Assembly: GCA_036009645.1 (NCBI GenBank)
Contig: DASYLH010000016.1
Coordinates: 2,165-66,164, forward strand
Reading direction: 5' to 3'
DNA: 64,000 nt
Source of the DNA: Conexibacter sp.
GTDB taxonomy: Bacteria > Actinomycetota > Thermoleophilia > Solirubrobacterales > Solirubrobacteraceae
Shown: positions 1 to 64,000 of the stretch, piece by piece
Numbering within the stretch: the first letter of the stretch is position 1
How the letters are laid out: every line of letters begins with the position of its first letter
The notes under the pieces: model-generated
What the model saw: the letters and a program-made list of their open reading frames with translations, nothing else
What the model was told of the DNA's origin: nothing
Database searches by the model: none
Made by a program: the position numbers and the translations under genes

Positions 1-439
1 GCCGCAGCGTCAGCGCCACGCGCGCCTCGATCGCGAGCACCGGGTGGCAACACATGAAGATCAGCCCGAGCAGGTCGTCGCCGACCTGGGCCGCCGCGGC
101 GGCCTCGGTGGTCGGATCCGCCGACGCGCTGTCGGCGAGGTCCTGCTCCAGCCGATGCGCGATCAGCTCCTGCTTCTCCTGCAGCGTCTCGCCGCGGCGA
201 AACAGATCGATCGCACGGTGCTTCGCCGTGGCCATCAGCCAGGCGCCCGGGTTGTCCGGGACGCCCGACTGCGGCCACTTCTCCAGCGCGACGACGAGCG
301 CGTCCTGCGCGAGGTCCTCGGCGAAGCCGACGTCGCGCACCATCCGCGTCAGCCCGGCGATCAGCCGCGGCGACTCGATCCGCCAGACGGCGTCGATCGT
401 GCGCCGCAGCTCCGGCCCGCTGCCCGTCGAGGCGGACAC
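1..439 (-). CDS. ECF sigma factor, ECF42-like with C-terminal extension (runs off the window edge)
   Basis: Not in the ORF track; read manually from GTG at 439: ..IDAVWRIESPRLIAGLTRMVRDVGFAEDLAQDA..DDLLGLIFMCCHPVLAIEARVALTLR. Lies directly downstream of a DGPF gene, the known ECF42 arrangement. Confidence 0.85.
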   Translation of the reverse strand, partial: MSASTGSGPELRRTIDAVWRIESPRLIAGLTRMVRDVGFAEDLAQDALVVALEKWPQSGVPDNPGAWLMATAKHRAIDLFRRGETLQEKQELIAHRLEQDLADSASADPTTEAAAAAQVGDDLLGLIFMCCHPVLAIEARVALTLR

Positions 440-446
440 GGTGCGC

Positions 447-878
447 CTACTGGCCCGCGTTCTTGTTCACCTGCTCGTAGATCTGCTCGGCGCGCTCCTG
501 CAGCTCGGGGGTGAACTGCTCGCCGAAGTCCTCGGCCTCGAACACCTGGCGGATCTCGATCTCCGAGGGACCGGGCATCGGATTGGGGCAGCGCTTGACC
601 CACTCGATGCACTCCTCGAGCGACTTCGTCTGGAAGATCCAGAAGCCGGCGACCAGCTCCTTCGTCTCCGCGAACGGGCCGTCGACGACGGTCCGCGAGG
701 CGCCGGAGAACTGCACGCGCGCACCCTTCGAGCTGGGCTGGAGGCCCTCGCCCGCCAGCATCACGCCGGCCTTCGCGAGCTCCTCGTTGTAGCTGCCCAT
801 CGCGGAGAGCATCTCCTCTCTCGGCAATGCACCCTGCTCGCTGTCCTGCGTCGCCTTGACCATCACCATGAAACGCAT
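447..878 (-). CDS. YCII-related (DGPF) protein
   Basis: MRFMVMVKAT..GVMLAGEGLQPSS..VVDGPFAETKELVAGFW; start moved to ATG 878. Confidence 0.9.
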   Translation of the reverse strand: MRFMVMVKATQDSEQGALPREEMLSAMGSYNEELAKAGVMLAGEGLQPSSKGARVQFSGASRTVVDGPFAETKELVAGFWIFQTKSLEECIEWVKRCPNPMPGPSEIEIRQVFEAEDFGEQFTPELQERAEQIYEQVNKNAGQ

Positions 879-970
879 GTGCTGCTCCTTCGTCGTGGAC
901 CTCGCGGTCCGGGTTCTACCCCTACGACGAACGGAGTGCGTCGCGATCGACACGCCGGAGAAAAAATTCC

Positions 971-1546
971 TCAGTGCGCGGGCAGCCGGTCGAGCAGCGC
1001 CCTCGCCAGCTCGTGCCACGCGGCCGGGCCGTCATGGCCGAAATGCGCGAGCAGCGCGTATGCCAGCTGATGCGGACAAATGGCGGTCAGAGGTCCGCAT
1101 GGATGCGTCTTGCCGGGGGAGCAGCCGAGCGCGGTCAGCACCTCGTCGCCGGGGAGCGTGAGCCACCAGTCGGTCTGGACGCGGCAGATGCGCGTCGTCA
1201 GGCCGGCGCGCCGCCCCAGCTCGTGCCCGACGGCTGCGATCACGAGCGGATGGGCACGGTGGGTCGCGAGCGCATGGTCGACGAGCAGCGCGCGGTGGTC
1301 GTGCGTGACCGGGCGCAGGCCGAGCGTGTCGCGCAACGCGGACGCGAGCCGGTCGGCCTGCTCACGCGGCGGCAGCGCGGCCGCCCCGAACAGCTCGCGT
1401 GCGACGTCGTCGAGCCGGGTCAGCACGGCTGCACGGTCGCAGCCGGTGAAGCGGTCGGCGAGCGCGATCAGCGCGTCGTCGGCTGCGAGGTCGGGGCCGC
1501 CGAGCAGCCGTTCGAGCATGGCGTCGTGGACGCGATCGGTCCTCAT
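971..1546 (-). CDS. Transglutaminase-like (SirB1/Transglut_core2-like) protein
   Basis: ..LLVDHALATHRAHPLVIAAVGHELGRRAGL.. resembles the SirB1 core; ATGA overlap with the upstream HtaA gene. Confidence 0.55.
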   Translation of the reverse strand: MRTDRVHDAMLERLLGGPDLAADDALIALADRFTGCDRAAVLTRLDDVARELFGAAALPPREQADRLASALRDTLGLRPVTHDHRALLVDHALATHRAHPLVIAAVGHELGRRAGLTTRICRVQTDWWLTLPGDEVLTALGCSPGKTHPCGPLTAICPHQLAYALLAHFGHDGPAAWHELARALLDRLPAH

Positions 1547-2718
1547 GGCGTCGTCACGAACGCGACTCTGAGCGCGCCCCACTGGTCGCCCGGTATGTAG
1601 ATGCCGGAGAACATCGATGCGCCCGCGTCGGTGATCGTCGCCGGGATCGTGCCGTAGTCGCGCGCGGAGCCGTTCACCGTTGGGCTGCCGGGGACGAGGT
1701 CGAGCATGATGCCGCGCACCGGCGCGATCTGCGTGCAGTCGCCGCCTGAGAAGGCGAAGATCGCGCGTGAGGATCTGCCGTTGAGCTCGATCTCGGGGTC
1801 CGTGACCGAGATGTCGATCCCGTGCCCTCTGTAGAGGAAGCGCACCGTGCCCTGCCCGAGCAGGTCTGCGCTGCCGCTGACCGGGTCGTACCAGCTGCCC
1901 GCCTTCAGCCCGAAGCCGAACGAGTAGACGAGTCTCGCGCTGTTGCCCGGCACGGTCTCCAAAGGCCCGGTGGTCGCGCCGTTGGAGGCGGTTGCGCCCT
2001 CGCCGCTGGCGACGTACTGGATGAACGACTCGCGTGGACGCCACGTGAGCGTCGCGCTCGCGACGTCGAGTGCGCCCGCCGGTCGCGCGAGCGGGGCGGG
2101 GGCGGCAGGGATCGTGCCGCTGGAGAAGCCGGGCGTGCAGCCGGGCGGCGTGGTTCCCCCGCCACCGCCGCCCGTGCCGTCGCCGGTACCCCCGCCCGTG
2201 CCGGGGCCGGCACCGCCGCTGGCGCCGAGCACCACCGCGACCCGCAGGGTCCCCAGCACTCCCGTCGGCCGCTCCGCGAGCGCGAGGCGCATGCGCAGGA
2301 AGCGCGCGCCCGTGCGGGTGAGGCGCAGCGAGACGGGCTGCAGCCGCACGGCGCCGGTGGCGGCGTCGAGCGTCAGGCGTCGTCTCGGGACGTCGGCGCG
2401 CAGCAGCGTCCGCCGCCGCTCACCGCTGACGGCGCTCAGCACCGTCTGCCCGGCGCGCACCTCGGCGCGCCAGGCGGACAGCGTCACGCGGCCTGCGGAG
2501 GGGCCTCTGCCCGCCCTCAGCGTGACTCTCCCGCGCAGCGAGAGCGTGGCGCCGGTCCCGATCCGGCCGCTCACAGCGGGAAGGACGATCCGCCGCGCGA
2601 CCGCGACGCCCTGCGCCCGCAGACCGTCCCCGAGGGCACCGTCGGACGAGATGGTGGCGGCGCCGTGCGGTGCCGCCGAAGCGGCGAGCAGGGCGAGCGC
2701 GGTCGCGGCGGCGGGCAT
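1543..2718 (-). CDS. Secreted HtaA-domain heme-binding protein
   Basis: Signal peptide, Gly/Thr linker, C-terminal ATLTWRPRESFIQYV..GTVRFLYRGHGIDISVTDPEIEL typical of HtaA; iron-uptake context. Confidence 0.75.
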   Translation of the reverse strand: MPAAATALALLAASAAPHGAATISSDGALGDGLRAQGVAVARRIVLPAVSGRIGTGATLSLRGRVTLRAGRGPSAGRVTLSAWRAEVRAGQTVLSAVSGERRRTLLRADVPRRRLTLDAATGAVRLQPVSLRLTRTGARFLRMRLALAERPTGVLGTLRVAVVLGASGGAGPGTGGGTGDGTGGGGGGTTPPGCTPGFSSGTIPAAPAPLARPAGALDVASATLTWRPRESFIQYVASGEGATASNGATTGPLETVPGNSARLVYSFGFGLKAGSWYDPVSGSADLLGQGTVRFLYRGHGIDISVTDPEIELNGRSSRAIFAFSGGDCTQIAPVRGIMLDLVPGSPTVNGSARDYGTIPATITDAGASMFSGIYIPGDQWGALRVAFVTTP

Positions 2719-2720
2719 CG

Positions 2721-3701
2721 CTACAGCACCCGCACGCGGATCGCCTGGTCGCTGCCCGCTCTCAGCAGGTACACCCCGCGCACGCCCTTCTTCTGACCGT
2801 CGGCGAGCTTGATGCGAACCGTGCGTGCGCGCACCGAACCGGTCGCGACGACGGCCTTGCCCTTCGTGCTCAGCAGCGAGATCGCGTGACGCTTGCCGCG
2901 ATCGGCGAAGGGCGCCTTTCTCAGCAGGGCGGTCTGCAGGATGGTCGTCGCGCCGGGGGCACCCTTGTCGCCCTTGGGACCCTGCGGGCCGCGCACTTCG
3001 TCCGGCTTCAGCTTGAGGCGCACCGCAAACGTCTCGGTGCCTCTGCTGGGCAGGTATCTCGCGCCGAAGAACGTGGTGTTGGCGGTCGTTCGAGCGAGCG
3101 CGCTGAGCGTGCGCGATCCGTCGGCCTTCAGCGTCACGACGGAGCTGGTGAGGTCGAAGTCAAAGATCGGGCCGATCTCGGCGCCGTAGCTTCTTCTGTC
3201 GATCTGTCCGGTGGCGGCGAGCGCAGCCTTCGTGCCGTCGAGCGTCAGCGTCGGGTTGACGATCGTCTGCGGCAGCAGGCCGAAGCCCGGGTGGACGGTG
3301 AAGCTGAGCGTGCCGCCGAGCTGCACGCTGCCGACGCCGGTGTACTCGTCGTACGTGCCGCCGCTGGCGGGGAATCCGAGCTTGTACACCTCGCCGAGGC
3401 CGCGCACGCTGTCTCTCGTGATCTCCGTGACGCTTGCGCCGGTGGGGTCGACGATCGTCGCGCTGCCGCTGACGGAGACGCTGCCGTCGGAGGCCGGTCC
3501 TGCGACCGCGACTCTGTTCGTCACGAAGCCGAGCCAGGTGCGCTGCCCCAGCGTGTCGTTCGCGCTGGAGTCGTAGTAGTTGTCCATGGACCAGTCGAAG
3601 CCGCCGCCGGTGACGGTGGCTGCTGAGGCCGGGACGGCGGCGGCGCCGAGCGCGAGCGCCGCGAGTGCGACGGCGCGCAGGCCGGAGAGCGAAGGGGTCA
3701 T
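2721..3701 (-). CDS. Secreted HtaA-like protein with short collagen-like linker
   Basis: Signal peptide, GGGFDWSMDNYY..GSVQLGGTLSF..NPTLTLDG, then GPQGPKGDKGAPG and a basic C-terminal domain. Confidence 0.6.
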   Translation of the reverse strand: MTPSLSGLRAVALAALALGAAAVPASAATVTGGGFDWSMDNYYDSSANDTLGQRTWLGFVTNRVAVAGPASDGSVSVSGSATIVDPTGASVTEITRDSVRGLGEVYKLGFPASGGTYDEYTGVGSVQLGGTLSFTVHPGFGLLPQTIVNPTLTLDGTKAALAATGQIDRRSYGAEIGPIFDFDLTSSVVTLKADGSRTLSALARTTANTTFFGARYLPSRGTETFAVRLKLKPDEVRGPQGPKGDKGAPGATTILQTALLRKAPFADRGKRHAISLLSTKGKAVVATGSVRARTVRIKLADGQKKGVRGVYLLRAGSDQAIRVRVL

Positions 3702-4525
3702 GGTGAGACGAGGTCCTTTCGTGGATGCGTATCGAGCGGGGGAGAAGGCGTGTGGAGCCAGCCGACGCGCAGTGCGGTGCGGCCGTCGTCGTCGCGCTCA
3801 AGCGCGGCGTCAACGCGCCACACCGCGGCGATGCGCGCCGCGTCGAGCACGTCGTGCGCGAGGCCGTCGGCGACGGTGCGGCCGTCGGCCATCACGACGA
3901 CGCGGTCGGCGACGGCCGCGGCGAGCGCGAGGTCGTGCACCACCAGCACCACGGCGAGCCCCTCATCGGCGAGGCCGCGCAGCAGCCGTGCGACGCCGGC
4001 GGCGGCGCCGAGGTCGAGGTGCGAGGTCGGCTCGTCGGCGATCAGCGCGGGCGCCTCTTGCGCGAGCGCGACGGCGATCTGTACGCGTTGCAGCTCGCCG
4101 CCGGAGAGCGTCGTCAGCATGCGGTCCTCGAACGTCTCGACGCCGGCGCGCGCGATCGCTCGCGCGACCGCGTCGTGGTCTCTGCGCGTCATCCGCTGCA
4201 GCGGGCCGACGTGGGGGGAGCGGCCGATTCGCACCGCGTCGCGGACGGTGAGGCCGGCGGGCACGGGTGGGCGCTGTGGCACGAACGCGCGCAGGCGCGC
4301 GAGCCGGCGCGGGCGCAGGTCGCCCAGCTCGTCCTCGCCCCAGCGCACGGTGCCGCCCGCGAGCCGCTGCAACCCGGCGACGGCGCGCGCGAGCGTGGAC
4401 TTGCCGGCACCGTTGGGGCCGACGACGGCGACCAGCTCGCCGGCTGCGACGTGCAGGTCGGCGCCGTGCAGGATCGGCGTGCCGCCGATCTCGACGCGCA
4501 CGTCCCGGGCATGGAGCAGGGTCAT
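3698..4525 (-). CDS. Iron/heme ABC transporter ATP-binding protein (FecE/HmuV family)
   Basis: GPNGAGKST, LSGGELQRV, LIADEPTSHLD; start ATG 4525 overlaps the permease stop. Confidence 0.92.
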   Translation of the reverse strand: MTLLHARDVRVEIGGTPILHGADLHVAAGELVAVVGPNGAGKSTLARAVAGLQRLAGGTVRWGEDELGDLRPRRLARLRAFVPQRPPVPAGLTVRDAVRIGRSPHVGPLQRMTRRDHDAVARAIARAGVETFEDRMLTTLSGGELQRVQIAVALAQEAPALIADEPTSHLDLGAAAGVARLLRGLADEGLAVVLVVHDLALAAAVADRVVVMADGRTVADGLAHDVLDAARIAAVWRVDAALERDDDGRTALRVGWLHTPSPPLDTHPRKDLVSP

Positions 4526-5550
4526 GTCGCTCTCCGCAGCAGCCACAAGAACACCGGCACGCCGAGCACGACCATGAACGGCCCGACCGGCAGCTCGATC
4601 GGCGCGATGATCGTGCGCGCGAGCGTGTCGCCGGCGAGCAGCAGCAGCGCGCCGCACAGCCCGGAGACGGGCACGACGAACCAATTGCCTGCGCTGCGCG
4701 AGGCGAGCCGCACGACGTGCGGGATGAACAGTCCGACGAACGTAATGAGCCCGGCGATCGCCGCCGCCGAGGCGGCCAGCAGCGCCGCGGCGACGCCCGC
4801 GCCGAGCCGGATCGTGCGCGGCCGCACGCCGAGCGACGCGGCGACGTCGTCGCCGAGCGCGAGGCGGTCGAGCGGGCGCACGAGCACCACCGCGAGCGCG
4901 AAGCCGACGGCAAGGTACGGCCACACGACCTCCAGCTGGCTCCAGCCGCTCGTCGTGAGGCCGCCGACAAGGAAGAAGATCGCCGACGGCACGCGCTCCG
5001 GGTACCACGCCATCAGCGCGCTCATCGCGGCCGAGAAGAGCGCGCTGATCGCGATCCCCGCGAGGATCAGGCGGGCGATCCCGCCCGGGTTCGGCCCCGC
5101 CCAGGCGACGACGAACACGAGCGCCGCCGCCAGCAGCCCGAACAGCAGCGCGCCGGCCGGCAGCAGCGCGACCGAGCTGGGGAAGATCAGCAGGATCAGG
5201 ATCGCGCCGAAGCCCGCGCCGCCGGTGACGCCGATCACGTCCGGCGAGGCGAGCGGGTTCGCGAGGGCGCCCTGCAGCAGCGCGCCGGCGACGCCGAGCG
5301 CCGCGCCGACCGCCATCGCCTCGACCGTGCGCGGCAGCCGCAGGTCGAGCACGATCTGCCGCAGCGGTCCTGTCTCGGCGCGACCGAGCAGCGCGTCGAT
5401 CACTCTCGACAGCGGGATATGGACGGCGCCGAGTGTGAGCGACGCCGCCACCGCAGCCGCCAGCAGCGCCGTGGCGACGGCGACGACGAGCGCCTGACGG
5501 ACGCTCAAGCGCGCCACGCGGGGCGCGGCTGCGATGTCGGCGACGCTCAC
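4522..5550 (-). CDS. FecCD-family ABC permease
   Basis: LRLPRTVEAMAVGAALGVAGALLQGALANPLASPDVIG; ELPVG motif. Confidence 0.93.
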   Translation of the reverse strand: MSVADIAAAPRVARLSVRQALVVAVATALLAAAVAASLTLGAVHIPLSRVIDALLGRAETGPLRQIVLDLRLPRTVEAMAVGAALGVAGALLQGALANPLASPDVIGVTGGAGFGAILILLIFPSSVALLPAGALLFGLLAAALVFVVAWAGPNPGGIARLILAGIAISALFSAAMSALMAWYPERVPSAIFFLVGGLTTSGWSQLEVVWPYLAVGFALAVVLVRPLDRLALGDDVAASLGVRPRTIRLGAGVAAALLAASAAAIAGLITFVGLFIPHVVRLASRSAGNWFVVPVSGLCGALLLLAGDTLARTIIAPIELPVGPFMVVLGVPVFLWLLRRAT

Positions 5551-5554
5551 GTGC

Positions 5555-6436
5555 TCACCGGTTGTGCAGGTACTGCCGCTGCACGTCCCCGATCGTCTGC
5601 GCCGGGCTCGTCCACGCCTGCAGCAGCGAGTTGTCGGTCGAGACGTAGACGCGCCCGTTGCGGGCTGCCTTCGTCGTGCGCCACGCCGGGTTCGAGCGCA
5701 GGTGGGCCGTCAGTCGCGGGATGTCGCCGGCGTTACCGTGCGGCACCGCGATGATCACGTCGGGGTTCTGCTGGATCACGAACTCGTCCGAGATGCGCGC
5801 GTAGCCGTCGCTCGCGCTCAGCCCGCCGGTGAGCAGGCGCCCGCCGGCCTGGGTGATGACGTCGCCGCCCCAGCTGTTGGGCATGAACGCGTAGGAGGCG
5901 CGGCCGACGCCGAGCACGAGCAGCACGCGCGGGTGGCGCTTCGCCTGCGCGCGGGCATAGGCGACGTGGGAGCGCTGGTCGGCGGCGAGCGCGGCGGCGG
6001 TGCGGGGCTTGCTGACGAGCGCGCCGATCCGCTCGGTCGCGCTCGGCACGTCGGCGACGCGGCGCGGGTCGAGCTCGACGACGCGGATCCCGAGGTCGTC
6101 GATCGCCTGGTTGCCGCGTCGCCACACGGGCGCCGACAGCACGAGCTTCGGGTACAGCGTGACGAGCAGCTCGAGGCTCGGACCGTTCGGGTGCGAGAGC
6201 GCCAGTCGCGGAACCCCCTTCAGCTTGCTTGAGATGTGCTCGTTGCCGCCGACCGTCTGGCCGACCGCGAGCGGTCTCACGTCGAGGTTCGCGAGCGTGT
6301 TGGCGGTGAACGGCGTGAGCGCGACGACGCGCGGCTTGGCCTGCGCGGCGGAGGCGCTCGCGAGGACGGCGAGCGTTGCGAGCAGGCTGAGCAGCGCGGC
6401 GAGGCGGCAGCGAGGGCGGATCGGCGCGCGGCTCAT
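5555..6436 (-). CDS. Iron/heme ABC substrate-binding protein
   Basis: Signal peptide, PRVVALTP.., ISDEFVIQQNPDVII, AARNGRVY; between permease and HugZ-like gene. Confidence 0.88.
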   Translation of the reverse strand: MSRAPIRPRCRLAALLSLLATLAVLASASAAQAKPRVVALTPFTANTLANLDVRPLAVGQTVGGNEHISSKLKGVPRLALSHPNGPSLELLVTLYPKLVLSAPVWRRGNQAIDDLGIRVVELDPRRVADVPSATERIGALVSKPRTAAALAADQRSHVAYARAQAKRHPRVLLVLGVGRASYAFMPNSWGGDVITQAGGRLLTGGLSASDGYARISDEFVIQQNPDVIIAVPHGNAGDIPRLTAHLRSNPAWRTTKAARNGRVYVSTDNSLLQAWTSPAQTIGDVQRQYLHNR

Positions 6437-7254
6437 GCTGCCGCCTCCCGCGCCCGGCGCGTCAGCTCGACCGTCGCGCCGCGCAGGCCGTCCTGCTCGG
6501 TGACCGCTTCAGCGAAGCCGACGCGAATCGGCGCGACGCCGCGCGGCGTGAAGACGGCGAGGTCGACGCCGTGGCGGTCGATCGACGTGCATTGCGCGCG
6601 CGTCGCGTCGGGGTAGCCGCCGAGTCGCTGCGCGATCAGCAGCAGCGCGTCGCCGTGGTCGTCGTTCAGGTGCTGGACGGCGTGGCCGGCGCGCTCGGCC
6701 GTCGGGTCGGCCGTCGCGGCGAGGTAGTCCTCCGCGCTCGCGGAGCCCATCGTCCCGTAGCCACCGACCCAGCGGACGCGCTCGATGTCGAGCGTCCACA
6801 GCGTCACGTCGCCGAACTCGGCGAACACCTTCGCGCTGCTCATCGCAGCCAGGCACGCCGCGTGCGCCTCGCTCTCGCGCGCGCCCGTGGGGCGGCTGAC
6901 GCGGCCGACGAGCGTGACGCGGCCGGACGCGAGCGGATCGGGGCTGCTCGGCGGCGCCGCGACCATCAGGCTCGCGCGCTGGTCCCGCGCAAGGTTGCGG
7001 CCGTGCTCGGCGAGCGTGGAGAGCAGCAGCGCGGGCGTGCCGTCGTCCAGCAGGCCGTACATGACGAGCGATGCCCACGGCGCGCCGTCGTCGCTCAGCG
7101 AAGCGAGCGCGCCGACGCGCGTGCTGGAGAGCAGCGTGCGCGCGGCCTCGGCCGGGGTCGGGCGGGGGGAGGAGACGGGCGGTGTCAGCGGCGGTGGTAC
7201 GGGGTCGAAGCCGTCCGGGACGAGGTGGTCCGGGGGCGCAGGGGTAGCGTGCAT
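6433..7254 (-). CDS. HugZ/HutZ-like heme utilisation protein (PNPOx-like + DUF2470)
   Basis: GAPWASLVMY..LLLSTLAEHGRNL..ASLMV; C-terminal HAVQHLNDDHGDAL..IDRHGVDL. Confidence 0.85.
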   Translation of the reverse strand: MHATPAPPDHLVPDGFDPVPPPLTPPVSSPRPTPAEAARTLLSSTRVGALASLSDDGAPWASLVMYGLLDDGTPALLLSTLAEHGRNLARDQRASLMVAAPPSSPDPLASGRVTLVGRVSRPTGARESEAHAACLAAMSSAKVFAEFGDVTLWTLDIERVRWVGGYGTMGSASAEDYLAATADPTAERAGHAVQHLNDDHGDALLLIAQRLGGYPDATRAQCTSIDRHGVDLAVFTPRGVAPIRVGFAEAVTEQDGLRGATVELTRRAREAAA

Positions 7255-7259
7255 AGTGC

Positions 7260-7301
7260 TTAGGCTACCCTAATTAGGTAGGCCGAAGTAGGGCGCCCTA
7301 A
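7260..7301. promoter_or_regulatory. Three tandem 14-bp TTAGG-N4-CCTAA palindromes (DtxR/IdeR-type operator)
   Basis: TTAGGCTACCCTAA (7260-7273), TTAGGTAGGCCGAA (7274-7287), GTAGGGCGCCCTAA (7288-7301), immediately upstream of the heme operon start at 7254. Confidence 0.75.
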
Positions 7302-7495
7302 CTGGGCTCGGCTGTGGCCGGTACGCCGGACCGCGCGGCCGTTGCCGTCGAGGCCCTCACGTGAACTGGGGTTGGCGCTTCGCAGCGTGGGTGGACGCCG
7401 CAGGGGGGCCTCGCCGACAACGCCACGCGGCCGGCTGAGTAAGCGCTCCCAGAGCCCCCGCGCAGCGAGCCCAAGCGCTGTTGGTCAGCCGGGTG

Positions 7496-8671
7496 CTAAG
7501 GGCGCAGCGCGCGGCGCAGCAGCGGTGGCGCGATGAGCGTCGTCGCGACGGACATCGCGACGATCACGGCGAAGCGCTCGTCGCCGATGACGCCGGCGCT
7601 GGCGCCGATGCCCGCGACGATGATGCCCACCTCGCCGCGCGGGATCATGCCGAGTGCGACGACCTTCCGTTCAGTCTTAGCCAGCTTGCGTGCGCCGAGC
7701 CAGGCGCCCGCGTATTTCGTCACGACCGCGAGCGCGGTCAGGCCGGCGAGCAGTGCGAGCGCGCCGCCGTCGGCGAGCGATCCGAGGTCGAGCTCGGCGC
7801 CGATGAAGGCGAAGAAGAACGGTGGGAAGAAGGCGTAGAGCGGCTCGACCTCACGCTCGATCGGATGCTGCTCGCGCGTCTCGGCGACGATCATTCCTGC
7901 CAGGAACGCACCGATCACCGCGGCGAGCCCGACCTCCGCTGCCAGCGCGGCGAGGCCGAGGCACACGAGCACGGCGGGGATCAGAGGAGAGTCGGAGAAC
8001 CTCGGCGCGTGCAGCACGCGCGGCCAGCGCTGCGTCACGCGCGTGCCGACGAGCGCGAAGAAGGCGAGGAACGCGATCGCGATCCCGAGCACGAGCGCGA
8101 GGTCGCCGACGTCGAGCCCGCCGCCGTCGGCGAGGCCGGTCGCGACCGCGAGCAGCAGCAGCGCGAGCACGTCGTCGATCACCGCTGCGCCGAGGATCGT
8201 GCGCGCGGCGGCGCTCTGCAGCACGCCCAGCTCGATCAGCACGGCCGACGTGATCCCCACGCTCGTCGCCGTCAGCGCGACGCCGAGGAAGATTGCCTCC
8301 GCGCTGCCGTCGCCGAGCGCGAAGCCGAGCCCGATGCCGCCCGCGAACGGGAAGACGACGCCGAGCGCGCCGACGAGCGTCGCCGACGGGCCGACCGCCC
8401 GCATGTCCGACAGTCTTGTCTCCAGCCCGACCCAGAACAGCAGGAACACGACACCGAGCTCGGCGAACACCTGGAAGACCTCGTCGGGCTCCACGAGCCC
8501 GAGCACGGACGGGCCGATCAGCACGCCGGCGACGATCTCCCCGACGATCCCCGGCTGGCCGAGCCGCTTGAACAGCTCGTCGCCGAGCTTCGCCGCAAGC
8601 AGGATGACGAACAGGTCGACCAGTACGCCGGCGAGGTCGCCCTCGGACACGGCGGCGAGCGGCAGGTGCAC
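7496..8671 (-). CDS. Cation:proton antiporter (CPA2/KefB-like)
   Basis: Highly hydrophobic; LGQPGIVGEIVAGVLIGP, TATSVGIT, AAVIDDV, GMIPRGEV. Confidence 0.92.
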   Translation of the reverse strand: MHLPLAAVSEGDLAGVLVDLFVILLAAKLGDELFKRLGQPGIVGEIVAGVLIGPSVLGLVEPDEVFQVFAELGVVFLLFWVGLETRLSDMRAVGPSATLVGALGVVFPFAGGIGLGFALGDGSAEAIFLGVALTATSVGITSAVLIELGVLQSAAARTILGAAVIDDVLALLLLAVATGLADGGGLDVGDLALVLGIAIAFLAFFALVGTRVTQRWPRVLHAPRFSDSPLIPAVLVCLGLAALAAEVGLAAVIGAFLAGMIVAETREQHPIEREVEPLYAFFPPFFFAFIGAELDLGSLADGGALALLAGLTALAVVTKYAGAWLGARKLAKTERKVVALGMIPRGEVGIIVAGIGASAGVIGDERFAVIVAMSVATTLIAPPLLRRALRP

Positions 8672-8755
8672 GGGCGGAGCCTAACGCGCGCGGTGGCGTG
8701 CTCTCGTCTCGCCGCACGACCGTGGATCGCTGGACAGCTTCGATAGGTTCGCCCC

Positions 8756-10453
8756 ATGTCGATCGTGACCGATCCCGCCGCCGCCCAGGACGAGCGCGAG
8801 GCGCGCCGGCGCCGTCCCGCGATCGTCGCCGTCGACGACGAGCCGGCGGTCCTCGCCGCTGTCGCGCGCGACCTGCGCCGCGGCTTCGGTGAGCGCTTCC
8901 GCATCGTGCGCGCGAGCTCGGGCGACGAGGCGCTCGGCGTCTTGAGAGAGCTCGTCGCGCGTGGGGATCAGGTCGCGCTGCTCGTCGCTGACCAGCGCAT
9001 GCCCGGGATGTCCGGCACCGAATACCTCGTTGAGGCGCGCAAGTTCGTGCCCGGCGCCAAGCGCGTGCTGCTGACCGCTTATGCCGACACCGAGGCGGCG
9101 ATTCAGGCGATCAACGAGGTCGCCTTGGACTACTACCTGCTGAAGCCGTGGGATCCGCCGGAGGAGCAGCTGTTCCCCGTCGTCGAGGACCTGCTGACGA
9201 CGTGGGAGGCGGGCGCCGCGATCGAGTCCGGCGGCGTGCGGCTCGTCGGCCACCGCTTCAGCCGCGACTCGCACGAGCTGCGCGACTTCCTCGCACGCAA
9301 CCGCGTCCCCGCCCGTTGGCTCGACGTCGAGCGCGACGGCGAGGCGCGCGAGCTGCTCGCAGTCGCGGGCGTCGAGGACACCGGCCTGCCGGTCGCGCTG
9401 CTGGAGGACGGCAGCGTGCTCGAGCGCCCGACCGTGCTTGAGCTGGCTGAGCGGCTCGGCGTCGCTGCGCAGCCGTCGGCCGAGCACTACGACCTCGTGA
9501 TCGTCGGCGGCGGTCCGGCCGGGCTCGCGGCCGCGGTCTACGGCGCCAGCGAGGGACTGCGAACTGTGATGGTGGAGCGCGAGGCCCCCGGCGGCCAGGC
9601 CGGCATGTCGAGCCGCATCGAGAACTACCTCGGCTTCCCCGCCGGCCTGTCTGGCTCGGACCTCGCGCGCCGCGCGACCGACCAGGCGCGCCGCCTCGGC
9701 GCCGAGCTGCTGACGGTGCAGGACGCGGCCGCGCTGCGGGTCGAGGGCTCGGGGCGCTTCGTTGAGCTGACCGGCGGCGGCACCCTGTCAGCCAACACGG
9801 TGCTGATCGCCTCCGGCGTCGCCTACCGCAAGCTGGAGGCGCCCGGCTTCGCCGAGCTGACCGGCAGCGGCATCTACTACGGCGCCGCGCTGACCGAGGC
9901 GCGCGCGTGCAAGGACCAGCACGTCGTCGTGATCGGCGGCGCCAACTCCGCCGGCCAGGCGGCCGTCTACTTCTCCGGCTGGGCCGGCAAGGTGACGATG
10001 CTCGTGCGCGGCGCTGGGCTGGAGTCCTCGATGTCGCAGTACCTGATCGAGCAGATCGCGGGGCTTGAGAACGTCGAGGTGCGCACGCGCAGCCAGGCGG
10101 TCGCAGCCGAGGGCGAGGACGGGCACCTGCGCGCGCTGACGATCCGCGGCGCGGATGGCGCCGAGACAGTCGAGTCGGCCGATGCCTGCTTCGTCTTCAT
10201 CGGCGCTGCGCCGCGCACCGACTGGCTGTCCGAGGTCATCGCTCGCGACGAGCGCGGCTTCATCCTCGCCGGCGCCGACGCGAGAGCGGCCGGCTGGCCG
10301 CTCAGACGCGACCCCTACGTGCTGGAGTCGAGCGTGCCCGGCGTGTTCGTCGCCGGCGACGTGCGCGCGCGCTCGATCAAGCGCGTCGCCAGTGCGGTGG
10401 GGGAGGGCTCGATGGCGGTGTCCTTGATCCACGAGTACTTGGCGGAGGCATGA
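8756..10453 (+). CDS. Receiver domain-thioredoxin reductase-like (TrxB) fusion
   Basis: N-terminal REC (AVDDEP..VADQRMP..LLKPW), glutaredoxin-like middle, GGGPAGLAAA FAD motif, GGANSAGQAA NAD(P)H motif, VFVAGDV. Confidence 0.9.
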   Translation: MSIVTDPAAAQDEREARRRRPAIVAVDDEPAVLAAVARDLRRGFGERFRIVRASSGDEALGVLRELVARGDQVALLVADQRMPGMSGTEYLVEARKFVPGAKRVLLTAYADTEAAIQAINEVALDYYLLKPWDPPEEQLFPVVEDLLTTWEAGAAIESGGVRLVGHRFSRDSHELRDFLARNRVPARWLDVERDGEARELLAVAGVEDTGLPVALLEDGSVLERPTVLELAERLGVAAQPSAEHYDLVIVGGGPAGLAAAVYGASEGLRTVMVEREAPGGQAGMSSRIENYLGFPAGLSGSDLARRATDQARRLGAELLTVQDAAALRVEGSGRFVELTGGGTLSANTVLIASGVAYRKLEAPGFAELTGSGIYYGAALTEARACKDQHVVVIGGANSAGQAAVYFSGWAGKVTMLVRGAGLESSMSQYLIEQIAGLENVEVRTRSQAVAAEGEDGHLRALTIRGADGAETVESADACFVFIGAAPRTDWLSEVIARDERGFILAGADARAAGWPLRRDPYVLESSVPGVFVAGDVRARSIKRVASAVGEGSMAVSLIHEYLAEA

Positions 10454-11862
10454 CCGCGGCGAGCGCTCCGAGCGTCGAGGAGCTGCGCGCGATCGACCTG
10501 TTCGACGGGCTCGACGACGAGCAGCTCGGCGTGTGGGCGGCCGCGGCGCAGACGCGCGACATCGCGCCCGGCGAGGTGCTGGTCGAGCAGGACGCGCCGT
10601 CGAGAGGGCTGTGGCTGCTGCTGGAGGGCGAGGTCGAGTCGCTCGTCGTGGCGGACGGGCGCAGCGAGCGGATCGGCCATCAGGAGGCGCCGACGTGGAT
10701 GGGCGCGATCGCGGCGCTGACGGAGGCGCCGGTCGGCGTCGAGATTCGCGCGATGACCCCGGGGCGGGTCGCGCTCGTGCCGCCCGAGCGGTTCGTCGAA
10801 CTGGCGCTCGCGACGCCGTCGGTGCACCGCAAGGTGATGCAGCGCGTTGGTCCCGTGCTGAGCCGGCTGAGCGCGCGAGAGCAGCACCGCGAGCGGCTCG
10901 CCGCGCTCGGCACGATGGCGGCTGGGCTCGCGCACGAGCTGAACAACCCGGCGGCGGCCGCGAACCGCGCCGCGAGCGACCTGATCGACGCGATTAAGGC
11001 GATCGCTAAGGCGCTCGACGCGTTCGTGGAAGCGGGCGTCGAGCGCGAGGACGCCGAGCAGCTGCTGGCGCTCCAGCGGCAGGCGCTCGACCACGCCGCC
11101 ACCTGCACGGCACTCGACGCGCTGGACGCCGCCGACGAGGAGGACGCGATGCGCGACCGCCTCGAGGACCTCGGCGTCGCCGACGCATGGAGACTTGCGG
11201 AGCCGCTCGCGCGCGCCCGCGTCGACGAGGCGTGGCTGTCCGAGGTCGCCCGGCTCGCCGGCCCGGCGACCGACGCGGCGCTGCGCTGGGTCGCCGCGTC
11301 GCTCACCGCGCGCACGCTCGCGCAGGAGCTGAAGGACTCGACAGAGCGCATGGGCGCGCTCGTCGGCGCGGTCAAGTCGTATGCGTACATGGACCGCGGT
11401 GGGCTCGTCGAGGCTGACGTGCACGAGGGATTGGAGACCACCCTCGTCGTGCTCGGCCACAAGCTCAAGCACACGCGCATCGAGATCGTCCGCGACTACG
11501 ACCGCTCGCTGCCGAAGGTCACCGTCCACGGCTCGGAGCTGAACCAGGTGTGGACGAACCTGCTCGACAACGCGATCGACGCGCTCGGGGAGTCGGGCAC
11601 GATCACGCTCCGCACCTCGCTCGACGGGCCGTGCATCCGCGTTGACATCGCCGACGACGGGCCAGGCATCCCGGAGGCGCTGCGCGCACGCGTGCTGGAG
11701 CCGTTCTTCACCACGAAGGATGCTGGGCGCGGGACCGGGCTTGGGCTCGACACCGCGCGTCGCATCGTCGAGGAGCGCCACACCGGCACGCTTGGCTTCG
11801 ACAGCGGGCCCCAGGGGACGACGTTCCACGTGTGGCTGCCGCTGGAGGGCACCGCGCGCTGA
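10450..11862 (+). CDS. Cyclic-nucleotide-binding-domain histidine kinase
   Basis: N-terminal cNMP fold, AHELNNPAAA H-box, NQVWTNLLDNAIDA, DDGPGI, FFTTKDAGRGTGLGL; ATGA overlap with previous gene. Confidence 0.92.
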   Translation: MTAASAPSVEELRAIDLFDGLDDEQLGVWAAAAQTRDIAPGEVLVEQDAPSRGLWLLLEGEVESLVVADGRSERIGHQEAPTWMGAIAALTEAPVGVEIRAMTPGRVALVPPERFVELALATPSVHRKVMQRVGPVLSRLSAREQHRERLAALGTMAAGLAHELNNPAAAANRAASDLIDAIKAIAKALDAFVEAGVEREDAEQLLALQRQALDHAATCTALDALDAADEEDAMRDRLEDLGVADAWRLAEPLARARVDEAWLSEVARLAGPATDAALRWVAASLTARTLAQELKDSTERMGALVGAVKSYAYMDRGGLVEADVHEGLETTLVVLGHKLKHTRIEIVRDYDRSLPKVTVHGSELNQVWTNLLDNAIDALGESGTITLRTSLDGPCIRVDIADDGPGIPEALRARVLEPFFTTKDAGRGTGLGLDTARRIVEERHTGTLGFDSGPQGTTFHVWLPLEGTAR

Positions 11863-11886
11863 GCGCGCGGCGGCGGGTCCGTCAGT

Positions 11887-12078
11887 TCAGGCGGCGACCG
11901 GCTGCACGCCGCGGGCCTGCAGCGCGTCGACCGAGACGACGCTCACTTCAAGCGTGCGGCAGTTCTCGACGAGTCGCAGCGACCTGTCCTGCGGCAGCTC
12001 GCCGACGACGCCGAGCAGCGTCGTGCCGTCGGTCAGGTAGGAGCCGACGGCGAACAGGTTGGGCATGCGAGTGGACAT
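11887..12078 (-). CDS. Small hypothetical protein (~63 aa)
   Basis: MSTRMPNLFAVGSYLTDGTTLLGVVGEL..LVENCRTLEVSVV; protein-like composition, downstream of XRE gene. Confidence 0.6.
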   Translation of the reverse strand: MSTRMPNLFAVGSYLTDGTTLLGVVGELPQDRSLRLVENCRTLEVSVVSVDALQARGVQPVAA

Positions 12079-12131
12079 GCGAGCAAGCCTACGGTCGCGC
12101 AGTCGCGCCGCCATCAGGGGCGAGCCGCGAG

Positions 12132-12386
12132 CTACGTCGGTGTTTTCCCGTCGTCAACTTCGTAGAGCTCTGCTACGCGCACGCCGAGCGCGTCAGCGAG
12201 GCGCACGACGGTCGTGGAGCGCGGGTCCTTGTTCGCACGCTCGATCTCGCTGAGGTGCTTGGGGTGGATGTCGGCGGCATAGGCGAGCGCCTCCTGCGAC
12301 AGCTCGCGCTCGCGGCGCAGATGCCGGATCGCGCCGGCGAGGGCGAGCAGCTCAGGGGCGGGTGGCGCCAACCGTCTGCGCGTCAT
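12132..12386 (-). CDS. XRE-family HTH regulator (paralogue 1)
   Basis: AIRHLRRERELSQEALAYAADIHPKHLSEIERANKDPRSTTVVRLADALGV; start set at ATG 12386. Confidence 0.9.
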   Translation of the reverse strand: MTRRRLAPPAPELLALAGAIRHLRRERELSQEALAYAADIHPKHLSEIERANKDPRSTTVVRLADALGVRVAELYEVDDGKTPT

Positions 12387-12414
12387 CGAGCCATATCTCG
12401 CTGTGCGAACAACA

Positions 12415-12428
12415 CGAACATATGTTCG
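12415..12428. promoter_or_regulatory. LexA (SOS) box, Gram-positive/actinobacterial type
   Basis: Perfect CGAAC-ATAT-GTTCG upstream of XRE paralogue 1, within a larger TGTGCGAAC..GTTCGCACA inverted repeat (12402-12432). Confidence 0.8.
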
Positions 12429-12458
12429 CACACGACGCAAGTCCGTGCGCCGGTTGTG

Positions 12459-12698
12459 TCAGGACTCGAGCCGCTCGTCAAATGCTCTGAACAGCTCGTT
12501 CGAGCTCAGCTCCAACGCGTCCGCGAGCTTCAGGACCGTCGTGAGGCGTGGGTCCTTGTTCGCCCGCTCGATCTCGCCCACGTGCTTCGCGCTCAGGCCC
12601 GCTTCGTCGGCGAGTGCCTCCTGTGAAAGGTCGCGGTCGCGGCGCGCTTTTCGCAGGGTGCGACCAAAGGCAAGCAACTGTGGTGAGGCGGTACGCAT
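12459..12698 (-). CDS. XRE-family HTH regulator (paralogue 2)
   Basis: FGRTLRKARRDRDLSQEALADEAGLSAKHVGEIERANKDPRLTTVLKLADALEL. Confidence 0.92.
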   Translation of the reverse strand: MRTASPQLLAFGRTLRKARRDRDLSQEALADEAGLSAKHVGEIERANKDPRLTTVLKLADALELSSNELFRAFDERLES

Positions 12699-12794
12699 CC
12701 GTACCGTGAAACCTTCACCACCGATGACGGTTCAGCCACCGTCTCCTGACGGTAATTCTCCACCGGAAGACGGCTTTCTGGCTATAGTCACCCT

Positions 12795-12955
12795 TCCGGC
12801 GTCTTGGCACCCCAGCTTCGCTGACGTGTGACTCCCCCTCACCACGTCAGCACGGCAGGCAGGGGACCGGGTGCCGGTTTCCCCTCACCGAGCTTGGCTC
12901 GGAGCGGGTTGTGCGAGCGCCCCGGGAGCTCCCAGGCCCCGGGGCGTTTGCTGTT
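12795..12955 (+). ncRNA. Candidate structured small RNA (four consecutive hairpins)
   Basis: TATAGT -10-like hexamer at 12783-12788; stems 12820-12851, 12861-12885, 12888-12902, 12918-12946, last followed by TTTGCTGTT. Ends are estimated. Confidence 0.45.
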
Positions 12956-13066
12956 CTCGTTGGCCTCATGGTCTGTGTGCGAACCGGCTCGGGCCGGTCG
13001 CTTGCATTGCGGCGACTATCGCGATATATCTTTACGCATCGAGATATTCCAACGTAAGGAGCCGAG

Positions 13067-13756
13067 ATGTTTCGGTCTACTCCACAATTCGCAGGTGCAG
13101 GACCCGGGGGATGCGGGCACGCCAGCTTCGATCCGCGCTGGCGCGCGATGACCGGTCGTCATGAACACGGCCATGGACCGGGTCGCCACGGTGGCGGTCC
13201 GTACGGACCGGGCGGAGGCGCAGGCTTCCCGTTCGGCTGGGGGCCGATGGGCGGCCCGGGCGGCGGCGGAGGCCGTCGCGGACGGCGCGCACGCCGCGGC
13301 GACGTGCGCACCGCGACGTTGCTGCTGCTCGCCGAGGAGCCGCGCAACGGCTACCAGATCATGCAGGAGCTCGAGGAGCGCAGCGGCGGGGCCTGGCGCC
13401 CCAGCGCGGGGTCCGTCTACCCGGCCCTGCAGCTGCTCGAGGACGAGGGCCTGATCCGCTCCGAGCAGGTCGACGGACGCAAGCTGCTGCATCTCACTGA
13501 TGCCGGCCGCACGCTCGTCGCCGAGCGAGGCGAGGACCAGCCCGCGCCCTGGGATCAGATGGCCGACGACATTCCCGACGACGCACGCGCCATCATGAAG
13601 GTTGTGAAGGAGGTAATGATCGCGACAAGCCAGGTGATGCAGAGCGGCAGCGCGTCGCAGCGCGCGGAAGCGCGCAGACTGCTCGTCAATCTGCGGCGCG
13701 ACCTGTACGGAATCCTCGCCACCGGCGAGGGTGACGACGGCGAGGGTGACGCGTGA
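13067..13756 (+). CDS. PadR-family regulator with His/Gly-rich N-terminus
   Basis: RARRGDVRTATLLLLAEEPRNGYQIMQELEERSGGAWRPSAGSVYPALQLLEDEG; AAGGAG RBS before ATG 13067. Confidence 0.92.
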   Translation: MFRSTPQFAGAGPGGCGHASFDPRWRAMTGRHEHGHGPGRHGGGPYGPGGGAGFPFGWGPMGGPGGGGGRRGRRARRGDVRTATLLLLAEEPRNGYQIMQELEERSGGAWRPSAGSVYPALQLLEDEGLIRSEQVDGRKLLHLTDAGRTLVAERGEDQPAPWDQMADDIPDDARAIMKVVKEVMIATSQVMQSGSASQRAEARRLLVNLRRDLYGILATGEGDDGEGDA

Positions 13757-14730
13757 CCGACCTCGCGGTCCAGGTGCGCGAGTTGGTGAAGCGCTTCGGC
13801 GAGGTCGAGGCGGTGCGCGGCATCGACCTCGACGTCGCCGCCGGCGAGACGTTCGGCTTCCTCGGCCCCAACGGCGCCGGCAAGTCGACGACGATTTCGA
13901 TGCTGTGCACGCTGCTGCCGCCCGACGGCGGCAGCGCGCTCGTCGCCGGCCACGACGTCGTGCGCGAGCGCGACGCCGTGCGCCGCAACATCGGTCTCGT
14001 CTTCCAGGATCCGACGCTGGACGGCTACTTGACGGCCGAGCAGAACCTGCGCTTCCACGCCGAGCTGTACGGCGTGCCGAAGGCGGTCGTGCCGGCGCGC
14101 ATGCAGCTCGTGCTGGAGATGGTCGGCCTGTGGGAGCGACGCAGAAGCCTCGTCCAGACGTACTCGGGCGGCATGAAGCGCCGGCTCGAGATCGCACGCG
14201 GACTGCTCCACGCTCCGCGCGTGCTGTTCCTCGACGAGCCGACGGTCGGGCTCGACCCGCAGACGCGCAGCTCGATTTGGGGGTACATCGAGCAGCTGAA
14301 GCAGGCCGAGGACATCACGATCTTCCTCACCACGCACTACATGGACGAGGCCGAGCACTGCGATCGCATCGCGATCATCGACCAAGGCAGAGTGATCGCG
14401 CTCGACACGCCGGAGGCGCTGAAGGCGAGCGTCGGCAAGGACCGCGTGCAGCTGCAGGTCGACGACACCGACGCGGCGATCGATGCGCTGCGCGAGCGCT
14501 TTGGCCTGGAGGCGACGATCGCCGAGGGCAACGTGACGGTCGCGGTCGAGGGCGGCGAGGCGTTCGTGCCGCGGCTGTTCGCCGAGCTGGGCGTGCCGAT
14601 CCGCGGCGTCAGCGTCGCGCGGCCGTCGCTCGACGACGTGTTCATGTCCTACACCGGCACGACGATCCGCGACGCGGAGTCGGCGGGCGGTCCGGACCCG
14701 CTCGCGCGGATGATGGCGGGGCGGCGCTGA
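13753..14730 (+). CDS. DrrA-type ABC exporter ATP-binding protein
   Basis: GPNGAGKST, YSGGMKRRLEIARGL, FLDEPTVGLDP, TTHYMDEAE. Confidence 0.93.
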   Translation: MTDLAVQVRELVKRFGEVEAVRGIDLDVAAGETFGFLGPNGAGKSTTISMLCTLLPPDGGSALVAGHDVVRERDAVRRNIGLVFQDPTLDGYLTAEQNLRFHAELYGVPKAVVPARMQLVLEMVGLWERRRSLVQTYSGGMKRRLEIARGLLHAPRVLFLDEPTVGLDPQTRSSIWGYIEQLKQAEDITIFLTTHYMDEAEHCDRIAIIDQGRVIALDTPEALKASVGKDRVQLQVDDTDAAIDALRERFGLEATIAEGNVTVAVEGGEAFVPRLFAELGVPIRGVSVARPSLDDVFMSYTGTTIRDAESAGGPDPLARMMAGRR

Positions 14731-15605
14731 TGGCCACCACCGAGACCCGTCCGGCAGCCGCGTCGCCGGTCCGCGTCGTCATCCCACCGGGCGGCTGGCG
14801 CGCCGACCTGCGCGGGATCAAGGTCGTCTGGCAGCGCGAGCTGATCCGCTTCTGGCGCGACAAGCTGCGGATCGTCACCTCGCTGCTGCAGCCATTGATT
14901 TTTCTGTTCGTGCTCGGCGGCGGGCTCGCGCAGATCGCCTCCGGCGGCACCGAGGGCGTCGACCTGCGTACGTTCATGTTCCCCGGCGTGCTGGCGATGG
15001 CGGTGCTGTTCACCGCGATGTTCAGCGCCGCATCGGTCGTGTGGGACCGCGAGTACGGCTTCCTGCGCGAGATGCTCGTCGCGCCCGTACGGCGTGGCTC
15101 GATCGTGCTCGGCAAGTGCTTCGGCGGCGCGACCGTCGCCGCCTTCCAGGGCGTGATCGTGATGGCACTCGCGCCGCTCGTGCACGTGCCCTACTCGGTC
15201 TCGATGATCCTCGAGGTGCTCGCGCTGCAGCTGCTGCTCGCGTTCATGATCACCGCCTTCGGCGTGATGGCGGCGGTGCAGATCAGCCAGATGCAGGCGT
15301 TCATGGCGCTGATGCAGATGGTCGTGATGCCACTGTTGTTCCTCTCTGGCGCGCTGTTCCCGCTGACCGGCCTGCCGCACTGGCTCGCCGTGCTGAACCG
15401 GCTCGACCCGTTGACGTACGCGGTCAACCCGATCCGTGAGGCCGTCTTCGCCAACCTCGACCTGACACCGGCCGCCACCGCGGCACTGCTGCCGGGCATC
15501 ACGTGGTTCGGCTGGCAGGTGCCGATCGCGGTGCAGGTGCTCGTGGTCGTGCTGTGCGCGCTCGCCGCGCTGCAGATCGCGATCTTGAAGTTCAAGCAAG
15601 CGTAG
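14730..15605 (+). CDS. ABC-2 type permease (DrrB-like)
   Basis: VWQRELIRFWRDK.., WDREYGFLREML, FLSGALFP; ATG overlaps the ATPase stop. Confidence 0.92.
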   Translation: MATTETRPAAASPVRVVIPPGGWRADLRGIKVVWQRELIRFWRDKLRIVTSLLQPLIFLFVLGGGLAQIASGGTEGVDLRTFMFPGVLAMAVLFTAMFSAASVVWDREYGFLREMLVAPVRRGSIVLGKCFGGATVAAFQGVIVMALAPLVHVPYSVSMILEVLALQLLLAFMITAFGVMAAVQISQMQAFMALMQMVVMPLLFLSGALFPLTGLPHWLAVLNRLDPLTYAVNPIREAVFANLDLTPAATAALLPGITWFGWQVPIAVQVLVVVLCALAALQIAILKFKQA

Positions 15606-15678
15606 TTTCGCCTTTCGTCACATCTGCTCCCTAGCGTCGCCGGGCGTTCGGTACGTCCAGCGACAAGGGAGCGATGCG

Positions 15679-15930
15679 ATGCGCGCGAAGCACAGATGGG
15701 CGGCGTTCGCCGTCACGGTAGGACTGCTCGCGGGAAGCCTCGGCGGCGGGATCGCGGTCGGCGCGTCTGGCGGTGACGATGCGATGAAGAAGTCGGGGGA
15801 CGCAATGCAGCAGACGACGTCGTCTGGGGACGCGATGAAGAAGGACACGTCCAGCTCGGGCGACGCGATGCAGCAGCAGGACCCGGCCGCCTCGGGCGCG
15901 GCGATGAGCGCCGCCCAGATGACGGGATGA
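15679..15930 (+). CDS. Small secreted Met-rich repeat protein (MXKDX-like)
   Basis: Signal peptide followed by DAMKKSGDAMQQ..GDAMKKD..GDAMQQQD repeats. Confidence 0.75.
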   Translation: MRAKHRWAAFAVTVGLLAGSLGGGIAVGASGGDDAMKKSGDAMQQTTSSGDAMKKDTSSSGDAMQQQDPAASGAAMSAAQMTG

Positions 15931-16727
15931 GCGCCGCCGCCCGCCGCCTCGGGTTCGCGCTCGCGGCGGCGGGCCTCGTGGTCGTGGGGTTGGTGGTGGG
16001 GTCACTGCTCGTGCCGGGCAGCGGCTCGTCGGCACCAGCCGGATCCGGCGCGGGTGGCGGCTCCGCGGCGAGCGTTTCCACTCGTGTTCGCGGCGCCGGG
16101 AACGGAGCGGACTCGGACACGGGTGTGCTTCGCATGGGCGTCAGCCTTGTGGCGAACGTGCGCGGAACGCGCCCGTTCGCGGTCTACCGCCGGCTCGGCG
16201 CGACCCGCCCCACGCGCCGGCTCGCCGGCCCTGCCGCGCGCGTCTACCTCGTGCGCGAGCGTCGTCCCGGCGGATGGCTGCGTGTACTGCTGCCGGTGCG
16301 GCCGAACGGTGCGAGCGGCTGGATCCGCGCGCGGCGCGTCGAGCTGCGCACCAATCCGTACCGGATCGATGTGCATCTCCGCGCGCACCGGCTCGTCGTG
16401 CGCCGCGGAGATCGAACAGTGCTGCGGACGCCGATCGGCGTCGGTCGCGCCGCTACCCCGACCCCGCGCGGGATCGCGTACGTGACGCGATTGCTCCGCC
16501 AGCCCGATCCGCACGGCGCGTACGGACCGTGGGCCTTCGGCCTGTCCGTCTACTCGCCGGTGCTGACGTCGTTCGGCGGCGGCCCGGGCGAGGTCGGCAT
16601 CCACGGCACGGACGCGCCTGCCGGGATCGGCCGCGACGTCAGCCACGGTTGCATCCGCCTTCCCAACGCGGCGATCGAGCGGCTCGCGCGCACGCTCCCG
16701 CTGGGCACGCCGGTGCGGATCGCATGA
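15927..16727 (+). CDS. L,D-transpeptidase (YkuD domain)
   Basis: Membrane anchor; VGIHGTD..DVSHGCIRL catalytic His/Cys motif. Confidence 0.9.
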   Translation: MSAAARRLGFALAAAGLVVVGLVVGSLLVPGSGSSAPAGSGAGGGSAASVSTRVRGAGNGADSDTGVLRMGVSLVANVRGTRPFAVYRRLGATRPTRRLAGPAARVYLVRERRPGGWLRVLLPVRPNGASGWIRARRVELRTNPYRIDVHLRAHRLVVRRGDRTVLRTPIGVGRAATPTPRGIAYVTRLLRQPDPHGAYGPWAFGLSVYSPVLTSFGGGPGEVGIHGTDAPAGIGRDVSHGCIRLPNAAIERLARTLPLGTPVRIA

Positions 16728-16823
16728 GCGTCACTTCGTGGTCGCTGAGCGCCCTAAATATGTCGCTCATCAGTCGTCCGGCGCGTTCACACGCACGTAA
16801 TCCCTTCGTGGGATGGTGATCGC

Positions 16824-18617
16824 GTGGTCTTGCTGATCCTCTTCGGCTTCCTGGCTGGCGCCGGCACGGCGCTGTCGCCCTGCGTGCTGCCCGTGCTGCC
16901 GATCGCGCTCAGCGCGGGGGCGACCGGCGGGCGGCGGCGGCCGCTGGGGATCGTCGTCGGCCTGACCGCATCGTTCACGTTCGCGACGGTCGCGCTCGTC
17001 TACGTGCTCGACGCGCTCGGGCTGCCGGACACGCTGCTGCGCACGCTCGCGATCGTCGTGCTGCTGGCGTTCGGTGTGACGTTGCTGATCCCGCCGCTCG
17101 CGGCACGGCTGGAGGGGCGGCTGAGCCGGATCGCCGGGACGCTGAGCCGCGGCGGAACGACCCGCGGCGGCGACGGCTTCCGCTCCGGCCTGCTCGTCGG
17201 CGCCTCGCTCGGGCTCGTCTACGCGCCGTGCGCCGGGCCGGTGCTGGCCGGCGTCATCACCGTCTCGGCCTCACAGCCGTTCACCGCCGGTCGCCTCGCC
17301 GTCGCGCTCGCGTACGGGGTCGGCTCTGCGGTCGTCCTCTACGTGCTGATGATCGGCGGGCGGCGGCTCACGGCGCCGCTCGCGAAGCGCAGCGGCGCGC
17401 TGCAGATGGCGATGGGCGCGGTGATGGTCGTCGTCGCGCTCGCGATGCTGAACGACTACGACCTGCGCTTCCAGAGTGCGATCGCGAAGGACCTGCCGGG
17501 CTTCCTCGTCAACCCGACCCAGAGCCTGGAGAAAACGTCGGCCGCACAGCGTGCGCTCGCCGACGTGCGCGGCCGCTCGACCTCGAAGCTCGCGGCCGCT
17601 GCAGACCAGCAGCCCGCCGCCGACGATGACGCCGGCACCGCCGCGCCCGCCCACGGTTCCGCCGCCGGCCGTCTGCACCTGAAGGACTACGGCCCCGCAC
17701 CCGACTTCACCGACACGCAGCAGTGGTTCAACACGGCGAACGGCAGACCGCTGACGATGGCGGACCTGCGCGGCAGAGTCGTGCTGATCGACTTCTGGAC
17801 CTACTCCTGCATCAACTGCCTGCGCACACTGCCGTACCTGAAGGCGTGGGACGCGCGCTACCGCTCGCAGGGGCTGACGATTATCGGCGTGCACTCGCCC
17901 GAGTTCCCGTTTGAGAAGGAGGCCGGGAACGTCGCCGCCGCGGTCAAGCGCGAGGGGATCCGCTACCCGGTCGTGCAGGACAACGACCTCGGCACGTGGG
18001 ACGCGTACGGCAACCAGTACTGGCCCGCGCACTACTTCATCGATGCGCGCGGGCACGTCCGCTACGCGCACTTCGGCGAGGGCGACTACGGGCACAGCGA
18101 GGCTGTCATCCGCGAGCTGCTCGCTGAGGCCGGCCGTCGCGTCGGGACTGCCCGCTCGCGTGCGCACGGCATCGCGGCCTCGGCCGGCGTGACGACGCCG
18201 GAGTCGTATCTCGGCTCGATGCGCGCTGAGCGTTTCGCGAACGGGGCTGTGTTGCCGGGTCGCCAGGACTTCGGTGACGTGCCCGCGCCCGCGGACGACA
18301 TGCTCGCGTACGGCGGCGTCTGGGACGTCGGGAAGGAGCACGCGAGCGCCGGCGCCGGCGCCGCGCTGGAGCTGCGCTTCGGCGCGCGCCGCGTCTTTCT
18401 CGTGCTCGGCTCGCCTGGTCAGCCGCGCCGCATGCGCGTGCTGCTCGACGGCAGGCCGATCCCCGACGCGCTCGCGGGCAGCGACGTCCATGGCGGCGTC
18501 GCGACGATCTCCTCGCAACGGCTGTATGACCTGGTCGAGCTGCCGACGGTCGGGCGGCACCTGCTGCGGCTGGAGCCCGATTCCGGAATCCAGGGCTATG
18601 CCTTCACGTTTGGCTGA
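16824..18617 (+). CDS. dipZ: DipZ (CcdA domain + thioredoxin domain + C-terminal beta domain)
   Basis: LSPCVLPVLP and YAPCAGPVLA CcdA cysteines; DFWTYSCINCLRTLP; GNQYWPAHY; TPESYLG. Confidence 0.9.
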   Translation: MVLLILFGFLAGAGTALSPCVLPVLPIALSAGATGGRRRPLGIVVGLTASFTFATVALVYVLDALGLPDTLLRTLAIVVLLAFGVTLLIPPLAARLEGRLSRIAGTLSRGGTTRGGDGFRSGLLVGASLGLVYAPCAGPVLAGVITVSASQPFTAGRLAVALAYGVGSAVVLYVLMIGGRRLTAPLAKRSGALQMAMGAVMVVVALAMLNDYDLRFQSAIAKDLPGFLVNPTQSLEKTSAAQRALADVRGRSTSKLAAAADQQPAADDDAGTAAPAHGSAAGRLHLKDYGPAPDFTDTQQWFNTANGRPLTMADLRGRVVLIDFWTYSCINCLRTLPYLKAWDARYRSQGLTIIGVHSPEFPFEKEAGNVAAAVKREGIRYPVVQDNDLGTWDAYGNQYWPAHYFIDARGHVRYAHFGEGDYGHSEAVIRELLAEAGRRVGTARSRAHGIAASAGVTTPESYLGSMRAERFANGAVLPGRQDFGDVPAPADDMLAYGGVWDVGKEHASAGAGAALELRFGARRVFLVLGSPGQPRRMRVLLDGRPIPDALAGSDVHGGVATISSQRLYDLVELPTVGRHLLRLEPDSGIQGYAFTFG

Positions 18618-18639
18618 TCCGACGCCCGGGGCGTCCGCG

Positions 18640-19365
18640 ATGATGGAGCCGATGCCCCAGGGATCCCGCGGGACGGTGCTCGTCGTGGACGACGAGCCGA
18701 CGATCGTCGAGGTCGTCTCGCGCTACCTCGCGCGCGCCGGTTTCGCGACGCGCGAGGCGTTCGACGGGCCGGGCGCGCTGGAGGCGGTGCGCGAGCACAG
18801 GCCGGACCTCGTCGTACTCGACGTGATGCTGCCCGGCTTCGACGGGATCGAGGCGATGCGGCGGCTGCACGAGTTGCCGGGCGAGCCGATCCCGGTGATC
18901 CTGCTGACCGCGCGCGCGGAGGAGTCCGACCGACTGATCGGCCTGCGCCGGGGCGCCGACGACTACGTCGTGAAGCCGTTCTCGCCGGCTGAGCTGGTCG
19001 CGCGCGTGGAGGCCGTGATGCGGCGCGCCGCGCGCCCGGCCGGCGCGACCGACGGCGCCGACCTCGAGCCGATCGTCCACGGCCCGCTGACGATCGACCA
19101 AGCCGCTCGCACGGTCACGCTCGGTGGTGAGGAGCTGCCGCTCACGCAGCGCGAGTACGAGTTGCTGCGTTTCCTCGCTGCGCGGCCCGGGCGCGTCTTC
19201 TCGCGCGACCAGCTGATGGAGGAGGTGTGGGGCTACGACTTCTACACCGACACCTCGACCGTGACGGTGCACGTGCGGCGGCTGCGCGCGAAGCTCGAGC
19301 CCGATCCCGCCCACCCGCGCTTCATCGAGACGGTGTGGGGCGTCGGCTACCGGTTCAGACCGTGA
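18640..19365 (+). CDS. OmpR-family response regulator
   Basis: [53 protein letters not shown]. Confidence 0.93.
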
Positions 19366-20483
19366 GCGGCGCGGACGCAGTGGCGATGGAGAGCCGGGCG
19401 GTGCTGCGCTCGGCGCTGCTCGCGCTCGTCGCCTGCCTCGCCGGCGCGGGCGTCGTCGGCGCCGTCTACGGCCGGGACGGCGCGCGCACGACGTTCCTCC
19501 TGCTCGCCGCGATCGCGGTCGGCATGCTCGGTGCCGCGCACCTGGCGACGGCGCGGCGTGCGCGGGTCGGCTCGCTCTCGCGTCAGCTCACGCTCGGCGC
19601 GGCGCTCGCGGTCGGGACGGTGCTGGTGGCGGTGTGGGTCGGGGCGGAGACGATGTTCGTCTCGGCCCACGACGCGCTCGTGATCTCGGCGATGGCGGGC
19701 GTCTCCGGCGTGCTCGCGGTGCGCGCCGCGCAGTTGCTCGCGCAGGGCGTCATGCGCGACGTCGAGGCGATGCATCGCGAGGTCGACGAGGCACGCCGCC
19801 GCCTGATCGCCGCCGTCTCGCATGACTTGCGCACGCCGCTCGCCTCGCTGCGACTGCTGGTCGACGCGGTGGAGGACGGGGTTGCCACCGGCGAGACGCG
19901 CGCCCGCTACCTGCGCGAGATGCGCACGCACGTGGGGGCGCTGAGCGTGTTGATCGACGACCTGTTCGAGCTCTCGCGGCTGGAGGCGGGGGAGATCTCG
20001 TGGTCGATGCACCAGGTCGAGCTGGGGGAGCTGGTGAGCGAGACGGTCGCGGCGCTGCGCGCGCAGGCGGCCGAGCGCGGCGTGGCGGTCGCGGCGGACC
20101 TGCCCGACGGCGACGCCGGCCTGCTCGCCGCGCACGCGAACGCGGAGAAGGTTCAGCGGGTTCTCTTCAACCTGGTCGTCAACGCGATCCGCCACACGCC
20201 GGCGGACGGCAGCGTCGTCGTGCGCGCACGGCCGGCGGCGGGCGGGGCCGTGGAGGTCGAGGTGGTCGACGACGGTGCCGGCGTGCCGGCGGAAGAGCGC
20301 GAGCGCGTCTTCGAGCCGTTCTACCGCGGCGGCGAGGACGGCGCCGCGCGCTCGTCCGACGGCGCCGGCCTCGGGCTCGCGATCTCCCGCGCGATCGTGG
20401 AGGCGCACGGCGGCCGCATCTGGCTGGAGCCCGTCGAACCGCGCGGCACGCGCGTGCGCTTCACGCTGCCGGCGGCGGCGTAG
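19362..20483 (+). CDS. Sensor histidine kinase
   Basis: TM helices, [33 protein letters not shown]; GTGA overlap with regulator. Confidence 0.92.
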
Positions 20484-20586
20484 CCGAGCCGACTCGACAT
20501 TCGGTCGATCCGGCGCATTGCCGGCTGCTGCAGCTGGCATTGTGCACGCAACCGTTCATCGGACCGGACCGACGGGAGGACATCCG

Positions 20587-21444
20587 ATGGGAGCTTGCGC
20601 AAGCTGCACCGCCGAGGTGCATGAGGACGACGCGTTCTGCGGGGCATGTGGGGCGCCGCTGCGCCCACCGCCGCCGCAGGCACCTCCGCCTGAGCCCACT
20701 CCCGCCTCGACAGGGCCTCGGCGCGACTACGAGCGCAGCGTCGAGCACCTCGACCCGCTGGCCGCGCCGTACGCCGCGGCGGCGGCACGCCAGGCGATCT
20801 TCTACACCCTCGCCGCAGGCGTCCTCGGGCTGCTGGTGTTCCTGTTCGCTGGGACGGGCTCCGGCACCGGCACGGTCGTGGGCTTCCTCTGGATCGGCGC
20901 GTTCATCGCCTATCTGCTGACGCGCATTCCTGTCTCGCTCTCGGAGTGGAAGATGCTGATCGACGGGAGAGGGGAGCACGCCCAGGAGGTGTTCGGGCAC
21001 GTCGCGCACGTACTGCGCCGGCGGCAGGTCCCGGTCGACAGCATCAGGGTGCGACAGCTCTCTCAGCCTCAGCACCCGCGGCGCGACTACCTTCAGGTGC
21101 GCCACGGGATCCTGACCGGCTACGTGACCTGCTTCCCGTACGGCACCGACCTGTACATCGGCTGGACGCTGTGGTGGCGCTTCTCGCCGCTCCACTACGC
21201 ACTGATGATGGCGGGCCGGCGCTGGCAGATCCTCACCGGACGCGGGACCGAGCTGCACCTCCTCTACCGCTACGACGTGGCCAAGGCGATGCGCGAGGCG
21301 ATGCACGCCGCGACGGGGGAGGCGGTCGACGCCGCGCACGGGCTCCTGCCGCTGCAACCGCTGCCCGCCGACCTGCCCGTCGAGGTCGTGGAGGCCAAGC
21401 CACTGCTCGTCCCGGCGGATGCGCCGCCGCGAGGCGTTGCCTGA
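20587..21444 (+). CDS. Zinc-ribbon membrane protein
   Basis: N-terminal CASC..FCGACG, Pro-rich linker, two TM helices. Confidence 0.7.
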   Translation: MGACASCTAEVHEDDAFCGACGAPLRPPPPQAPPPEPTPASTGPRRDYERSVEHLDPLAAPYAAAAARQAIFYTLAAGVLGLLVFLFAGTGSGTGTVVGFLWIGAFIAYLLTRIPVSLSEWKMLIDGRGEHAQEVFGHVAHVLRRRQVPVDSIRVRQLSQPQHPRRDYLQVRHGILTGYVTCFPYGTDLYIGWTLWWRFSPLHYALMMAGRRWQILTGRGTELHLLYRYDVAKAMREAMHAATGEAVDAAHGLLPLQPLPADLPVEVVEAKPLLVPADAPPRGVA

Positions 21445-22235
21445 TGGACGCACGTGATAGCCACCTGACGTGCCCGGGATGCGGTCATGCGGCTCCCGCC
21501 GACAGGCGCTTCTGCTCCAGATGCGGTGCGCGGCTGTCCGCTCCGGAGCCGCCGGCCGCGCCGGTAGTGCCGCCGGCGTCTGAGCCCGAACCGGTGCCGC
21601 AGACGCAGCCGGAGCCGGCGCCCGCTGCGCAGCAGAAGCAGCAGCGTTGGGCGCTCGACACGCCCCCCGCGAACGAGAGCTGGTGGCGCAATCCGATCGT
21701 CGTCGTGGCAGCGGCCGTCTCCATTCTGTTCGGTGGCGGAGTCGCGAGCTGGCGCTTCTTCATCAGCACGGGCTCGGACATAGCTCCCGTGGTCAGGCTG
21801 CCCTCTGGGAGCGTGCCGGGTGCATCGACCACGAGCCCGCCGGTCGATGCGACGGAGCCACCCGTCGCAGACCCCGCGGACGAGGCCGCGACGGCGGCCG
21901 CGATCGGCAGGATCGTGCGACAGTCGGAGGCGGGCCGTCGCGCGCTGCGCCGGCTGGACTACGTCGCCGCGCTGCACAACCGGCGGCGGCTCGTGGCGGC
22001 GATGGACCGGCTCGACGTCCCTCCGCAGCCCGAGCAGCTGGCACGCGCGGCCGCGACGCTGCGGGCGGCGCTCGCTGCATCGGCACTGGCCGATGAGCGC
22101 CACATCTCCTGCGCGTGCGACGAGCGCCTCTCGCAGGACCTCAGAGCCCACGGGCTCAAGCACCGCTTCGCAGGCGAGTTCAACCCGTACGCGCGACGGT
22201 ATCTCGGGCATCCGGTGGATCCCGAGCGCATATGA
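21444..22235 (+). CDS. Zinc-ribbon single-pass membrane protein
   Basis: CPGCG..FCSRCG, Pro-rich linker, one TM helix, C-terminal CAC-containing domain. Confidence 0.7.
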   Translation: MDARDSHLTCPGCGHAAPADRRFCSRCGARLSAPEPPAAPVVPPASEPEPVPQTQPEPAPAAQQKQQRWALDTPPANESWWRNPIVVVAAAVSILFGGGVASWRFFISTGSDIAPVVRLPSGSVPGASTTSPPVDATEPPVADPADEAATAAAIGRIVRQSEAGRRALRRLDYVAALHNRRRLVAAMDRLDVPPQPEQLARAAATLRAALAASALADERHISCACDERLSQDLRAHGLKHRFAGEFNPYARRYLGHPVDPERI

Positions 22236-22990
22236 GGATTGCAGGCGCACGAACGGTCGCGAGCACGGCGGTGCTGTGCGCGGTGGCGGTACTGGGCGGT
22301 GCATGCGGTGGCGGGACGGTCGCCGCAAGCGTCGTGTCGTCGACGTCGCCGACCGCTCCAGTGCGCTCCATCCCCGCGACGCCGTCCCCGCATCGCCACG
22401 TCGCCCCGCCGGTCGAGAAGCCGGCCTTCCGCCACCGCTTCATCCCGATCACGGCGCAGCGGCGTCGCGAGACGTCGGCGTACGGGCAGCGCCACTACGG
22501 CCGCGCCGGCTGGACGATCGCACAGCCGCACGTGATCGTCGAGCACCTGACCGAGAACGATTCGATCGACGCGACCTTCAGCACGTTCGCGCCGGACGTG
22601 CCCGACGTCGAGCTGCACGAGCTGCCCGGCCTCTGCTCGCAGTTCGTGATCGCACGCAGCGGCGCGATCTATCAGTTCGCGCCGATCACGTTCATGTGCC
22701 GTCACACGGTCGGCCTGAACTGGACCGCGATCGGGATCGAGCACGTCGCGTATCGCGAGGACGACGTCTTCGCCCGCCGCGCCCAGCTCGACGCCTCCCT
22801 GCGCCTCACGCACTGGCTGCGCTGCCGCTATCGGATCCCGGTCCGCGACGTGATCGGCCACGCCGAGAGCCTCTCGTCGCCGTACCACCACGAGCGCATC
22901 GCCAGCCTGCGCACGCAGACGCACGCGGACTGGCAGCCGTCGCCGATGGGTCGCTACCGGGCGTTGCTGCGAGCGCGCGGCGGCTGCTGA
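22232..22990 (+). CDS. N-acetylmuramoyl-L-alanine amidase (Amidase_2), lipoprotein-like
   Basis: VIVEHLTE..CSQFVI..HTVGLNWTAIGIEH..VIGHAES; LGGAC lipobox-like. Confidence 0.85.
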   Translation: MRIAGARTVASTAVLCAVAVLGGACGGGTVAASVVSSTSPTAPVRSIPATPSPHRHVAPPVEKPAFRHRFIPITAQRRRETSAYGQRHYGRAGWTIAQPHVIVEHLTENDSIDATFSTFAPDVPDVELHELPGLCSQFVIARSGAIYQFAPITFMCRHTVGLNWTAIGIEHVAYREDDVFARRAQLDASLRLTHWLRCRYRIPVRDVIGHAESLSSPYHHERIASLRTQTHADWQPSPMGRYRALLRARGGC

Positions 22991-23157
22991 GCTTTGCGCC
23001 AGCGTCCGTTAACGACACGACCCGCCGCGGGGGCGGGATAACCGGCTGACAATCGGAGAACGGACTCTAGGAAGCGGCGGCGTGCCCGTGTACACAGCAT
23101 GCATTTGATCGAGTGAACCGGCGTTCTGCGCCGCAAAGGCATGGGATGCTCCCGCCC

Positions 23158-23688
23158 ATGACCCGTCGCCGCGCGCTGTGGATCCTCGGAATCGTGACGC
23201 TCGGCCTGTTCGCCGTGCTGCTCGCGCTCGACGGGTGGATGCAGGATGCGGGCAGCCATGGGATCGTCGCGTTCGAGGTCGCGTTCACGTCCGGCAAGGC
23301 GCAGGAGATCATCATCGCGTGGGGCTCGAAGGGGCACGACGCGGCGCAGCTGTCGCTGTGGATCGACTTCCTCTACCTGATCGCGTACGGCCTCTTCCTG
23401 TGGCTCGCGGTTCGCGCGCTCGGCGACGCGCTCCGCAACCGCGGCATGGACGGCTGGGCGCGGCCGGCAGCGACGATCTCGGTGCTGCCGCTGGTCATCG
23501 CCGGCGCCGATGCGGTCGAAGACATCTTCCTGCTGCTCGTGCTCGGCGGACACGCCAGCTCGATCGGCCCGCCGCTCGCCGGCAGCTTCGCGACGCTCAA
23601 GTTCGCCTGCCTCGCGGTCGTGGTCGTCTACCTGCTCGCAGGCCTGGTCGCACTCGCGCTCTCGCGCCGCAGCGCGCCTGCGCGATGA
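23158..23688 (+). CDS. Hypothetical membrane protein
   Basis: Four to five hydrophobic segments; SLWIDFLYLIAY..ADAVEDIFL. Confidence 0.75.
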   Translation: MTRRRALWILGIVTLGLFAVLLALDGWMQDAGSHGIVAFEVAFTSGKAQEIIIAWGSKGHDAAQLSLWIDFLYLIAYGLFLWLAVRALGDALRNRGMDGWARPAATISVLPLVIAGADAVEDIFLLLVLGGHASSIGPPLAGSFATLKFACLAVVVVYLLAGLVALALSRRSAPAR

Positions 23689-24539
23689 CCGGACCGCAGC
23701 GCTCCGAGATCTTCGCGCCCGGCCTGCTCGACGGGCAGGTCGCTCTGGTCACGGGCGGCGGGACCGGACTCGGCAAGGCGGCCGCGCACGAGCTGGCGCG
23801 TTGCGGAGCGTCGGTGGTGCTCGCCGGGCGCCGCGAGGAGGTGCTCGACGCGGCGGTTGTGGAGATCGGGCCGGCTGCGTCGACGGTCGTCGGCGACATC
23901 CGCGACGACGACTCGGCGACGGCGATCCTCGACACGGTGCTGGAGCGCCATCGCCGCCTCGACGTGCTCGTCAACAACGCGGGCGGCCAGTACTTCGTGC
24001 CGGCGGAGGCGATCGCGGCAAAGGGCTGGCAGGCGGTCTTCCGGCTGAACGTGGGCGGCACCACGCGCATGACGGAGCTGGTCGCCGAGCGGGTCATGAA
24101 GCCGGCGGGGCGGGGGACGATCCTCAACGTGACGCTCTCTCCGCACCACGGCCTCGCCGGGATGACGCACTCGAGCGCTGCGCGCGCCGCCGTCGAGGGG
24201 CTCACGCGCGCGTGGGCCTCGAAGTGGGCGGACGACGGCATCAGCGTGGTCGCGCTGGCTGCCGGCCACTTCGAGACGGAGGCGCTCGACAAGTACCCCG
24301 ACGTCGTGCGCGCCGGTGCGGCGCGGACGGTCCCGCTGCAGCGGCTCGGGCAGCCGATCGAGCACGCCTGGCTCGTCGCGCTGCTCGCCTCGCCGCTCGG
24401 GCGTTCCTTCAGCGGCTCGGTCGTGACGCTCGACGGCGCGCGCGACAACTGGTTCGGCCCGTGGCCGCCGCCGACGCTGGCGGACGCGGAGGGCGTCGTG
24501 CCGACGGAGGAGCGGCGCCCGGCGCCGCCCTCCGCCTGA
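23685..24539 (+). CDS. SDR-family oxidoreductase (2,4-dienoyl-CoA reductase-like)
   Basis: VTGGGTGLGKA, LVNNAGGQ, HSSAARAAV. Confidence 0.88.
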   Translation: MTGPQRSEIFAPGLLDGQVALVTGGGTGLGKAAAHELARCGASVVLAGRREEVLDAAVVEIGPAASTVVGDIRDDDSATAILDTVLERHRRLDVLVNNAGGQYFVPAEAIAAKGWQAVFRLNVGGTTRMTELVAERVMKPAGRGTILNVTLSPHHGLAGMTHSSAARAAVEGLTRAWASKWADDGISVVALAAGHFETEALDKYPDVVRAGAARTVPLQRLGQPIEHAWLVALLASPLGRSFSGSVVTLDGARDNWFGPWPPPTLADAEGVVPTEERRPAPPSA

Positions 24540-24554
24540 CGCGGTCGAGCTGCC

Positions 24555-24848
24555 TTAGCTGGCCGCGGCGGCGATCGCCGCGTTGACCTCGGCGACGAAC
24601 TGCTCCGCCTCGGTCTGCCGTTCCAGCGGGACCCACACGGCGAGCTGGAGGCGGTCGAAGTCTGTCCGGACCCGCTCCTCCTTCTTGCCGAACAGGCCGA
24701 GCGCCTTGCCCTTGTCGTGGCGCACGACTCTCCCGGGCGTCAGCTCCGAGAGCGGGAAGCGGGCCTCCTCGCCGCCCCAACGGAGGGCGGCGAGATGGTG
24801 GTCCTCCAGCACGAGCGCGCGGTCGTCACAGCCTTCGAGCTTTCTCAT
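24555..24848 (-). CDS. Hypothetical protein
   Basis: 97-aa ORF with protein-like composition, co-oriented downstream of the thiolase. Confidence 0.65.
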   Translation of the reverse strand: MRKLEGCDDRALVLEDHHLAALRWGGEEARFPLSELTPGRVVRHDKGKALGLFGKKEERVRTDFDRLQLAVWVPLERQTEAEQFVAEVNAAIAAAAS

Positions 24849-24881
24849 GGACGGACCCTAACCCGCGCGCGGGACGCCTTC

Positions 24882-26060
24882 TCAGCCGCGCCCCACCAGC
24901 ATCGCGATGCCCTGGCCGCCGCCGATGCAGAGCGTCACGAGGCCGAGCTCGTGGTCGCCCCGCTCCATCTCGGCGAGCAGCTTGACGGTGATCGCGGCGC
25001 CGGTCGCGGCTACGGGGTGACCGAGCGCGATCGCGCCGCCGTTGGGGTTGACCTTCGCCTCGTCGAGGCCGAGCTCGTCGATCACGGCGAGCGACTGTGC
25101 GGCGAACGCCTCGTTGAGCTCGATCACGCCGATCTCGTCGAGCGAGCGGCCGGCGCGCTCGAGCACCTTGCGCGTGGCGGGCACGGGGCCGATCCCCATG
25201 ATCTGCGGGTCGACACCGCACGACGCGTAGGCGAGGATCCGGCCGAGCACGGGGGCGCCGCGCTTCTCCGCCTCTGCGGCCGACATCAGCACGACCGCCG
25301 CGCCGGCGTCGTTGAGGCCCGAGGCGTTGCCGGCGGTGACGGTGCCGTCGCCTCTGAAGGCGGGGCGCAGCTTGCCCATCGCTGCCGCGTCGATCTCCGC
25401 GCGGATGTGCTCATCCTGCTCGAAGGCGACCGTGTCGCGCTTGACCTTGATGTCCACGGGGACGATCTGGTCCTTGAAGCGACCCTCCGCGCGGGCCTGC
25501 GCCGCACGGCGGTGCGACTCGACCGCGAACGCGTCCTGACGCTCACGCGAGATGTCGCCGCGCTCGGCGAGGCGCTCGGCCGTGATGCCCATGTGGTCCT
25601 TGTCGAACGGATCGGTGAGCGCACCAACGACCGCGTCCACGAGCGGCGCGTCGCCCATGCGCGCACCCCAGCGCGCGCCCGGCATCCAGTACTGGCCGCG
25701 GCTCATCGACTCCGCGCCGCCCGCGAGCGCGATCTCCGTCTCGCCGGTCTGGATCGTCTGGGCAGCCGAGACAATCGCCTGCACACCCGTACCGCACAGA
25801 CGGTTGACGGTGTACGCGGGCGTCTCCTTCGGGATCCCGGACTTCATGCCGACGACGCGCGCCATGTACATGTCGCCCGGCTCGGTGTGGATCACGTTGC
25901 CGAAGACAACGTGGCCCACGTCCGCGGCGTCGATCCGCGCACGCTCGATCGCTGCCTTCGACACGATCGCGCCGAGGTCGCTGGGGGCGGTGTCCTTGAG
26001 ACTGCGGCCGTACGAGCCGATGGCGGTACGGGCCGCGCCGGCGATCACGACGTCGGTCAT
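24882..26060 (-). CDS. bktB: Acetyl-CoA C-acyltransferase (beta-ketothiolase, BktB-like)
   Basis: TVNRLCGTG, NASGLNDAG, ELNEAFA, GGAIALGHPVAATG, LCIGGGQG. Confidence 0.9.
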   Translation of the reverse strand: MTDVVIAGAARTAIGSYGRSLKDTAPSDLGAIVSKAAIERARIDAADVGHVVFGNVIHTEPGDMYMARVVGMKSGIPKETPAYTVNRLCGTGVQAIVSAAQTIQTGETEIALAGGAESMSRGQYWMPGARWGARMGDAPLVDAVVGALTDPFDKDHMGITAERLAERGDISRERQDAFAVESHRRAAQARAEGRFKDQIVPVDIKVKRDTVAFEQDEHIRAEIDAAAMGKLRPAFRGDGTVTAGNASGLNDAGAAVVLMSAAEAEKRGAPVLGRILAYASCGVDPQIMGIGPVPATRKVLERAGRSLDEIGVIELNEAFAAQSLAVIDELGLDEAKVNPNGGAIALGHPVAATGAAITVKLLAEMERGDHELGLVTLCIGGGQGIAMLVGRG

Positions 26061-26162
26061 GCGTGTGTCGAGCTCCTCGGTGGCGGGCTGCTGGTGTGCG
26101 GCGGCGCCGAACGCTAACCCACGGCGGCAAGATGCGTGACGCTCCTCCTACAGTGGAGGGCG

Positions 26163-26666
26163 ATGAGCGACGAGCACCGCCGTCCATCCCAGGAGCGCGA
26201 GCTGGCCCCGGCCGAGCGCCTGCTGCGCGAGCGCACCGCGGACCTGCCGGGGATCGGCAAGCCGCTGACCGAGCGCGCGCGGATCGCGCAGAGGTCGGTC
26301 GAGTCCTACCTGCTGGGCGCGAACAACCCGCCGCGCTGGATGGAGCGGGTGGCGGAGATCGACCGTGCGCTGAAGCGGGAGCGGCGGATGCTGCGGACGG
26401 AGTGGCAGACGCTGCGGGCGCGGTTTGGGGCGGACGGGGACGGGTTCGCTTCGGCGTGGCATGCGTTCGCGGCCGCGCGCGGTGTCAGTCGCGAGTACCG
26501 CGAGCTGAACGAGCTGATCCGCGCGCACAATGAGTGGTACCCGGTCGAGCGGAACCTGCCGGTCAACCCGCGCACGGGCGAGTGGGTGACGGTTGGCGGC
26601 CGCTCGTTCCTGCGGCCGGTGGTCGGCACGGCGTGGGTGCTGCGGGAGTTCCCGGCAGAGGTCTGA
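26163..26666 (+). CDS. Hypothetical protein
   Basis: PPRWMERVAEI..HNEWYPVERNLPVNPRTG; compact ORF with plausible start. Confidence 0.7.
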   Translation: MSDEHRRPSQERELAPAERLLRERTADLPGIGKPLTERARIAQRSVESYLLGANNPPRWMERVAEIDRALKRERRMLRTEWQTLRARFGADGDGFASAWHAFAAARGVSREYRELNELIRAHNEWYPVERNLPVNPRTGEWVTVGGRSFLRPVVGTAWVLREFPAEV

Positions 26667-26679
26667 CCGGGACCGCGCC

Positions 26680-26970
26680 TCAGGACTTGCAGGCGGTCCC
26701 GTCGTGGTCGGAGTCGAGGCCGTAGTGGTCGGTGCCGACGACGCGGAACGGCCCGCGGACGTAGTAGGGGCCGTTACCGCTCCCGCCGGCGCAGTCGTAG
26801 TCGCTGACGTTGGGACGCAGGCAGCGGCCGCTGTAGTTGCGGTCGCAGTGGCGCTTGTTGGCGACGGTGGCGGTGGGGCCTGTGGGCGGCGCGGCGGTGG
26901 CGACGGTTGCGGCAGTTACGCCCACCGCGAGCACGGCGACGAGCAGAATCGGCAGCGACAGCTTGCGCAC
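26680..26970 (-). CDS. Small secreted Cys-rich protein with Excalibur-like Ca-binding motif
   Basis: Signal peptide; CDRNYSGRCL..DYDCAGG..DHYGLDSDHDGTAC. Confidence 0.75.
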   Translation of the reverse strand: MRKLSLPILLVAVLAVGVTAATVATAAPPTGPTATVANKRHCDRNYSGRCLRPNVSDYDCAGGSGNGPYYVRGPFRVVGTDHYGLDSDHDGTACKS

Positions 26971-27129
26971 GGGACGGTCTCCTCGGGGGAGCGGGCACGA
27001 CCGGCGCCCCATGCGCCAACCCGCGGCAGCGACTCTACACCGGAAAGTAGGTTTAGAGTCGGACACCTCGGGTCGCCACGCCCCGCTCCCCGTCGAGACC
27101 GCGCCCCGAGTATCATCTGCCTCCAGCCT

Positions 27130-27200
27130 GCGGGCGAGGTGTTGTGGTTGCACAGGAGCCTTCCAAGCTTCTAGGGCGGGTTCGATTCCCGTCGCCCGCT
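27130..27200 (+). tRNA. tRNA-Gly (anticodon TCC)
   Basis: Acceptor stem GCGGGCG/CGCCCGC, anticodon arm GGAGC-CTTCCAA-GCTTC, T-loop TTCGATT; CCA not encoded. Confidence 0.95.
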
Positions 27201-27216
27201 CTGGCACATAGCACCA

Positions 27217-27290
27217 CGGGGAGTGGCGCAGTCTGGTAGCGCACCCGGCTGGGGGCCGGGCGGTCGCAGGTTCAAATCCTGTCTCCCCGA
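27217..27290 (+). tRNA. tRNA-Pro (anticodon GGG)
   Basis: Acceptor stem CGGGGAG/CTCCCCG, anticodon arm CCCGG-CTGGGGG-CCGGG, T-loop TTCAAAT. Confidence 0.95.
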
Positions 27291-27431
27291 CTACCAAGGT
27301 CTCTTTTGACCTTATGGCGTCAAGACCACGACCGCCGAGCAGCAGCACCTCCATTTAGGCGTCGGCGATCCTCGACACCGTGTCAAGCGCGAGCGTCCGC
27401 GCGCCAAGCCCTGGGTGCTAGCGTGGACCGC

Positions 27432-27995
27432 ATGGGTCGTGTCTTCTTCGCGATGGGCATGTCGCTTGACGGCTATATCGAGGACGCGAGCGGGAGCTTC
27501 GACTTCACCGCGCCGGACGATGAGGTCCATCGCATCGCGAACGAGCAGGCGCGCGACGCCGCCGTGTTCGTGTTCGGGCGCCGTATGTACGAGCTGATGG
27601 AGGGCTACTGGCCGGCCGCCGCGGCCGCTCCGGACGAGCTGTCGGAGACGGCGGCGGAGTTCGCTCGCGTGTACGTCGAGACGCCGCGCGTCGTCGTCTC
27701 CGACTCGCTCGGCGACGTCCCGGACGGGGTGCGGCTCGTGCGCCGCGCCGACGCGGCCGCCGAGGTGGCGCGTCTCGCGCGTGAGCACGAGGGCCACATC
27801 GAGGTCGGCGGGCCGACGCTCGCCGCCGCGCTGTTCGACCTGATCGACGAGTTCCGAACGTGGGTCAACCCGGTCGCGGTCGGCGGCGGCAAGCCGTACT
27901 TCCCCGCCGGCGGCGAGCAGCTGCGCCTGCGCCTGCTGGAGCAGCGCGCCTTCGCCTCGGGTGCGCTGTACCTGCGCTACGAGCGCGTCCGCTAG
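27432..27995 (+). CDS. Dihydrofolate reductase/RibD C-terminal family protein
   Basis: MGMSLDGYIE..VFGRRMYELM..GGPTLAAAL..IDEFRTWVNPVAVGGGKP. Confidence 0.9.
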   Translation: MGRVFFAMGMSLDGYIEDASGSFDFTAPDDEVHRIANEQARDAAVFVFGRRMYELMEGYWPAAAAAPDELSETAAEFARVYVETPRVVVSDSLGDVPDGVRLVRRADAAAEVARLAREHEGHIEVGGPTLAAALFDLIDEFRTWVNPVAVGGGKPYFPAGGEQLRLRLLEQRAFASGALYLRYERVR

Positions 27996-28373
27996 ACGGC
28001 CGCCGGCTCGCGCCCGCCCGCCGTGCCAGCAGCACGCGCGCGCCGTCGCCGGGGGCGATCGTGATCAGGCGGCGGCGCGTCGCGCCGACGGCGATCGCGA
28101 GCGCCTCCAGCAGCTCTCGAAAAGGGAATGCCTGCTCAGCCGCGAGGTCCACAGTCTGGAACGCCAGCGGCCGTTCCTCTACAGCCGTCGTGTTGTGTCG
28201 CGACGGCGGTCAGGTGGCATCGCCGTGCACGCAAGGCCGCATCACGCGCTTGGACGAGTAGGTCCTCGTCTCTGCGGGCGCGGTGTCCCTCGCCGCGCCC
28301 GTGTAGGTCGCGGTCATGCTGGCGCTCGCCGCACGCCCTTGACACCACGACGCGCCGCCGGTTGGCTAGACGC

Positions 28374-29147
28374 ATGCAGTTCGCCGCGCCAGCCGAGCAT
28401 TACGACCGCTTCATGGGGCGCTATGCCCCGACGCTCGCGGCAGCGCTGGCCGACGCCGCCGACATCGGACCCGGCGCGCGGGTGCTCGACGTGGGTTGCG
28501 GGCTGGGTGGGCTCACGCGCGAGCTGGCGGCGCGCGTCGGCGCCGCGAATGTGGCTGCGATCGACCCGGCGCCGCAGTTCGTGGGTGCCTGTCGCGAGCG
28601 CAACCCGGGCTCCGACGTCCGCGAGGGTGGCGCCGAGGCGCTGCCCTGGGCCGACGGAGAGTTCGACGCCGCGCTCTCGTCGCTGGTGATCGCCTTCATG
28701 CGCGATCCCGACGCGGGCGTGGGGGAGATGGCCCGCGTGACGCGCAGCGGCGGCACCGTCGCGGCCTGCATGTGGGACATCGCGACCGGTGGCATGACGA
28801 TGCTGCGGATCTTCTGGACCGCGGTGCGGGCGGTCGACCCGCGCGCCGAGGGCGAGCGGAGACTGGCGGGGACCACGGAGGGTGACATCGCGGAGCGGTT
28901 CGAGCGCGCCGGTCTCGAGCAGATCGTCGGTGGTGCGCTCACGGCGCGTGCTGAGTACGCCGGCTTCGACGACTTCTGGGAGCCGTTCACCTTCGCGGTC
29001 GGACCGGCCGGTCAGCACCTGAGATCGCTGAGCGACGAGCAGCAGGCAGCCGTGCGCGAGGCCTGCCGGGCGGCCCTGCCCGACGGATCGTTCTCGCTCG
29101 ACGCCCGCGCTTGGTACGCGCGCGCCACGGTTGCCGGGCGGGGCTGA
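28374..29147 (+). CDS. Class I SAM-dependent methyltransferase
   Basis: YDRFMGRY..VLDVGCGLGG..AEALPWADGEFD. Confidence 0.92.
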   Translation: MQFAAPAEHYDRFMGRYAPTLAAALADAADIGPGARVLDVGCGLGGLTRELAARVGAANVAAIDPAPQFVGACRERNPGSDVREGGAEALPWADGEFDAALSSLVIAFMRDPDAGVGEMARVTRSGGTVAACMWDIATGGMTMLRIFWTAVRAVDPRAEGERRLAGTTEGDIAERFERAGLEQIVGGALTARAEYAGFDDFWEPFTFAVGPAGQHLRSLSDEQQAAVREACRAALPDGSFSLDARAWYARATVAGRG

Positions 29148-29214
29148 CGGCACGCTGTCCGTGCAGGCCGCGGCGCCGCCTGCGGTGTCCACGATCCGCT
29201 CAGTCCCCCGGTCG

Positions 29215-30321
29215 TCAGCTGCCAGCGTGCGGTGGCGTGGCGGGTAGTTGCACCGTGACGCAGAGCCCGCCGGCGGCGCGGGGGGTGAGGGTGAGGGTTC
29301 CGTCGTGTGCTTGGGTGATGCTTTTGACGATTGCCAGGCCGAGGCCGACGCCTGCGTGGTCGGTGCGTATGCGTTTGGAGCCGCGCTGAAACGGCTCGAC
29401 AAGCGTGGAAGCCAACTGTGGGGTGAGCGTCGCGCCGGTGTTCTCGACGGTGAGCACCACACCCTTGGGGTGAACGCTGGTCGTGACCCACACGGTGCCC
29501 TGTTCAGGCAGGTTGTGGACGATCGCGTTGTGCAAGAGGTTCGTTGTCATCTGCAGCAGGAGGGCGGGTGAGCCGATGGTGGGGGTCAGTTCGCCGGAGG
29601 TCTCGATGGTGGCGCCGCGTTCCTCTGCGAGGGGGAGGAGCGTTTCCGTGGCTTCTTCGGCTATGAGTGACAGGTCGGCGTGTTCTCGGACGAAGGACCG
29701 CTGGTCGGCGCGGCTGAGCAGGAGCAACGCTTCGGTGAGGTCGATCGCTCGGGTGTTGACGAAGTGGAGGCGCTCGACAAGTTCGTCGTTGCCGCGGCTT
29801 TGATCGTTGCGGGCCACGTCGAGGAGCGTCTGCGTGATCGCCAGCGGGGTGCGCAGCTCATGGGAGGCATTGGCTGCGAATCGCTGCTGTTCGGCGACGC
29901 GTGCCTCGAGTCGCGCAAGCATGGTGTCGAAGGCGTCGGCGAGCTCGCGGAACTCGTCGTTGCGGCCTTCCAACGCGATCCGGTGGGAGAGCGATCCGGT
30001 CGCGGCGACGCGTGTGGCGTCGGAGATCCGTTCCAAGGGAGCGAGCATCCGTCCGGCCAGAAGCCACCCCCCGACGAGACCGAACACCAGGAGGAAGGCC
30101 AGCACCACGACTGCCGCCGTGCCGAAGACGCCTGGGCCAAAGTTGGTGGGGTTGAAGACGCGCGGGAAGTTGGAGAACCTGGGAACGAGGCTGCTGGCGG
30201 GATAGTCTCGCAAGAGGAACACCCAGACGGCCGCGAGCATCAGGGCGCCAGCGATCATGAGGAAGCCGGCGTAGCTGAGGGTGAGCTTGAGGCGGACGCT
30301 CAAGCCCGGGGCCCTATCCAC
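29215..30321 (-). CDS. vanS: VanS sensor histidine kinase (actinobacterial type)
   Basis: GTG start; LSVRLKLTLSYAGF, HAMP, FAANASHELRTPLAI, NLLHNAIVHN, GVGLGLAI; adjacent to vanR. Confidence 0.9.
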   Translation of the reverse strand: MDRAPGLSVRLKLTLSYAGFLMIAGALMLAAVWVFLLRDYPASSLVPRFSNFPRVFNPTNFGPGVFGTAAVVVLAFLLVFGLVGGWLLAGRMLAPLERISDATRVAATGSLSHRIALEGRNDEFRELADAFDTMLARLEARVAEQQRFAANASHELRTPLAITQTLLDVARNDQSRGNDELVERLHFVNTRAIDLTEALLLLSRADQRSFVREHADLSLIAEEATETLLPLAEERGATIETSGELTPTIGSPALLLQMTTNLLHNAIVHNLPEQGTVWVTTSVHPKGVVLTVENTGATLTPQLASTLVEPFQRGSKRIRTDHAGVGLGLAIVKSITQAHDGTLTLTPRAAGGLCVTVQLPATPPHAGS

Positions 30322-31000
30322 CGTCCCCTCCGGTGCCGGATGCTGTGTCGATGCGGTACCCGGCGCCGGCCACGGTGGCGATGATCCATGGTTCACCGAG
30401 GCGTCTGCGCAGTGCCGAGACGGTGATGCGCACGGCGTTGGTGAACGGGTTTGCGTTCTCGTCCCACGCCCGATTCAGTAACTCTTCGGCGCTGACGACA
30501 CCCCCTTCGGCAGCGACGAGAACTTCGAGCACTGCGAACTGCTTCCGCGTCAGCGCGACGTAGCGGCCGTCGCGGTAGACCTCTCGGCGGAACGGATCCA
30601 GCCGCAGGCCTGCGATCTCTTGCACAGGCGGCCGGTTGTGGGCGCGCCGGCGGTCGAGCGCCCTGAGACGGAGCACCAGCTCCTGGAGTTCGAAGGGCTT
30701 CGTGAGGTAGTCGTCGGCGCCGAGCCCGAACCCGGAGGCCTTGTCGTCGAGCCGGTCGGCGGCGGTCAGCATGAGGATCGGCATGCCGCTGCCGGAGGCG
30801 ACGATGTGTTTGGCGATCTCGTCACCGGAGGGTCCGGGGATGTCTCGGTCGAGGACGGCGATGTCGTAGGCGTTGACGCTCAGCAGCTCCAGAGCGGTGT
30901 CGCCGTCACCGGCGATGTCTGCCGCGATCGCTTCCAGGCGTAGGCCATCGCGGATGGCTTCGGCCATGTAGGGCTCATCCTCGACGATCAAGACGCGCAT
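30314..31000 (-). CDS. vanR: VanR response regulator
   Basis: MRVLIVEDEPYMAEAIRDGLRLEAIAADIAGDG..LDRDIPGPSGDEIA..WDENANPFTNAVRITVSALRRRLG; TAGCAT -10 six nt before ATG suggests a leaderless mRNA. Confidence 0.92.
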   Translation of the reverse strand: MRVLIVEDEPYMAEAIRDGLRLEAIAADIAGDGDTALELLSVNAYDIAVLDRDIPGPSGDEIAKHIVASGSGMPILMLTAADRLDDKASGFGLGADDYLTKPFELQELVLRLRALDRRRAHNRPPVQEIAGLRLDPFRREVYRDGRYVALTRKQFAVLEVLVAAEGGVVSAEELLNRAWDENANPFTNAVRITVSALRRRLGEPWIIATVAGAGYRIDTASGTGGDGG

Positions 31001-31022
31001 GCTCCGATGCTACGAGCTGGCG

Positions 31023-31061
31023 CATATCGTCGGCGTATCGAAAACCACATACGTGCTGGCA
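31023..31061 (+). promoter_or_regulatory. van promoter element (putative VanR box), copy 1
   Basis: CATATCGTCGGCGTATCGAAAACCATACGTGCTGGCAAC; near-identical copy upstream of vanH. Confidence 0.75.
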
Positions 31062-31163
31062 ACGCCACGCTGCCTTGACTGGCGGCGTGACCTGCAGCGA
31101 ACCGGCACGAACGGCACCCCGCCGTACCCGATCGACCATCGTCGTCGGCTTCGCCGGTGCGGC

Positions 31164-32228
31164 ATGAGCAAGACGCCGCAGGCTCGCCGCGGGACCGCAA
31201 CCCTGTACGGCCGTCGCCGTCGCCGCGTGCTGCTCGGCGCGGTACTGGCCCTCGCCCTCGCTGCCACGGCGTTCGCGGCTCCCCACCACCTGCTCAACGG
31301 CGAGGAGCGCAGCTACCTGTCGACGGACGGCTGGCCGCTTCACGGACAAGGGGCGTACGTGCTCGACGACGGCCGGCCGGCGGGGAGCCCGCACCAGCAG
31401 CCGGTCCCGATCGCCAGCGTGGCAAAGGTGATGACCGCGTACATCGTGCTCAAGCACCACCCGCTGCGGGCGGACGACAGCGGCCCGCGATTCGTGGTCG
31501 GTCAGGACGATGTCGTGGACACCGAGGCGAGGCGCCGCGACGGCCAGTCGGTTGTCGATGTCCGCGCCGGCGAGCAGCTCACCGAGCGGGACGCCCTCAT
31601 GGCGATCCTGTTGCCGTCCGCGAACAACGTCGCGGTGCTCGTCGCCCGTCAGGTCTCCGGCAGCATCGCTTCCTTCGTGGCGGAGATGAACGACACGGCG
31701 CGCGCGTTGGGAATGTCCCACACGACCTACACCGATCCAAGCGGATACGACGTCGGCACGGTCTCGACAGCCCTCGATCAGCTCCGTCTGGCGCGGGTGG
31801 TGGCCAACGACGAGACGCTGGCGGCCATGATGGCCACCCGCACCTACTGGCTGCCGGTGGCCGGTGAGGTGACCAACACCAACGCCCTGCTCGGCCATGA
31901 CGGGTTCGTCGGCATGAAGACCGGCTCACACGAGGCGGCCGGCGGCTGCTTGATGTTCCGGGTCGTGTGGCCCACCGAGAGCGGCAGCCGATCCCTGATC
32001 GGCGTGGTGCTCGGGCAGCGAGGAGACAACCTGATCACCGCGGGACTGGGTGCGGCCGAGCAGCTGGTCGACCGCCTGGCGCCGGACGCGGCACCCACTG
32101 GAGCATCCAGCATGCCCGCTGCAGCCGGCCGCCTCAGCGTGGCCCAGCCGGGGCTCGCGACACCACCCGGAACATATCGTCCGCATATCGAAAACCACAT
32201 ACGCGCTGGCAACACCCCGCTCCCTTGA
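31164..32228 (+). CDS. D-alanyl-D-alanine carboxypeptidase (peptidase S11)
   Basis: SxxK (IASVAK), SxN (PSANN), KTG (GMKTG); N-terminal membrane anchor/signal. Confidence 0.88.
   Translation: MSKTPQARRGTATLYGRRRRRVLLGAVLALALAATAFAAPHHLLNGEERSYLSTDGWPLHGQGAYVLDDGRPAGSPHQQPVPIASVAKVMTAYIVLKHHPLRADDSGPRFVVGQDDVVDTEARRRDGQSVVDVRAGEQLTERDALMAILLPSANNVAVLVARQVSGSIASFVAEMNDTARALGMSHTTYTDPSGYDVGTVSTALDQLRLARVVANDETLAAMMATRTYWLPVAGEVTNTNALLGHDGFVGMKTGSHEAAGGCLMFRVVWPTESGSRSLIGVVLGQRGDNLITAGLGAAEQLVDRLAPDAAPTGASSMPAAAGRLSVAQPGLATPPGTYRPHIENHIRAGNTPLP
32173..32213 (+). promoter_or_regulatory. van promoter element (putative VanR box), copy 2
   Basis: CATATCGTCCGCATATCGAAAACCACATACGCGCTGGCAAC, ending ~24 bp upstream of the vanH start. 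Confidence 0.78.
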
Positions 32229-32236
32229 ATGGAGAC

Positions 32237-33262
32237 ATGGTCCGCAGCGAACCAGCACGAACCGCGGGCCGCCGCACCCGATCGCTGGCATCCGTCCCGA
32301 CGATGGGGATCACGATCTATGGGTGCGGACAGGACGAGGCCGCCGTGTTCCGAGAGATGGCGCAAGGCCTTGGCGTCGCGCCGACGATCACCGAGGCAGC
32401 GGTGTCTGAAGGCAACGTCGGACTGGCATTCGGGAACCGATGCATCAGCGTCGGTCACAAGACGCAAGTCACGAATGCCACGCTTCTTGCGCTCAGCGAA
32501 GCCGGCGTGACGTATATCTCCACACGAAGCGTCGGATGCAACCACGTCGACGTGGACTACGCGGAGAGCGTGGGCATCTCCGTAGAGACCGTCGCCTACT
32601 CGCCCGACAGCGTGGCGGACTACACGCTGATGCTGATGCTGATGGCGGTGCGGAATGCCAAATCCGTCATCAGGCGTGCAGACGTTCATGACTACCGATT
32701 GAGCAATGTACGCGGGAAAGAGCTGCGCGACCTGACCGTCGGGGTGATCGGAACGGGACGCATCGGCAGCGCGGTCATGGACCGGCTGCGAGGGTTTGGC
32801 TGCCGAACGCTCGCCTATGACACTCGGCCCAGGACCTCGGCCGACTACGTCACTCTCGGTGCATTGCTCGAGCGGAGCGACATCGTGACGCTCCATGCGC
32901 CACTCACCGCGGATACGCACCATCTCCTCGATCGCCGCCGTATCGAGCGGATGAAGCACAGCGCGGTGATCGTCAACACTGGACGCGGCGCGCTTCTCGA
33001 TACCGAGGCGCTTGTCTCAGCCTTGGAAAGCGGCAGATTGGGCGGCGCGGCGCTGGACGTCCTCGAAGGAGAGGATGGGATCTTCTACGCCGACTGCAGC
33101 GACAAGCCCATCGAAAGCCAACTGCTGCTGCGGTTGCACAAGCTGTCGAACGTGCTGATCAGTCCGCACAGCGCCTACTACACAGACCACGCCCTGATGG
33201 ACACCGTGCAGAACTCCCTTACCAACTGCCTGAAGTTTGCGAGCCGCGATCACCATGAATAA
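32237..33262 (+). CDS. vanH: VanH D-lactate dehydrogenase
   Basis: GGAG RBS; GITIYGCGQDEA, YISTRSVGCNH, YSPDSVADYTLMLMLMAVR, GTGRIG, ISPHSAYYT. Confidence 0.95.
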   Translation: MVRSEPARTAGRRTRSLASVPTMGITIYGCGQDEAAVFREMAQGLGVAPTITEAAVSEGNVGLAFGNRCISVGHKTQVTNATLLALSEAGVTYISTRSVGCNHVDVDYAESVGISVETVAYSPDSVADYTLMLMLMAVRNAKSVIRRADVHDYRLSNVRGKELRDLTVGVIGTGRIGSAVMDRLRGFGCRTLAYDTRPRTSADYVTLGALLERSDIVTLHAPLTADTHHLLDRRRIERMKHSAVIVNTGRGALLDTEALVSALESGRLGGAALDVLEGEDGIFYADCSDKPIESQLLLRLHKLSNVLISPHSAYYTDHALMDTVQNSLTNCLKFASRDHHE

Positions 33263-34295
33263 GTTGAAGGTTGGGATCGTCTTCGGTGGCTGCTCCGAAG
33301 AGCATCCGATCTCCGTCAAGTCGGCGCAAGAGGTCGCAAGACACCTCGATATCGCCAAGTACGAACCGTTCTACGTCGGGATCACGACGAGCGGTGCGTG
33401 GAAGCTTTGTGACGGCCCTGACGCAAATTGGGAAGACGGAAGTTGCCGTCCGGCCGTCCTGTCACCGGACAGAAGCGTCCACGGACTGCTCGTCCTGGAA
33501 GAGGGAAGATACGAGACGATCAGCCTCGACGTAGTGTTGCCCATCCTGCACGGCAAGCTCGGCGAAGACGGCGCGATGCAGGGTTTGTTGGAGCTCTCCG
33601 GCATTCCCTATGCAGGCTGCGACATCCAAAGCTCCGCCCTGTGCATGGACAAGTCCCTGACGTACATGGTCGCCACAGCCGCGGGAATCGCTACGCCGAG
33701 TTTCTGGACCGTCGCGGCGAACGAGAGCATCGATCCCGACCAGCTCACCTATCCCGTCTTCGTGAAGCCGGCCCGCTCGGGGTCGTCCTTCGGCGTCACC
33801 AAGGTTTCCCACAGAGAAGCGCTCCAGAGCGCGGTGCAGACCGCACGGCAATACGACTCGAAGGTCGTGATCGAGGAAGCTGTCACCGGCAGCGAGGTCG
33901 GATGTGCCCTCCTGGGGAACGACCTGGACCTGTCTGCCGGCGAGGTCGATCAGATCGCCTTGTCTGATGGCTTTTTCAGGATCCATCAGGAACGCGAGCC
34001 CGAACAGGGCTCCGACAACGCGACGGTGATCGTCCCCGCGAACATCTCGGCGGACTCACGGTCGCTGGTGCAGGAGACCGCCAAGGCCATCTATCGCGCC
34101 TTGGGATGCAGCGGGCTCTCGCGGGTGGACATGTTCCTCACCGAGGATGGACAGGTCGTGCTCAACGAGGTCAACACGTTGCCCGGGATGACGTCATACA
34201 GCCGCTACCCGAGGATGATGGCCGCGGCAGGACTGCCCTTTGCGGACGTGATCGACCGGATCGTGGCGTTGACGCTGACGGGGACGCGCCGATGA
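33255..34295 (+). CDS. vanA: D-alanine--D-lactate ligase (VanA type)
   Basis: GGCSEEHPISVKSA, KPARSGSSFGV, GFFRIHQE (His typical of D-Ala-D-Lac ligases), NEVNTLPGMTSYSRYPRM. Confidence 0.95.
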   Translation: MNKLKVGIVFGGCSEEHPISVKSAQEVARHLDIAKYEPFYVGITTSGAWKLCDGPDANWEDGSCRPAVLSPDRSVHGLLVLEEGRYETISLDVVLPILHGKLGEDGAMQGLLELSGIPYAGCDIQSSALCMDKSLTYMVATAAGIATPSFWTVAANESIDPDQLTYPVFVKPARSGSSFGVTKVSHREALQSAVQTARQYDSKVVIEEAVTGSEVGCALLGNDLDLSAGEVDQIALSDGFFRIHQEREPEQGSDNATVIVPANISADSRSLVQETAKAIYRALGCSGLSRVDMFLTEDGQVVLNEVNTLPGMTSYSRYPRMMAAAGLPFADVIDRIVALTLTGTRR

Positions 34296-34616
34296 AGGAC
34301 GACTTCGCCTTCGTCGACGAGCGCGTTCCCGGGTCACAGCCGGGGCAGCACCGTCGACCTGACGCTCTATCGATTGGCCACCGGTGAGCTTGCTTCGATG
34401 GGCGGTGATTACGACCTGATGGATCCGATCTCCCACCGTGGGGCGAAGGACATCACGCAGGTCGAAGCGAGAAACCGCGAGGACCTTTGCTCGGTCATGG
34501 AGGCTTGCGGCTTCAGCTCGTACGAGTGCGAGTGGTGGCACTACACGCTGAAGGCCGAGCCCTATCCCGACACCTACTTCGATTTCCCCATCACGCATGC
34601 GCTTCTCGACATCTGA
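34292..34616 (+). pseudogene. vanX: vanX D,D-dipeptidase with ~100-codon internal deletion and frameshift
   Basis: 5' MKDDFAFVDERVPG joins directly, in another frame, to GHSRGSTVDLTL..EWWHYTL..YFDFPI at ~34332. Confidence 0.88.
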
Positions 34617-35949
34617 GCTGACGACCCATCTGGGCGGTGAGCTGGTTGGGCCCGATGTCAGCATCGAAGGGGCGAGCATCGACTCGCGGACGATCCGGCC
34701 GGGGCAGCTCTACGCCCCCATCGTGGCCGAGCGCGACGGCCACGCCTTCATCCCGGCAGCGCTCGAGGCGGGCGCGCCGGCCTACCTGACCGCGCAGGAG
34801 CCGGTGGGCGGGACGGCCATCCGTGTTCGCGACACCGCCGCCGCACTGTTGAACCTCGGGGGATTCGCCCGCAGTCGGGTCGGCGGCGCGATCGGCATCA
34901 CAGGGTCGGTGGGCAAGACCACCACCAAGGACCTCCTGGCCGGCTGTCTGGCGTCGACGTTCCGCACCGCCGCGAGCGAGCGTTCCTTCAACAACGAGCT
35001 GGGCCTCCCTCTGACGCTGCTCAACGCGTCGGACGCTGCGCGGTGGGTGGTCCTCGAGATGGGAGTCCGGCGTGTGGGGGACATCGAGCGGCTGGCCGAG
35101 GTCGCACGTCCCGACGTAGGCATCGTGACCAGCGTCGATATGGCGCACGTGGAGTACCTCGGTGACCTCAACGGCGTGGCCCGCGCCAAAGGGGAGCTCG
35201 TGGCGGCCTTGCCGGCATCGGGTCTCGCGGTGTTGAACTTCGACGACCCCCGGGTCCGAGAGATGGCGTCGCTCAGCGCGTGTCCCGTGCTGGGGTATGC
35301 GGTGGGCGCCGACGCCGAAGTGCGGGCGGACGACGTCACGCTCGACCGGGACCTGCGCGCACGGTTCCGCCTGTCGTCGCCGTGGGGGCAGACCGAGGTC
35401 CGGCTGGCGTTGCACGGCGTGCAGCACGTCGCCAACGCGCTCGCCGCCGCGACGGTCGCGCTGTGGTGTGGGGTCCCCATCGAGACCGTCGCCGCGGCAC
35501 TAACGGTGAGCCAGGGCTCGCCCTGGCGCATGGAGGTTCATCACGTGCCCGGCGGCCCCGTCCTGGTGGTCGACTGTTTCAACGCGATCCCCGCGTCGGC
35601 CGAGGCGGCCGTGCGCTCGCTGGCCGCGTTGCCGGGCAAACGCAAGCTGGCAGTCCTCGGGCTGATGGCCGAGCTGGGGGACCAGAGCGAGTCCGAGCAT
35701 CGCCGGATCGCCCTCGTGGCGGAGGAACTCGGGATCGAGGTGGTGGGATACAAGACCGGGCTCTATGGCAAGGCGCACGTGACGGGCGTCGACGAGGCTG
35801 TCGCCTTGTTGCGCACGATGGGCTCGGGTGACGCAGCGCTTGTCAAGGGCAGCCGCGTGGCGCGACTCGAAGACGTGGTGCACGCCTATGGGAAGGCCGA
35901 GGGCGCGCCGTCGCTCAGCTCCGGCGCCGGGGCGGCGGCGGGTGCGTAA
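34597..35949 (+). CDS. murF: MurF (UDP-MurNAc-tripeptide--dipeptide ligase) within the van operon
   Basis: GITGSVGKTTTKD, SFNNELGLPLTL, VLEMG, LGLMAELG, LVKGSR. Confidence 0.9.
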   Translation: MRFSTSELTTHLGGELVGPDVSIEGASIDSRTIRPGQLYAPIVAERDGHAFIPAALEAGAPAYLTAQEPVGGTAIRVRDTAAALLNLGGFARSRVGGAIGITGSVGKTTTKDLLAGCLASTFRTAASERSFNNELGLPLTLLNASDAARWVVLEMGVRRVGDIERLAEVARPDVGIVTSVDMAHVEYLGDLNGVARAKGELVAALPASGLAVLNFDDPRVREMASLSACPVLGYAVGADAEVRADDVTLDRDLRARFRLSSPWGQTEVRLALHGVQHVANALAAATVALWCGVPIETVAAALTVSQGSPWRMEVHHVPGGPVLVVDCFNAIPASAEAAVRSLAALPGKRKLAVLGLMAELGDQSESEHRRIALVAEELGIEVVGYKTGLYGKAHVTGVDEAVALLRTMGSGDAALVKGSRVARLEDVVHAYGKAEGAPSLSSGAGAAAGA

Positions 35950-38733
35950 CTACGTCAGCTGCGTTGCCCAGAACGCTTCAAACCGTGCGATCCGTCGGAG
36001 CCATATCCGACGGCCAGTCTCGTTTTGCTGCAACGCGAGCGCTGCCTGCAGGAGCGGATGCACCGCCGGGGCGTAGTCATCAGGCGCTCCCTCATACAGG
36101 GATGACCATGCGAATTGGCTGAGGGGCTCGTCGCCCAGCTCGCGAATCCGTGTGAGCAGGTTTTGAACGATGTGCTCGCGCAGCCTGAGGTCCCCGGTCC
36201 GCGCGGCGGTCTCCATCAGCGAGCGCACGGCGCCGTACTGCACCCAGCTGTAGTCGTCTCCGATCGCTTGCAACAGCGCCGCCGTGTTCGCTTCCGTCGG
36301 CCAGGCACCGAGCACATGGACGACGCGCCAGCGAATTGCGCGCGCGGTCGAGTCGGCAGAGGGATGGGCCGCGTAGAGGGCGCGCAGTTGTGCCGCGCGC
36401 TCGGGATCATGCGCGAAGCGGCGCGCAACGCTGGCCATCGTCCAACCGATCAGTGAGTCGCTGCTCGCAATCAGCGCCGCCTCCTGTTCGCTGAGCGGCG
36501 TGGGCGGCATGCGGCAGAAGCACGCGCGCCACTGCTCGAACCACTCGGGGCCGCTGGGGGCAACGCGGACGACGTCGATCAGCGCTGCAAGTGACGGAGC
36601 CGACGTCAACTGCGCCGCCACATCGCCACTGAAGCGTTCGAGATGTTGAATCGTCACCCCGCGCGTGCCGTCGACGCGATCGAAGCGCTTTTCCGCGATG
36701 ACAGCGAGCAACGCCATCCGGAGTGGTGCGCTTGCGGCCGGCGACCCGTCGTGCTCAGCCGCGATCATCGCGGCGATCGTGCCGCCCCAGTTCCAGTCGT
36801 AGACCGCCCGCAGAAATGCGTCGCGCTCGTCCTCGCGCGTGAGCTGCTCAAGCGTCAGCCCGAGCACGTCAAACGACGCGGCATCAAAGGTCATCGCGTC
36901 GAACACCACCGGCGTCCACTGACGCGCACAAGCGGCAAGGTGGCGGGCCGCCAGGTAGTCGTGCTCAAGCTGGTGATGAAACGCCAGATCCTCTTCGCCG
37001 AGTACCACGCCGGCGTCCTGCAACATGGCGAACACGTCGTCTCCAGCGACGTCAGCGATCGCGGTAGCAGGAAAGCTGCGCCGGCGCTGGAGATACACCT
37101 CGAACGCTGCGTGCGCGAGCGCGTCGAGCTGATCGTCGCTGAGGTCAAGCTGCACGGCAAAGAAATCCTGCAGTGCCGCGGCGCGTGAGATGAGTGCAAG
37201 GTTGCCGCCGCGGATTGCGCGGTTGAGGAAGAACGGAATGCGCAGCAGCTCGACCGCGGCACCCAGGTCAGCTGCAGCGTCCTCGCCGAGCTGCTCGGTC
37301 AGGACCCGCTTCACCTCTGCTACCTCGAGCGGCTCCAGGCGCATAGTCGTCCAGCCGCTCTCGTCGTAAAACTCGCCAAGTGACCGGTCGGTCACCAGAG
37401 TGCGCACGTGGGGGCGCGTGCGCATGTACTCATCCAAGAGCGTGAGGATGCGTCGGCCGACGTCTGCAAACGAGACCTCGTTCAAGCCGTCGACGAACAG
37501 CAGCACTGGTCGGCGTACGGCAATCGCATCGAGCAGCTTGACGCCGATGCGTTGCACGGACGCGCGCAGCAGCGCGTCGAGTGATGGCAGCAGCTCCGCT
37601 CCCGAAGGGTCCTCCGCCAGCCGGTTGCTGTAGGCCGGCTTCCACAACTTCAGGTCGATCAAGACCGGGAACGGCTCCAGCGGGCTTGATGAGGCCTTCA
37701 CTGCCTGGTGCAGGATCGAGCTCTTCCCGACGCCCGCGCCGCCTACGAGCACCGCGCCGTGGCGCTGCATGACCATCGCGAGTGCGTCGTTGCGGGTCAG
37801 CTGTCCGGTGCCGGTCCGTACCACGGAGGCATACGCATCGCTCGGCACCGCGTAGGACGTGTCGAGGCGACGACGCAGTTCATCGAGCGACTCGAGTTCC
37901 TCCGCGGTGGCGACATTGCCGACGGACGGTGTCGCGTCGATCAACGCGAGCGTCGCTGCGACTGCTGCATCACACGCGGCAAGCTTCCAGTCGTCACGCG
38001 TTGCCTGGTTGTCCTTGCCGTCCATCCAATCCGAGATCCCGCGCAGCGCGACAAAGCTCAGCGGGAGGCCATCGTCGGCTGCCTCCAACGCGGCGTGGGC
38101 GACCCCGACGGTCTCCATGTCGACGGCCAACGCCTTGTCGTACTCCGTGACGATCCTGGAGACCTCTGACGCGGCGGGATCGGCGAGCAGCTTGTCGCCA
38201 CAGACCAACTCACCCAACTTCAGTTGCGCTGCTCCCGGCCGCTCGACTTGGCAGCGAGCGCGCCAGTTGGGACGCAGCTCATCGAGTTGGCGAGCGGTCG
38301 TGCTCAGCCGTGGTGAGATCGATTGCCAGCGGATGTAGCGCGGTACACGGGTGCCGCCGGCTACGAGCTTCTGCAGCTCGTAGTAGTGCAACAGCTCGCT
38401 GACGACGACGTCGCCGAGTGCAACGTCATCGCGTGGCCGTTTGCCCTCACCCCAGATGCCACCACCGCAGTCAGCCAGCACCAGACAGCGCGGCCGCCAC
38501 ACGTGCAGCATGCGCGTCGCGAACGCCTGTGCGGGCAAGTGGGAGCGCTCCGGTGTTTGTCCCTCCACCACCAGATGCGTCCCGCCATCTGCTGCGGGCA
38601 GCTCGGCGACCGTCCAGTACCAGCCGTCCGCCTCGACCGACTTCGCGTCATCGAGCGCTGAGCAGAACAACTCATGCGCCTCATCGACGACTGTAATCAC
38701 GGCGAACGAACAGTTCCTGGCCATCTGGAGCAC
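35950..38733 (-). CDS. Nucleoside phosphorylase (PNP/MTAN-like) + NACHT/STAND NTPase + helical-repeat protein
   Basis: N-term LGDVVVS..VCGDKLL..VDMETVGV..LRGISD; Walker A GGAGVGKS; Walker B LFVDGLNE; LRIPFFL; FHHQLEHDYLAA; HEAT-like C-terminus. Start may be ATG 38724. Confidence 0.82.
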   Translation of the reverse strand: MLQMARNCSFAVITVVDEAHELFCSALDDAKSVEADGWYWTVAELPAADGGTHLVVEGQTPERSHLPAQAFATRMLHVWRPRCLVLADCGGGIWGEGKRPRDDVALGDVVVSELLHYYELQKLVAGGTRVPRYIRWQSISPRLSTTARQLDELRPNWRARCQVERPGAAQLKLGELVCGDKLLADPAASEVSRIVTEYDKALAVDMETVGVAHAALEAADDGLPLSFVALRGISDWMDGKDNQATRDDWKLAACDAAVAATLALIDATPSVGNVATAEELESLDELRRRLDTSYAVPSDAYASVVRTGTGQLTRNDALAMVMQRHGAVLVGGAGVGKSSILHQAVKASSSPLEPFPVLIDLKLWKPAYSNRLAEDPSGAELLPSLDALLRASVQRIGVKLLDAIAVRRPVLLFVDGLNEVSFADVGRRILTLLDEYMRTRPHVRTLVTDRSLGEFYDESGWTTMRLEPLEVAEVKRVLTEQLGEDAAADLGAAVELLRIPFFLNRAIRGGNLALISRAAALQDFFAVQLDLSDDQLDALAHAAFEVYLQRRRSFPATAIADVAGDDVFAMLQDAGVVLGEEDLAFHHQLEHDYLAARHLAACARQWTPVVFDAMTFDAASFDVLGLTLEQLTREDERDAFLRAVYDWNWGGTIAAMIAAEHDGSPAASAPLRMALLAVIAEKRFDRVDGTRGVTIQHLERFSGDVAAQLTSAPSLAALIDVVRVAPSGPEWFEQWRACFCRMPPTPLSEQEAALIASSDSLIGWTMASVARRFAHDPERAAQLRALYAAHPSADSTARAIRWRVVHVLGAWPTEANTAALLQAIGDDYSWVQYGAVRSLMETAARTGDLRLREHIVQNLLTRIRELGDEPLSQFAWSSLYEGAPDDYAPAVHPLLQAALALQQNETGRRIWLRRIARFEAFWATQLT

Positions 38734-38896
38734 GAACGCTAACCACGCGCACGGGACGACGCTCCGGCAGGTGCCGGGTCACGGTCGAGGAGGCCGTCCT
38801 CGACGGCGTCTCTCCGCGGCGCGCGATAGATCGGCGCTGCGATCGCGAGCAGGTCATCCATGTGCTCGGCTGTACCCCGCCGGCGCGGGCGGCAGC

Positions 38897-40795
38897 CTAC
38901 GGCGTAACGATCGGGAACGCCGGGTCCGGGTCCTCGAGCAGTCCGAGCAGCTCGCCGAGCTTGGCGGCATTGCCTTCGACGACGAGGCTGCCTGAGGTCA
39001 CGATGTCCTCGATCGTCGCGCTTCTGTCGACGATCGAGTCGAACGCCGCGCGCGCGATCCGCACGGTCGCGTCGGGCTCGGCGATGCGACCGTCGCGACG
39101 GTGGGTCAGCACGCCGTGGCGCAGCGTCAGCTCGTGCTCGTGGCCGGTGTCGGTGAAGATCCAGTGCAGCGTGATCTCGCGGTCGCCGGCGCGCGGCCCG
39201 TCGAGCCGGATCGCCATCGCGTCGAAGAGGTGCTCGGCGGCGAGGTTGCGGACGATGTCCCGCGGTGCGGTCGCGGTCGCGGTCCCGCCGACGCCCTCGC
39301 GCAGCTCGCGGGCGCCCATCAGGAAGAAGTTGCGCCAGGTGCCGTTCTCGGCGCCGAACGCGAGCTGCTCGAGCGCCTGCGCCTGCAGCTCCTTCGCCTC
39401 ACTGTTGTCGGGATCGGCGAAGACGAGGTGGTTGACGAGCTCTGCGACCCAGCGATAGTCGCCCTGCGCGAACGCCTCGCGCGCGTGGGCCAGCAGCGAC
39501 TCGGGGCCGCCCCCGAGCGCGACGTAGCGCTCGGCCGCGGCCTGCGGCGGGTGCGGCCACAGGTGCGCCGGGTTGGCGTCGAACCAGCCGAGGTAGCGCT
39601 GGTAGACGGCCTTCACGTTGTGGCTCAGCGAGCCGTAGTAGCCGCGGCAGTGCCACTCGCGCTCGAGGCTCGGCGGCAGTTCGAGCTGCTCGGCGATCTC
39701 GGCCGGCCCCAGCCCTCTGTTGATCAGCCGCAGCGACTGGTCGTGGATGTAGCCGTACAAGTCGCGCTGCTTGGCAAGGAAGTCGACGATCCGCTCGGTG
39801 CCCCAGCGCGGCCAGTGGTGCTGGGCGAACAGCACCTCGGCGTCGGCGCCGAACAGCGCGATCGCCTCGTCGAGGTAGCCGGCCCACACGTGCGGGTCGC
39901 GCACGAGTGCGCCGCGCAGCGTCACGATGTTGTGGAGGTTGTGCGTCGCGTTCTCCGCCATGCACAGCGCCTTGCGGTCCGGGAAGAAGAAGTTCATCTC
40001 GGCCGGTGCCTCGGTCCCCGGCGTCATCTGGAAGACCATCCGGATGCCGTCGACGACCTCCTCCTGCCCGGTGCGCACGATGTCCACCGTCGGCGGGATC
40101 AGCGTCAGCGTCCCGAGCGACGTCGTCTGCCCGAGGCCTGCGCCGACCTGGCCGGCGGGCCCCTTCGGCAACAGTGCGCCGTACATATAGGTGGCGCGGC
40201 GCGACATCGCCCCGCCGGCGTAGACGTTCTCGCTGACCGCGTGCTGGAGGAAGCCCTCCGGCGCGATCACCGGAATCCGCCCCGTCGCGACGTCCGCCTC
40301 GGAGACGACGCCGCGCGCGCCGCCGAAGTGGTCGATGTGGCAGTGCGTGTAGAGCAGGCCGGTCACAGGACGCTCGCCGCGATGCGCGCGGTACAGCGCC
40401 AGGGCGGCGGCCGCCGTCTCGGTCGAGATCAGCGGGTCGATCACGAGGACGCCCTCGTCGCCCTCGACGATCGTCATGTTGGACAGGTCGAGGCCGCGCA
40501 CCTGGTAGATGCCCTCGGTCACCTCGAACAGCCCGTGGATCGCGTTGAGCTGACCCTGGCGCCAGAGGCTGGGGTTGACGGTCTCGGGGCACTCGTCGTC
40601 GAGGAACCCGTACGCGTCCGCGTCCCACACGACGCGCCCGTCCGTGCCGCGGATCACTCCGTCCGACAGCGAGGCGACGAGCCCTCTGCGCGCCTCGTCG
40701 AAGTCGGCCGTGTCGTCGAATGGCAGCCGCATCCGCACCGCGGCGTTCGCCGCGGCGATCCGATGCGATACCTGCGGCACCCGCTGCTCGGCCAT
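38897..40795 (-). CDS. Alkyl/aryl-sulfatase (SdsA1/BDS1-like MBL fold + SCP2-like domain)
   Basis: LWRQGQLN, YTHCHIDHFGG, TPGTEAPAEM, QHHWPRWG, CRGYYGS. Confidence 0.92.
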   Translation of the reverse strand: MAEQRVPQVSHRIAAANAAVRMRLPFDDTADFDEARRGLVASLSDGVIRGTDGRVVWDADAYGFLDDECPETVNPSLWRQGQLNAIHGLFEVTEGIYQVRGLDLSNMTIVEGDEGVLVIDPLISTETAAAALALYRAHRGERPVTGLLYTHCHIDHFGGARGVVSEADVATGRIPVIAPEGFLQHAVSENVYAGGAMSRRATYMYGALLPKGPAGQVGAGLGQTTSLGTLTLIPPTVDIVRTGQEEVVDGIRMVFQMTPGTEAPAEMNFFFPDRKALCMAENATHNLHNIVTLRGALVRDPHVWAGYLDEAIALFGADAEVLFAQHHWPRWGTERIVDFLAKQRDLYGYIHDQSLRLINRGLGPAEIAEQLELPPSLEREWHCRGYYGSLSHNVKAVYQRYLGWFDANPAHLWPHPPQAAAERYVALGGGPESLLAHAREAFAQGDYRWVAELVNHLVFADPDNSEAKELQAQALEQLAFGAENGTWRNFFLMGARELREGVGGTATATAPRDIVRNLAAEHLFDAMAIRLDGPRAGDREITLHWIFTDTGHEHELTLRHGVLTHRRDGRIAEPDATVRIARAAFDSIVDRSATIEDIVTSGSLVVEGNAAKLGELLGLLEDPDPAFPIVTP

Positions 40796-40806
40796 TCTGC
40801 CGGGCG

Positions 40807-41217
40807 CTACCCGGCCGCAGCGTCCGGCGCCGAGCTGCGGCGGAGCAGGGTCAGCCACACGTTCGCGCCGGCGAATGCAAATGCGGCGGTCGAGAGCGCG
40901 GCGCGGTCGACGCCTCTGCGGCCCAGCAGCGGCAGCGCCGCGACCGTCATGTCGCTCGCGTCGATAGCAGCGTTGATGCGGAAGGCGTGGCGCAGCAGCA
41001 CGCGGTCGTCGCGGACCTGCCACGTCAGCACGCCGAGCGCGATGTCGCGCACGGCGAACAGGCGGCCCATCAGTCGCGCGCTCGGGTTGTCGTGCGCGCG
41101 CGGGAAGCCGAGCAGCCGTGACGTCGGGCCGGGCGCGAGCAGCGGCGCGAGGCCGATGACCACTCGCCCGACCGCCGCCTGCGCCGTCAGGCGTTTCAGC
41201 TCGTCGTCGCTCATCAT
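40807..41217 (-). CDS. Small membrane protein (DUF4267-like)
   Basis: GRVVIGLAPLLAP..LMGRLFAVRDIALG..DASD. Confidence 0.72.
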   Translation of the reverse strand: MMSDDELKRLTAQAAVGRVVIGLAPLLAPGPTSRLLGFPRAHDNPSARLMGRLFAVRDIALGVLTWQVRDDRVLLRHAFRINAAIDASDMTVAALPLLGRRGVDRAALSTAAFAFAGANVWLTLLRRSSAPDAAAG

Positions 41218-41308
41218 GGTCGCGAGTCTGACCGACCGCGCTGGGTCGTGCGCCATGCACGGGACCGCGCTGTCCATCGCGGCCCGCCATCGCTCCTCGT
41301 CGCCTGGG

Positions 41309-42150
41309 TCAGGTGCTCGAGAGCTGTCCGCTCGCGGCACCGTCCGCGGGGTCCTCGCGGGCAAGGCCGAGGCTGTCGAGCAGGCGACGGACGGCCTCGG
41401 ACCAGCCGATGCTTGCCGCCAGCTGTCTGCGGACGTCGGCGGCACGTTGGAACGCGGCGGTCGGGTCGACGAGCTTCTCGTATATCGCGTCGCCCCAGAT
41501 CTCGGCGATCTCCGTCACGTCGCCGGACACAGGCAGGATCTCTCGCGGCGTGCTGCGCTCCCCGTCCGAGACCATCTGGTGGAGAAGCCGCGCCAACCCG
41601 CTCTCGCGACTGACGAGGACGGGGATGCCGGCGGCGATCGCCTCCCATGCGACGAGTCCGAAGCCCTCGTGGCGGGATGGCATGATGAGCACGCGCGACT
41701 GCCAGATGTCGCGACGCAGGGCGTCCTCGTCGGACACGTATGGCCGCAGCACGATCTGCGTCGCCGGCGCCGCGATCGCGTCCAGGCGCGCACGCACGTC
41801 GTCGGCGCTCGCGTCCGGCACACCGCGGACGACGAGCACCGGGGGGTCGCCCGGGTCTCCCGCAAAGCGGGTGACGGCCCGCGTCACGGCCTCGGCGGCG
41901 ATGTCAATTCCCTTCGTGGCCATGTCCTCCGCGCGCCCGAGCAGGAGGATCTGCCGCCGCGCTGGTGGCTTCTCCGGCGTGGCCACGTCGTCCCAGTCGC
42001 GCAAGCCCGGACAGATCTCGACGACCGGCGGTGCGGCGTGGCGGAACCCTCGCATCGCATCGCTGATCGACTCCGTGAGCAGCGGGCCGACGCCTGCGAC
42101 GAGGTCGGCGGACATCGCCAGCTCGACCTCGAGCTGCTGGCGGGCCTCAC
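41309..42150 (-). pseudogene. 5'-truncated glycosyltransferase family 4 (GT-B) gene
   Basis: ADLVAGVGPLL..KGIDIAA..VLIMPSRHEGFGLVAWEAIAAGIPVLVSRESG; the upstream frame closes at TGA 42218-42220 inside the capA tail, so the N-terminal domain is missing. 5' boundary approximate. Confidence 0.65.
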
Positions 42151-43271
42151 CGCTCCCCGATACGCCGCGGCCGGATGTGGGCGAACGGCGGCGCCCGCCG
42201 GAAACCGGCGTGGGGGATCAGCCGCCCACCGGCGACGGTGACGCCGTGCGCGCCGAAGTCCGCGCGCGAGACGGAGGACACGAGGTGCGCCGCGGCCCCG
42301 CCGAGATCGGCGGCGGGGATTCCGGCGCCGCTCAGCCGTAGGGAGCGCAGGCCGCCGGACATGAACGTGCCATCGGGACCGAGGTGCACGCTCAGCAGGC
42401 CGCTCGTGCCGGTCACCGGGCCGATGCCGAAGTTGCGGTAGCCGGCGAGGTTGCCGAGCGAGTAGGCGATCAGGCGGCCGCGGTCGAGCTCGATCCCGCG
42501 CAGGACGTGGGGGCCGGAGCCGACGACGAGGTCTGCGCCGGCGTCGATCGCCGCGTGCGCGAACGCGCGCGGGTTGCCGCGGTTCTCGCCAAACGCGATC
42601 TCGTCGTGGTTCGGCGTGTGGATCTGGCCGGAGCCCTCCGCACCGGCGTGCACGAACGCGACGACGACGTTGGCCTGTCGCGCCGCGGCGCCGACCAGTG
42701 CGCGCACCGCGCCGAGATCGCCGATCGGCGCGCTCCACGGGTAGGCGGAGAAGCCGACGAACGCGACGCGCGTATGGGGGAGGCGCAGCACGCGGATCTC
42801 GCCCGGCCGCCCGCTGTACGCAACCCCCGCGTCGGCCAGCGCGCCGATCGTCTGCGCCTGGCCGCTCGCGCCGAAGTCGAACGCGTGGTTGTTCGCGAGG
42901 TTGACGACGTCGACGCCGGCTACGCGCAGCCCGGCGACGTTCGCGGCCGGCGCCTGGAACGCGAAGCAGTTCCCGCCGCCTCCCGACCCGCCTCCGCCGC
43001 ACTTCGAGGACCCGCCGCTGCCGAGCGTCCCCTCGAGGTTCACGGCGCCGACATCGGCGGCGCGCAGCGGTGCCGTGACCGCCGCGAGCAACCCGCGCGC
43101 CGCGTCGGGCGGGTTCCCGTACGAAGACCCGAGCGTCACGTCGCCGCCCCACGCGAGCGTGAACGGCTGGCCGGCGGGGCGTTGACGCTGGCCGGCTGCA
43201 GCGGCGGCCGCGGGAAACGCGGCGAATGCGAGAGCGGCGGCGAGGGCGAGACTCGTGGGGACGCGCTTCAT
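42147..43271 (-). CDS. CapA-family (PGA_cap) metallophosphatase-like protein
   Basis: WGGDV, VNLEG, VNLANNHAFDFG, FVHAGAEG, GSGPHV, YSLGN. Confidence 0.9.
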   Translation of the reverse strand: MKRVPTSLALAAALAFAAFPAAAAAAGQRQRPAGQPFTLAWGGDVTLGSSYGNPPDAARGLLAAVTAPLRAADVGAVNLEGTLGSGGSSKCGGGGSGGGGNCFAFQAPAANVAGLRVAGVDVVNLANNHAFDFGASGQAQTIGALADAGVAYSGRPGEIRVLRLPHTRVAFVGFSAYPWSAPIGDLGAVRALVGAAARQANVVVAFVHAGAEGSGQIHTPNHDEIAFGENRGNPRAFAHAAIDAGADLVVGSGPHVLRGIELDRGRLIAYSLGNLAGYRNFGIGPVTGTSGLLSVHLGPDGTFMSGGLRSLRLSGAGIPAADLGGAAAHLVSSVSRADFGAHGVTVAGGRLIPHAGFRRAPPFAHIRPRRIGER

Positions 43272-43534
43272 GGGCGCCCCATCAGTCGTGCGAAGAACCC
43301 GGGCCGCCGCGGCTCGACCTCGTCGCGCAGCGGCAGCCGTCCGGCGCGGCGGGCTTCCAGCACGCAGGCCGTGTGCGCGTGACGGCGGCGCTCGGCGTCG
43401 CCTTCCGGCACGACGAGCTGGTGGGCGCTCAGCGATGGCAGCAACTCGCCGCAGAGCGGGCAGCGGTACGTCGACGGCTTGCGGTTGGCGGCCGGACGGA
43501 TGGCGTACCAGCGTGCGTCGCCGAAGCTCGGCAT
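43268..43534 (-). CDS. Small putative Zn-binding protein
   Basis: YRCPLCG..RRHAHTAC; ATGA overlap with capA. Confidence 0.75.
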   Translation of the reverse strand: MPSFGDARWYAIRPAANRKPSTYRCPLCGELLPSLSAHQLVVPEGDAERRRHAHTACVLEARRAGRLPLRDEVEPRRPGFFARLMGRP

Positions 43535-43564
43535 GTCGACATGCTCCCAGCCGCTGCGGCACCG

Positions 43565-43990
43565 TCAGCGCACGAACTCCCAGCCGTGGCGGGTGGCGGC
43601 AGCGAGTGCTGCGGCGAGGTCGACATCCGTGTCGGGCACGGCGGCGCCGGCCTCCATGAAGAATCGCTCCATTCCCGCCGGGCTGAACAGCACGACGCGG
43701 CGGCCGGTTCGCGGGCCGGTGTTCGCGCTTGCGTGCACGACACCGCGGGGGATGTGGATCGACGCGCCTGCCTCCAACCGCGTCTGCGCGTCGTCGACTT
43801 CAACGTCGAACGAGCCGTCCAGCACGAGGATCGTCTCCGCCGCGTCGCGGTGCAGGTGCGGCGGCAGCGACCAGCCGGCCGGCGGCTCATCGACGAGCAG
43901 GCAGAACGCGCCGCCCGTGTCCTCGCCGGTCGCGTGGATCTCGGTCCGCACGCCGCCGGGCATCCACACGGTATGCGAGACGTCAGCCAT
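43565..43990 (-). CDS. Cupin-domain protein
   Basis: PPHLHRDAAETILVLDG..IPRGVVH..FSPAGMERFF. Confidence 0.88.
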   Translation of the reverse strand: MADVSHTVWMPGGVRTEIHATGEDTGGAFCLLVDEPPAGWSLPPHLHRDAAETILVLDGSFDVEVDDAQTRLEAGASIHIPRGVVHASANTGPRTGRRVVLFSPAGMERFFMEAGAAVPDTDVDLAAALAAATRHGWEFVR

Positions 43991-44062
43991 GCCAGCAGGC
44001 TAACGCGGCCGCTCCCGACCGCATCGAGTGCCCGCCGCGCGGGTTACTACTCTGGAATTCCG

Positions 44063-44755
44063 ATGAGTGCATTCGCAACGATCTCGCTGGCCCCCGCGAC
44101 CCCCGCCACTCCGCCTGCGACGGACACAATCCGCGTCGCCCTCGCCGACGACCACGAGGTCGTGCGCGAGGGGCTTGCGCTGCTGCTCGAACAGGCCCAC
44201 AGGATTGACGTCGTCGGCACCGCTGGCGACGTCGAGACGACGCTGCGCCTCGTCGCCGCCCAGCAGCCTGACGTGCTCGTCCTCGACCTGCGCATGCCGG
44301 GCGGCTCGAGCATCGAGGCGCTGCCGCGCTTCGCTCAGGTCGCCCCCCACACCGCGGTCGTGATTCTCACCATGCATCACCATCCCGCCGCTGCGCGCGC
44401 CGCGCTCGCCGCTGGGGCGAACGGCTATGTGCTGAAGGAGTCCGCCGGCGTCGAGCTCGTGCTGGCGGTGCGTCTGGCGCACGCCGGCTCCACCTACCTC
44501 GCTCCGCAGCTCGGCGCGCGCGTCGCGGCAGAAGGAGACCGCGGACCGGATGGACTTGCGCCGCGCGAGCTGGCCGTGCTGCGCTTGCTCGCGCTTGGGC
44601 ATACGAACCCCGAGGTCGGCGAGCGGCTGCACCTCAGCCCGCGCACGGTCGAGTCCTATCGGGCGCGGATTCAGCAGAAGACTGGGCGCACGTCGCGTGC
44701 GCAGCTCGTGCGCTACGCGCTCGACCACGAGCTGTTCGACCCACACGGCGACTGA
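44063..44755 (+). CDS. NarL/LuxR-family response regulator
   Basis: ALADDHEVVREG..VLDLRMPGG..LKES..HLSPRTVESYRARI. Confidence 0.92.
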   Translation: MSAFATISLAPATPATPPATDTIRVALADDHEVVREGLALLLEQAHRIDVVGTAGDVETTLRLVAAQQPDVLVLDLRMPGGSSIEALPRFAQVAPHTAVVILTMHHHPAAARAALAAGANGYVLKESAGVELVLAVRLAHAGSTYLAPQLGARVAAEGDRGPDGLAPRELAVLRLLALGHTNPEVGERLHLSPRTVESYRARIQQKTGRTSRAQLVRYALDHELFDPHGD

Positions 44756-44768
44756 ACAGCAGCAGCGC

Positions 44769-46493
44769 TCAGGCTGACGTCGTCGCCGGCTCGTCCGCGT
44801 GCAGCCATACGTGTACGGTCGTGCCGGCACCCGGTCTGCTCGTGATCGCGAGCGTTCCGTTGCCGAGCTCGGCGCGCTCGTGCATGCCGGAGATGCCGAA
44901 GCCCTCACGCGGCGTGTCGGGATCGAAGCCAGCGCCGTCGTCGGTGATCGTCACGTCGACGCCGCCGTCACGCGGGCGCACGCCGATCCTCACGTGACTC
45001 GCGCCGGCGTGCTTGACGGCGTTCGTCAGCGCCTCCTGGACCACGCGGTAGATCGCCGTCTCGGTATCCGCCGCGAGCGGCTTGGGGGAGCCGCCGCCGG
45101 GCGCGTCGAGCGATACTTCTGTCTCGACCGCGATCCCCTGCGTGCTCGCGACCTGCTCCGCGAGGTGCTCGATCGCCGGTTGCAGCCCCTGTTCGTCGAG
45201 CGCCGCCGGGCGCAGCTCGGTGATCAACGCGCGCAGCTGCGCGATCTCCCCGTCGATCCGGCCGGCCAGCGTGCGCAGCGTCTGCTCGCTGCGCGCTGGG
45301 GCTCCGTCCTCCAGCGCGGTGTCGATCAACACGCGGAAGCTCGCGAGCGATTGCAGCGTCTGGTCGTGCAGCTCGTGCGCCCAGCGCTGCCGCTCGCGCT
45401 CGGCGGCCGCCATCCGCTCGCGCCGGCGCTGGCGCTCGGCCGACTGCGCCGTCGCGACCGCCGTCGCCGCGGACGCGGCGAACGCGAGCAGCAGCGCCTG
45501 CTGGTCGCGGTCGAACGACATCGCCTCGCTGCCGGCGCGGTCGAACGCGATCAGCACGCCGAGCTTGCGGCTGCGGAACTCGAGCGGCACGAGCAGCGCA
45601 GCTTGCGGGTCGTGCACGCCGAGGCCATTGGCGGTGACGGGCACGCCCAGCCGCTCAGAGGAGACCCGCAGTCGGCTCTCGACGTCTGGGATGCGCTCCG
45701 ACTGCACGGCGCGGAGGACGGCGGCTGCGGTCGTTCCGCGGACCGGGATTCTCCGTCCGATCGCATCTGGGTCGACGTCGCCGGCGCCGGCGGCGATCTG
45801 CAGCCCGTCGCCGTCTTGGAGCAGGATCAGCAGCGCGCGGGCGTTGACGAGCGCGCGCCCGCGCTTGACGATCAGCTCCAGCACCCGGTCGATTCGCGTC
45901 TCGGCGCCGACCGCCCGCGTGATCGTGGTGGTCGCCTCGAAGCTGCGGACGGTGCGCTCGAGCCGGTTGCCGCGCTCGCGCAGTCTGCGGTAGAGGTCGG
46001 CGTGCTCGACGGCGATCGCCGCCCATGCAGCGAGCGTCGTTACGGTCTGCTCGTCGGCCGCGTCGAAGTCGCCGCCCGTCTTGTCGGTCAGGTAGAGGTT
46101 GCCCCAAGCGAGGCCGCGGATCAAAATCGGCACGCCGAGGAAGCTGCGCATCGGCGGGTGCTCGCTGGGGAAGCCGTAGGAACGCGGGTCCTCGCGCACG
46201 TCGTGCAGGCGCAGCGGTCTCGGGTCCTCGATCAGCGCGCCGAGGATGCCGCGCCCGCGCGGCGGATCGCCGATCGCGCTGTGGGCCGCGGGGTCGATCC
46301 CGCGCGTGAGGAAGCGCTCGATCTCACGGCGCTCCTCGTCCAGTACAGCGAGCGCCGCGTAGCGCGCGCCCGTCAGCTCTTGCGCGACCTCGAGCAGGTT
46401 CGTGAGCAGCGTGTCGAGCTCGAGCTGGGAGACGAGCGTCGTGCCGACCGCCATCAGTCGCTCCAGCCGCGCTTGGTCGAGGACTCCATTCAT
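44769..46493 (-). CDS. Double-GAF sensor histidine kinase (HisKA_3, DevS/DosS-like)
   Basis: GAF (SYGFPSEHPPMRSFLGVPI), AHELHDQTLQ, VQEALTNAVKHA, DDGAGF, GFGISGMHER. Confidence 0.9.
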   Translation of the reverse strand: MNGVLDQARLERLMAVGTTLVSQLELDTLLTNLLEVAQELTGARYAALAVLDEERREIERFLTRGIDPAAHSAIGDPPRGRGILGALIEDPRPLRLHDVREDPRSYGFPSEHPPMRSFLGVPILIRGLAWGNLYLTDKTGGDFDAADEQTVTTLAAWAAIAVEHADLYRRLRERGNRLERTVRSFEATTTITRAVGAETRIDRVLELIVKRGRALVNARALLILLQDGDGLQIAAGAGDVDPDAIGRRIPVRGTTAAAVLRAVQSERIPDVESRLRVSSERLGVPVTANGLGVHDPQAALLVPLEFRSRKLGVLIAFDRAGSEAMSFDRDQQALLLAFAASAATAVATAQSAERQRRRERMAAAERERQRWAHELHDQTLQSLASFRVLIDTALEDGAPARSEQTLRTLAGRIDGEIAQLRALITELRPAALDEQGLQPAIEHLAEQVASTQGIAVETEVSLDAPGGGSPKPLAADTETAIYRVVQEALTNAVKHAGASHVRIGVRPRDGGVDVTITDDGAGFDPDTPREGFGISGMHERAELGNGTLAITSRPGAGTTVHVWLHADEPATTSA

Positions 46494-46610
46494 CAACACG
46501 CATTCAACCATTCAGGCGAATTTCGGCGAACCGGATGGTGGATCTTGGCCAACGCGGAAGCGGGGAAATCCCGGTGCACGGCCGGGCGTGGCGACCGTAC
46601 GGTCGTTTAC

Positions 46611-47855
46611 GTGCTCAACGTTGACCAATCAGCAGCCGTCCCCGCCGACGCGCTTGGGCGGCTCGTGCGGCGTGCGCGCCTGCTGGCTGCTGACGCTGAG
46701 ACCGCCGGCGCCGGCCTGCGCACTACCACCTCGACGAAGCTGTCAGTTCGCCTGGGTGGAGAGGTGCTGTGGGTCGCCGGGGCGGGAGCCGTGGGCGGCG
46801 GCAGCGACGTCGAGCACGGTTCCGGCTCCGGTGGCGCCGGCGAGCTGGCGTGCTTGCGGCTCACGAGAGTCCTCATCGCGATGGGCGACGGCGAGCTGGA
46901 CGAAGATCCGCAAGCAGAGGCGCTCGCGCACTGTCGCGTCGACTCGACGGTCCGGCCGTGTCCGCCTGAGGCGCTGCTGCATGCGGTCGTGCCCGCCACG
47001 CACGTCGACGTCACGCAGCCCGACGGCGTGATGGCACTCTGCGCTGCGGCCGGCGGCGAGCATCTCGCCCACGCGTGCTTCGGCGACGCGGCTGCCTGGA
47101 TCCCATACGAGGTGAGCGGCGCGGAACTGGCACGGGAGCTGGGCCTCGCTGCGGCCGAATCGCACGTGCGGATGGCGCTGCTGGCACGGCGCGGGCTGGT
47201 GACGTGGGGGGAGACGGAGCGGGCATGCCACGCGGCGACGGCATTGGCGGCCAGGCGTGCCCGCGACTTCGTCGCTGCGGGCGCGCTTGGTCCGCGCTGC
47301 GGCGGCCGCGGGCTCGCGCCGCTGCGCGAGCGCGAGCGGACGCGGCTGCTCGCATGGCTGCTGCCGGTGCTGCGCACGGCGCTCGGCAGCCGGCGACCGA
47401 AGGTGTTCGAGCTCGACACGTCGCCGACGGTGCTCGACTTCGTCTGTGCGCGCGAGGCGCCGACGCTGGCGCAGACGGGTCCCGTCTGTCCTCAGCAGGT
47501 GCTCCACACCCAGCGTGCGCCCTTGTGGATCGACGTCGATCCACGCAACGACAGCGCCGGCGATCTCGCCGAGCGGATCGTGCGGGGGGCGCGGCGTCAT
47601 CGCGCGCACATGCGCTGGGAGGCAGCGGCGTTCGGCGGTCCCGACGGACGGCAGCTCGACCCCGACGCGCGCGTCGTACTGATCGCGGGTGTTGGACTGG
47701 TCGCCGCGGGGGCGACGCGCACGGAGGCGCGCCGTGCGCGCTGCGCCTACCGCCACGCGATCGAGGCGATCGGCGCGATCACGGTGCTCGACCGCTTCGT
47801 CTCGCCGACTGCGCCCGAGTGCGGCGCGTACGAGCGCGCCCTGCGCGCGCCTTGA
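46611..47855 (+). CDS. Degenerate class II aldolase-domain protein (RhaD/RhaEW N-terminal-like)
   Basis: LVRRARLLAAD..TSTK..EALLHAVVPATHVDVTQPDGVMAL..PYEVSG..PQQVLHT..DPDARVVLIAGVGL; start uncertain. Confidence 0.6.
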   Translation: MLNVDQSAAVPADALGRLVRRARLLAADAETAGAGLRTTTSTKLSVRLGGEVLWVAGAGAVGGGSDVEHGSGSGGAGELACLRLTRVLIAMGDGELDEDPQAEALAHCRVDSTVRPCPPEALLHAVVPATHVDVTQPDGVMALCAAAGGEHLAHACFGDAAAWIPYEVSGAELARELGLAAAESHVRMALLARRGLVTWGETERACHAATALAARRARDFVAAGALGPRCGGRGLAPLRERERTRLLAWLLPVLRTALGSRRPKVFELDTSPTVLDFVCAREAPTLAQTGPVCPQQVLHTQRAPLWIDVDPRNDSAGDLAERIVRGARRHRAHMRWEAAAFGGPDGRQLDPDARVVLIAGVGLVAAGATRTEARRARCAYRHAIEAIGAITVLDRFVSPTAPECGAYERALRAP

Positions 47856-47976
47856 CCTGACGCTTGAAGCCGCGCTGGTCGCTCGCGGCTTCGAGAGACG
47901 GGAACCGCGCAGCCCACCCCGCGCGTTCCTGGGGGCCGCGCCGCCGACGGGGGAAAGGGCGGCGCGGCCCGGTGCG

Positions 47977-49311
47977 TCAGGCGCTCGCGCCGCCGAGCGC
48001 GAGCGCCCGGCCCGCCTCGACGCCGAGCAGCAGGCTCTCGTGCACACCGCTGTTGGCGAAGGACCCGTGCCGGCCGGTCGTGTGCAGGCCATCGATCCGC
48101 CTCAGCCATGCACCGGCCTCCGCGACCGTCGTGCGCGCCGCGGGGGAGAGGACCGGCAGCACGTCGCGTCCGCGGCGCACCGCGACGTCGAGCACGGGCG
48201 CGTGCCGCAGACCGAGGTCCGCAAGGGTGCGCTCCGCGACTGCCCGGAACACGTCGGGCGGTTGCTCCCAGGTCGCGTCGCCGGCATCGCACCACAGCTC
48301 GAACGCCAGGATCGACTGCGGCGGCGGCGCCGAGCCCGGGGGCGTCCAGCCCGAGAAGCTCGTGATCCGGCTCACGGGACGCGGATCGGCGACGTAGACC
48401 CACTGACCGGAGAACGGCGGCGGCCCGTCGAGCAGCGCGTACGCGATCACGACGCTGCGGGCGGTCAGGCCGCGCAGCCGCCGCACGATCTCCGGCGGGG
48501 CGTCCGGCAGGCGCTCGAACAGTGCCGGCAGCGGGAGCGTTGAGATGACGCGGTCGACCGGCTCGATCCGCCCGTCGATCTCGATGCCCCGCACGCGTCG
48601 CCCGTCGATCTCGAGTCGCCCCACCTCGCGCCCGCAGACGACGCAGCCGCCGCGCGCGACGACGGCCTCGGCGAGCCGCTCGGCAAGCGTGCCGACGCCG
48701 TCGTGCGGGCGCACGAGGGGGGGCTCGGGCACCCGTCGCACCGCTCGGCCGACCGTCCTCGCGATCGTCGGCCGGCGCTGGAAGCCGAGCAGGGAGCCGG
48801 CCAGCTGCGCGTCGAGCTCGCGCGCCGGGCGGCCGAACAACTTCTGCACGTCGCCGGCCACCAGCAGCTCGAACGCCGGCTGCCCGAAGCGCTCGACGAT
48901 CCAGCCTTCGAGCGTCCCGGCGGCGCCGCTGCGTGGCCGGCGGCGCTGCACCGCGCCGTGGGCGCAGCGCAGGCTGCTGCCCAGCCCGAGCTGCCGCACG
49001 ACGTCGAGCGGCTCGTACGGATATCGCAGCCAGCGCCCGTCGGTGACGATCCGCGTCTGTCGCGGCACGCGGTCGTACGCGTCGCCGATCAGCTCTGTCC
49101 ACAGCCGATCGATGCGCGGGTCCTCGCGCAGCAGCAGATGCGCGCCCAGCTCCACCGTCTGGCCCCACAGCTCGAACGAGCGCGCGAGCCCACCGACCTG
49201 CGGCGCGCGCTCGTACAACGTCACTGGAAGGCCTGCACAGGCCGCCGCGTACGCGGCGCCGAGCCCCGCGGGCCCGCCGCCGAGGACCGCGATCCGCGGC
49301 GATCCGCTCAC
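47977..49311 (-). CDS. FAD-dependent oxidoreductase (protoporphyrinogen-oxidase-like fold, polysaccharide-locus type)
   Basis: IAVLGGGPAGLGAA..YERAPQVGGLARS..ELGAH; C-terminal TGRHGSF. Confidence 0.82.
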   Translation of the reverse strand: MSGSPRIAVLGGGPAGLGAAYAAACAGLPVTLYERAPQVGGLARSFELWGQTVELGAHLLLREDPRIDRLWTELIGDAYDRVPRQTRIVTDGRWLRYPYEPLDVVRQLGLGSSLRCAHGAVQRRRPRSGAAGTLEGWIVERFGQPAFELLVAGDVQKLFGRPARELDAQLAGSLLGFQRRPTIARTVGRAVRRVPEPPLVRPHDGVGTLAERLAEAVVARGGCVVCGREVGRLEIDGRRVRGIEIDGRIEPVDRVISTLPLPALFERLPDAPPEIVRRLRGLTARSVVIAYALLDGPPPFSGQWVYVADPRPVSRITSFSGWTPPGSAPPPQSILAFELWCDAGDATWEQPPDVFRAVAERTLADLGLRHAPVLDVAVRRGRDVLPVLSPAARTTVAEAGAWLRRIDGLHTTGRHGSFANSGVHESLLLGVEAGRALALGGASA

Positions 49312-50459
49312 GTCGTGCGCACGCCAGCGGCGAAGTCGCGCCGCGCGATCTCGACCTGCTCCAGCAGCTTCTCGCGGAAGCGCTGTTCCGAGAAGCGCAG
49401 CGCGTTCTCGCGGCAGGCACGCGGGTCGAACCGCTCGCGCTGCTGGAGGAAGCGCTCGACGCCGCGGCGCACACCGGCGGGCGACTGCCCGTCGAACAGC
49501 ACGCCCGTCGGCGCCGGATTGTGCGCCGCGTCCCGGACGATCTCGCACGCGCCGCCTGCGCCGAGCGCGATCACGGGCGTCCCGCACGCCTGCGCCTCGC
49601 CCATCGCGATGCCGAAGTCCTCGGTGGCCGCGTGCACGAAGGCGCTTGCTCCCTGCATCCGCCGGCGCACCTCGGCGTCGCTCACGTGTCCCAGCAGCTC
49701 GACGTTCGCGCCGGCGAGCCGGCGGATCTTCGGCAGGTCGGGTCCGTCGCCCAGCACGAGCAGCCGCTGGTCGGGCAGCGCGCGGAACGCCTCGACGACG
49801 ACGTCGATGCGCTTGAACGGGTTCATCCGCGAGCCGGTCAGGAAGTACGAGTCGCGCGACTCCGAGAGCGTGAACCGCTCGACGTCGACCGGCGGGTGCA
49901 CGACCGCCGCCGAGCGGCGATGGACCTTCGCGATCCGCCGCGCCGCGAAGTCCGAGCAGGTGAGCATCCGGTCGACGCCGTTCGCGGCGCCGCGATCCCA
50001 GTTGCGCAGGTAGTGCAGCAGCAGGCGCGCGGCGAGCGACTTGGGGCCGGACGCGAAGCCGAAGCTCTCCAGGTACAGCGGCTGCAGATCCCACGCGAAG
50101 CGCATCGGCGAGTGCAGGAAGCTGACGTGCAGCTGATCCGGTCCCGTGATCGCGCCGAGCGCGACCGCGTGGCTGCTCGACAGCACGAGGTCGTAGCTGC
50201 GCAGGTCGAACTGCTCGACCGCGAGCGGCATCAGGCCCGCGTAGTGCCAGTAGGAGCGCTTCGCGCGCGGCAGCCGCTGGATGAACGACGTGTGCACGCG
50301 CCGCCCGTCCAGCACGGAGCGCCGCTCGGCGTCGAGGTCCTCGACGATGCAGAAGACGTCCGCGCCGGGGTAGCACGCGAGCATCTGCTCCAGCACGCGC
50401 TCGGCCCCGCCCCACGTGACGAGCCAGTCGTGCAGGATCGCGACGCGCTCGGCGGGCAC
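49308..50459 (-). CDS. Glycosyltransferase family 4 (mannosyltransferase-like)
   Basis: VAILHDWLVTWGGAERV, HSPMRFAWD, EDFGIAMGEAQACGTPVIA. Confidence 0.92.
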   Translation of the reverse strand: MPAERVAILHDWLVTWGGAERVLEQMLACYPGADVFCIVEDLDAERRSVLDGRRVHTSFIQRLPRAKRSYWHYAGLMPLAVEQFDLRSYDLVLSSSHAVALGAITGPDQLHVSFLHSPMRFAWDLQPLYLESFGFASGPKSLAARLLLHYLRNWDRGAANGVDRMLTCSDFAARRIAKVHRRSAAVVHPPVDVERFTLSESRDSYFLTGSRMNPFKRIDVVVEAFRALPDQRLLVLGDGPDLPKIRRLAGANVELLGHVSDAEVRRRMQGASAFVHAATEDFGIAMGEAQACGTPVIALGAGGACEIVRDAAHNPAPTGVLFDGQSPAGVRRGVERFLQQRERFDPRACRENALRFSEQRFREKLLEQVEIARRDFAAGVRTT

Positions 50460-50472
50460 GGCAGCCCTGGCC

Positions 50473-51078
50473 TCAGTAGGCCCCGGCGCCGCTGAGCACC
50501 GCGGCGGGCGTGCGGGCGAGGATGCGCAGGTCGAGCGCGAGCGAGGCGGTGCGGACGTACTCGGTGTCGAGTCGCACGAGCTCGTCGACGTCGCCGTCGC
50601 TGCGCCCCGAGACCTGCCACAGACCGGTGAGCCCCGGGCGCACGCTGCGCCGCAGCTGCAGGAACGTCTCCGGGAGCGCCGCGATCACGAACGGCGGCAG
50701 CGGCCGCGGGCCGACGAGGCTCATGTCGCCGCGCAGCACGTTCCACAGCTGAGGCAGCTCGTCGACGCTGGAGCGGCGCAGCGCGCGGCCGAGGCGGCCG
50801 AGCACGCGCGGGTCGCCGGCGAGCCGGAAGTAGCGCTCCCACTCGCGCCGCGCCTCCGGTACGCGCTCCAGGTGCTCGGCGAGCAGACCGTCGCCGTCGC
50901 GCACCATCGTGCGCAGCTTCCACAGTCGCACCGGCTGCCCGCCGCGGCCCTCGCGCTCGTGCGAGAAGAGGATCGGGCGCCGGTCGGCAAGCCAGATCGC
51001 CACGCTCGCCGCGAGCAGCAGCGGCGCGCTCAGCAGCAGCCCGAGCAGCGCGCCGGCGACGTCGAGCGCCCGTTTCAT
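50473..51078 (-). CDS. Priming sugar transferase (Bac_transf/WbaP C-terminal type)
   Basis: KRALDV..KLRTM..DPRV..LRRSSVDELPQLWNVLRGDMSLVGPRP..PGLTGLWQV. Confidence 0.93.
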   Translation of the reverse strand: MKRALDVAGALLGLLLSAPLLLAASVAIWLADRRPILFSHEREGRGGQPVRLWKLRTMVRDGDGLLAEHLERVPEARREWERYFRLAGDPRVLGRLGRALRRSSVDELPQLWNVLRGDMSLVGPRPLPPFVIAALPETFLQLRRSVRPGLTGLWQVSGRSDGDVDELVRLDTEYVRTASLALDLRILARTPAAVLSGAGAY

Positions 51079-51722
51079 GCGAAGCGCCGCGTCGCCACGA
51101 ACGCCTCCGCGTGGGCGACGCCGACCTCCGCGCCGCGCGCCTCCAGCCGCCGCCGCAGGTCGGCCGGCCGGCGGCCGATCTCGTGCTCGATCGCGTAGAG
51201 CTCCATCGCCCGCTCCGCCAGCTCGCAGTGCCTAGGGTCGAGCACGACCCAGGTGTTGGGGGAGAAGGTCTGGAAGAACGTCTGGTCGGTCGACGTCGGC
51301 GTCTCGAACAGCAGCACCTCGCGATGGCGCCGGAACGGGCGCGTCGCGATCTCGACGGCCCGGGTCACGCCGCGGTGCGCCTGGTTGACGTCGCCGGGCC
51401 AGTGCGTCAGCACCGTGTCGGCCTCCTCGACCCACGGCAACAGCACGTCGTGCAGGCGGCCGACCTCCGGCTCGGCCTGCGGCTCCAGCAGCAGCGGATC
51501 GGCCACGGCGGCTCTGGCGCCGAGCAGCGCGCAGGCGGCCTCGAACGTCTCCAGCAGCGCGTCCCAGTGCGCCCGCCCGCGCGGGTCGGTGCGGCGCAGC
51601 GCGAGCAGGACGGTCACGTCGGCGCCGAGCGCCGACCACTTCGCGAGCGCGGCGCCGCAGCCGAGCGTCTCGTCGTCGGGGTGGGCGATCACCGCGAGCA
51701 CCCGCCGTCCGTTCACGTCCAT
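51075..51722 (-). CDS. PIG-L family deacetylase
   Basis: VIAHPDDETLGCG, FSPNTWV, AEAF. Confidence 0.85.
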   Translation of the reverse strand: MDVNGRRVLAVIAHPDDETLGCGAALAKWSALGADVTVLLALRRTDPRGRAHWDALLETFEAACALLGARAAVADPLLLEPQAEPEVGRLHDVLLPWVEEADTVLTHWPGDVNQAHRGVTRAVEIATRPFRRHREVLLFETPTSTDQTFFQTFSPNTWVVLDPRHCELAERAMELYAIEHEIGRRPADLRRRLEARGAEVGVAHAEAFVATRRFA

Positions 51723-51730
51723 CGCATGGC

Positions 51731-52636
51731 TCAACGCTCCGCGCCGCGCGACGCGTACCAGGCGATCGTCTGCTCCAGCGACCGCTCCCAGTCGGTGAAG
51801 CGGAAGCCGTCGATCGACGCGAGCAGCGGCTCGGTGCTCGCCACCAGCTCGGTCCCCTCGTCCTCGCCGGAGCGCATCGGCAGGTGCCGCACCCCGGCGC
51901 GGTTGCCGGTCGCGTCGTTGATCGTGCGGGCGAGCTGGTTGACGGTGACCGGCACGCCGCGGCCGCAATCGGGGGCGAGGAGGCCGCCGGGGGCGCGCTC
52001 GACGCGCATGTAGCGCACGGTCATGCGTGCTGCATCGCGGACGTAGATCAGGTCGACGACCTGGTCACCGTCGCCGTAGATCTCCAGCGGCTCGCCGCGC
52101 AGCGCTTGGCGCACGAATGTCGGCACGAGCTTGCGCACCGGCGCGTGCGCCTGATGCGGCCCGAACGCGTTGAAGTAGCGCAGCGAGCACAGCTGCGTGC
52201 TCGACGCGTCGCGGTCGTACAGCGCGCCGAGCTGCTCGGCGGCGCCCTTGGTGATCGTGTACGCGTTCAGCCACACGTTCGGCTTGGAGGCGTGGAACAC
52301 GCGCGCGACGCCCTCGGCGATCGCGGTCTCGAACACGTTGATCGAGCCGAGCACGTTCACCTGCACCGCCAGGGTGGGGACATCGTCGAGCTCGGAGGTG
52401 CCGAGCTTGCCGGCCAGGTGGTAGACCTCGTCGGCGCCTCGGAGGTGGGCGCCAAGCGCTTGGCGGTCGAGGATGTCGCCCTCGACGAACTCGACGGCGC
52501 CGGCGCCGAAGCGCGCGTCGCAGGCGGTCTGTGAGCCGGCGACGTCCAGGACGACGACGTCGTGGTCGTCATCGACCAGTTCCTGGGCGATCGCTCCTCC
52601 CAAGAATCCACTTCCGCCCAGAACGATGGTTCGCAT
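51731..52636 (-). CDS. NAD-dependent epimerase/dehydratase
   Basis: GGSGFLG, YHLAG, YTITK (YxxxK), LRYFNAFGP, IYGDGDQ. Confidence 0.9.
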   Translation of the reverse strand: MRTIVLGGSGFLGGAIAQELVDDDHDVVVLDVAGSQTACDARFGAGAVEFVEGDILDRQALGAHLRGADEVYHLAGKLGTSELDDVPTLAVQVNVLGSINVFETAIAEGVARVFHASKPNVWLNAYTITKGAAEQLGALYDRDASSTQLCSLRYFNAFGPHQAHAPVRKLVPTFVRQALRGEPLEIYGDGDQVVDLIYVRDAARMTVRYMRVERAPGGLLAPDCGRGVPVTVNQLARTINDATGNRAGVRHLPMRSGEDEGTELVASTEPLLASIDGFRFTDWERSLEQTIAWYASRGAER

Positions 52637-52710
52637 GTGCCGATTTGCCCGATTTCCAGCCGATTTCGGCGGCATGCTAGTGGATGGGCGCCGCGCCCTC
52701 GCCGGTATTG

Positions 52711-54441
52711 TCAGGGCGACGCGGGCACGGCGACGCGGTCGGACGCCGTCTCCGGCAGCGGCACATCGTCCTCCGGCATGGCGTGCCCGCCGCGCATCAG
52801 CGACGCCGCCGCCGCGACGAGGCAGGCGACGATCGCGAACGCGAAGGCGGCGTGGAGGCCGTCGCGGAACGGCGCGGAGATGAGCGTGGGAAAGAACGAG
52901 TGGCCGGTCAGCACGGCCTGGTCGTGTGCCGAGACACCGCTGAGCACGTCGCCGCCGACGAGGTGCTGGATCGGGTTGTAGCCGAGGAAGGCGGCGAACA
53001 GGATCGAGACGGGCGGCAGCGCGCCGACCTCGTGTGCGGTGCTCGCCGGCACGCCGTGCGCCTCCAGCCCGGCGCTCAGCGTGTGCGGCAGCGTCGCGCT
53101 CAGGCCGATGATCATCAGCGTGAAGAAGATGCCGATCGACAGCACCTGCGCGGAGTTCTGGAACGTCTGGTTCATCGCTCCGCCGGCGCCGCGGTCCCCC
53201 GCCGGCAGACTGTTCATCACGGCTGCTCGGTTGGGCGAGGCGAACATCCCCATCGAGGCGCCCATGAAGAACAGGATCGCCGCGAACTGCCAGTAGGCGA
53301 AGTTCGTCGGCAGCACCGCCAGCAGTCCGAAGCAGCCGGCCGTCAGCACCATCCCGCCGGTCGTGAACAGACATGCCCCGTAGCGGTCGGAGAGGATCCC
53401 CGAGGTCGGGCCGGCGAGCAGCATTCCGACCGTGAACGGGGCCATGTAGAGGCCCGCGTACAGCGGCGTCTCGGTGAAGCTGTAGCCGTGCTGGGGCAGC
53501 CAGATGCCCTGCAGCCAGATGATCAGGATGAACATCAGCCCGCCGCGCGCGACGGATGCCAGGAACGTCGACAGCGTCCCGAAGGTGAACGCGCGGATGC
53601 GGAACAGCGGCAGGCGGAACATCGGGTCGCGCGAGCGGCGCTCGACCAGCACGAACGCGACGAACGAGATGAGCGAGCCGCCCAGCAGCGCCAGCACGCG
53701 CGGGCTGCTCCAGCCGGTGGCGTGCTCGCCGTACGGCCGGATGCCGTAGGTGACGGCGACCATGATCAAGATCAGCCCGAGCGCGAATGTCACGTTGCCG
53801 GGCCAGTCGATCGGCGCCGCTCTCGGCGTGCTCAGCTCGCGCAGGCTGCGGTAGGCCCAGACGGTGCCGAACAGCCCGATCGGGACGGAGATGAGGAAGA
53901 CGAGTCTCCAGTCGATCGGCGCCAGCACGCCGCCGACCATCAACCCGATGAAGAAGCCGCTGACGCCGACGATGTTGTTGATGCCGAGCGCCATCCCGCG
54001 TTGGTTCGCCGGGAACGCGTCGGTGATGATCGCGGCCGAGTTGGCGAGCAGGCAGGCGCCGCCGACGCCCTGGACGATCCGGAAGCCGATCAGGTACAGC
54101 GCGCCCGCGGAGCCCTTCAGCCAACAGATCGCCAGCAGCAGCGAGGCGACCGTGTAGATCACAAAGCCGAGGTTGTAGATGCGCACGCGCCCGACCATGT
54201 CGCCGAGGCGGCCGAGACTGACGATCAGCACGCTCGTGACGACGAGGTAGCCGAGGATCATCCACAGCAGGTAGAACGAGTTCGAGGGGACGAGCGGGTC
54301 GAGCTCGATGCCGCGGAAGATGTCCGGCATCGCGATGATCGTGATCGAGCCGTCGAGCGTCGCGAGCAGGACGGCGAGCGTCGCGTTCGACAGCGCGATC
54401 CACTTGTAACGGTCTGGATCGGCTGGTCGACGGTGGCGCAT
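52711..54441 (-). CDS. MFS transporter (DHA2, 14-TMS type)
   Basis: LDGSITIIAMPDI, GRLGDMVGR, QGVGGA, DAFPANQRG, DPMFRLPLF. Confidence 0.92.
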   Translation of the reverse strand: MRHRRPADPDRYKWIALSNATLAVLLATLDGSITIIAMPDIFRGIELDPLVPSNSFYLLWMILGYLVVTSVLIVSLGRLGDMVGRVRIYNLGFVIYTVASLLLAICWLKGSAGALYLIGFRIVQGVGGACLLANSAAIITDAFPANQRGMALGINNIVGVSGFFIGLMVGGVLAPIDWRLVFLISVPIGLFGTVWAYRSLRELSTPRAAPIDWPGNVTFALGLILIMVAVTYGIRPYGEHATGWSSPRVLALLGGSLISFVAFVLVERRSRDPMFRLPLFRIRAFTFGTLSTFLASVARGGLMFILIIWLQGIWLPQHGYSFTETPLYAGLYMAPFTVGMLLAGPTSGILSDRYGACLFTTGGMVLTAGCFGLLAVLPTNFAYWQFAAILFFMGASMGMFASPNRAAVMNSLPAGDRGAGGAMNQTFQNSAQVLSIGIFFTLMIIGLSATLPHTLSAGLEAHGVPASTAHEVGALPPVSILFAAFLGYNPIQHLVGGDVLSGVSAHDQAVLTGHSFFPTLISAPFRDGLHAAFAFAIVACLVAAAASLMRGGHAMPEDDVPLPETASDRVAVPASP

Positions 54442-54455
54442 CCGGCGGGAAAGTC

Positions 54456-54483
54456 TACAGGCGGCCTGTACAGGTGACCTGTT
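54456..54483. promoter_or_regulatory. Two overlapping TACAGG-N3-CCTGT palindromes (putative MarR operator)
   Basis: TACAGGCGGCCTGTA (54456-54470) and TACAGGTGACCTGTT (54469-54483) between divergent MFS and marR; TACACT -10 at 54491. Confidence 0.65.
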
Positions 54484-54503
54484 GATCTCCTACACTGGCG
54501 CGC

Positions 54504-54941
54504 ATGCAGGGCAAGACCGCCGCGGAGCCGACGACCGCCGACCTCGCGCACGAGCTGCGCGAGACGATCGGGCGCCTCGTGCGGCGGCTGCGACTCGAGC
54601 CCGGGCCGCCGGCACCGCAGCTGACGGTCCTCTCGCGGCTTGACCGAGAGGGGCCGGCGAGCGTCAGCGACCTCGCGGCGGCCGAGCGGATGCGCCCGCA
54701 GTCGATGGCGCAGACGGTCGGCGACCTCGAGCGCACCGGCCTCGTCTCGCGCCGCCCCGACCCGGCCGACAAGCGGCGACTGTTCGTCGAACTGACGGCG
54801 GCCGGCGCCGAGCTGCTGCACGCCACCCGCGCCCGCCGCGAGGGTTGGCTGACCGACGCGCTCGAGCGCGAGCTTGACCCCACCGACCGCACGCTGCTCG
54901 CGGAGGCGGTGGCGCTGCTGGGGCGCGTGGCGGACGGCTGA
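54504..54941 (+). CDS. MarR-family regulator
   Basis: QLTVLSRL..SDLAAAERMRPQSM..LVSRRPDPADKR..LTAAG. Confidence 0.92.
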   Translation: MQGKTAAEPTTADLAHELRETIGRLVRRLRLEPGPPAPQLTVLSRLDREGPASVSDLAAAERMRPQSMAQTVGDLERTGLVSRRPDPADKRRLFVELTAAGAELLHATRARREGWLTDALERELDPTDRTLLAEAVALLGRVADG

Positions 54942-54979
54942 GACTTCGGCAGCGCTCTGCGGCCCAGATCATTGGAGAT

Positions 54980-55308
54980 ATGAGTCCCGAGCCCGACTTC
55001 CTCGACGAGATGATCGCCGAGCGGACGGCTGTGAATCCGGAGTTTCCGCAGCTGCTGGAAGCCGCACGGCGTCGCCGCGGGTTGATGCGTGCGTTGGCCG
55101 AGCGTCGGACGGCGCAGCAGCGTTCGCGAACCGCCGTCGCCGCGGCGATGGACACGTCGCAGTCATTTGTTGCGCGGCTCGAGAACGCGGCGAGCGACCG
55201 AAGGTGTCGACGATCGATCGCTATGCGGGCAGCCTCGGCTACGTCGTGCAGTACCACCTCATCCCTGCAGAGCAGGGACGCACGGCGCCGGCCGTTGTCG
55301 TCCACTGA
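54980..55308 (+). pseudogene. XRE-type antitoxin-like HTH gene with a frameshift at ~55200
   Basis: Frame 1 ..AMDTSQSFVARLENAASD continues as KVSTIDRYAGSLGYVVQYHL only after a one-base shift (agc gac cg aag). Confidence 0.7.
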
Positions 55309-55314
55309 GCCGGC

Positions 55315-55854
55315 TCAGTGCGGCGGCAGCGGCTCGGGCGGCGGGGTGCCGTCGTCGAGCTGGGGCAGCAGCTGCAGCTGCCACCAGCCGACGTCGTGCC
55401 AGGCGCCGGCCTTCCAGCCGATGCGTCGGTAGTTCCCGACGAGCTCGAAGCCGAGCGTCTCGTGCAGGCCGACGCTCGCGTCGTTCGGCAGCGTGATGCC
55501 GGCACAGGCGACGTGGATCCGCTGTGCGCGCAGCAGGGCGAACAGCGCCTCGTAGAGCGCGCGTCCGATCCCGCGTCCGCGGTGGGCGGCATCGATGTAG
55601 ACGGACACCTCGCAGGCCCAGCGGTACGCGGCGCGCTCGCGATGCGGCGAGCCGTAGGCGAAGCCGACGACGTGTCCGTCGACCTCTGAGACGAGCCACG
55701 GATGCGTGGCCGCGAGCCGCGCGATCCGTGCGGCGAACGCGTCCGCATCCGGCGCGACCTCCTCGAACGAGACCACGCTCGCGCGCACGAACGGCGCGTA
55801 GATCGCGGCGCAGGAGGCGGCGTCGCGCGCGGGGTCGGCGGGCCGGATCGTCAT
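55315..55854 (-). CDS. GNAT N-acetyltransferase (phosphinothricin acetyltransferase/YncA-like)
   Basis: VSFEEVAP..RAAYRWACEVSVY..RGRGIGRALY..PNDASVGLHETLGF. Confidence 0.9.
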   Translation of the reverse strand: MTIRPADPARDAASCAAIYAPFVRASVVSFEEVAPDADAFAARIARLAATHPWLVSEVDGHVVGFAYGSPHRERAAYRWACEVSVYIDAAHRGRGIGRALYEALFALLRAQRIHVACAGITLPNDASVGLHETLGFELVGNYRRIGWKAGAWHDVGWWQLQLLPQLDDGTPPPEPLPPH

Positions 55855-56558
55855 GCGTCCGTGCCCGCGTCGAGCAGCCGGATCCCCAGCGCGGCGGCGA
55901 GCGTGGGCGCCAGCTCGAGCAGGTCGCCCCACTCGATCCCGACGCCGCGCAGGCGGTCCACGCCGTGCAGTCCGCCCAGTTCGCAGCCGCGCAGCTCCGA
56001 GCGTCTGAAGCGCGCGTCGGTCAGGTCGCACTCGCTCAGGTCGCAGGAGAGGAAGCGGACCGACTCGCAGCTGACGTCCTGCAGGTCGCTCTGCGCCATG
56101 CGGCAGCCCTCGAACGTCACGCGCTCGAGCGTCGCGCTCGTGAAGGCGGCGAGGTCGACACGGCAGTCCTTCACGAGCACGTCGGTCAGCCGGCCCTCCG
56201 CCCACGAGCTGCCGGTCAGGCGGCAGCCGCGCAGCTCGCAGCGCACGAGCGAGGCGCCACGCGCCTGCACGTTCGCGAGGTTGCAGCCGTGCAGCACGGC
56301 GTCGACTATGCGCAGCCCGGGCAGTCTGGCGGCGGCAAGATCGACGCGCTCCAGCCGCGAGCCGACGATCGACAGACCGGTCCGCTCCAGCTCGCCGAGC
56401 TGCGCGCCGTCGAGCGCAGCGTCCGACCACGAGGGCTCGTCCGGGAGCGCAGTCGCGTCCGCATCGAACGGCGTCAGCTGCGGCGGCACGTCCGGAGCGT
56501 AAGGGGGATCGGCGGCGAGCCGGTCGCGCCGAGGCCTGGCGGGGGTGGGGGAGGTCAT
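55851..56558 (-). CDS. Pentapeptide-repeat protein
   Basis: Tandem A[D/N]Lxx-type repeats: VDLAAARL, CNLANVQA, SDLQDVSC, CDLTDARF. Confidence 0.88.
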   Translation of the reverse strand: MTSPTPARPRRDRLAADPPYAPDVPPQLTPFDADATALPDEPSWSDAALDGAQLGELERTGLSIVGSRLERVDLAAARLPGLRIVDAVLHGCNLANVQARGASLVRCELRGCRLTGSSWAEGRLTDVLVKDCRVDLAAFTSATLERVTFEGCRMAQSDLQDVSCESVRFLSCDLSECDLTDARFRRSELRGCELGGLHGVDRLRGVGIEWGDLLELAPTLAAALGIRLLDAGTDA

Positions 56559-56578
56559 CGCCCCGATGTTCGCATGGG

Positions 56579-57655
56579 TCAACCGCGTGACGGCAGCCGT
56601 ATGTGCAGCGACGGTGCCTCGTCGCGCTGCGCGTTGTAGCTGGCGGTCCAGGTCTGCAGCCGGCACCGCAGGTCGTCCAGCGATGGTGCGGCCGGCGGGA
56701 TGAAGGCGGTGCGCCAATGCCGGACGACGAGCAGCTCGTGGATGTCGGCGGCGGTTGCAGTCCGCGCGTCCACCGGTTCGGCGACGATGAGACGGACGCC
56801 TGCAGGCAGCGCGACGCCGTCGAGCACCGGGAGGGCGCGAACGGGTGCTGCGACCGCGTCGAGATGCTCGCCCGCCTCGCCCAGCTCACCGGCGACTCGG
56901 CGCAGGAAGGCGGACAGCTCCGGCGCGGCTGGCGGTCCGCTCCGCCGGCGCACGAGCTCGGTCCAGACGAACCGCGAGCGTAGGTCGACTGCCGTCAGCT
57001 GCCACAGTTGAGCGCCACGGTGCTGATGGGGCAGCAGCCGGAACGCGACGTCGATGGTGCAAGCGGGCGAGGACGCGAACGACCGCCCGGCGCTCGTGCG
57101 GAGTGGTGCCCGCGCGGTTGCATGCTGCGGCGGCGCCGGGGGATGCGGCCGCAGCGTGAGCACCGGCCCGAAGCGTCCGTCGAATGCCCAGAACACGAGC
57201 GCGCCGCGCCGGTCCGAGTAGTGGAAGCCGAACAACCGCGCCGAGCGGTAGATGGTGAGACCTACCTGCAGCCGTCGCCTCTGGTGCACACGCACCCATG
57301 CTCCGTCCACCCGTGTGAAGCGGCGGGTAAAGGAGCCGAGCGCCGCCGCGAGCGTGAGCGTGAGCACGAGCGCGAGCCATTCGAGGTAGCCGCTGCCTTT
57401 GGCGGAGTCGCGGTGAAGCACGCGCGCCGCGGCGCTCGGCGATGCAGCGTTGCGCGCGGCCGTGTCAGGTCCGCAGCACAGCGGTCGCTCGCCGAGCGGG
57501 TACTTGCGCACGAGCTGGGAGTCTGGGACTGCAGCGGTGGACCCGGCCGGCGCGCGCAAGGGCGACGGTGCCAGCACGACGACGCCGAGCACGACGAGCG
57601 CCGTCAGCGCGGCGACCGACAGGACGAGGGACAGGGTGAACGGGCGACGGCGCAT
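56579..57655 (-). CDS. Membrane-anchored protein with degenerate IS481-like integrase-core C-terminus
   Basis: Two hydrophobic segments, then IDVAF..LWQLTAVDLRSRFVWTEL..AFLRRV..SLDDLRCRLQTWTASYNAQR; one-base overlap with the upstream LDT stop. Confidence 0.55.
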   Translation of the reverse strand: MRRRPFTLSLVLSVAALTALVVLGVVVLAPSPLRAPAGSTAAVPDSQLVRKYPLGERPLCCGPDTAARNAASPSAAARVLHRDSAKGSGYLEWLALVLTLTLAAALGSFTRRFTRVDGAWVRVHQRRRLQVGLTIYRSARLFGFHYSDRRGALVFWAFDGRFGPVLTLRPHPPAPPQHATARAPLRTSAGRSFASSPACTIDVAFRLLPHQHRGAQLWQLTAVDLRSRFVWTELVRRRSGPPAAPELSAFLRRVAGELGEAGEHLDAVAAPVRALPVLDGVALPAGVRLIVAEPVDARTATAADIHELLVVRHWRTAFIPPAAPSLDDLRCRLQTWTASYNAQRDEAPSLHIRLPSRG

Positions 57656-58431
57656 CAGCGCACCGTCACCGGCGTGCCGACCGTCATCAGCCGACCCAGA
57701 CGCACGACGTCGGCGTTGCGCAGGCGGATGCAGCCGTGCGAGACGCGGCCCGGAATGAGCTCGGGGCGATCCGTCCCATGCACGCCGACGAACCCGCCCG
57801 CCGGCCAGTCGGTCACTCCGGGCGCGCGAGCGCTGGTCCCGAACGCGAGCGGCCCGTACATCGGGCTGCGGTAGTGCCGCAACGCGACGCGGACGTAGAA
57901 GCGGCCCGCTGGCGTCGGCGAGCCCGGTCGCCCGACGGCGACCGGCGCACGGAAGACGCGGCGCCCGCGGCGCAGCAGCGTCGCCGTGAGTCGCCGACGA
58001 TCGACGACGAGCCGCGTCGTCACGACCGTGTAGCCGCCGAGGGTACGGCGCGGCAGCCAGCCCACGCGGCCGCCCGGCAGCCGTGCGCGCAGCCACACGC
58101 CCGCGGGCGTCACGTGCGAGTGGCCGAGCACCAGCACGACGTCGACGGTGCCCTCGGGCGTGCGACGAGCGACCTTCGCGACCGCCGGGGCTCCCGCGCG
58201 CGGCGCGCTCCGGGCAACCGTTGCGACGTTGACCGGCGCCCAGCGCACGAGGTGCGGATCGGTCCGCAGCGGTCGCGGCGGCGGGATCGCGATCGTTTGT
58301 GTCTCCGCGAACGGCCCGGCAGGTGCGCCGGGCGCGGCGTGCGAGCCGGCGAGCGAGCCCGCGACCACCGCGACGCTTACGAGCGCTCCGGCGACGAGCG
58401 CGAGCAGTCGGGTGAGGCGTCCGGGAGGCAC
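57655..58431 (-). CDS. L,D-transpeptidase (YkuD domain)
   Basis: TPAGRFYV..VGVHGTD..VSHGCIRL. Confidence 0.9.
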   Translation of the reverse strand: MPPGRLTRLLALVAGALVSVAVVAGSLAGSHAAPGAPAGPFAETQTIAIPPPRPLRTDPHLVRWAPVNVATVARSAPRAGAPAVAKVARRTPEGTVDVVLVLGHSHVTPAGVWLRARLPGGRVGWLPRRTLGGYTVVTTRLVVDRRRLTATLLRRGRRVFRAPVAVGRPGSPTPAGRFYVRVALRHYRSPMYGPLAFGTSARAPGVTDWPAGGFVGVHGTDRPELIPGRVSHGCIRLRNADVVRLGRLMTVGTPVTVR

Positions 58432-58437
58432 CGTGCA

Positions 58438-59121
58438 TCAGCCGGTGAGGCGTGGTGCGCCGGCGCCGGTCGTCCGGGGTCGCGAGACGACGAAGCGCGT
58501 CGAGGCGACGAGCCGGGCCACCTCGGCTCTGGGCAGCGGGTCGTCGAACGCGTGCGCCGCCGGGAGGACACCGGCGAGGCGGCGGATCCAGGCGGCGTGA
58601 CGCGCCTCGACCGAGTGGATCGCGACCGCGGCGGCCAGGAAGGCGGGCTGCTGCAGCAGCGGGATCTGATCCTTGTAGGCGGCCACCGCGAGATCCTCGA
58701 ACGCGACCGCCGTCTTGCGAAAGGCGTCCGCGTCCTCGGTCGTGCCGCGGAAGTCGAAGCGCGGTGCGGCGACTGCCTGCGTCCCGAGCACTCTGCGGAA
58801 CGCCGCGACGTGGGCCCGTTCGTGGGCACCCACGACGCGCGCCTGCTCGGCAAGCGGCCCGCGCAACGCGCCAGCGCGCTCGGCCTCGCTGTAGAAGGCG
58901 GCCTGGATGTACTCGAGCGTCAACGCGTAGTTGAGGACGGCGACGTCCCCGCGATCGCTCGACGATGCCGCCTGCGCATCGGCGGCAAGCCCGTGCACCC
59001 CCGCCGCGGCGCTGACGCCTGCGGCGGCCGCGTGCAGCGCGTGCCTGCGTGTGAAGACTCCGAACGCCTCGGCGATGGCGCCGTCGCGATCGTATGGGGC
59101 CAGCCACCCGGGCAAGCTCAT
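58438..59121 (-). CDS. Ferritin-like domain protein with Tat-like leader
   Basis: TRRHAL leader; LNYALTLEYIQAAFY..HERAHV..FEDLAVAAY..SVEARHAAWI. Confidence 0.88.
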   Translation of the reverse strand: MSLPGWLAPYDRDGAIAEAFGVFTRRHALHAAAAGVSAAAGVHGLAADAQAASSSDRGDVAVLNYALTLEYIQAAFYSEAERAGALRGPLAEQARVVGAHERAHVAAFRRVLGTQAVAAPRFDFRGTTEDADAFRKTAVAFEDLAVAAYKDQIPLLQQPAFLAAAVAIHSVEARHAAWIRRLAGVLPAAHAFDDPLPRAEVARLVASTRFVVSRPRTTGAGAPRLTG

Positions 59122-59843
59122 GGCGGCTCCTGCACCGAGATGCCGGCCGCCCGCAGTCCGGCGCGCACAGCGTCCTCGGACAAGGGCTCATCCGCCGCGA
59201 GCGGCGCCGGGACCTTGCCCGCGAGGTCGCGCGCCCAGGCCGCGTGGCGCGCCTCGACCGAGGAGACCCGCAGCGCTGGCCGCATGCCGGCCGGCGTGAG
59301 GTGCGGCACCTGGTCGTTGTAGCTGGCCAGCGCAAGGTCCTCGAGCGCGACCGCGGTGGCCCCGACGCGTGCGGCGTCGGCAGTTGCCGACTCCAGCTGC
59401 ACCCGCGGCGGCGGATCGGCCGCGTCGCCCAGCGCCTCGACGAGCTGCTCGACGTGGGCCCGCTCGTGCTCGGCCACGACGTCCACGAACTGGCGCAGCT
59501 CGCCGTCCAGTGCGCCGGCTTGGCGGGCCTGCGCGTAAAAGGCCGCCTGCACCCGCTCCAGCAGCAGCAGGAAGTTGAGGATCGCCTCGTCTGCCTGCGT
59601 CGAGGGCGTGGAGGCGGCGGGCCGAGGGGGCAAGCCCAGCACGGCCACCATGACGGCGGACGTCGCGCCGGCACCCAGCGCGACGCGGCGCAGGAACGAC
59701 GCACGGGTCAGCGCCCCCGCGCTCGCCGGGGTTGAGCAGTCGAACCGGTCCAGCACGTGCACCGCCAGCGCTCGCGGCGCTCCTGGCTCGGCATCGCGCT
59801 GCAGCGACAAGCGCTGCACGTCCCTGCCGACGGCATCGTTCAC
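59118..59843 (-). CDS. Ferritin-like domain protein with Tat-like leader (start uncertain)
   Basis: TRASFLRR leader; LNFLLLLERVQAAFY..HERAHV..LEDLALASY..SVEARHAAW. Confidence 0.85.
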   Translation of the reverse strand: MNDAVGRDVQRLSLQRDAEPGAPRALAVHVLDRFDCSTPASAGALTRASFLRRVALGAGATSAVMVAVLGLPPRPAASTPSTQADEAILNFLLLLERVQAAFYAQARQAGALDGELRQFVDVVAEHERAHVEQLVEALGDAADPPPRVQLESATADAARVGATAVALEDLALASYNDQVPHLTPAGMRPALRVSSVEARHAAWARDLAGKVPAPLAADEPLSEDAVRAGLRAAGISVQEPP

Positions 59844-59957
59844 CTTGCCGTGCGGTCTACCCTCGGCGCTCCATCACTAGACCAACCAACGGTGTCTCGG
59901 CGCGCATCCGCTTGGCCCCGTCGCGGCCGCCACCGTCGAGGGCGGCTCAGCCATCGA

Positions 59958-60944
59958 TCAGGACGGTGATCGGGTTGTCTCGTCGCGGCTTGTGCGCCGG
60001 CGCCGCAACTCCGGCAGCGCCAGCCCGAACACGTAGGCGATGGCGACGCCGAGCAGCGTCTCCCCGAGCCGCTCGTCGAAGCGCCTGCCGGCGTCCTCCG
60101 GCGTTGCGTAGAGCAGCAGCAGGAAGACGAGGAAGGTAGTGAACGCGGAGGTCACATACCAGCGGCTGCGGTTCGTCGCCGCCGCGCCGCCGACTGCGAG
60201 GATCGCCGCGGCGCTGTAGACCGCGACCGGAGGGTGGATCCGCACGAGCGCCACGGCCGCGAGCGCGCCGGCCGCGACGGCGGCGATCCGGCCGACGCTG
60301 CGCAGGCGCTGCATGTCCTCCGAGGGGCGCATCACGAGCAGGGCAGCGGCGCAGGCCCAGCCGACGTGCTCCAGGCCGGCGATGAAGCCGATCGCGGCGG
60401 CGGTCGCGCCTGCGGCACCGAGCCGGACGCCGTATTCCAGCGTCGGCGGGGCGGCCTGCGGCCGCGCTCCGCCCTGCGGGTGCTCCGGCCACAGCATCGA
60501 GACGAGGCAGGCGTAGATCGATCCGGCGATCATCAGCCCCGCGAGACCGGCGGACTGGCCGACGTCGGTGTAGCTCAAGCCGACGCCGATCATCGGCAGC
60601 GAGAGCGTCATCGCGATGAAGCCGAAGCGCGAGCGCGCGGCGAGCCAGGCGGTCGCGACGCCGAGTCCTCCGATCGCCGCGACTGCGAGCCACGGCACGT
60701 TGGCGAGCAGCGAGCCGAGGAACAGCGGCACGCCGATCAGCGTCCCGAGTACGACGAGGGCGCGCCGCGCTCTGCGCGTGGGGGCGAGCCCGACGATCGC
60801 CGCGGGCAGAACGCCCGTCGCCAGCGCGAGCCCGGTCGGCGGGTCGCTCAGCATCGCGACCGCGGCCGGCAGCGCGTAGACGGCCCCGAGCGCCGCCTGC
60901 GACCGGTCCCAGACGATGCCGGGCGTGTGCGAGCGGACGCTCAC
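59958..60944 (-). CDS. FUSC-family membrane protein
   Basis: Hydrophobic; HVGWACAAALLVMRP..RFDERLGETLLG; GTG start overlaps the ATPase stop. Confidence 0.8.
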   Translation of the reverse strand: MSVRSHTPGIVWDRSQAALGAVYALPAAVAMLSDPPTGLALATGVLPAAIVGLAPTRRARRALVVLGTLIGVPLFLGSLLANVPWLAVAAIGGLGVATAWLAARSRFGFIAMTLSLPMIGVGLSYTDVGQSAGLAGLMIAGSIYACLVSMLWPEHPQGGARPQAAPPTLEYGVRLGAAGATAAAIGFIAGLEHVGWACAAALLVMRPSEDMQRLRSVGRIAAVAAGALAAVALVRIHPPVAVYSAAAILAVGGAAATNRSRWYVTSAFTTFLVFLLLLYATPEDAGRRFDERLGETLLGVAIAYVFGLALPELRRRRTSRDETTRSPS

Positions 60945-62182
60945 GCCCACAGACCGGCGTAGGGGACGGCCCACAGCCGGTCGCCGAGGGGGACAGTCTG
61001 CTCGCCGGAATAGATCACGACGCCGCTCCTGAATCGTGTGCCGCGTGCGTCGCGGAGTGCCGCGAGCGACTTCCAGTCCTTGGCGGAGATCGAGGCCTTC
61101 GCCTTCACCTCGACGGCGGCGACGTTGCCGGCACGGTCTTCGAGGACCAGGTCGATGTCTTCGCGTTGGCGTTGGTAGTGGTACACGCGGACGTCGTGAT
61201 GAGCCCAGGAGGCGTGCTTGAGCAGTTCGACGGCGACGAGCGTCTCACAGGCTTTGCCGGTGACCTGATCGTCGTGCTCGATTCGCTCGGCGTTCGCGCC
61301 GAGCAGGAAGGCGAGCAACCCCGGGTCGCAGACATAGGTCTTGGGGCGGGCGGCCTCCCGCGCTCCAAGGCCGGGCCGCCATGCCGGAAGTCGCTGGACA
61401 AGGAACATCTGCTCCAGGAGCGTCACGTAGCTCTGGACGGTGTCGTGGTGCATCTGGAGGCGCTCGCCGGCGGCGCGGTAGGAGAGGAGATTGGCCGACT
61501 GGGTCGCGAGCAGGCGAAGGAGGCGTCCCATGTCGTCGATCCGGCGTGCGTCTGCGATCTCGCGCAGGTCGCGATCCAGAGCGGTGTCGACGTAGTTCTC
61601 GAACCAGCGGGCGCGGCGCCGGCCGGGGGGGCGCAGGCGCGCATCGGGATACCCACCCTCCGCGATGACCGAACTGAACGCACGGTGACCGACGGGTGCC
61701 CCGCTCACCTGTGGTGCACGACCCGCCAGCAGCTCGTCAACCACGTTCAGCGATCCACCGGCGATCTCGGTCTGTGCCAGCGGCCACATGCGGATGCGAT
61801 CGATCCGCCCGGTGAGCGCGTCGATCGCGCGCTTGGACGAGAGCACGTCCGCCGAGCCCGTGAGCAGGAACCGGCCGGGCGTGGTGTCGCGGTCGACGGT
61901 CTTCTTGATCTCGAGCAGCAGTTCGGGCACGTGCTGGATCTCGTCGAGCAGGACAGGTCCGTCGAGGCCGGCGACGAAGCCGGCCGGATCGCGTTCGGCC
62001 GCTTCGCGCGTCGGTCCGTCGTCCAGCGTCAGCGACCGCATCCGGTGATCGGTCGCGGCGATCTCGGTGGCCAGCGTGGACTTCCCCACCTGTCGCGCGC
62101 CGGAGACGAGCACGATGCGCGAGTCCTGCAGGGCATCGATGACGAGCGGCCGGATCCGTCGCTTGAAGAGAGACGCGGTCAT
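60941..62182 (-). CDS. AAA_14 ATPase with DUF4143 (PD-(D/E)XK-like) C-terminus
   Basis: SGARQVGKST, LLDEIQ, LLTGSA, LTGR, GGYP, PKTYVCDPG, REDIDLVLE..AVEVKA. Confidence 0.92.
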   Translation of the reverse strand: MTASLFKRRIRPLVIDALQDSRIVLVSGARQVGKSTLATEIAATDHRMRSLTLDDGPTREAAERDPAGFVAGLDGPVLLDEIQHVPELLLEIKKTVDRDTTPGRFLLTGSADVLSSKRAIDALTGRIDRIRMWPLAQTEIAGGSLNVVDELLAGRAPQVSGAPVGHRAFSSVIAEGGYPDARLRPPGRRRARWFENYVDTALDRDLREIADARRIDDMGRLLRLLATQSANLLSYRAAGERLQMHHDTVQSYVTLLEQMFLVQRLPAWRPGLGAREAARPKTYVCDPGLLAFLLGANAERIEHDDQVTGKACETLVAVELLKHASWAHHDVRVYHYQRQREDIDLVLEDRAGNVAAVEVKAKASISAKDWKSLAALRDARGTRFRSGVVIYSGEQTVPLGDRLWAVPYAGLWA

Positions 62183-62198
62183 CGCGCGAAGTCCGGAG

Positions 62199-62276
62199 AA
62201 ACTGGCTGATCTGATGTGCGAAAATGGCTGATGGAGAAAGGGTAAATGGCTAACAGAAAATGCGCAAGTGGCTAAT
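62199..62276. repeat. Four direct repeats (A/T/C)AA(A/C/G)TGGCT(G/A)A(T/C) with exact 22-bp period
   Basis: TGGCT cores at 62203, 62225, 62247 and 62269 in an AT-rich patch upstream of the AAA_14 gene. Confidence 0.85.
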
Positions 62277-62336
62277 GCAGCTCGGTCGGCCAGGAGCTCG
62301 GCGCATCGCACGCCACCGCTGTGAGAACGTGCCGGC

Positions 62337-63308
62337 GTGACCGTGCGGACTGCGAGGATCGCGCTGATCGCCGTGTCGATGTTCGTGTCGGTGCTGTCGG
62401 CGGCCGGCTGCGGCGGCGACTCGAGCGCGGCGGTCACGACCGCGACGGGCGCCGCTACGACGGCCGCGAGACCCCCGTCACTCCGCCCCGTCACCGGCCC
62501 AACGCTCGTCGCCGCCGGCGATGTCGCCTGCGCGCCCGGCGAACCACGCACGCGCGACGCATGCCATCAGCTCGACACGGCTGCGCTGATCGGGCGGCTC
62601 GACCCGGACGCCGTCGCCGCGCTCGGCGACCTGCAGTACGAGGCCGGCTCGCTCGCCGACTTCCGCGGCTCGTTCGGCAGGACGTGGGGCACCTTCATCG
62701 ACCGCATGCACCCGGCGATCGGTAACCACGAGTACGGGACGCCTGGCGCGGCCGGGTACTTCGCGTACTTTGGCGCGCGCGCCGGTGCCCCCGACGAGGG
62801 CTGGTACGCGTATGACCTCGGCAGCTGGCGCGTCGTGGTCCTCAACGCCAACTGCGACATCGTCGGCTGTGGCCCCGGCTCGCCGCAGCAGCGCTGGCTG
62901 CGCGCCGACCTCGCCGCCCACCCGCGTCGCTGCACGCTCGCCTACTGGCACCAGCCGCGCTTCTCGTCAGGCCTGCATGGCTCCGACGACACGCTCGTCC
63001 CACTGTGGCGCACGCTCCAGCGCGGCGGCGCGGACGTGGCGCTGTCCGGCCACGATCACGACTACGAGCGCTTCGCTCCGCAGACGGCCGACGGGCGGCT
63101 CGACCGCGCGCACGGGATCGTCCAGTTCGTCGTCGGGACCGGCGGCAAGAGCCACTACCCGGTCCTGTTCGAGCGCGCGAACAGCCGCGCGCACGCGTCC
63201 GTCTTCGGGGTGCTGCGACTCACGCTCGGCCGCGGCGCCTACGCGTGGCGCTTCGTTGCCGAACCGGGCGTCGGCTTCCGCGACGCCGGCACCGCCCGCT
63301 GCCACTGA
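62337..63308 (+). CDS. Metallophosphoesterase (purple-acid/alkaline-phosphatase-like), lipoprotein
   Basis: AAGC lipobox; AAGDVA, ALGDLQY, AIGNHEY, YWHQP, LSGHDHDYER. Confidence 0.9.
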   Translation: MTVRTARIALIAVSMFVSVLSAAGCGGDSSAAVTTATGAATTAARPPSLRPVTGPTLVAAGDVACAPGEPRTRDACHQLDTAALIGRLDPDAVAALGDLQYEAGSLADFRGSFGRTWGTFIDRMHPAIGNHEYGTPGAAGYFAYFGARAGAPDEGWYAYDLGSWRVVVLNANCDIVGCGPGSPQQRWLRADLAAHPRRCTLAYWHQPRFSSGLHGSDDTLVPLWRTLQRGGADVALSGHDHDYERFAPQTADGRLDRAHGIVQFVVGTGGKSHYPVLFERANSRAHASVFGVLRLTLGRGAYAWRFVAEPGVGFRDAGTARCH

Positions 63309-63415
63309 GCGAGCGCGTACGCCACGCACCGTAGGGCGTTCGCCGTAGGCTCCCGCGTGGCGTACCGTCACGCCGCAACCCGCACGGCAATCGGCAGCAG
63401 AGAGGCAGGACGAGG

Positions 63416-64000
63416 ATGAGAGGTTCTTCCCCCACCAGACGCGCGCTGCTTGCGTGCGTCGCGGCGCTCGGGCTGCTCGCAGCGAGCGGCGTCGGCGCGC
63501 AGGCGTCGACCGTCTCACTCAGATGCGCGGGCAGAGGCGCACGCAACAGAGACAGCGCCGGCACGGTGCTGTGCGCTGGCTCGACGAAGGGGCGCACGCT
63601 CGCGGGCATCGTGAAGGACGACGCGGGCAAGCCGGTCGCCGCCAGACTGAGCGTGACCTACAGCAGCTGGGATCCGTCGCCGGGCGGCGGTTACGCGATC
63701 CGAGCGCGCGCAACGCAGGTGATCGCCGCGAAGGGCGACGGGACGTTCACGGTCAAGGACAACCCCGCGACGAAGGAGTCGATCAGAGTCGACGTCGTGG
63801 CCGACGCGGCGCTTGGCGTCTCCGGCGGCGCGTTCGCGCAGGCGGAGATCTCGCGTCAGCTGATCGTCAGAATCGCCAAGCTCGGCGGCGGCGTCGTGCG
63901 CTTCACAGTGACGGGAACAAGACACCGTCCGCTGAAGGTCTACGTGCTCGACGAGAGCGGCTACCCGCTGTCGGGGATCAAGCCCAAGAACGTCGACGGG
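63416..64000 (+). CDS. Secreted hypothetical protein (runs off the window edge)
   Basis: Read manually from ATG 63416: MRGSSPTRRALLACVAALGLLAASGVGAQA..; open to the end of the window. Confidence 0.7.
   Translation, partial: MRGSSPTRRALLACVAALGLLAASGVGAQASTVSLRCAGRGARNRDSAGTVLCAGSTKGRTLAGIVKDDAGKPVAARLSVTYSSWDPSPGGGYAIRARATQVIAAKGDGTFTVKDNPATKESIRVDVVADAALGVSGGAFAQAEISRQLIVRIAKLGGGVVRFTVTGTRHRPLKVYVLDESGYPLSGIKPKNVDG

Follow-up and report, generated by a model that had tools for sequence, protein, structure and literature searches.

XRE1, a small helix-turn-helix regulator from Conexibacter, is probably a LexA-repressed member of the SOS regulon of this genus, together with the co-directional gene of a 63-aa protein where that gene is present. 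Its paralogue XRE2 lacks a LexA box and, judged from its sequence, appears not to be gated by DNA damage. In the window (the whole 64-kb stretch of Conexibacter DNA that was analyzed), ORF analysis places XRE2 (12459–12698), a perfect palindrome, XRE1 (12132–12386), and the 63-aa gene (11887–12078) in this order on the minus strand, running from 12698 to 11887. XRE2 and XRE1 encode single-domain HTH_3 regulators of 79 and 84 aa, the latter starting from an ATG at 12386. The palindrome, CGAACATATGTTCG (12415–12428, minus strand), is assigned as the LexA operator (SOS box) on the basis of its sequence and conservation. It lies in the 72-nt gap that follows the XRE2 stop codon, 28 nt upstream of the XRE1 ATG, which is where a sequence-only reading of this DNA had placed a perfect CGAAC-N4-GTTCG box.

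The further proposal of that reading, control by LexA through this box, is borne out for the host lineage, as regards the operator sequence, by the SOS genes of related genomes. The LexA protein examined is that of a congeneric Conexibacter MAG (contig L141), a species other than that of the window. It matches LexA_DNA_bind (7e-24) and Peptidase_S24 (3e-33) and carries the GESM and ATVKRF motifs, which hold the catalytic Ser and Lys of S24 peptidases. Its gene is preceded by a perfect box, CGAACACATGTTCG, ~35 nt upstream of the start, and contig L141 also contains an imuB-like gene that begins at the same box-plus-flank cassette. In Solirubrobacteraceae, CGAACAGCTGTTCC is located ~60 nt upstream of recA. 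The published actinobacterial LexA consensus is tCGAAC-N4-GNNCGa (PMC9380542).

The exact 18-mer cassette of XRE1, TGCGAACATRYGTTCGTG, was found in at least 120 genome stretches by a genome scan in which the TG and GTG flanks were fixed by design. Among the matches listed, the cassette GTG is the start codon of a recognizable SOS ORF in 72 of 121 cases. The products are a Y-family polymerase, a radical-SAM protein (Rv2578c-like), DnaE2, an ImuB-like protein, or RecN, and the host taxa include Conexibacter sp., Conexibacteraceae, Solirubrobacter, Baekduia, Patulibacter, Thermoleophilaceae, and Gaiellaceae. The same 18-mer starts SOS genes in Nocardia, Mycobacterium, Kribbella, Micromonospora, Acidimicrobiia, and others, in which no close homologue of the XRE pair was found. 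Because the same 18-mer starts SOS genes and the Conexibacter lexA has its own box, the palindrome is best regarded as the LexA operator of the lineage rather than a private operator of the XRE proteins. Neither the window nor the first 97 related loci contain lexA, recA, or other SOS genes, as judged by tblastn and Pfam searches.

Within the 64 kb, CGAACATATGTTCG is the sole perfect CGAAC-N4-GTTCG. Dinucleotide shuffles yield 0.13 expected copies, with at least one copy in 13 of 100; thus, a single copy is not significant on its own, and its significance stems from conservation across relatives. The 470 kb of Conexibacter-like DNA examined contain 27 perfect boxes, 26 of which lie upstream of XRE1 orthologues and one in an XRE1-derived cassette, with none outside an XRE1-type context. 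Box and flanks (TGCGAACATRYGTTCGTG) are invariant upstream of XRE1 in 26 of the 27 XRE1-type genes of related genomes. Positions 8 and 9, both outside the predicted −10 element, are the only variable box positions among the 26 orthologous loci, across which the surrounding intergenic DNA is no longer alignable. A third half-site, TGTTCGCAC (12403–12411, minus strand), is located 4 nt downstream of the box. In the locus alignment it is kept only within the clade of the window and is absent in L015 and L016; therefore, it lies outside the core element.

The box also occurs in rearranged settings. In L040, the same 20-nt box stands in front of an Eco57I-type methyltransferase gene adjoining an XRE gene remnant, while in the Conexibacter locus L036, which has a single XRE, it is inserted between the small-RNA promoter block (see below) and an XRE2-type leader. 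In two other Solirubrobacterales (L108 and L199), the same SOS cassette precedes a different XRE. Three further candidates were set aside. The near-boxes at 52620 of the window and at 6966 of L043 are both inside coding sequence, and a GAAC-N4-GTTC upstream of dndB, beside an XRE gene, in a Paenibacillus locus (L056) overlaps a good −35/−10 pair and may be a coincidence.

The box is predicted to harbor the core of the XRE1 promoter (12415–12430, minus strand). On this strand, it reads TG-C-GAACAT, with the TG at 12430–12429 and the hexamer at 12427–12422. These are predicted to form an extended −10 element, with the last G of the box (12415) as the XRE1 transcription start. The prediction is founded on the invariance of the flanks, on a clade in which the GTG of the box is the only start available, and on the SOS ORFs that start at the same GTG (72 of the 121 listed). 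In that clade (~9 species), XRE1 can start only at the GTG that overlaps the end of the box, implying a leaderless mRNA. A sigma-70 consensus scan, which requires a −35 element, detected no promoter at the locus. With the promoter embedded in the operator as predicted, a LexA dimer bound to CGAACATATGTTCG would cover both the −10 element and the start site and would thereby block them. Upon DNA damage, RecA-stimulated self-cleavage of LexA would free the promoter, and XRE1, an 84-aa regulator resembling controller proteins and probably functioning as a dimer by analogy with them, would be produced.

The two XRE proteins are close paralogues. Pfam matches XRE1 to HTH_31/HTH_3 at ~1e-11 and XRE2 to HTH_3 at 2.4e-12. 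The two protein sequences agree at 56% of residues over 70 aa, and at the DNA level they correspond to a 173-nt direct repeat of 71% identity. Both contain LSQEALA and EIERANKDPR..TTV..LADAL, the common motifs from which the sequence-only reading had recognized two ~80-aa XRE paralogues. The helix-4 residues T59, V60, L63, A64, A66, and L67 are identical in both. The likeness to restriction–modification (RM) controllers that the same reading had pointed out is also upheld, as the best solved relatives are C.BclI (2b5a, E 4e-13) and C.AhdI (1y7y, E 5e-13), each aligned over nearly the full length. DdrO is also among the solved relatives (E ~1e-6). In PHROGs and NCBIfam, no match exceeds the cutoffs, and both XREs fall into generic PHROG families only. 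XRE1 has 230 homologues at E ≤ 1e-8, for which the only organism names given are Conexibacter or unclassified actinobacterial MAGs.

XRE2 would have a control region of its own, one that is deeply conserved and also serves a divergent small RNA. This region (12699–12790, minus strand), comprising the XRE2 leader, contains an invariant block, GACTATAGCCAGAAAGCCGTCTTCCGGTGGAGAATTACC, together with CCGTC...GGTGG repeats. In an alignment of 21 loci, the control block is near-invariant amid otherwise diverged DNA, and each of the loci examined contains the GACTATAGCCAGAAAGCCGTCTTCCGGTGGAGAATTACC block exactly once. The region may hold operators of the XRE proteins. A different element upstream of XRE2, GACTATAGCC, was considered as a C-box and rejected; only its TATAGTC half is conserved, the left half varies, and the conserved half is explained by the −10 element of the small RNA (TATAGT, 12783–12788).

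The small RNA itself (12795–12960, plus strand, ~165 nt) is a candidate new RNA, conserved, covarying, strongly supported, and previously undescribed. A hairpin at ~12820–12852 has the invariant loop UCCCCCUC and is followed by a second C-rich stretch; at the 3′ end, a terminator scan detected a GC hairpin with a T tail (~12913–12960). The minimum free energy of the fold is −96.2 kcal/mol (z −4.8). RNAalifold predicts 31 pairs, 16 of which show compensatory changes. Pairing is retained in 90.8% of cells, compared with 36–48% when the partners are slid, and none of 500 shuffles reaches the observed value. The loop of hairpin 1, GACUCCCCCUCAC, is present in all loci. The second C-rich element forms a hairpin with the loop CACCCCCC in a distant clade and is unpaired or differently folded in the clade of the window. 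A role as a padR leader was rejected, as the small RNA converges on the neighboring gene in the distant clade. An Rfam search of the locus and five related loci returned only chance-level matches and tRNAs. Metatranscriptome contigs, which are sparse, of low depth, and directionless, cover the 5′ part of XRE2 and the small RNA.

XRE1 would most likely serve in a second tier of SOS regulation, at operators akin to those of XRE2, with the XRE2/small-RNA control region as the prime candidate target. It is possible, although speculative, that XRE1 acts at this region by competition with XRE2 or through mixed dimers. The sequence-only reading had suggested heterodimers in which XRE1 changes the specificity of XRE2, in the manner of a repressor and antirepressor; the one feature bearing on this suggestion is the conservation of the helix-4 residues in the two proteins. 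A complete two-tier relay, in which LexA gates XRE1, which in turn displaces or pairs with a constitutive XRE2 to switch the output of the 6C-like small RNA and the 63-aa protein, is doubtful. A simpler alternative is that XRE1 is LexA-controlled yet independent of both XRE2 and the small RNA, the tandem being only the trace of a duplication. This alternative has an appreciable, if minor, chance of being correct: the predicted recognition helices of the two proteins differ at four positions at their start (SAKHVG in XRE2 and HPKHLS in XRE1), and other Solirubrobacterales have a single SOS-controlled XRE with no partner. However, the tandem XRE2–box–XRE1 order is found in ~24 of the 26 Conexibacter loci, and the distant relative L101 keeps both this order and the small RNA block. 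The latter suggests selection on the arrangement, albeit weakly, as linkage can persist without function.

The 63-aa gene lies 53 nt downstream of XRE1 and is probably co-transcribed with it. The second in-frame ATG is taken as its start; translation from 12114 would give 75 aa. On the strength of 19 close homologues, 59 representative clusters recovered by profile search, and the invariant residues G12, Y14, T16, L21, E38, and C40, the ORF is a real gene. The family motif is F.PGSY.TDG..L..V...LRLVEDC.TLE. The protein has no match in Pfam, PHROG, or NCBIfam, no toxin family among them, and the family is uncharacterized; its structure model is weak (pLDDT 70.6, pTM 0.48), and the fold search returned nothing. 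The gene follows XRE1 in the lineage of the window (metagenome contigs L002–L009), in the genomes L024, L026, L029, and L031, and again with the XRE pair in L101. The sequence-only reading had grouped it with the two XRE genes and the box. The pair and the box are indeed kept across the genus, whereas the 63-aa gene is missing at most orthologous loci.

SOS boxes are known at toxin–antitoxin loci such as dinJ-yafQ of E. coli and higBA of M. tuberculosis. XRE1 and the 63-aa protein could be regarded as the antitoxin and toxin of an SOS-inducible, type II-like pair, with XRE2 as an unrelated neighbor. A helix-turn-helix gene followed by a small gene at this spacing fits an operon, the repeated loss of the 63-aa gene with retention of XRE1 is the decay pattern expected of a toxin, and XRE1 has weak, sub-threshold matches to HipB/Y4mF antitoxin models. 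Nevertheless, this assignment is improbable. The antitoxin-model matches are far under the curated cutoffs, the 63-aa protein matches no toxin family in Pfam, NCBIfam, or PHROGs and no known fold, and its family also has members with no XRE beside them (L098). Nor are the genes co-inherited, the 63-aa gene standing behind XRE1 in only 4 of ~26 genome loci with XRE1. XRE1 and its box are kept in ~20 species that lack the 63-aa gene, which argues that XRE1 has a function of its own.

The locus is situated between PadR/ABC-transporter genes and a histidine kinase gene. A GC palindrome, CGCGCGCTGAGCGCGCG (11853–11869, no strand assigned), found in the repeat listing, separates the convergent small ORF and the histidine kinase gene (end at 11862) and is likely a bidirectional transcript end. 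Chromosomal synteny is conserved, and an identical XRE2 protein is encoded on 16 contigs in the same gene order. A Pfam domain search of the 64-kb window revealed no integrase, restriction, or modification genes or domains. Together, these observations sustain the earlier suggestion that the locus may be a stand-alone chromosomal circuit, here a stable module.

Alternatively, the pair could be what is left of the immunity or controller region of a mobile element, decayed and with no present cellular role. In keeping with this, the XREs resemble controller proteins, the XRE2–XRE1 gap is an insertion hot spot (holding an XRE + HipA_2 + DUF3037 + IS1595 cassette in L013, L022, and L023), the locus has tRNA genes next to it in L015/L036, L016/L037, and L038, and L040 contains the methyltransferase cassette. 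Such an origin without present function is nonetheless very improbable, given that purifying selection acts strongly on the two genes as well as on the box, control block, and small RNA in at least 26 species in the same neighborhood, that the window itself is free of integrase and RM genes, and that the matches of XRE1 in phage records are all generic helix-turn-helix proteins with ≤43% identity.

Also very improbable is that the palindrome is a C-box-like autoregulatory operator of the XREs with no involvement of LexA; the likeness to C.BclI and C.AhdI, controllers of a kind that binds palindromes just upstream of its own gene, the L040 box in front of a methyltransferase beside an XRE remnant, and the third half-site in the clade of the window would suit it, but the identical 18-mer starts SOS genes in taxa where no close homologue of the XRE pair was found, the Conexibacter lexA carries the same box, XRE2 has no similar palindrome upstream despite a near-identical recognition region, an XRE1-like copy of 81% identity has no box (L032), and the tandem GACT-N3-AGTC architecture of C-boxes is lacking upstream.

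Placing XRE1 under LexA is of interest as the known SOS regulons of Actinomycetota consist mainly of genes for repair and mutagenesis, and through directly LexA-controlled regulators the response would reach genes lacking an SOS box of their own. In the deep-branching Thermoleophilia, no regulator under direct LexA control is known to have been characterized, and no description of an SOS-controlled XRE pair of this kind was found in the literature searched. The locus is a conserved and clean case in which the predicted promoter design is clear, and it is carried by cultured strains, namely, C. arvalis DSM 23288, C. stalactiti KCTC 39840, and Conexibacter sp. CPCC 205762 and 206217. The paralogue pair is suited to the question of how a duplicated regulator is rewired by one added operator. 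The 18-nt cassette of box and leaderless GTG is a phylum-wide signature with which SOS genes, several uncharacterized families among them, could be listed. The C-rich loops of the adjacent small RNA recall 6C RNA, which has been reported in the SOS response; if the relay were true, the SOS signal would pass into post-transcriptional regulation in Thermoleophilia, and this could provide a mechanism for the reported link between 6C-type RNA and SOS.

Several known systems share features with this locus. A prophage CI/Cro or integrative-element context does not apply, as the synteny is chromosomal and no integrase is present in the window. DdrO of the DdrO/IrrE system of Deinococcus is likewise an XRE-family regulator tied to the DNA-damage response. 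However, DdrO is a master repressor that is cleaved and inactivated by its partner metalloprotease after DNA damage, whereas no protease gene is linked to the Conexibacter pair and XRE1 is a LexA target rather than a sensor. SinR and SlrR of Bacillus subtilis are paralogous XRE regulators that form a heteromer with new specificity, and they resemble XRE2 and XRE1 in that one of the two is conditionally expressed; the sequence-only reading had proposed logic of this kind. In contrast to the bare helix-turn-helix proteins described here, SinR and SlrR pair through a separate C-terminal oligomerization domain, and their expression is not known to be SOS-controlled.

The RM controllers C.BclI and C.AhdI share with the XREs a single HTH_3 domain of ~75–85 aa, and they are dimeric regulators with the operator directly upstream of their own gene. 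They differ in that a single controller gene takes the place of two tandem paralogues. Moreover, neither the window nor most loci have a linked endonuclease or methyltransferase gene (the L040 methyltransferase stands behind a derived cassette only), and the palindrome upstream of XRE1 is that of LexA, with no GACT-N3-AGTC pair.

The small RNA resembles the 6C RNA of Actinobacteria (RF01066) in its C-rich loops (UCCCCCUC), its strong structure, and its location beside a LexA operator, the box in L036 even lying within its upstream region. In C. glutamicum, 6C RNA has been linked to LexA and the SOS response, with a LexA site ~50 bp upstream of the transcription start (PMC5014011). At ~165 nt, the small RNA differs from the ~80-nt 6C RNA, and the 6C covariance model finds no match in the window (E ≤ 10) or in the five related loci (E ≤ 1); membership in the 6C family is therefore not established. 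A 6C RNA has two stem-loops with at least six cytosines in each loop, and in the clade of the window only hairpin 1 of the small RNA consistently presents a C-rich loop.

The closest counterparts of XRE1 are the LexA-repressed SOS genes of Actinomycetota, namely, dnaE2, imuB, recN, and the genes of Y-family polymerases and Rv2578c-type radical-SAM proteins. Their operator and 18-nt cassette are identical to those of XRE1, and they have in common with it the placement of the operator at the (in XRE1, predicted) promoter and start codon as well as, in part of the genus, the leaderless GTG. Two features set XRE1 apart from these genes: it encodes a small transcription factor, not an enzyme of repair or mutagenesis, and it is located directly behind a paralogue that appears ungated.

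XRE2 (12459–12698, minus strand, 79 aa) and XRE1 (12132–12386, minus strand, 84 aa) each harbor a single HTH_3/HTH_31 domain, are 56% identical, and have LSQEALA and EIERANKDPR..TTV..LADAL in common. Between them lies CGAACATATGTTCG (12415–12428, minus strand), the sole perfect CGAAC-N4-GTTCG palindrome of the window, and a small ORF (11887–12078, minus strand) downstream of XRE1 encodes 63 aa, or 75 aa if an upstream ATG is used. The sequence-only reading had described two ~80-aa paralogues with these motifs, the perfect box between them, and an ORF for a small unknown protein, all of which hold, the last being a real protein with homologues. Because shuffled sequence is expected to yield 0.13 perfect boxes per window, the lone copy is weak proof by itself.

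The locus is conserved in Conexibacter. Sixteen contigs carry an identical XRE2, with PadR/ABC-transporter genes to one side of it and a cNMP-binding histidine kinase to the other. The relatives bearing names belong to Conexibacter, among them the cultured strains C. arvalis, C. stalactiti, CPCC 205762, and CPCC 206217. Perfect boxes number 27 in 470 kb of Conexibacter-like DNA, 26 of them upstream of XRE1 orthologues and one in a derived cassette. The 20-nt block TGCGAACAT[AG][TC]GTTCGTGT is unchanged even where the remaining intergenic DNA fails to align, and a second, weaker box lies 37–48 bp upstream in four loci. Joint conservation of the trio and box had been suggested as a check; it is true of the pair and the box, whose tandem order (XRE2, box, XRE1) is kept in ~24 of 26 loci, but the 63-aa gene is missing from most.

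Among the genome loci, the 63-aa gene follows XRE1 in L024, L026, L029, and L031 only; it is also found in metagenome contigs of the window's lineage (L002–L009). Because the full set of small RNA block, XRE2, box, XRE1, and small protein recurs in L101, a stretch from a more distant metagenomic lineage whose XREs are 69–71% identical to those of the window, the trio is probably ancestral, with repeated loss of the 63-aa gene. The protein has 19 close homologues, and a full profile search of its family returned 59 representative clusters (members of 65–125 aa) with the motif F.PGSY.TDG..L..V...LRLVEDC.TLE. It matched no named family, its structure model is weak, and a fold search gave no match. 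The pattern of repeated loss keeps alive a reading in which XRE1 and the 63-aa gene form a toxin-antitoxin system, to which a low probability is assigned.

Neither lexA, recA, nor other SOS genes were found in the window or the first loci, and lexA is reported to be missing from one Rubrobacter strain (PMC4148983), so a direct check of the host motif was needed. When 185,579 species genomes were scanned for TGCGAACATRYGTTCGTG, at least 120 stretches matched. Among the matches listed, the terminal GTG opens a recognizable SOS-protein ORF in 72 of 121, i.e., Y-family polymerase (45), Rv2578c-like radical-SAM protein (20), DnaE2 (3), ImuB-like protein (3), and RecN (1). The matches occur in Conexibacter sp. 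(L141), Conexibacteraceae (L205), Solirubrobacter, Baekduia, Patulibacter, Thermoleophilaceae, and Gaiellaceae, and also in Nocardia, Mycobacterium, Kribbella, Micromonospora, and Acidimicrobiia. The Conexibacter contig L141 carries a genuine lexA (LexA_DNA_bind and Peptidase_S24 domains) with a perfect CGAACACATGTTCG ~35 nt upstream of its start, and Solirubrobacteraceae recA has CGAACAGCTGTTCC ~60 nt upstream. Together with the published actinobacterial LexA consensus, tCGAAC-N4-GNNCGa (PMC9380542), the cassettes and the lexA and recA boxes identify the box, by comparison, as the SOS operator of the Conexibacter lineage, as had been proposed. This comparative evidence gives good support to LexA control of XRE1, which is highly probable. 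The rival view of the box as an operator private to the XRE proteins is all but excluded, since cassette-bearing taxa outside Solirubrobacterales yielded no close homologue of the pair.

TGCGAACATRYGTTCGTG is a phylum-wide SOS cassette in which GTG serves as a leaderless start codon. It also precedes uncharacterized families, among them a ~100-aa protein beginning SIKGS.Y..F (L179, L190, L197, L206, L221), a PD-(D/E)XK_5 protein with a sub-threshold C-terminal Phd/YefM-like match (L164, L143, L154, L214), and HTH_23-LAGLIDADG proteins (L189, L201, L159). Many cassettes (loci L106–L225) have GTC(C/G)G 16 nt before the -10, an element that recalls the RecA-NDp motif of mycobacteria. Several Rv2578c-like radical-SAM SOS genes (L114, L146, L147, L160, L163, L194, L218, L223) contain an apparent intein, marked by a switch to C(L/M/A).GDT.(I/V)L..DGR... 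directly after the CxxxC motif.

Elsewhere in the window, the one-mismatch box AGAACGATGGTTCG (52620–52633) was rejected as a regulatory site; it encodes the first codons (MRTIVL) of a minus-strand ORF whose N-terminus, MRTIVLGGSGFLGG, resembles an NAD-dependent epimerase. A cell-wall gene cluster at 29215–35949 (a HAMP/HisKA histidine kinase, the adjacent ORF 30314–31000, an S11 D-Ala-D-Ala carboxypeptidase, a D-Ala-D-Ala ligase, and a Mur ligase) is reminiscent of glycopeptide-resistance loci, and its GC3 of 0.81–0.88 is below that of the flanking genes. A "GT4-conflict" glycosyltransferase (41309–42115; PF20706, 2e-73) and an AAA_14/DUF4143 ATPase (60941–62551) represent gene types often seen in conflict and defense islands.

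On the gene strand, TG (the unchanged 5′ flank), C, and GAACAT would together match an extended -10; seven bases beyond GAACAT, the final G of the box is the predicted XRE1 +1. In ~9 species, XRE1 can start only at a GTG overlapping this G or at an ATG in frame within the spacer, implying a leaderless XRE1 mRNA, and the ATG used in the clade of the window is 28 nt farther downstream. Variation within the box is restricted to positions 8 and 9 (AT, AC, or GT), outside the predicted -10. In this predicted promoter architecture, LexA on the box would mask the -10 as well as the transcription start site of XRE1.

Judged by variants that combine a box or cassette with an XRE (L036, L108, L199, and others), SOS-controlled XRE regulators are a recurring theme in Solirubrobacterales. 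L036 has a single XRE, whose box is flanked by the promoter block of the small RNA and a leader of XRE2 type. In MAGs of other Solirubrobacterales, L108 and L199, a conserved ~165-nt leader separates the SOS cassette from a different XRE, 42–49% identical to XRE1. Loci L013, L022, and L023 carry a 3.3–3.9 kb insertion exactly between XRE2 and the XRE1 box, with a cassette (1787–4876 in L013) of genes for a 116-aa XRE, a HipA_2-like kinase, DUF3037, and an IS1595 transposase and a second LexA-like box, CGAACGAACGTTCT, at the cassette edge. In L040 (7058–8878), a degraded XRE fragment (..LSEIERAN..) precedes a second, identical copy of the 20-nt box and a 549-aa Eco57I/N6_Mtase-type methyltransferase, which may be an SOS-controlled DNA-modification gene. 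L032 has a solitary XRE1-like gene without a box. In Paenibacillus amylolyticus (L056, 5998–7634), a 115-aa XRE, 47% identical to XRE1 in its HTH part, lies upstream of genes that by eye resemble DndB (DGQHR motif) and DndC; TTGAACATTTGTTCG, a candidate LexA site at most, overlaps the -35 of the promoter of these dnd-like genes.

In all loci, conservation extends across the 368 bp that separate padR from XRE2. An invariant -10, TATAGT (12783–12788, plus strand), conserved across loci, precedes a candidate small RNA of ~165 nt (~12795–12960, plus strand) divergent from XRE2, comprising a hairpin with the invariant C-rich loop UCCCCCUC, a second C-rich stretch, and a GC hairpin with a T tail (terminator). 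Its fold (-96.2 kcal/mol, z -4.8) is far stabler than that of shuffled sequence. Compensatory changes occur in 16 of 31 consensus pairs, 90.8% of cells are paired (36–48% with partners slid; observed value reached by 0 of 500 shuffles), and the G-U pairs agree with the plus strand. In three studies, metatranscriptome contigs span the 5′ part of XRE2 and the small RNA at low depth and without direction. Between the small RNA -10 and the XRE2 start lies a near-invariant non-coding block (12699–12790) of GACTATAGCCAGAAAGCCGTCTTCCGGTGGAGAATTACC and CCGTC...GGTGG repeats, present once per locus and nowhere else in all fetched DNA. The block may serve as an operator or a leader, and it is the evident candidate for an operator region bound by the XRE proteins. 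An AT-rich inverted repeat, TATCGCGATATATCTTTACGCATCGAGATA (13008–13050), directly upstream of padR and kept in related loci, is probably the PadR operator.

Helix-4 residues are the same in both paralogues, and four differences cluster where the predicted recognition helix begins (SAKHVG in XRE2, HPKHLS in XRE1). This pattern would fit operators that are related yet different, and also mixed dimers, and demonstrates neither. Functional cross-talk of any kind between XRE1 and XRE2 or the small RNA is considered doubtful, and the heterodimer or antirepressor switch of the sequence-only reading is a hypothetical scheme. XRE1 is very probably a new regulatory member of the known SOS regulon, accompanied by a new candidate small RNA, and its regulation is readily testable in the cultured Conexibacter strains.

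In C. glutamicum, the promoter of the 6C RNA contains a LexA site, and this RNA influences tolerance to mitomycin C and UV (PMC5014011). The small RNA of the window is similar to 6C RNA in C-rich loops only, and no Rfam family, 6C RNA included, was matched. Neither XRE matched a curated family above cutoff, and their phage similarity is generic. A profile built from both paralogues retrieved C.BclI and C.AhdI as the best solved relatives (E ~4e-13, near-full-length alignment), in keeping with the restriction-modification controller likeness noted earlier. The remark that no restriction-modification genes are nearby applies to the whole window, and no C-box was found at the locus. Because controllers are the best solved relatives, yet such genes and a C-box are lacking, the sequences cast the XRE pair as controller-like by descent and not by function.

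Follow-up and report, generated by a model that had tools for sequence, protein, structure and literature searches.

Does the 368-nt intergenic region between XRE1, a small regulator gene of the XRE family, and a gene of the PadR family encode an RNA in Conexibacter sp., and if so, to which neighbour does it belong and how might it act? The region is part of the window, the whole 64,000-nt stretch of DNA that was analysed here. An initial annotation, made from the sequence of the window, had placed a candidate novel sRNA in it. Comparison with homologous loci leaves little doubt that a structured RNA gene is real, lying on the + strand at ~12795–12955 and measuring about 160–170 nt. With its homologues it forms a new family of C-rich-loop sRNA of high-GC Gram-positive bacteria, absent from Rfam. 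The RNA itself is solid, and its biology is what we infer from the features described below.

Gene context and distribution

The RNA has the orientation of padR and ends ~110 nt before the padR ATG (13067). A gene for an ABC-transporter ATPase with a DrrA-type C-terminal domain lies downstream of PadR, and the order XRE2 <- XRE1 <- / RNA -> / PadR -> ABC is found in every locus with enough flanking sequence. XRE1 is the constant neighbour of the RNA, adjoining it in each locus checked; in the upstream alignment, each of the 27 contigs that have 100 nt or more of flank shows the start codon region of XRE1 adjoining the RNA. The location beside a divergent XRE gene, as originally proposed, is thus a matter of strict synteny. 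The XRE genes are missing from 75 PadR-ABC loci, all from Solirubrobacterales, and the RNA is likewise absent from all 75. XRE1 paralogues at other sites of the same genomes (L164–L166) are also without the RNA. The promoter/operator motif of PadR is conserved in RNA-bearing loci and also precedes PadR in RNA-less ones (L047, L049, L068 and L072). Because PadR-ABC loci occur without both the XRE genes and the RNA, PadR keeps its own promoter and operator, and the XRE1 paralogues at L164–L166 lack the RNA, the RNA is tied to the XRE1 locus, and linkage to PadR was rejected.

Searching with the PadR protein retrieved 80 Solirubrobacterales loci, in only five of which the intergenic DNA was recognisable. 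Further copies were collected by DNA-pattern scans of GTDB genomes and JGI metagenome contigs and by a search with the XRE1 protein, and were confirmed with nhmmer and covariance models. The family comprises ~36 distinct sequences, of which 28 are full-length and of the main type, one is truncated, and seven are divergent (L163, L199, L201 and L206–L209). Main-group sequences average 75–80% identity. Candidates L179, L183 and L195 from metagenomes, and most of L081–L160 from genomes, were discarded as chance pattern matches rather than homologues. The carriers are 16 GTDB species-level genomes, all Conexibacter or close relatives. The cultured type strain Conexibacter arvalis DSM 23288 (L206) is a carrier; its copy, a type-B homologue, lies at ~4001–4167 on the - strand of that locus. 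There is a single copy in the 64-kb window and one per locus, and a pattern scan of viral contigs found none, so that a repeat or mobile element was rejected.

Structure and anatomy of the RNA gene

The positions of the RNA, its parts and its neighbours are collected in Table 1.

Table 1. Features of the XRE1–PadR intergenic region and adjoining genes, in coordinates of the window
Feature	Position	Strand	Description
XRE2	12132..12386	-	84-aa HTH paralogue, ~57% identical to XRE1; Pfam
LexA-type palindrome CACGAACATATGTTCGCA	12413-12430		Upstream of XRE2; perfect GAAC-N4-GTTC; ~370 bp from RNA promoter
XRE1	12459..12698	-	79 aa, HTH_3/HTH_31; Pfam HTH_3 E = 2.4e-12; divergent from RNA
Shared divergent control region	12718..12773	.	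Three CCACCG..GACGG(T) inverted-repeat units; conservation
-10 hexamer TATAGT	12783..12788	+	Candidate promoter box of RNA gene; conservation
Domain 1	12796..12877	+	Long irregular hairpin made up of P1, P2 and P3
P1	12796-12807 with 12867-12877	+	93.6% paired; 3 pairs changed on both sides
P2	12810-12818 with 12857-12865	+	97.7% paired; 2 pairs changed on both sides
P3	12820-12831 with 12839-12851	+	97.9% paired; 6 pairs changed on both sides; loop CUCCCCC 12832-12838
Apical loop CUCCCCC	12832..12838	+	Universal core UCCCCCU 12833-12839; presumed seed/recognition element
P4	12883-12893 with 12897-12908	+	CCC/GGG base, hypervariable inner stem (CCGAGC/GCUCGG in window)
P5	12913-12930 with 12935-12951, tail to 12960	+	GC-rich; 97% paired; 6 pairs changed on both sides
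PadR promoter/operator	13002..13030	+	TTGCAT, 17 bp, TATATC, overlapping palindrome ATCGCGATATATC; downstream boundary, outside RNA
PadR-family gene	13067..13756	+	

The + strand of 12790–12960 folds at -94.7 kcal/mol (z = -4.40; none of 200 dinucleotide shuffles folds as well), compared with z = -1.67 for the - strand, where 12 of 200 shuffles do as well. The C. arvalis homologue shows the same strand asymmetry, with z = -3.14 (+) versus -1.33 (-). In the covariance-model alignment of 28 distinct sequences, 95.8% of cells form standard pairs, as opposed to 39–46% when the partners are slid. Double changes occur in 25 of the 57 pairs versus 9.5 +/- 1.9 in column shuffles, none of 500 shuffles reaching the observed number; the covariation check proposed with the initial annotation therefore came out in favour of the RNA. 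An independent MAFFT alignment with an RNAalifold structure gives 98.3% paired against 33–52% slid, and 11 such pairs against 2.9 after shuffling. Paired cells contain 194 G.U and 21 A.C, from which it follows that the helices belong to the + strand only.

Individual helices show how this support arises. All five pairs of the inner stem of P4 have changes on both sides; its sequence differs in almost every lineage and always pairs, and the P4 hairpin forms in each homologue folded alone. A compensatory CCAG/CTGG is found in P1 of L004. In P5, CGCCCCGG/CCGGGGCG is replaced by CGCUCCGG/CCGGAGCG in L163 and L209, and the terminator core CGC(C/U)CCGG...CCGG(G/A)GCG is unchanged, its one variable pair changing compensatorily. 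The seven divergent members rewrite P1–P3 completely, the P3 stem, for example, reading UGCGCGC/GCGCGCA or GCGCGCC/GGCGCGC instead of GCUGACGU/ACGUCAGC. Those that can be aligned over their full length (L163, L199 and L207–L209) keep 42–49 of the 57 model pairs, with 11–21 double changes relative to the window, and also retain UCCCCCU, TATAGTC and the terminator.

The hairpins listed in the initial annotation are all present in the window. Three of them are GCTGACGT-GTGA / TCAC-C-ACGTCAGC at 12820–12851 with the loop CTCCCCC, CCGAGC / GCTCGG at 12888–12902, and GCGAGCGCCCCGGG...CCCGGGGCGTTTGC at 12913–12951 followed by TGTTCTCGT. The remaining one, AGGGGACCGG / CCGGT..TCCCCT at 12861–12885, can form in the window but is not a conserved helix, being 81% paired with covariation no higher than in the slid controls. 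It was rejected as such, as L003 and L004 are without its inner stem and L004 compensates in the long-range P1; its strands belong instead to P1, P2 and the base of P4. Another pairing in this area involves GGGG 12862–12865, which can pair with the 5' C-run (in P2) or with a 3' C-run. An alternative conformer may form in this way, and P1/P2 is the fold that is supported. Most of the RNA is double-stranded, and conservation also extends to some of its unpaired internal positions (ACGGCA, 12852–12857).

The apical loop is the most strictly kept part of the body. Alignment positions T44–A52 (TCCCCCTCA) are invariant across the 28 sequences, and UCCCCCU is kept in all seven divergent members despite entirely different flanking stem sequences. 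Together with TATAGT(C), which has one AATAGT exception, and the terminator core, it remains unchanged while its surroundings vary. Such absolute constraint on a 7-nt C-rich loop carried by drifting stems suggests a pairing seed, of which it would be the signature. A second C-rich loop is found on P4 in several divergent members, as CUCCCCC in L163 and CACCCC in L199, L201 and L206–L208. The RNA of the window has one C-rich loop only, and its P4 loop is UUG.

Upstream of the body, the TATAGT hexamer reported in the initial annotation was found at its place. All seven divergent members have it, as do 26 of 27 aligned main-type upstream regions, L095 having AATAGT instead. TATAGT(C) stands 6–8 nt ahead of P1, and the 3–4 nt on either side of the hexamer are variable. 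The transcription start predicted from the sequence, ~12794–12796, falls at the foot of P1. A generic sigma-70 scan gave no -35/-10 pair at this promoter, and its -35 is therefore non-canonical. The 85 bp from the start of XRE1 to TATAGT hardly vary; the control region within them is almost constant across 27 loci and can still be recognised in the divergent members. The GACGG of its inverted-repeat units recurs at 12726, 12748 and 12769, a spacing of 21–22 bp, and the third unit coincides with the RNA promoter's -35 position. This arrangement suggests a back-to-back pair of divergent promoters, in which the units may be operators bound by the XRE protein or proteins encoded nearby. A plausible XRE1 promoter, TAGCCA-18-GAGAWT, can be read by eye from the upstream alignment on the - strand at ~12752–12786, upstream of the RNA body.

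At the other end, the hairpin P5 and a U-containing tail resemble an intrinsic terminator and close the RNA, apart from the PadR promoter downstream. The terminator scan reports the apical part of P5; its tail, UGUUCUCGU/CGUU, has a weak U tract. The 28 homologues share no conserved ORF, and their longest ORFs differ or are absent, in keeping with the earlier statement that no credible CDS lies here. As read from the sequence, an anatomy of promoter box, structured body and terminator with no ORF is that of an independent sRNA gene.

Comparison with known RNAs

Rfam 15 was run over the whole window at gathering thresholds, and at E <= 10 over 12600–13150 of the window, 2080–2340 of L163 and 3980–4200 of L206. 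These scans returned only chance matches (mir-2834, Pxr, Methylobacterium-1 and similar). The novelty claimed for the RNA was upheld, with no Rfam 15 family matched, 6C included. The best-ranked bacterial sRNA match was Pxr (RF01812), which is likewise a multi-hairpin RNA with a C-rich loop and aligns at 12865–12955. However, this alignment is at chance level (17.2 bits versus a gathering score of 80, E = 1.5) and takes in the terminator half only. A search of the literature turned up no sRNA from either Conexibacter or Solirubrobacter. The RsaE/RoxS-type sRNAs of Firmicutes use exposed C-rich motifs to target G-rich Shine-Dalgarno regions and end in a Rho-independent terminator. They have the C-rich motif and the terminator in common with the Conexibacter RNA but differ in phylum, sequence and structure, and no Rfam match above chance level was found in this region of the window.

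The closest parallel is 6C RNA (RF01066), which includes B11 of mycobacteria and cgb_03605 of C. glutamicum. Like the Conexibacter RNA it is actinobacterial, with GC-rich hairpins and C-runs in its apical loop or loops. In mycobacteria, the C-rich loops of 6C bind G-rich ribosome-binding regions, such as AGGGGGG of panD, without Hfq or ProQ, two proteins that high-GC Gram-positive bacteria reportedly lack (PMC6486639). The 6C RNA of C. glutamicum is linked to the SOS response, as it reacts to mitomycin C and to the loss of LexA (PMC5014011). The family is defined by a ~80-nt structure of two stem-loops, each loop having six or more conserved cytosines (PMC5014011). The divergent members L163, L199, L201 and L206–L208 resemble 6C in carrying two C-rich loops, whereas the window copy has one. 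The Conexibacter RNA further differs in its length of ~160–170 nt, its five helices in place of the ~80-nt core, and its context in an XRE / PadR-ABC intergenic region, and the 6C covariance model fails to match it at a threshold as loose as E <= 10. Since the covariance model fails and the ~80-nt two-loop architecture is absent, the RNA is not a 6C member. 6C is thus an analogue rather than a demonstrated homologue, and the Conexibacter RNA may work in a similar way.

A comparable gene arrangement is that of Mcr11 in M. tuberculosis, in which the sRNA gene adjoins that of AbmR, a DNA-binding regulator that controls its expression (PMC7064933). An sRNA gene adjoining a transcription-factor gene is the type of module that the initial annotation had proposed. 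In Conexibacter, however, the regulator is a tandem pair of small XRE-family HTH proteins whose control of the RNA is putative, and the two systems have no sequence relationship.

Proposed function and alternatives

By analogy with 6C, there is about an even chance that the RNA is a trans-acting base-pairing sRNA that acts through its C-rich loop. Transcription would start just downstream of TATAGT and stop at P5, ahead of the separate PadR promoter. The transcript would fold into the long three-helix hairpin P1–P2–P3, the second hairpin P4 and the terminator, and the UCCCCCU loop would serve as a seed that pairs in trans with G-rich, Shine-Dalgarno-like stretches of target mRNAs. Pairing would be expected to repress translation or to alter mRNA stability, independently of a chaperone, as for the actinobacterial 6C RNA. 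The well-supported family, the candidate seed, the fixed neighbourhood (two XRE genes in tandem and a box of the LexA type) and the cultured carrier make this directly testable. If the RNA works as 6C does, C-rich-loop pairing would look like a recurrent solution in high-GC bacteria, tied once more to a DNA-damage-associated locus; if it does not, RNA family databases would still gain a clean new entry.

The suggestion of a C-rich, anti-Shine-Dalgarno-like loop stands for the loop, which is the invariant element, but not for a target within the window, where none was convincing. No convincing site complementary to the loop was found at a real start codon in the 64 kb, and an RNAduplex ranking over all candidate starts in the window gave nothing interpretable. 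Inspection by eye of the translation starts of XRE1, XRE2 and PadR showed no G-run complementary to the loop. The only perfect 9-mer complement of the loop in the window, at 29629–29637, is antisense to a histidine-kinase gene. Searches of sequencing runs with the window sequence and that of C. arvalis turned up no isolate RNA-seq; nearly all the runs retrieved were DNA metagenomes from soil. One metagenome labelled as RNA-Seq contains a near-identical 151-nt contig, at a depth of 2 and with DNA carry-over possible, which covers 12715–12865 and crosses the predicted promoter instead of beginning there. The XRE genes have zero coverage in the same run.

The main alternative to a base-pairing sRNA is an RNA that binds protein, its rigid P1–P2–P3 rod, together with the conserved internal loops and the C-rich apical loop, titrating or scaffolding, for instance, a poly-C/KH-type binder, a ribosomal component or one of the neighbouring regulators. 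Such a role would suit an almost fully double-stranded molecule with no target found locally, in which very high conservation extends to unpaired internal positions and to P1/P2 of the main group. We nevertheless regard it as unlikely, as the divergent members rewrite P1–P3 and the internal loops and keep only UCCCCCU, a pattern more typical of short pairing seeds than of extended surfaces for protein binding, and those actinobacterial RNAs with C-rich loops that have been characterised act by pairing. The position of the RNA directly upstream of padR, in the same orientation and in synteny with PadR-ABC in all loci with enough flank, would also fit a cis-acting leader or attenuator of that operon, in which transcription stops at P5 and reads through in response to a signal (a riboswitch or protein-dependent antitermination). 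A leader of this kind would have no independent promoter between its terminator and the ORF, yet TTGCAT-17-TATATC intervenes here, and the same conserved promoter/operator is present in RNA-less genomes. Moreover, the distance from P5 to this promoter differs by tens of nucleotides among loci, Domain 1 forms a linear hairpin rather than a multi-helix junction aptamer, and PadR-ABC is conserved in the 75 loci that lack the RNA. A padR leader is thus quite improbable.

Two further readings dispense with a + strand RNA. Transcription of XRE1 runs leftwards from within this same intergenic region, and the RNA-Seq-labelled contig spans the predicted + strand promoter, as would be expected if the structure belonged to a long 5' UTR of XRE1 or to a cis-antisense partner on the - strand. 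Helices on that strand would, however, be riddled with mismatches, given the excess of G.U over A.C, and its fold is no better than shuffles in either the window or C. arvalis. By eye, the main-type alignment has no TANNNT-like - strand element inside the RNA body, and the plausible XRE1 promoter lies upstream of that body; a - strand structure is very improbable. That there is no functional RNA at all, and that the region holds DNA palindromes, such as operators and a stray terminator, or else the decaying remnant of a repeat or mobile element, preserved only through the close relatedness of the genomes, would accord with the narrow clade and the similarity of the main-group sequences. This is hardly credible in view of compensatory changes in every helix, stems fully rewritten in the divergent members, strand-asymmetric wobbles, a single copy that is missing from viral contigs, and a fixed position and orientation.

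The base-pairing sRNA favoured here would presumably be under local control, with XRE1 setting its expression from the common divergent control region and the LexA-type box of XRE2 as a possible DNA-damage input. The GAAC-N4-GTTC palindrome, a sequence of the actinobacterial LexA-box type, is found at every locus carrying XRE2. No such box was found at the RNA promoter of the window, the sole one in 11000–14500 being that of XRE2. As the box stands at XRE2 and not beside the RNA promoter, a link between the RNA and the SOS response can only be indirect, and XRE/SOS control of the RNA is a tentative and rather doubtful proposal. A more specific model, unlikely as a whole, would make the RNA the riboregulatory output of a DNA-damage-linked XRE switch, in which XRE2 is controlled by LexA, XRE1 acting on the three repeat units toggles the back-to-back overlapping promoters of XRE1 and the RNA, and the loop silences a regulon with G-rich ribosome-binding sites. 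If true, no sRNA circuit would have been described before this one in the class Thermoleophilia, and the connection between 6C RNA and the SOS response in Corynebacterium would have a counterpart here that evolved independently or has diverged to an extreme degree. In L163, which has a single XRE gene, the LexA-type box precedes that gene and lies ~60 bp from the RNA promoter.

Divergent control region of XRE1 and the RNA

The region shared by XRE1 and the RNA consists of three inverted-repeat units of the form CCACCG..GACGG(T), in which successive GACGG elements are spaced 21–22 bp apart, equivalent to two helical turns. Its sequence is almost invariant throughout the RNA family. At the XRE1 start codon a separate palindrome, GGTACGCATCCGTACC, is kept in every aligned locus except one (L004). 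This element could be an autoregulatory operator or, at the RNA level, could fold into a hairpin in which the start codon is sequestered. The palindrome adjoining XRE2, CACGAACATATGTTCGCA, of the actinobacterial LexA/SOS-box type, is identical or nearly identical across all of the compared loci that carry XRE2. Locus L162 lacks both XRE2 and the box.

Features of the locus and its surroundings (window positions unless stated otherwise)
Feature	Position	Strand	Remarks
565-aa ORF	8756-10453		Upstream neighbour
470-aa ORF	10450-11862		Upstream neighbour; overlaps stop codon of 565-aa ORF
75-aa ORF	11887-12114	-	Begins 17 nt past XRE2 stop codon
LexA-type palindrome	12413-12430		Perfect GAAC-N4-GTTC, immediately 5' of XRE2
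XRE1 palindrome	12690-12705		GGTAC-N6-GTACC, across XRE1 start codon
Inverted-repeat units	12718-12773		Three units
Candidate PadR promoter/operator	13002-13066		TTGCAT, 17 bp, TATATC, overlapped by palindrome ATCGCGATATATC; then AAGGAG SD
PadR gene	13067-13756	+
ABC ATPase gene	13753-14730		Overlaps PadR gene
tRNA genes	27130-27200, 27217-27290	+	Neighbouring pair; Rfam, gathering threshold
'Type B' RNA	~4001-4167 of locus L206	- (of locus)	Conexibacter arvalis DSM 23288, NZ_JACHNU010000006.1

Read coverage and a copy in a cultured strain

A single near-identical contig of 151 nt (depth 2) from X25, a metagenome run labelled RNA-Seq, aligns at 12715-12865 and spans the predicted promoter together with the 5' half of the RNA, while coverage of the neighbouring XRE genes in this run is zero. 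DNA carry-over, read-through and a different transcription start site are all possible origins of this contig. In C. arvalis the divergent 'type B' form of the RNA has the same neighbours as in the window (XRE1, XRE2 and PadR), and folding of the RNA strand gives a z-score of -3.14, compared with -1.33 for the opposite strand. This organism is a cultured type strain and thus offers an experimental handle on the RNA.

Flanking genes

Distant Solirubrobacterales without the RNA (L047, L049, L068 and L072) carry the same operator-like motif 5' of PadR. PadR itself has a Gly- and Pro-rich N-terminal extension of ~75 residues ahead of the winged-helix domain, and the ABC ATPase ends in a DrrA1-3 C-terminal domain, like daunorubicin-resistance-type exporters.

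On the XRE2 side, it is uncertain whether the 75-aa ORF is a real gene. It has no Shine-Dalgarno sequence and no Pfam or NCBIfam match, and is conserved at 62–75% in some loci only (L005, L121, L125 and L153). The C-terminal half of the 470-aa ORF, from a reading of its translation by eye, appears to resemble a histidine-kinase ATPase domain. When the window was scanned with Rfam, the two tRNA genes were the sole matches at the gathering threshold.

Follow-up and report, generated by a model that had tools for sequence, protein, structure and literature searches.

We found that a 64,000-nucleotide stretch of soil bacterial DNA (the window) carries an actinobacterial-type glycopeptide-resistance cluster of vanRS, vanHA(X) and murF genes in which vanX is broken by an internal deletion. 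With a probability of about 0.6, we read it as a VanRS-inducible D-Ala-D-Lac cluster that belongs to a lineage circulating among Solirubrobacterales and is undergoing reductive decay in a variable part of the chromosome of a Conexibacter-like soil bacterium, with its D-Lac arm crippled and its S11 carboxypeptidase arm intact.

A van cluster with a deleted vanX

The cluster spans positions 29215-35949, where vanS and vanR on the minus strand diverge from genes for an S11 DD-carboxypeptidase, VanH, a D-Ala-D-Lac ligase, a broken VanX and MurF. All genes named in an earlier reading made from the letters alone (the sequence-only reading) were recovered where it had placed them, by NCBIfam and Pfam profile matches and by JGI gene calls. 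The features are as follows.

27130-27201: tRNA-Gly(TCC), preceding tRNA-Pro (ARAGORN, Rfam)
27217-27291, plus strand: tRNA-Pro(GGG) (ARAGORN, Rfam)
29215-30303, minus strand: vanS, sensor histidine kinase with HAMP, HisKA and HATPase_c domains (Pfam; JGI gene call)
30314-31000, minus strand: vanR, OmpR-family response regulator (NCBIfam VanR-O)
30999-32228, plus strand: open reading frame of an S11 serine DD-carboxypeptidase (class C low-molecular-weight penicillin-binding protein, PBP), probable true start 31164
31012-31134, plus strand: van promoter/leader module, copy 1, a 123-nt direct repeat 80% identical to 32162-32284
31087-31167, plus strand: 26-codon leader ORF, beginning at the module's GTG, its TGA overlapping the S11 ATG (ATGA)
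32162-32284, plus strand: van promoter/leader module, copy 2, overlapping the 3' end of the S11 gene and holding the vanH start codon (32237)
32237-33262, plus strand: vanH, D-lactate dehydrogenase (NCBIfam VanH-AOV, 556 bits)
33255-34295, plus strand: D-Ala-D-Lac ligase (equivalog NF000206)
34292-34616, plus strand: vanX pseudogene, with 14 N-terminal codons, a deletion junction at 34330-34333 and the C-terminal part out of frame
34597-35949, plus strand: cluster-borne murF (TIGR01143, 334 bits; cut-off 289)

By its sequence, and VanX aside, the cluster is a vanHAX-type D-Ala-D-Lac resistance operon. VanH aligned over its full length and scored a borderline 539.5 bits against the generic model (vanH_gen; cut-off 540), identifying it as a VanH, and it deviated at 1 of 124 conserved columns. 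The ligase scored 611 bits against NF000206 (cut-off 550), as expected of a D-Ala-D-Lac ligase, and keeps, in comparison with a reference sequence, the FRIHQE motif with the equivalent of His244; its omega-loop has one unusual H-to-D change. A longer ligase read from a TTG start had no match on record and was set aside for the ATG-start form, which did. The best NCBIfam matches of the regulators were VanS-O (544 bits, below the type cut-off of 720) and VanR-O (455 bits; cut-off 505). VanS deviated at 1 of 145 conserved columns, and VanR was mostly 88-95% identical to VanR encoded beside vanHAX in many genera. The pair adjoins the operon in divergent orientation with a conserved promoter module in between, which marks it as the operon's regulator pair.

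Compared with six intact relatives, vanX has lost 302 bp internally and is frameshifted, with CGGG microhomology at both edges of the deletion; the sequence-only reading had listed the gene as deleted, accurately. Its C-terminal 88 codons persist in another frame, ending at 34616, and Pfam recognises only profile positions 127-197 of 199 in the remnant. No functional VanX D,D-dipeptidase is thus encoded there, and no second copy was found in the window. Two metagenome contigs, from the JGI samples 3300035667 and 3300041409, match the window across the deletion at 99.99% and 100% identity, the former collinear for 21 kb and including both cluster borders, and a Logan contig of one SRA soil run spans the deletion with 0 differences over 601 nt. 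Because these three window-independent assemblies share the junction, the deletion is not an assembly artefact. The exact junction had 0 matches in 185,579 GTDB representative genomes.

The murF product contains Mur_ligase_M and Mur_ligase_C domains (Pfam) and the P-loop GSVGKTT, as expected of a MurF; the N-terminal Mur_ligase domain scored 19.9, just under the cut-off of 21, and the C-terminus is native. Its identity to the murF found 3' of vanX is 78-93% in clusters of Solirubrobacterales and Acidimicrobiaceae, against only 40-45% for the divergent murF of Streptomyces-type clusters. The vanX reading frame overlaps murF, whose ATG falls 17 nt inside the frame's end. L002 and L008, the nearest relatives, start murF in or beside the vanX stop region. 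The window's murF ATG is not preceded by a recognisable GGAGG-type ribosome-binding site; judging from this arrangement, translational coupling of murF to vanX has probably been lost in the window. Since the six genes other than vanX show no excess of changes at conserved columns, either the loss of vanX is recent or those genes are still selected.

Genomic setting and relatives

A flanking thiolase is 96% identical to that of Conexibacter sp. metagenome-assembled genomes (MAGs), with synteny over ~13 kb, which bears out the proposed Thermoleophilia host; judged from these flanks, the host is a Conexibacter-like soil bacterium of Solirubrobacterales. The suggested foreign origin also holds in that the segment looks foreign, with a GC content of 66.6% versus 72% and GC3 of 78-88% versus 93-95%. 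Synteny with 13 close relatives stops at the 3' end of tRNA-Pro (blastn), the start of the variable region that bears the cluster. To the right of the cluster, an alkylsulfatase gene was used to look for the return of synteny; it has a best match of only 79% and no match in the closest relatives, and so marks no right border for the variable region. Only short, chance-level repeats came up when the 3' end of tRNA-Pro and the surroundings of the cluster were searched for att-like direct repeats, no integrase or transposase was found among the scanned ORFs or JGI-called genes, and no plasmid in PLSDB covers more than 38% of the cluster. The scanned ORFs and JGI-called genes of the 64 kb likewise contained no vanJ, vanK, M15 vanY, second vanX or biosynthetic genes, as the sequence-only reading had noted for vanJ, vanK and biosynthesis; its non-producer host is consistent with the absence of producer genes from view.

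The composition of the cluster had been called unusual. We found instead that three other species-level genomes (L008/L222, L224 and L228) have the complete order, vanSR divergent from S11-vanHAX-murF, together with an intact vanX, and that four more loci, partial or murF-less, follow it as far as they reach (L002, in which vanS is off the contig, L022, L226 and L236). Nor does the cluster look like a Streptomyces-type import: a neighbour-joining tree without bootstrap support places the ligase in a clade whose members are mostly Solirubrobacterales clusters with the vanX-murF arrangement. An S11 enzyme in place of an M15 VanY is not a fixed alternative, as L224 holds both in one cluster. Conexibacter stalactiti KCTC 39840 carries vanSR divergent from vanHAX-murF-vanY and lacks an S11 gene. 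The cluster fits no recognised named van type, as had been suspected, and all type-specific NCBIfam cut-offs were missed. Relatives carry PhyH-like and M15 VanY genes 3' of murF, and the window has neither. In a MAG of the same genus-level group (SZAS-16, L225), a frameshifted vanH is fused to a C-terminal fragment of vanA, and vanX and murF are gone. The occurrence of van genes with murF in Solirubrobacterales was already reported in 2021 (PMC8698665). The cluster is therefore of a kind common in Solirubrobacterales, a decaying variant of a known system and not a new one.

The S11 carboxypeptidase and its promoter module

The S11 product has an N-terminal signal or anchor and all of the SVAK, SAN and KTG motifs, which align to the motifs of PDB 4k91; its relatives in the PDB are DacC, PBP7 and K15-type enzymes. 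It scored 101 bits against PF00768 (Peptidase_S11; cut-off 27.6), placing it in that family, and no van-specific model recognises the gene. The long S11 reading frame opens with 55 codons that were rejected as protein-coding, the stretch being promoter module. Nearly all S11 homologues above about 55% identity adjoin a divergent two-component pair, and where this is a close vanRS pair the ~120-nt van promoter/leader module also precedes the S11 gene, a link that is apparently unreported so far. At six loci, vanSR and S11 occur without vanHAX within 3-7 kb. Gryllotalpicola ginsengisoli DSM 22003 carries vanSR with S11 alone.

The window carries the module twice, ahead of S11 and again ahead of vanH. 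Each copy consists of tandem ATATCG-N5-(A/G)TATCG repeats followed by a conserved stretch that runs through the ribosome-binding site and start codon. It is present in 1-4 copies at 71 of 80 VanA loci, upstream of vanH and next to vanR, and in the loci examined it also precedes accessory genes 3' of murF; the accessory genes under it are diverse (PhyH-like, LytR_C, VanY and S11). The repeats are a putative VanR site, a candidate only, because the VanR binding site in actinomycetes has had no experimental mapping (PMC5036315). The leader ORF has the same layout in L223 and L224, and in most relatives the module's start codon is in frame with S11. A scan for the sigma-70 consensus gave no promoter, which is normal for high-GC promoters that depend on an activator. 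Rfam returned only the two tRNAs, and hence no known leader RNA; no RNA-seq runs holding the cluster region were found.

Proposed mechanism and alternatives

In the decay reading, VanS would sense a glycopeptide and phosphorylate VanR, which would bind the tandem ATATCG repeats of both modules and activate the S11 carboxypeptidase gene on the one hand and vanH-vanA-(vanX)-murF on the other. VanH and the ligase would produce D-Ala-D-Lac, and the dedicated MurF would attach it to UDP-MurNAc-tripeptide. Like VanY and VanY-D, the exported S11 enzyme would shorten pentapeptide stems ending in D-Ala to tetrapeptides. Serine DD-peptidases may cleave D-Ala-D-Lac too, and the role of the S11 enzyme could thus differ from trimming D-Ala stems. 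With vanX destroyed, D-Ala-D-Ala made by the host would no longer be removed; together with the probable uncoupling of murF, this would leave the D-Lac arm crippled or only partly effective and the remaining protection mainly to the S11 arm. Such decay would finally leave a vanSR-S11 triad of the sort that other genomes carry.

The intact vanH, vanA and murF are equally compatible with continued function. The host Ddl of VanD enterococci is defective, and with the same defect here the cluster would not need vanX and would work fully. We consider it unlikely, yet the strongest of the alternatives, that the cluster is still fully effective in this way, either through such a weak or inactive Ddl or because stem removal by S11 and a MurF that prefers D-Lac offset the loss of VanX. 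Every gene but vanX is intact with normal conservation, several soil data sets contain the deletion allele, and S11 has its own van promoter module and sits directly upstream of vanH, like vanY-D in the VanD operon. However, VanX is required for high-level resistance in the systems studied, the coupling of murF is probably lost, and relatives show more decay of the same arm.

A primary role other than resistance appears improbable. The cluster would then be a VanRS-run regulon for cell-wall remodelling (carboxypeptidase, Mur ligase and D-Lac pathway) that answers envelope stress in non-producers, in line with the envelope or cell-wall role that the 2021 survey proposed for van-like genes generally; such genes are far commoner in Actinobacteria than glycopeptide producers are (PMC8698665). 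The diversity of the module-controlled accessory genes fits this idea, but VanR and VanS have close homologues in pairs that respond to glycopeptides, and the output of VanH, ligase and VanX is very specific, with glycopeptide evasion as its sole known benefit. It is hardly credible that the vanX deletion, or the junction between murF and a 927-aa gene, arose in assembly or binning from a genome with an intact vanX: contigs of other soil runs, from similar samples, do break exactly at the vanX junction and continue into an intact vanX, but they are only 90-97% identical to the window and so come from other strains, whereas the collinear JGI contig crosses both cluster borders and the junction recurs identically in independent assemblies.

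More tentatively, and with rather less confidence than we place in decay of the cluster, we suggest that VanRS-controlled S11 carboxypeptidases may form a distinct, unnamed family of accessory resistance enzymes in environmental Actinomycetota, with at least one Chloroflexota locus. These enzymes might act alone, as vanSR-S11 triads, and confer a VanY-like tolerance that is sensitive to beta-lactams, while a portable promoter-plus-leader cassette of ~120 nt would recruit S11, murF, PhyH-like, LytR_C and VanY genes into the VanR regulon; the window would be shedding its vanHAX arm and keeping its S11 arm. The conserved module offers a simple sequence marker for predicting members of the VanR regulon across Actinomycetota. 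The van reservoir of the abundant, rarely cultured soil Thermoleophilia also includes an architecture that current resistance-gene models would call only in part. The broken vanX and the further-decayed sister copy show that such clusters erode in non-producers, so that counts of vanA and vanH in metagenomes may overestimate functional resistance.

Comparison with known systems

The Solirubrobacterales clusters in the 2021 survey are vanRSHAXY, with murF in some, and only M15B VanY was counted there (PMC8698665). Like the surveyed actinobacterial vanRS-vanHAX clusters with murF, the window has divergent vanSR, a vanH-vanA-vanX operon, murF and a non-producer host of the same order of bacteria; it differs in the S11 gene between vanR and vanH, the deletion of vanX and the lack of an M15 VanY. 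The genes after vanHOX in the Rhodococcus equi VanO cluster (Gudeta et al. 2014) are orf2 and murG (PMC8698665). That cluster is likewise actinobacterial and high in GC, has vanSR on the opposite strand and supplies the best NCBIfam matches for the window's VanR and VanS. However, the window missed all VanO-specific cut-offs (ligase 609 against 750 bits, VanR 455 against 505, VanS 544 against 720), and it has both an S11 gene and a murF, whereas the VanO cluster has no S11 gene and no murF after vanHOX.

Carboxypeptidase-only glycopeptide resistance is known from vanRS-vanY triads, such as that of VanYn in Nonomuraea. The vanSR-S11 triads of six genomes resemble these in pairing a two-component system with one DD-carboxypeptidase, but theirs is a serine S11 PBP and not a zinc M15B peptidase, and we therefore expect it to be sensitive to beta-lactams. 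The VanD operon of Enterococcus faecium comprises vanR-D, vanS-D, vanY-D, vanH-D, vanD and vanX-D, and VanX-D is dispensable in this type because the host Ddl is inactive. VanY-D is a DD-carboxypeptidase of the penicillin-binding-protein type (Reynolds et al. 2001, cited in PMC8698665). The window shares with VanD a PBP-type carboxypeptidase gene directly upstream of vanH and a VanX activity that is absent or unnecessary. By contrast, its S11 enzyme is no VanY-D orthologue (32 bits; cut-off 625), its ligase is not VanD (520 against 700), and its regulators are divergent, with murF present, whereas those of VanD are co-directional. This parallel to clinical VanD without orthology suggests that PBP-type carboxypeptidases have joined van regulons more than once.

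Genes of the cluster and the vanX deletion

ORF listing and family scans bore out the gene content proposed by the sequence-only reading, in which a vanS-vanR pair diverges from genes for an S11 carboxypeptidase, VanH, a ligase, a broken VanX and MurF.

Genes of the cluster (window coordinates, strand, assignment)
29215-30303 (-): vanS; best family VanS-O, 544 bits
30314-31000 (-): vanR; best family VanR-O, 455 bits
30999/31164-32228 (+): S11 carboxypeptidase; Peptidase_S11, 101 bits
32237-33262 (+): vanH; VanH-AOV, 556 bits
33255-34295 (+): D-Ala-D-Lac ligase; NF000206, 611 bits (cut-off 550)
34597-35949 (+): murF; TIGR01143, 334 bits (cut-off 289)

For the cluster, no type-specific NCBIfam model (VanA, B, D, F, I, M, O or Sc) scored above its cut-off; it therefore belongs to none of the named van types, as that reading had suggested.

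The vanX remnant sits between the ligase gene and murF. Its ATG overlaps the ligase stop and opens 14 codons (MKDDFAFVDERVPG), after which the frame shifts, and the C-terminal 88 residues (HSRGSTVDL...FDFPITH) are encoded in another frame. Alignment against six intact relatives showed that a piece of exactly 302 bp, with CGGG at either end, has gone, and Pfam recovered only positions 127-197 of the 199 in the Peptidase_M15 profile. The deletion, already noted in the sequence-only reading, is confirmed as a loss of sequence with a change of frame. An identical ligase protein is encoded on two JGI metagenome contigs that match the window at 99.99% over 21 kb and 100% over 4 kb, both with the truncated vanX, and a Logan contig from a public soil run covers 34157-34757 with 0 differences. 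Contigs from other soil runs, 90-97% identical to the window, lose the match exactly at 34330/34333 and run into an intact vanX; the deletion is therefore a trait of the window's strain, and vanX is kept in sister strains.

Relatives, host and genomic setting

We compared 80 loci with the closest ligases (GTDB species representatives) and 78 further loci with S11 relatives. The gene order had been called unusual; it recurs complete, with an intact vanX, in several relatives.

Gene orders in relatives (<>, divergent)
Complete vanSR<>S11-vanH-vanA-vanX-murF, intact vanX: L008/L222 and L228 (Solirubrobacteraceae), L224 (Thermoleophilia)
Same vanSR<>S11-vanHAX-murF order, vanS beyond the contig end: L002
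vanSR<>S11-vanHAX-murF as far as the locus extends: L022, L236
vanSR<>S11-vanHAX through vanX, then no murF: L226 (Conexibacter sp.)
Layout without the S11 gene: Conexibacter stalactiti (L007), Patulibacter (L049), two Acidimicrobiaceae (L043, L044)

In a neighbour-joining tree of the ligases, which has no bootstrap support and is indicative only, the window grouped with L224, L226, L049, L001, L007, L008, L228, L002 and L006. Members of this clade are mostly Solirubrobacterales clusters sharing the vanX-murF arrangement. The Streptomyces, Micromonosporales and Pseudonocardiales groups lie outside it; where they have a murF, it is divergent (only 40-45% identical). The description of the cluster as Streptomyces-type does not agree with this placement.

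The proposed Thermoleophilia host stands. Several MAGs labelled Conexibacter sp., a genus of the order Solirubrobacterales, class Thermoleophilia, have thiolases 96% identical to the one at 24882-26060, and thirteen such relatives are collinear with the window over ~14000-27290. Collinearity ends at the 3' end of tRNA-Pro (27217-27291), itself preceded by tRNA-Gly. This tRNA-Gly(TCC)/tRNA-Pro(GGG) pair (27130-27291) is 92-97% conserved among the relatives and marks a hot spot, with different gene content in 13/13 close relatives and no integrase found nearby. Some relatives have in common with the window two genes on the right of the tRNA pair, for a RibD_C-domain protein and a methyltransferase; from vanS onward nothing is shared. 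The van segment has a GC content of 66.6% and GC3 of 78-88%, against ~72% for the flanks and 93-95% GC3 for flanking genes. No integrase or transposase was found among the ORFs scanned and the JGI-called genes, nor was any att-like repeat, and the best coverage of the cluster in PLSDB plasmids was at most 38%.

The murF stop codon immediately adjoins that of a convergent, also GC-poor gene, which encodes a 927-aa protein.

Other features of the window
35950-38733 (-): 927-aa protein, GC 66%; N-terminal PNP_UDP_1 (nucleoside-phosphorylase-like), Walker-A GGAGVGKSS, C-terminal HEAT repeats; PADLOC match 'PN-superfamily effector', E = 3e-8
57655-58431 (-): L,D-transpeptidase (YkuD domain), 22 kb from the cluster
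60941-62551 (-): AAA_14 + DUF4143 ATPase, 536 aa, near the window end

The STAND/NLR-like architecture of the 927-aa protein is typical of anti-phage defence candidates. L,D-transpeptidases use tetrapeptide stems made by DD-carboxypeptidases; no evidence ties this one to the van genes. The ATPase family is frequent in mobile and defence contexts.

The S11 carboxypeptidase and its promoter/leader module

The closest solved relatives of the S11 protein are DacC, PBP7 and K15-type low-molecular-weight PBPs, and its SVAK, SAN and KTG motifs are all in place. By sequence, its N terminus from the ATG at 31164 (MSKTPQARRGTATLYGRRRRRVLLGAVLALALAATAFAAP) resembles a membrane anchor or signal peptide. 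Nearly all homologues of at least ~55% identity adjoin a two-component pair in divergent orientation. In most cases this is a close vanS-vanR pair (VanR 87-95% identical); in L233, L234, L237 and L238 (Jatrophihabitans-group and unclassified Actinomycetota) the pair is more distant (VanR ~52%). The contig of L235 begins just ahead of the S11 homologue, and L236 has no more than the 3' part of that gene. In six loci vanSR-S11 occurs with vanHAX absent from the surrounding 3-7 kb: Nitrolancea (L230), Gryllotalpicola ginsengisoli DSM 22003 (L231), L232, L239, L240 and L253. The homologues in Streptomyces (40-45% identity) lack van neighbours. The S11 gene had been thought to stand in for an M15 VanY; its presence was confirmed, but L224 carries both S11 and an M15B VanY within one cluster. 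S11 therefore supplements VanY and does not simply replace it.

The van promoter/leader module occurs in the window as two copies, with no others found there.

Module copies in the window (direct repeat, 80% identical)
31012-31134: before the S11 gene
32162-32284: before vanH

The first 55 codons of the long S11 ORF (from 30999) are module DNA, which explains its apparent conserved N terminus and rules this out as protein. We found 1-4 module copies per locus in 71/80 ligase loci, upstream of vanH, next to vanR and near the start of divergent murF. The consensus of 126 copies, CATATCGTCGGCATATCGAAAACCGCATACGTGCTGGCAAC..CTTGACTGGAGGCATGACC, consists of tandem ATATCG repeats with 11-bp spacing, then a conserved stretch through GGAGG and the start codon. 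The repeats form a putative VanR site; no published mapping of that site was found (PMC5036315). In the window, as in L223 and L224, a leader of 26 codons runs from the module GTG (31087) to a TGA that overlaps the S11 ATG; most of the other relatives have the module start in the S11 frame. The start of vanH is the module start itself (32237).

Relatives also carry genes for a PhyH-like dioxygenase, an M15B VanY and a LytR_C-domain protein 3' of murF (L224 12149-13610; L007 11021-11716; L002 5562-7243; L222 12666-13481; L228 5615-6430), each preceded by its own module copy in the loci examined. Of these, the PhyH-like gene recurs as a member of the putative VanR regulon. All three genes are absent from the window.

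Signs of erosion in the cluster

Together, the vanX loss, the missing distal genes, the copy in L225 and a probable loss of coupling between vanX and murF are signs of cluster decay. L225, a more decayed copy in a sister genome, comes from MAG SZAS-16 (also the source of L087), whose thiolase is 90% identical to the window's. There (7816-8896) vanH shifts frame near residue 125 and then runs into vanA residues 247-349 (the last ~100 codons). L225 keeps vanS, vanR and S11 intact and has neither vanX nor murF. L006, from a related MAG, has two modules ~740 bp apart without an S11 gene between them (6065-7006) and, after vanX, an N-terminal murF remnant joined to the C-terminal end of a PhyH-like gene (9712-9900). 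This layout is further evidence of frequent deletions in the cluster family.

The main rival explanation is that the cluster still works, with VanX possibly dispensable thanks to S11, MurF or a weak host Ddl; VanX is dispensable in VanD enterococci. At columns at least 95% conserved, the window deviates once each in vanS, vanR and vanH and twice in the ligase, no more than typical homologues, and its four MurF deviations are below the median of nine homologues; for S11, only two homologues were usable and the test is weak. By this measure the cluster genes other than vanX appear free of decay. One unusual change is in the ligase, whose ORF residue 244 (LS-D-GFF) is Asp, against His in at least 95% of 84 homologues. 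This omega-loop change corresponds to E. faecium Tyr238, six residues before the His244 equivalent, by comparison with an E. faecium reference whose length and His244 position agree with those known. On the side of decay, the murF start in L002 and L008 falls within or next to the region of the vanX stop; in the window, the frame opened at the vanX start closes ~210 nt ahead of murF, and no GGAGG-type ribosome-binding site is visible before the murF ATG. We infer that MurF has probably lost its coupling to vanX, with reduced translation.

The best-supported interpretation is an acquired cluster that is now decaying. A VanRS-inducible D-Ala-D-Lac cluster of Solirubrobacterales lineage, also bearing an S11 DD-carboxypeptidase driven by a VanR promoter, would have entered a variable region of the host, where vanX loss would have crippled the D-Lac arm and left the carboxypeptidase arm intact. 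The sequence-only observation was confirmed, and its interpretation is supported in part. The cluster is of interest for its recurrent VanRS-linked S11 family, its portable promoter/leader module and a documented case of van cluster erosion.

No description of the VanRS-linked S11 family was found in the literature searched. A 2021 survey of Actinobacteria already reported vanRSHAXY, sometimes with murF, in Solirubrobacterales; it counted M15B carboxypeptidases only and mentioned PBP-type VanY-D solely for Eggerthellales and Coriobacteriales elements (PMC8698665). VanY-D and the window's S11 protein are not orthologues: S11 scores 32 bits with the VanY-D model, whose cut-off is 625.

Follow-up and report, generated by a model that had tools for sequence, protein, structure and literature searches.

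The window analysed here, a 64,000-nt stretch of DNA from Conexibacter sp., carries a van operon in which vanX is broken by a deletion that is very probably real. In the reading that we favour, with moderate confidence, this vanX is a true pseudogene that arose through a young, strain-specific loss-of-function event, and the operon around it would be attenuated or silent. Both the lesion and the cluster are of kinds known before, to which the locus adds a further case, and it offers a clean natural example of a van operon whose breakage is beginning in the environmental reservoir, through one microhomology deletion and with all else readable (Table 1).

Table 1. Features of the van cluster, with positions counted from the first nucleotide of the window.
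Feature	Position	Strand	Remarks
vanS-type sensor histidine kinase	29215..30396	-	ORF coordinates; family match from residue 47
vanR-type response regulator	30314..31000	-	Pfam Response_reg, Trans_reg_C
Direct repeat copy 1, 123 nt	31012..31134	.	Upstream of S11 gene; pairs with 32162-32284 at 80% identity
Secreted S11 (PBP-type) D-Ala-D-Ala carboxypeptidase	31164..32228	+	Pfam Peptidase_S11, 7.6e-29; ORF open from 30999
Direct repeat copy 2, 123 nt	32162..32284	.	Directly upstream of, and overlapping, the vanH start
vanH D-lactate dehydrogenase	32237..33262	+	Alternative start ATG 32303
vanA-type D-alanine--(R)-lactate ligase	33237..34295	+	Pfam Dala_Dala_lig_N, Dala_Dala_lig_C
vanX 5' remnant	34292..34387	+	14 native codons (34292-34333), then out-of-frame tail to TGA 34385-34387; aligned with vanX starts of relatives
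Deletion junction in CGGG microhomology	34330..34333	+	302 nt absent relative to intact relatives
vanX 3' remnant, +1 frame	34332..34616	+	Equivalent to VanX residues 115/116-202
MurF paralogue murF2, operon-encoded	34597..35949	+	Start overlaps old vanX stop by 20 nt

The vanX start (ATG 34292) and the vanA stop codon (34293-34295) share bases within the sequence ATGA, an overlap also seen in the vanX genes of its relatives. The first frame from this ATG reads MKDDFAFVDERVPG and then an unrelated SQPGQHRRPDALSIGHR before terminating, and the +1 frame reads GHSRGSTVDLTLYRL...ECEWWHYTL...FDFPI up to the stop at 34614-34616. A reading made from the sequence alone had described 14 N-terminal codons joined out of frame to the GHSRG..EWWH half of the gene, with the 5' frame stopping at 34387, and both frames read as claimed. 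When the VanX family is defined by Pfam PF01427, NCBIfam NF033115 and MEROPS M15D, the remnant gives no full-length profile match above the curated cut-off: it covers positions 112-197 of 199 of the Pfam profile only and positions 113-199 of 199 of the NCBIfam model (160 bits against a cut-off of 320), and of the 202 residues of the VanX structure PDB 1R44, 116-201 align to it. Missing is the N-terminal half of the fold (residues ~15-114), where substrate-binding residues lie. The first in-frame start codon available to the 3' remnant is a TTG at 34374, past the first zinc motif, with no usable earlier one. The zinc and catalytic motifs, given as SxHxxGxAxD and ExxH in the excerpted text of PMC4790382, take the forms GHSRGSTVD and ECEWWH here, both in the +1 frame relative to ATG 34292, and no single open frame runs from the start codon through both of them.

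The size of the lesion was estimated by blastn of the stretch from vanA to murF2 against the same-genus loci, which returned two collinear HSPs per locus. From the end coordinates of these HSPs the gap is exactly 302 nt for five of the six loci (L004, L005, L006, L007 and L008), and in the sixth (L003), where the HSP is itself gapped, the arithmetic gives 306. The deletion of ~100 codons that had been proposed is thus borne out, 302 nt being 100 codons plus two nucleotides, and the 325-nt remnant and the 302 missing nucleotides add up to 627 nt, that is, 208 codons and a stop. In the nearest intact strains (contigs of sequencing runs X3 and X4), the left flank reads ...GTTCCCGGG then ATGCGGTGGGAC, and the right flank ...GCCGCCAAGT then CGGGTCACAGC, from which it follows that the two breakpoints have CGGG in common. 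A microhomology is therefore present at the junction as the sequence-only reading had it, its full extent being this tetranucleotide and not GG alone; the position was taken from HSP ends and loose contig ends, and MAFFT put the long gap 15 nt further left. A single deletion between two CGGG tetranucleotides would have removed codons 15 to ~114 and shifted the frame, with replication slippage or microhomology-mediated end joining as the apparent mechanism, and the gene could no longer yield a protein containing the N-terminal half of the VanX fold. With the premature stop now 210 nt upstream of murF2, translation of the latter is probably coupled less tightly as well.

The remaining resistance and regulatory genes had been reported as intact, and vanH, vanA, vanR and vanS are all open, with their family profiles covered end to end. 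For vanA, the NCBIfam equivalog NF000206 identifies a ligase of this type at 611.1 bits against a cut-off of 550 (positions 1-341 of 342), and the vanH that adjoins it upstream, 66-77% identical to VanH of other loci, reaches 539.5 bits with vanH_gen (cut-off 540, positions 1-311 of 312) and 555.7 with VanH-AOV. The VanR/VanS pair beside the operon has complete domain sets and is closest to VanO-type models, below their allele-specific cut-offs: vanS combines Pfam HAMP, HisKA and HATPase_c domains and has VanS-O as its best NCBIfam match (544 bits, positions 1-341 of 345, cut-off 720), its true start probably lying further in than the ORF start, and vanR, 88-95% identical to its relatives, matches VanR-O (454.7 bits, positions 4-233 of 233, cut-off 505). 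Downstream of the remnant, murF2 matches TIGR01143 over its entire length (333.7 bits against a cut-off of 288.6, positions 1-418 of 418), and orthologues that are 78-92% identical to it are encoded downstream of vanX in L026, L027, L032, L033, L068, L069 and L074.

Between the regulators and vanH lies the S11 carboxypeptidase gene, bracketed by the pair of 123-nt repeats and the first gene after the vanR-proximal copy. Its most plausible start is the ATG at 31164, which opens an arginine-rich, hydrophobic, signal-like N-terminus, and its translation shows SVAK, SAN and KTG, which we take to be the PBP motifs SxxK, SxN and KTG. The repeat corresponds to residues 9-45 of an over-long version of this ORF, in which the initial 45 codons are in fact conserved promoter DNA, and the same stretch is found again immediately upstream of vanH, and next to vanR, in many relatives, among them many without an S11 gene. 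From this distribution we infer that it may be a VanR-dependent promoter region, duplicated to serve both S11 and vanH. A scan for sigma-70 promoters and terminators between 30900 and 36200 yielded no promoter-like sites and, on the minus strand, one terminator-like site, counts not above those of shuffled sequences.

Elsewhere in the genome (3.69 Mb, 98.3% complete), the search for another vanX or ddpX that had been called for found no PF01427 match besides the vanX remnant, leaving the operon with no functional VanX. Contigs C8 and C51 each carry a further open Ddl gene, with scores (392 and 333 bits) that exceed the cut-offs for D-Ala-D-Ala ligases. Given these two open ligase genes and the lack of another VanX, D-Ala-D-Ala would still be made, with no known dipeptidase removing it. 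Since both D-Ala-D-Ala ligases are intact and no dipeptidase is left, induction would be expected to yield mixed D-Ala-D-Ala and D-Ala-D-Lac precursors, and by analogy with Tn1546 the operon would then confer low-level or silent glycopeptide resistance at most. Two other candidates were set aside. The one VanY-domain match of the genome, on C27 and considered as a VanX substitute, lies far from the cluster and has family matches only to lytic transglycosylases, below cut-off; a Ddl fragment at the edge of C53, considered as a second van ligase, has a flank that repeats that of the C51 ddl, and no VanX there. The genome also holds five YkuD L,D-transpeptidase domains and a second MurF-like match on C12, 38% identical to murF2, which is taken here as the housekeeping copy.

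How unusual the broken vanX is was evaluated against van loci from the same genus and from a wider set. The cluster is patchy within the genus: the ligase occurs in six of 24 same-genus genomes, the same six have a full-length VanX, and among the seven, the window genome alone has a broken vanX. The wider set comprised 80 loci found with the ligase, from Solirubrobacterales, many Actinomycetes, Acidimicrobiia, Chloroflexia MAGs and a few Firmicutes, and 78 of them have a full-length VanX after vanA; these include L027 and L033, which share the S11-vanH-vanA-vanX-murF2 layout of the window. (The VanX of L032, Conexibacter stalactiti, is identical to that of the same-genus genome G002, which would put the source of the window close to Conexibacter.) The two exceptions keep vanH and vanA at full length. 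In L055, five vanX codons are left (MKADF) before unrelated sequence, in a 9.3-Mb genome without a PF01427 match, and in L079 no vanX remnant is visible by vanA, a weak VanX-like gene being found only elsewhere. Lesions of vanH are comparable: it is full length in 77 of the 80 loci, split over two frames in L070 and L083, and was not found in L072. Single-gene lesions thus appear similarly rare for vanH and vanX (77 vs. 78 full-length copies among 80).

Both exceptional loci have a VanY gene beside vanR, in a place equivalent to that of S11 here. Counting the window, a carboxypeptidase accompanies all three vanX-less clusters vs. 31 of the 78 with vanX (27 VanY and 4 S11), for a one-sided Fisher p-value of ~0.07 that was calculated by hand from few cases whose kin are not independent. 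These counts are lower bounds, given that 19 of the 80 loci are truncated, spanning less than 12.9 kb, and a VanY domain (domain-only search) occurs in 29 of the 80 loci in total. We regard the association of a carboxypeptidase with vanX loss as a weak hint.

Evolutionarily, terminal-branch dN/dS ratios, approximated by a least-squares fit on an NJ tree of nine taxa, were 0.18 for the vanX remnant (0.03-0.70 in the relatives), 0.28 for vanA (0.13-0.36) and 0.32 for murF2 (0.16-0.41). For vanH, the ratio was the highest of the nine taxa (0.54, bootstrap interval 0.29-1.14, vs. 0.13-0.37 in the relatives), a weak sign of relaxation that is unconfirmed. The cluster genes differ in their nearest relatives, which suggests recombination. 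The remnant shows no excess of amino-acid change, and vanX is intact in strains ~97-98% identical, which together argue for a recent deletion. It would then be specific to one strain or population, and the remainder of the inducible operon may have stayed whole because it has had too little time to decay further. The loss may have been neutral, or the operon may have carried a cost that favoured it.

A recent deletion has to be separated from an artefact of assembly or sequencing, and from a minority variant chosen by the assembler when most cells have an intact vanX. The organism is uncultured and represented solely by an assembly of the metagenome type. The question was approached through the assembled contigs of four runs (X1-X4) out of 24, the others (X5-X24) holding 0.20-0.25 of the sampled words. 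X1 holds 0.96 of them and is probably the source run of the assembly, so the one sample in which the junction is seen is not an independent one. Within it, a separately built contig of 601 nt covers 34157-34757 with 0 mismatches and 0 gaps, the junction being 173 nt from its left end and 427 nt from its right end. Two assemblies of the data are therefore identical across 601 nt, junction included. This contig is shallower than its neighbours (depth 9.73 vs. 13-14.7 in the flanking X1 contigs), as a minority variant might be, but a depth near 10 rules out a single chimeric read, and a junction repeat of 4 nt is far shorter than any k-mer length and cannot have caused a k-mer mis-join. Two further X1 contigs bear intact-type sequence left of 34330; they differ from each other, however (agreement 0.88), resemble the diverged X3 and X4 relatives and need not be from the same strain. 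The genome has 4.18% contamination and the duplicated ddl fragment at a contig edge, both points on the side of an artefact or variant, and scans of JGI metagenome contigs with an exact 28-mer and a degenerate gapped pattern found no second copy of the junction, a result that is uninformative either way. In other soils, the contigs from X3 (19 differences in 569 nt) and X4 (8 differences in 419 nt), from the ~97-98% identical strains, continue beyond the junction position, to its left and to its right, as intact vanX. Taken together, we consider it highly improbable that the deletion is not the main allele, and the assembly artefact that the sequence-only reading had allowed for is unlikely in view of the spanning X1 contig and the short repeat.

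If the deletion is real, the operon could also have outlived its need for VanX, still protecting its host through a compensating van-regulated carboxypeptidase and a dedicated MurF. Along this route, S11 would trim D-Ala-ending pentapeptide stems to tetrapeptides not bound by glycopeptides, L,D-transpeptidases would cross-link the tetrapeptides, and MurF2 would favour the loading of D-Ala-D-Lac. Several features are consistent with it: the signal-like N-terminus and active-site motifs of S11, its location behind the first repeat copy when the second precedes vanH, the L,D-transpeptidase domains, and a murF2 that is full length and conserved. The dN/dS ratios of vanA and murF2, with no relaxed constraint, fit continued use too, vanX loss recurs in L055 and L079, and the excess of carboxypeptidases in vanX-less clusters points the same way, albeit from three cases, among which some loci may be related or incomplete. 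In Nonomuraea, resistance rests on a carboxypeptidase alone, in conjunction with L,D-transpeptidation, according to the excerpts of PMC4790382. The same excerpts, however, count VanH, VanA and VanX as the essential enzymes and VanY as accessory, the VanY of A. balhimycina requiring a functional VanHAX. A secreted carboxypeptidase moreover leaves D-Ala-D-Ala in the cytoplasm untouched, and a preference of MurF2 for D-Ala-D-Lac is putative. Finally, vanX is intact both in the same-layout loci L027 and L033 and in the X3 and X4 strains, which argues that selection normally keeps vanX in the S11-vanH-vanA-vanX-murF2 layout. Dispensability of VanX, the main rival, thus seems to us somewhat unlikely, but it retains real weight from the DD-carboxypeptidase linked to a putative van promoter in each of the three vanX-less clusters. 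Between the decay and the dispensability that had been put forward as alternatives, decay is moderately favoured by the retention of vanX in all six same-genus and 78 of the 80 wider loci and by the two intact Ddl genes.

It is tempting to extend dispensability beyond this genome, to a scheme in which a van-regulated DD-carboxypeptidase, a cluster MurF and L,D-transpeptidases make VanX redundant in some actinobacterial van clusters, with vanX repeatedly lost while vanH and vanA stay selected and the carboxypeptidase being S11 here and M15B VanY in L055 and L079. We hold this generalization to be quite improbable; if true, glycopeptide resistance based on D-Ala-D-Lac would have a route that does without VanX. 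The presence of a carboxypeptidase in all three vanX-less clusters may matter more than the single lesion, and, if upheld phylogenetically, would bear on which van genes are essential in Actinobacteria.

Returning to the pseudogene that we favour, its closest counterparts are vancomycin-variable Enterococcus faecium with Tn1546, in which only vanX is deleted, vanH, vanA and vanRS are kept, and the bacteria are susceptible or the operon silent (excerpts of PMC6712932, PMC9978586 and PMC8388697). A 252-bp vanX deletion accounts for vancomycin susceptibility in E. faecium ST1421-CT1134 (PMC6712932, in part), and the excerpted PMC8388697 describes as susceptible a vanA isolate whose vanX is truncated at the 5' end. 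As far as the excerpts of PMC6712932 and PMC9978586 go, such strains regain resistance through ddl mutations, a higher copy number or a second plasmid. The likeness shown here is one of genotype. Unlike these clinical Firmicutes, the host here is a soil member of the Solirubrobacterales with an apparently chromosomal locus, the deletion is of 302 nt, affects the 5' and middle part of the gene and shifts the frame, and the cluster adds an S11 carboxypeptidase and a MurF. The locus is probably not a working high-level resistance cluster. Resistome surveys based on gene presence would nevertheless call it positive for vanA, vanH, vanR and vanS, the same problem that vancomycin-variable enterococci pose in diagnostics.

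In combining a D-Ala-D-Lac operon with a DD-carboxypeptidase of the penicillin-binding-protein type, the cluster resembles the VanD-type operons of enterococci, which encode the PBP-like VanY-D. The VanD system relies little on VanX, and in VanD strains the host ddl is inactivated. Here, in contrast, both Ddl genes are open, and the S11 protein matches the VanY-D model only weakly (32 bits against a cut-off of 625). In gene set and order, divergent vanRS and the presence of murF, the locus is like the vanRSHAX(Y) clusters, some of them with murF, of Solirubrobacterales and other non-producer Actinobacteria, as these are presented in the excerpts of Andreo-Vidal et al. (2021; PMC8698665), and differs from them in its serine S11 carboxypeptidase, in place of an M15B VanY, and in its broken vanX. 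Pseudogenes of van genes in environmental genomes have precedents in the same excerpts, with vanAX in Paenibacillus yonginensis and a degraded vanHA in P. larvae. A second MurF in a van cluster is likewise known, in the excerpts of PMC4790382 and PMC4229326, from the teicoplanin cluster of Actinoplanes teichomyceticus (murF2-vanHAX) and from vanI of Desulfitobacterium; these have a different gene order and an intact vanX. No biosynthetic cluster was seen beside the van operon of the window. The contig is rich in G+C, with a content of 0.71-0.74 in the flanks vs. 0.61-0.69 between ~29 and 39 kb.

Besides the window's, two more vanX-less van clusters occur within the wider set of loci found with a vanA-type ligase. 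In L055, vanS, vanR, vanY, murF, vanH and vanA are all retained while vanX is reduced to five codons (MKADF), followed by a GNAT-like gene, and a search of this whole 9.3-Mb genome with PF01427, the Pfam family used to look for VanX, returned no match. In the Kribbella rubisoli locus (L079), vanX is absent downstream of vanH and vanA, and VanY adjoins vanR; the sole VanX-like gene in the rest of that genome is weak (62 bits) and located away from the van cluster. Other genes also carry possible lesions. In L031, a close relative with an intact vanX, the murF2 match 3' of vanX is limited to the first 44 residues, and the gene may be truncated. In two MAGs of Acidimicrobiaceae (L070 and L083), vanH is divided between two frames, which could reflect either real frameshifts or assembly indel errors.

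Within the window, the S11 carboxypeptidase gene is flanked on both sides by a 123-nt direct repeat (copies 80% identical), and the same sequence is present again in many relatives, 5' of vanH and adjoining vanR. The repeat resembles a VanR-dependent promoter region present in duplicate, in which case S11 would belong to the van regulon. More broadly, G+C falls to 0.61-0.69 across window positions 29000-39000 (the van cluster and the next gene) vs. 0.71-0.74 on either side, and the cluster has a patchy distribution, being present in 6 of the 24 genomes of the genus; together these suggest a horizontally acquired island. That next gene encodes a 927-residue protein with a nucleoside-phosphorylase-superfamily domain (PNP_UDP_1) at its N-terminal end, and it also matches HEAT repeats weakly. 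Of the five YkuD L,D-transpeptidase domains in the genome, two share the contig with the van cluster.

Coordinates of features in the window, its genome (G000) and related loci (YkuD positions converted from those of contig C16)
Feature	Location	Strand	Remark
YkuD domain	window 16356-16721	+	
123-nt repeat	window 31012-31134		
123-nt repeat	window 32162-32284		
927-residue protein gene	window 35950-38733	-	directly after murF2
YkuD domain	window 57661-58017	-	
vanX remnant site	L055:7050-7110		genome G041, uncultured Actinomycetota
murF2 match	L031:7712-7846		
Split vanH	L070:5050-5995		
Split vanH	L083:5057-6008		
ddl	G000:C51:141461-142078		L014
Ddl C-terminal fragment	G000:C53:9-233		L015, at contig edge

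Elsewhere in the genome, the gene following the C53 Ddl fragment is the same neighbour as at the C51 ddl. Contamination of the assembly stands at 4.18%, and this fragment probably stems from strain heterogeneity or from contaminating sequence.
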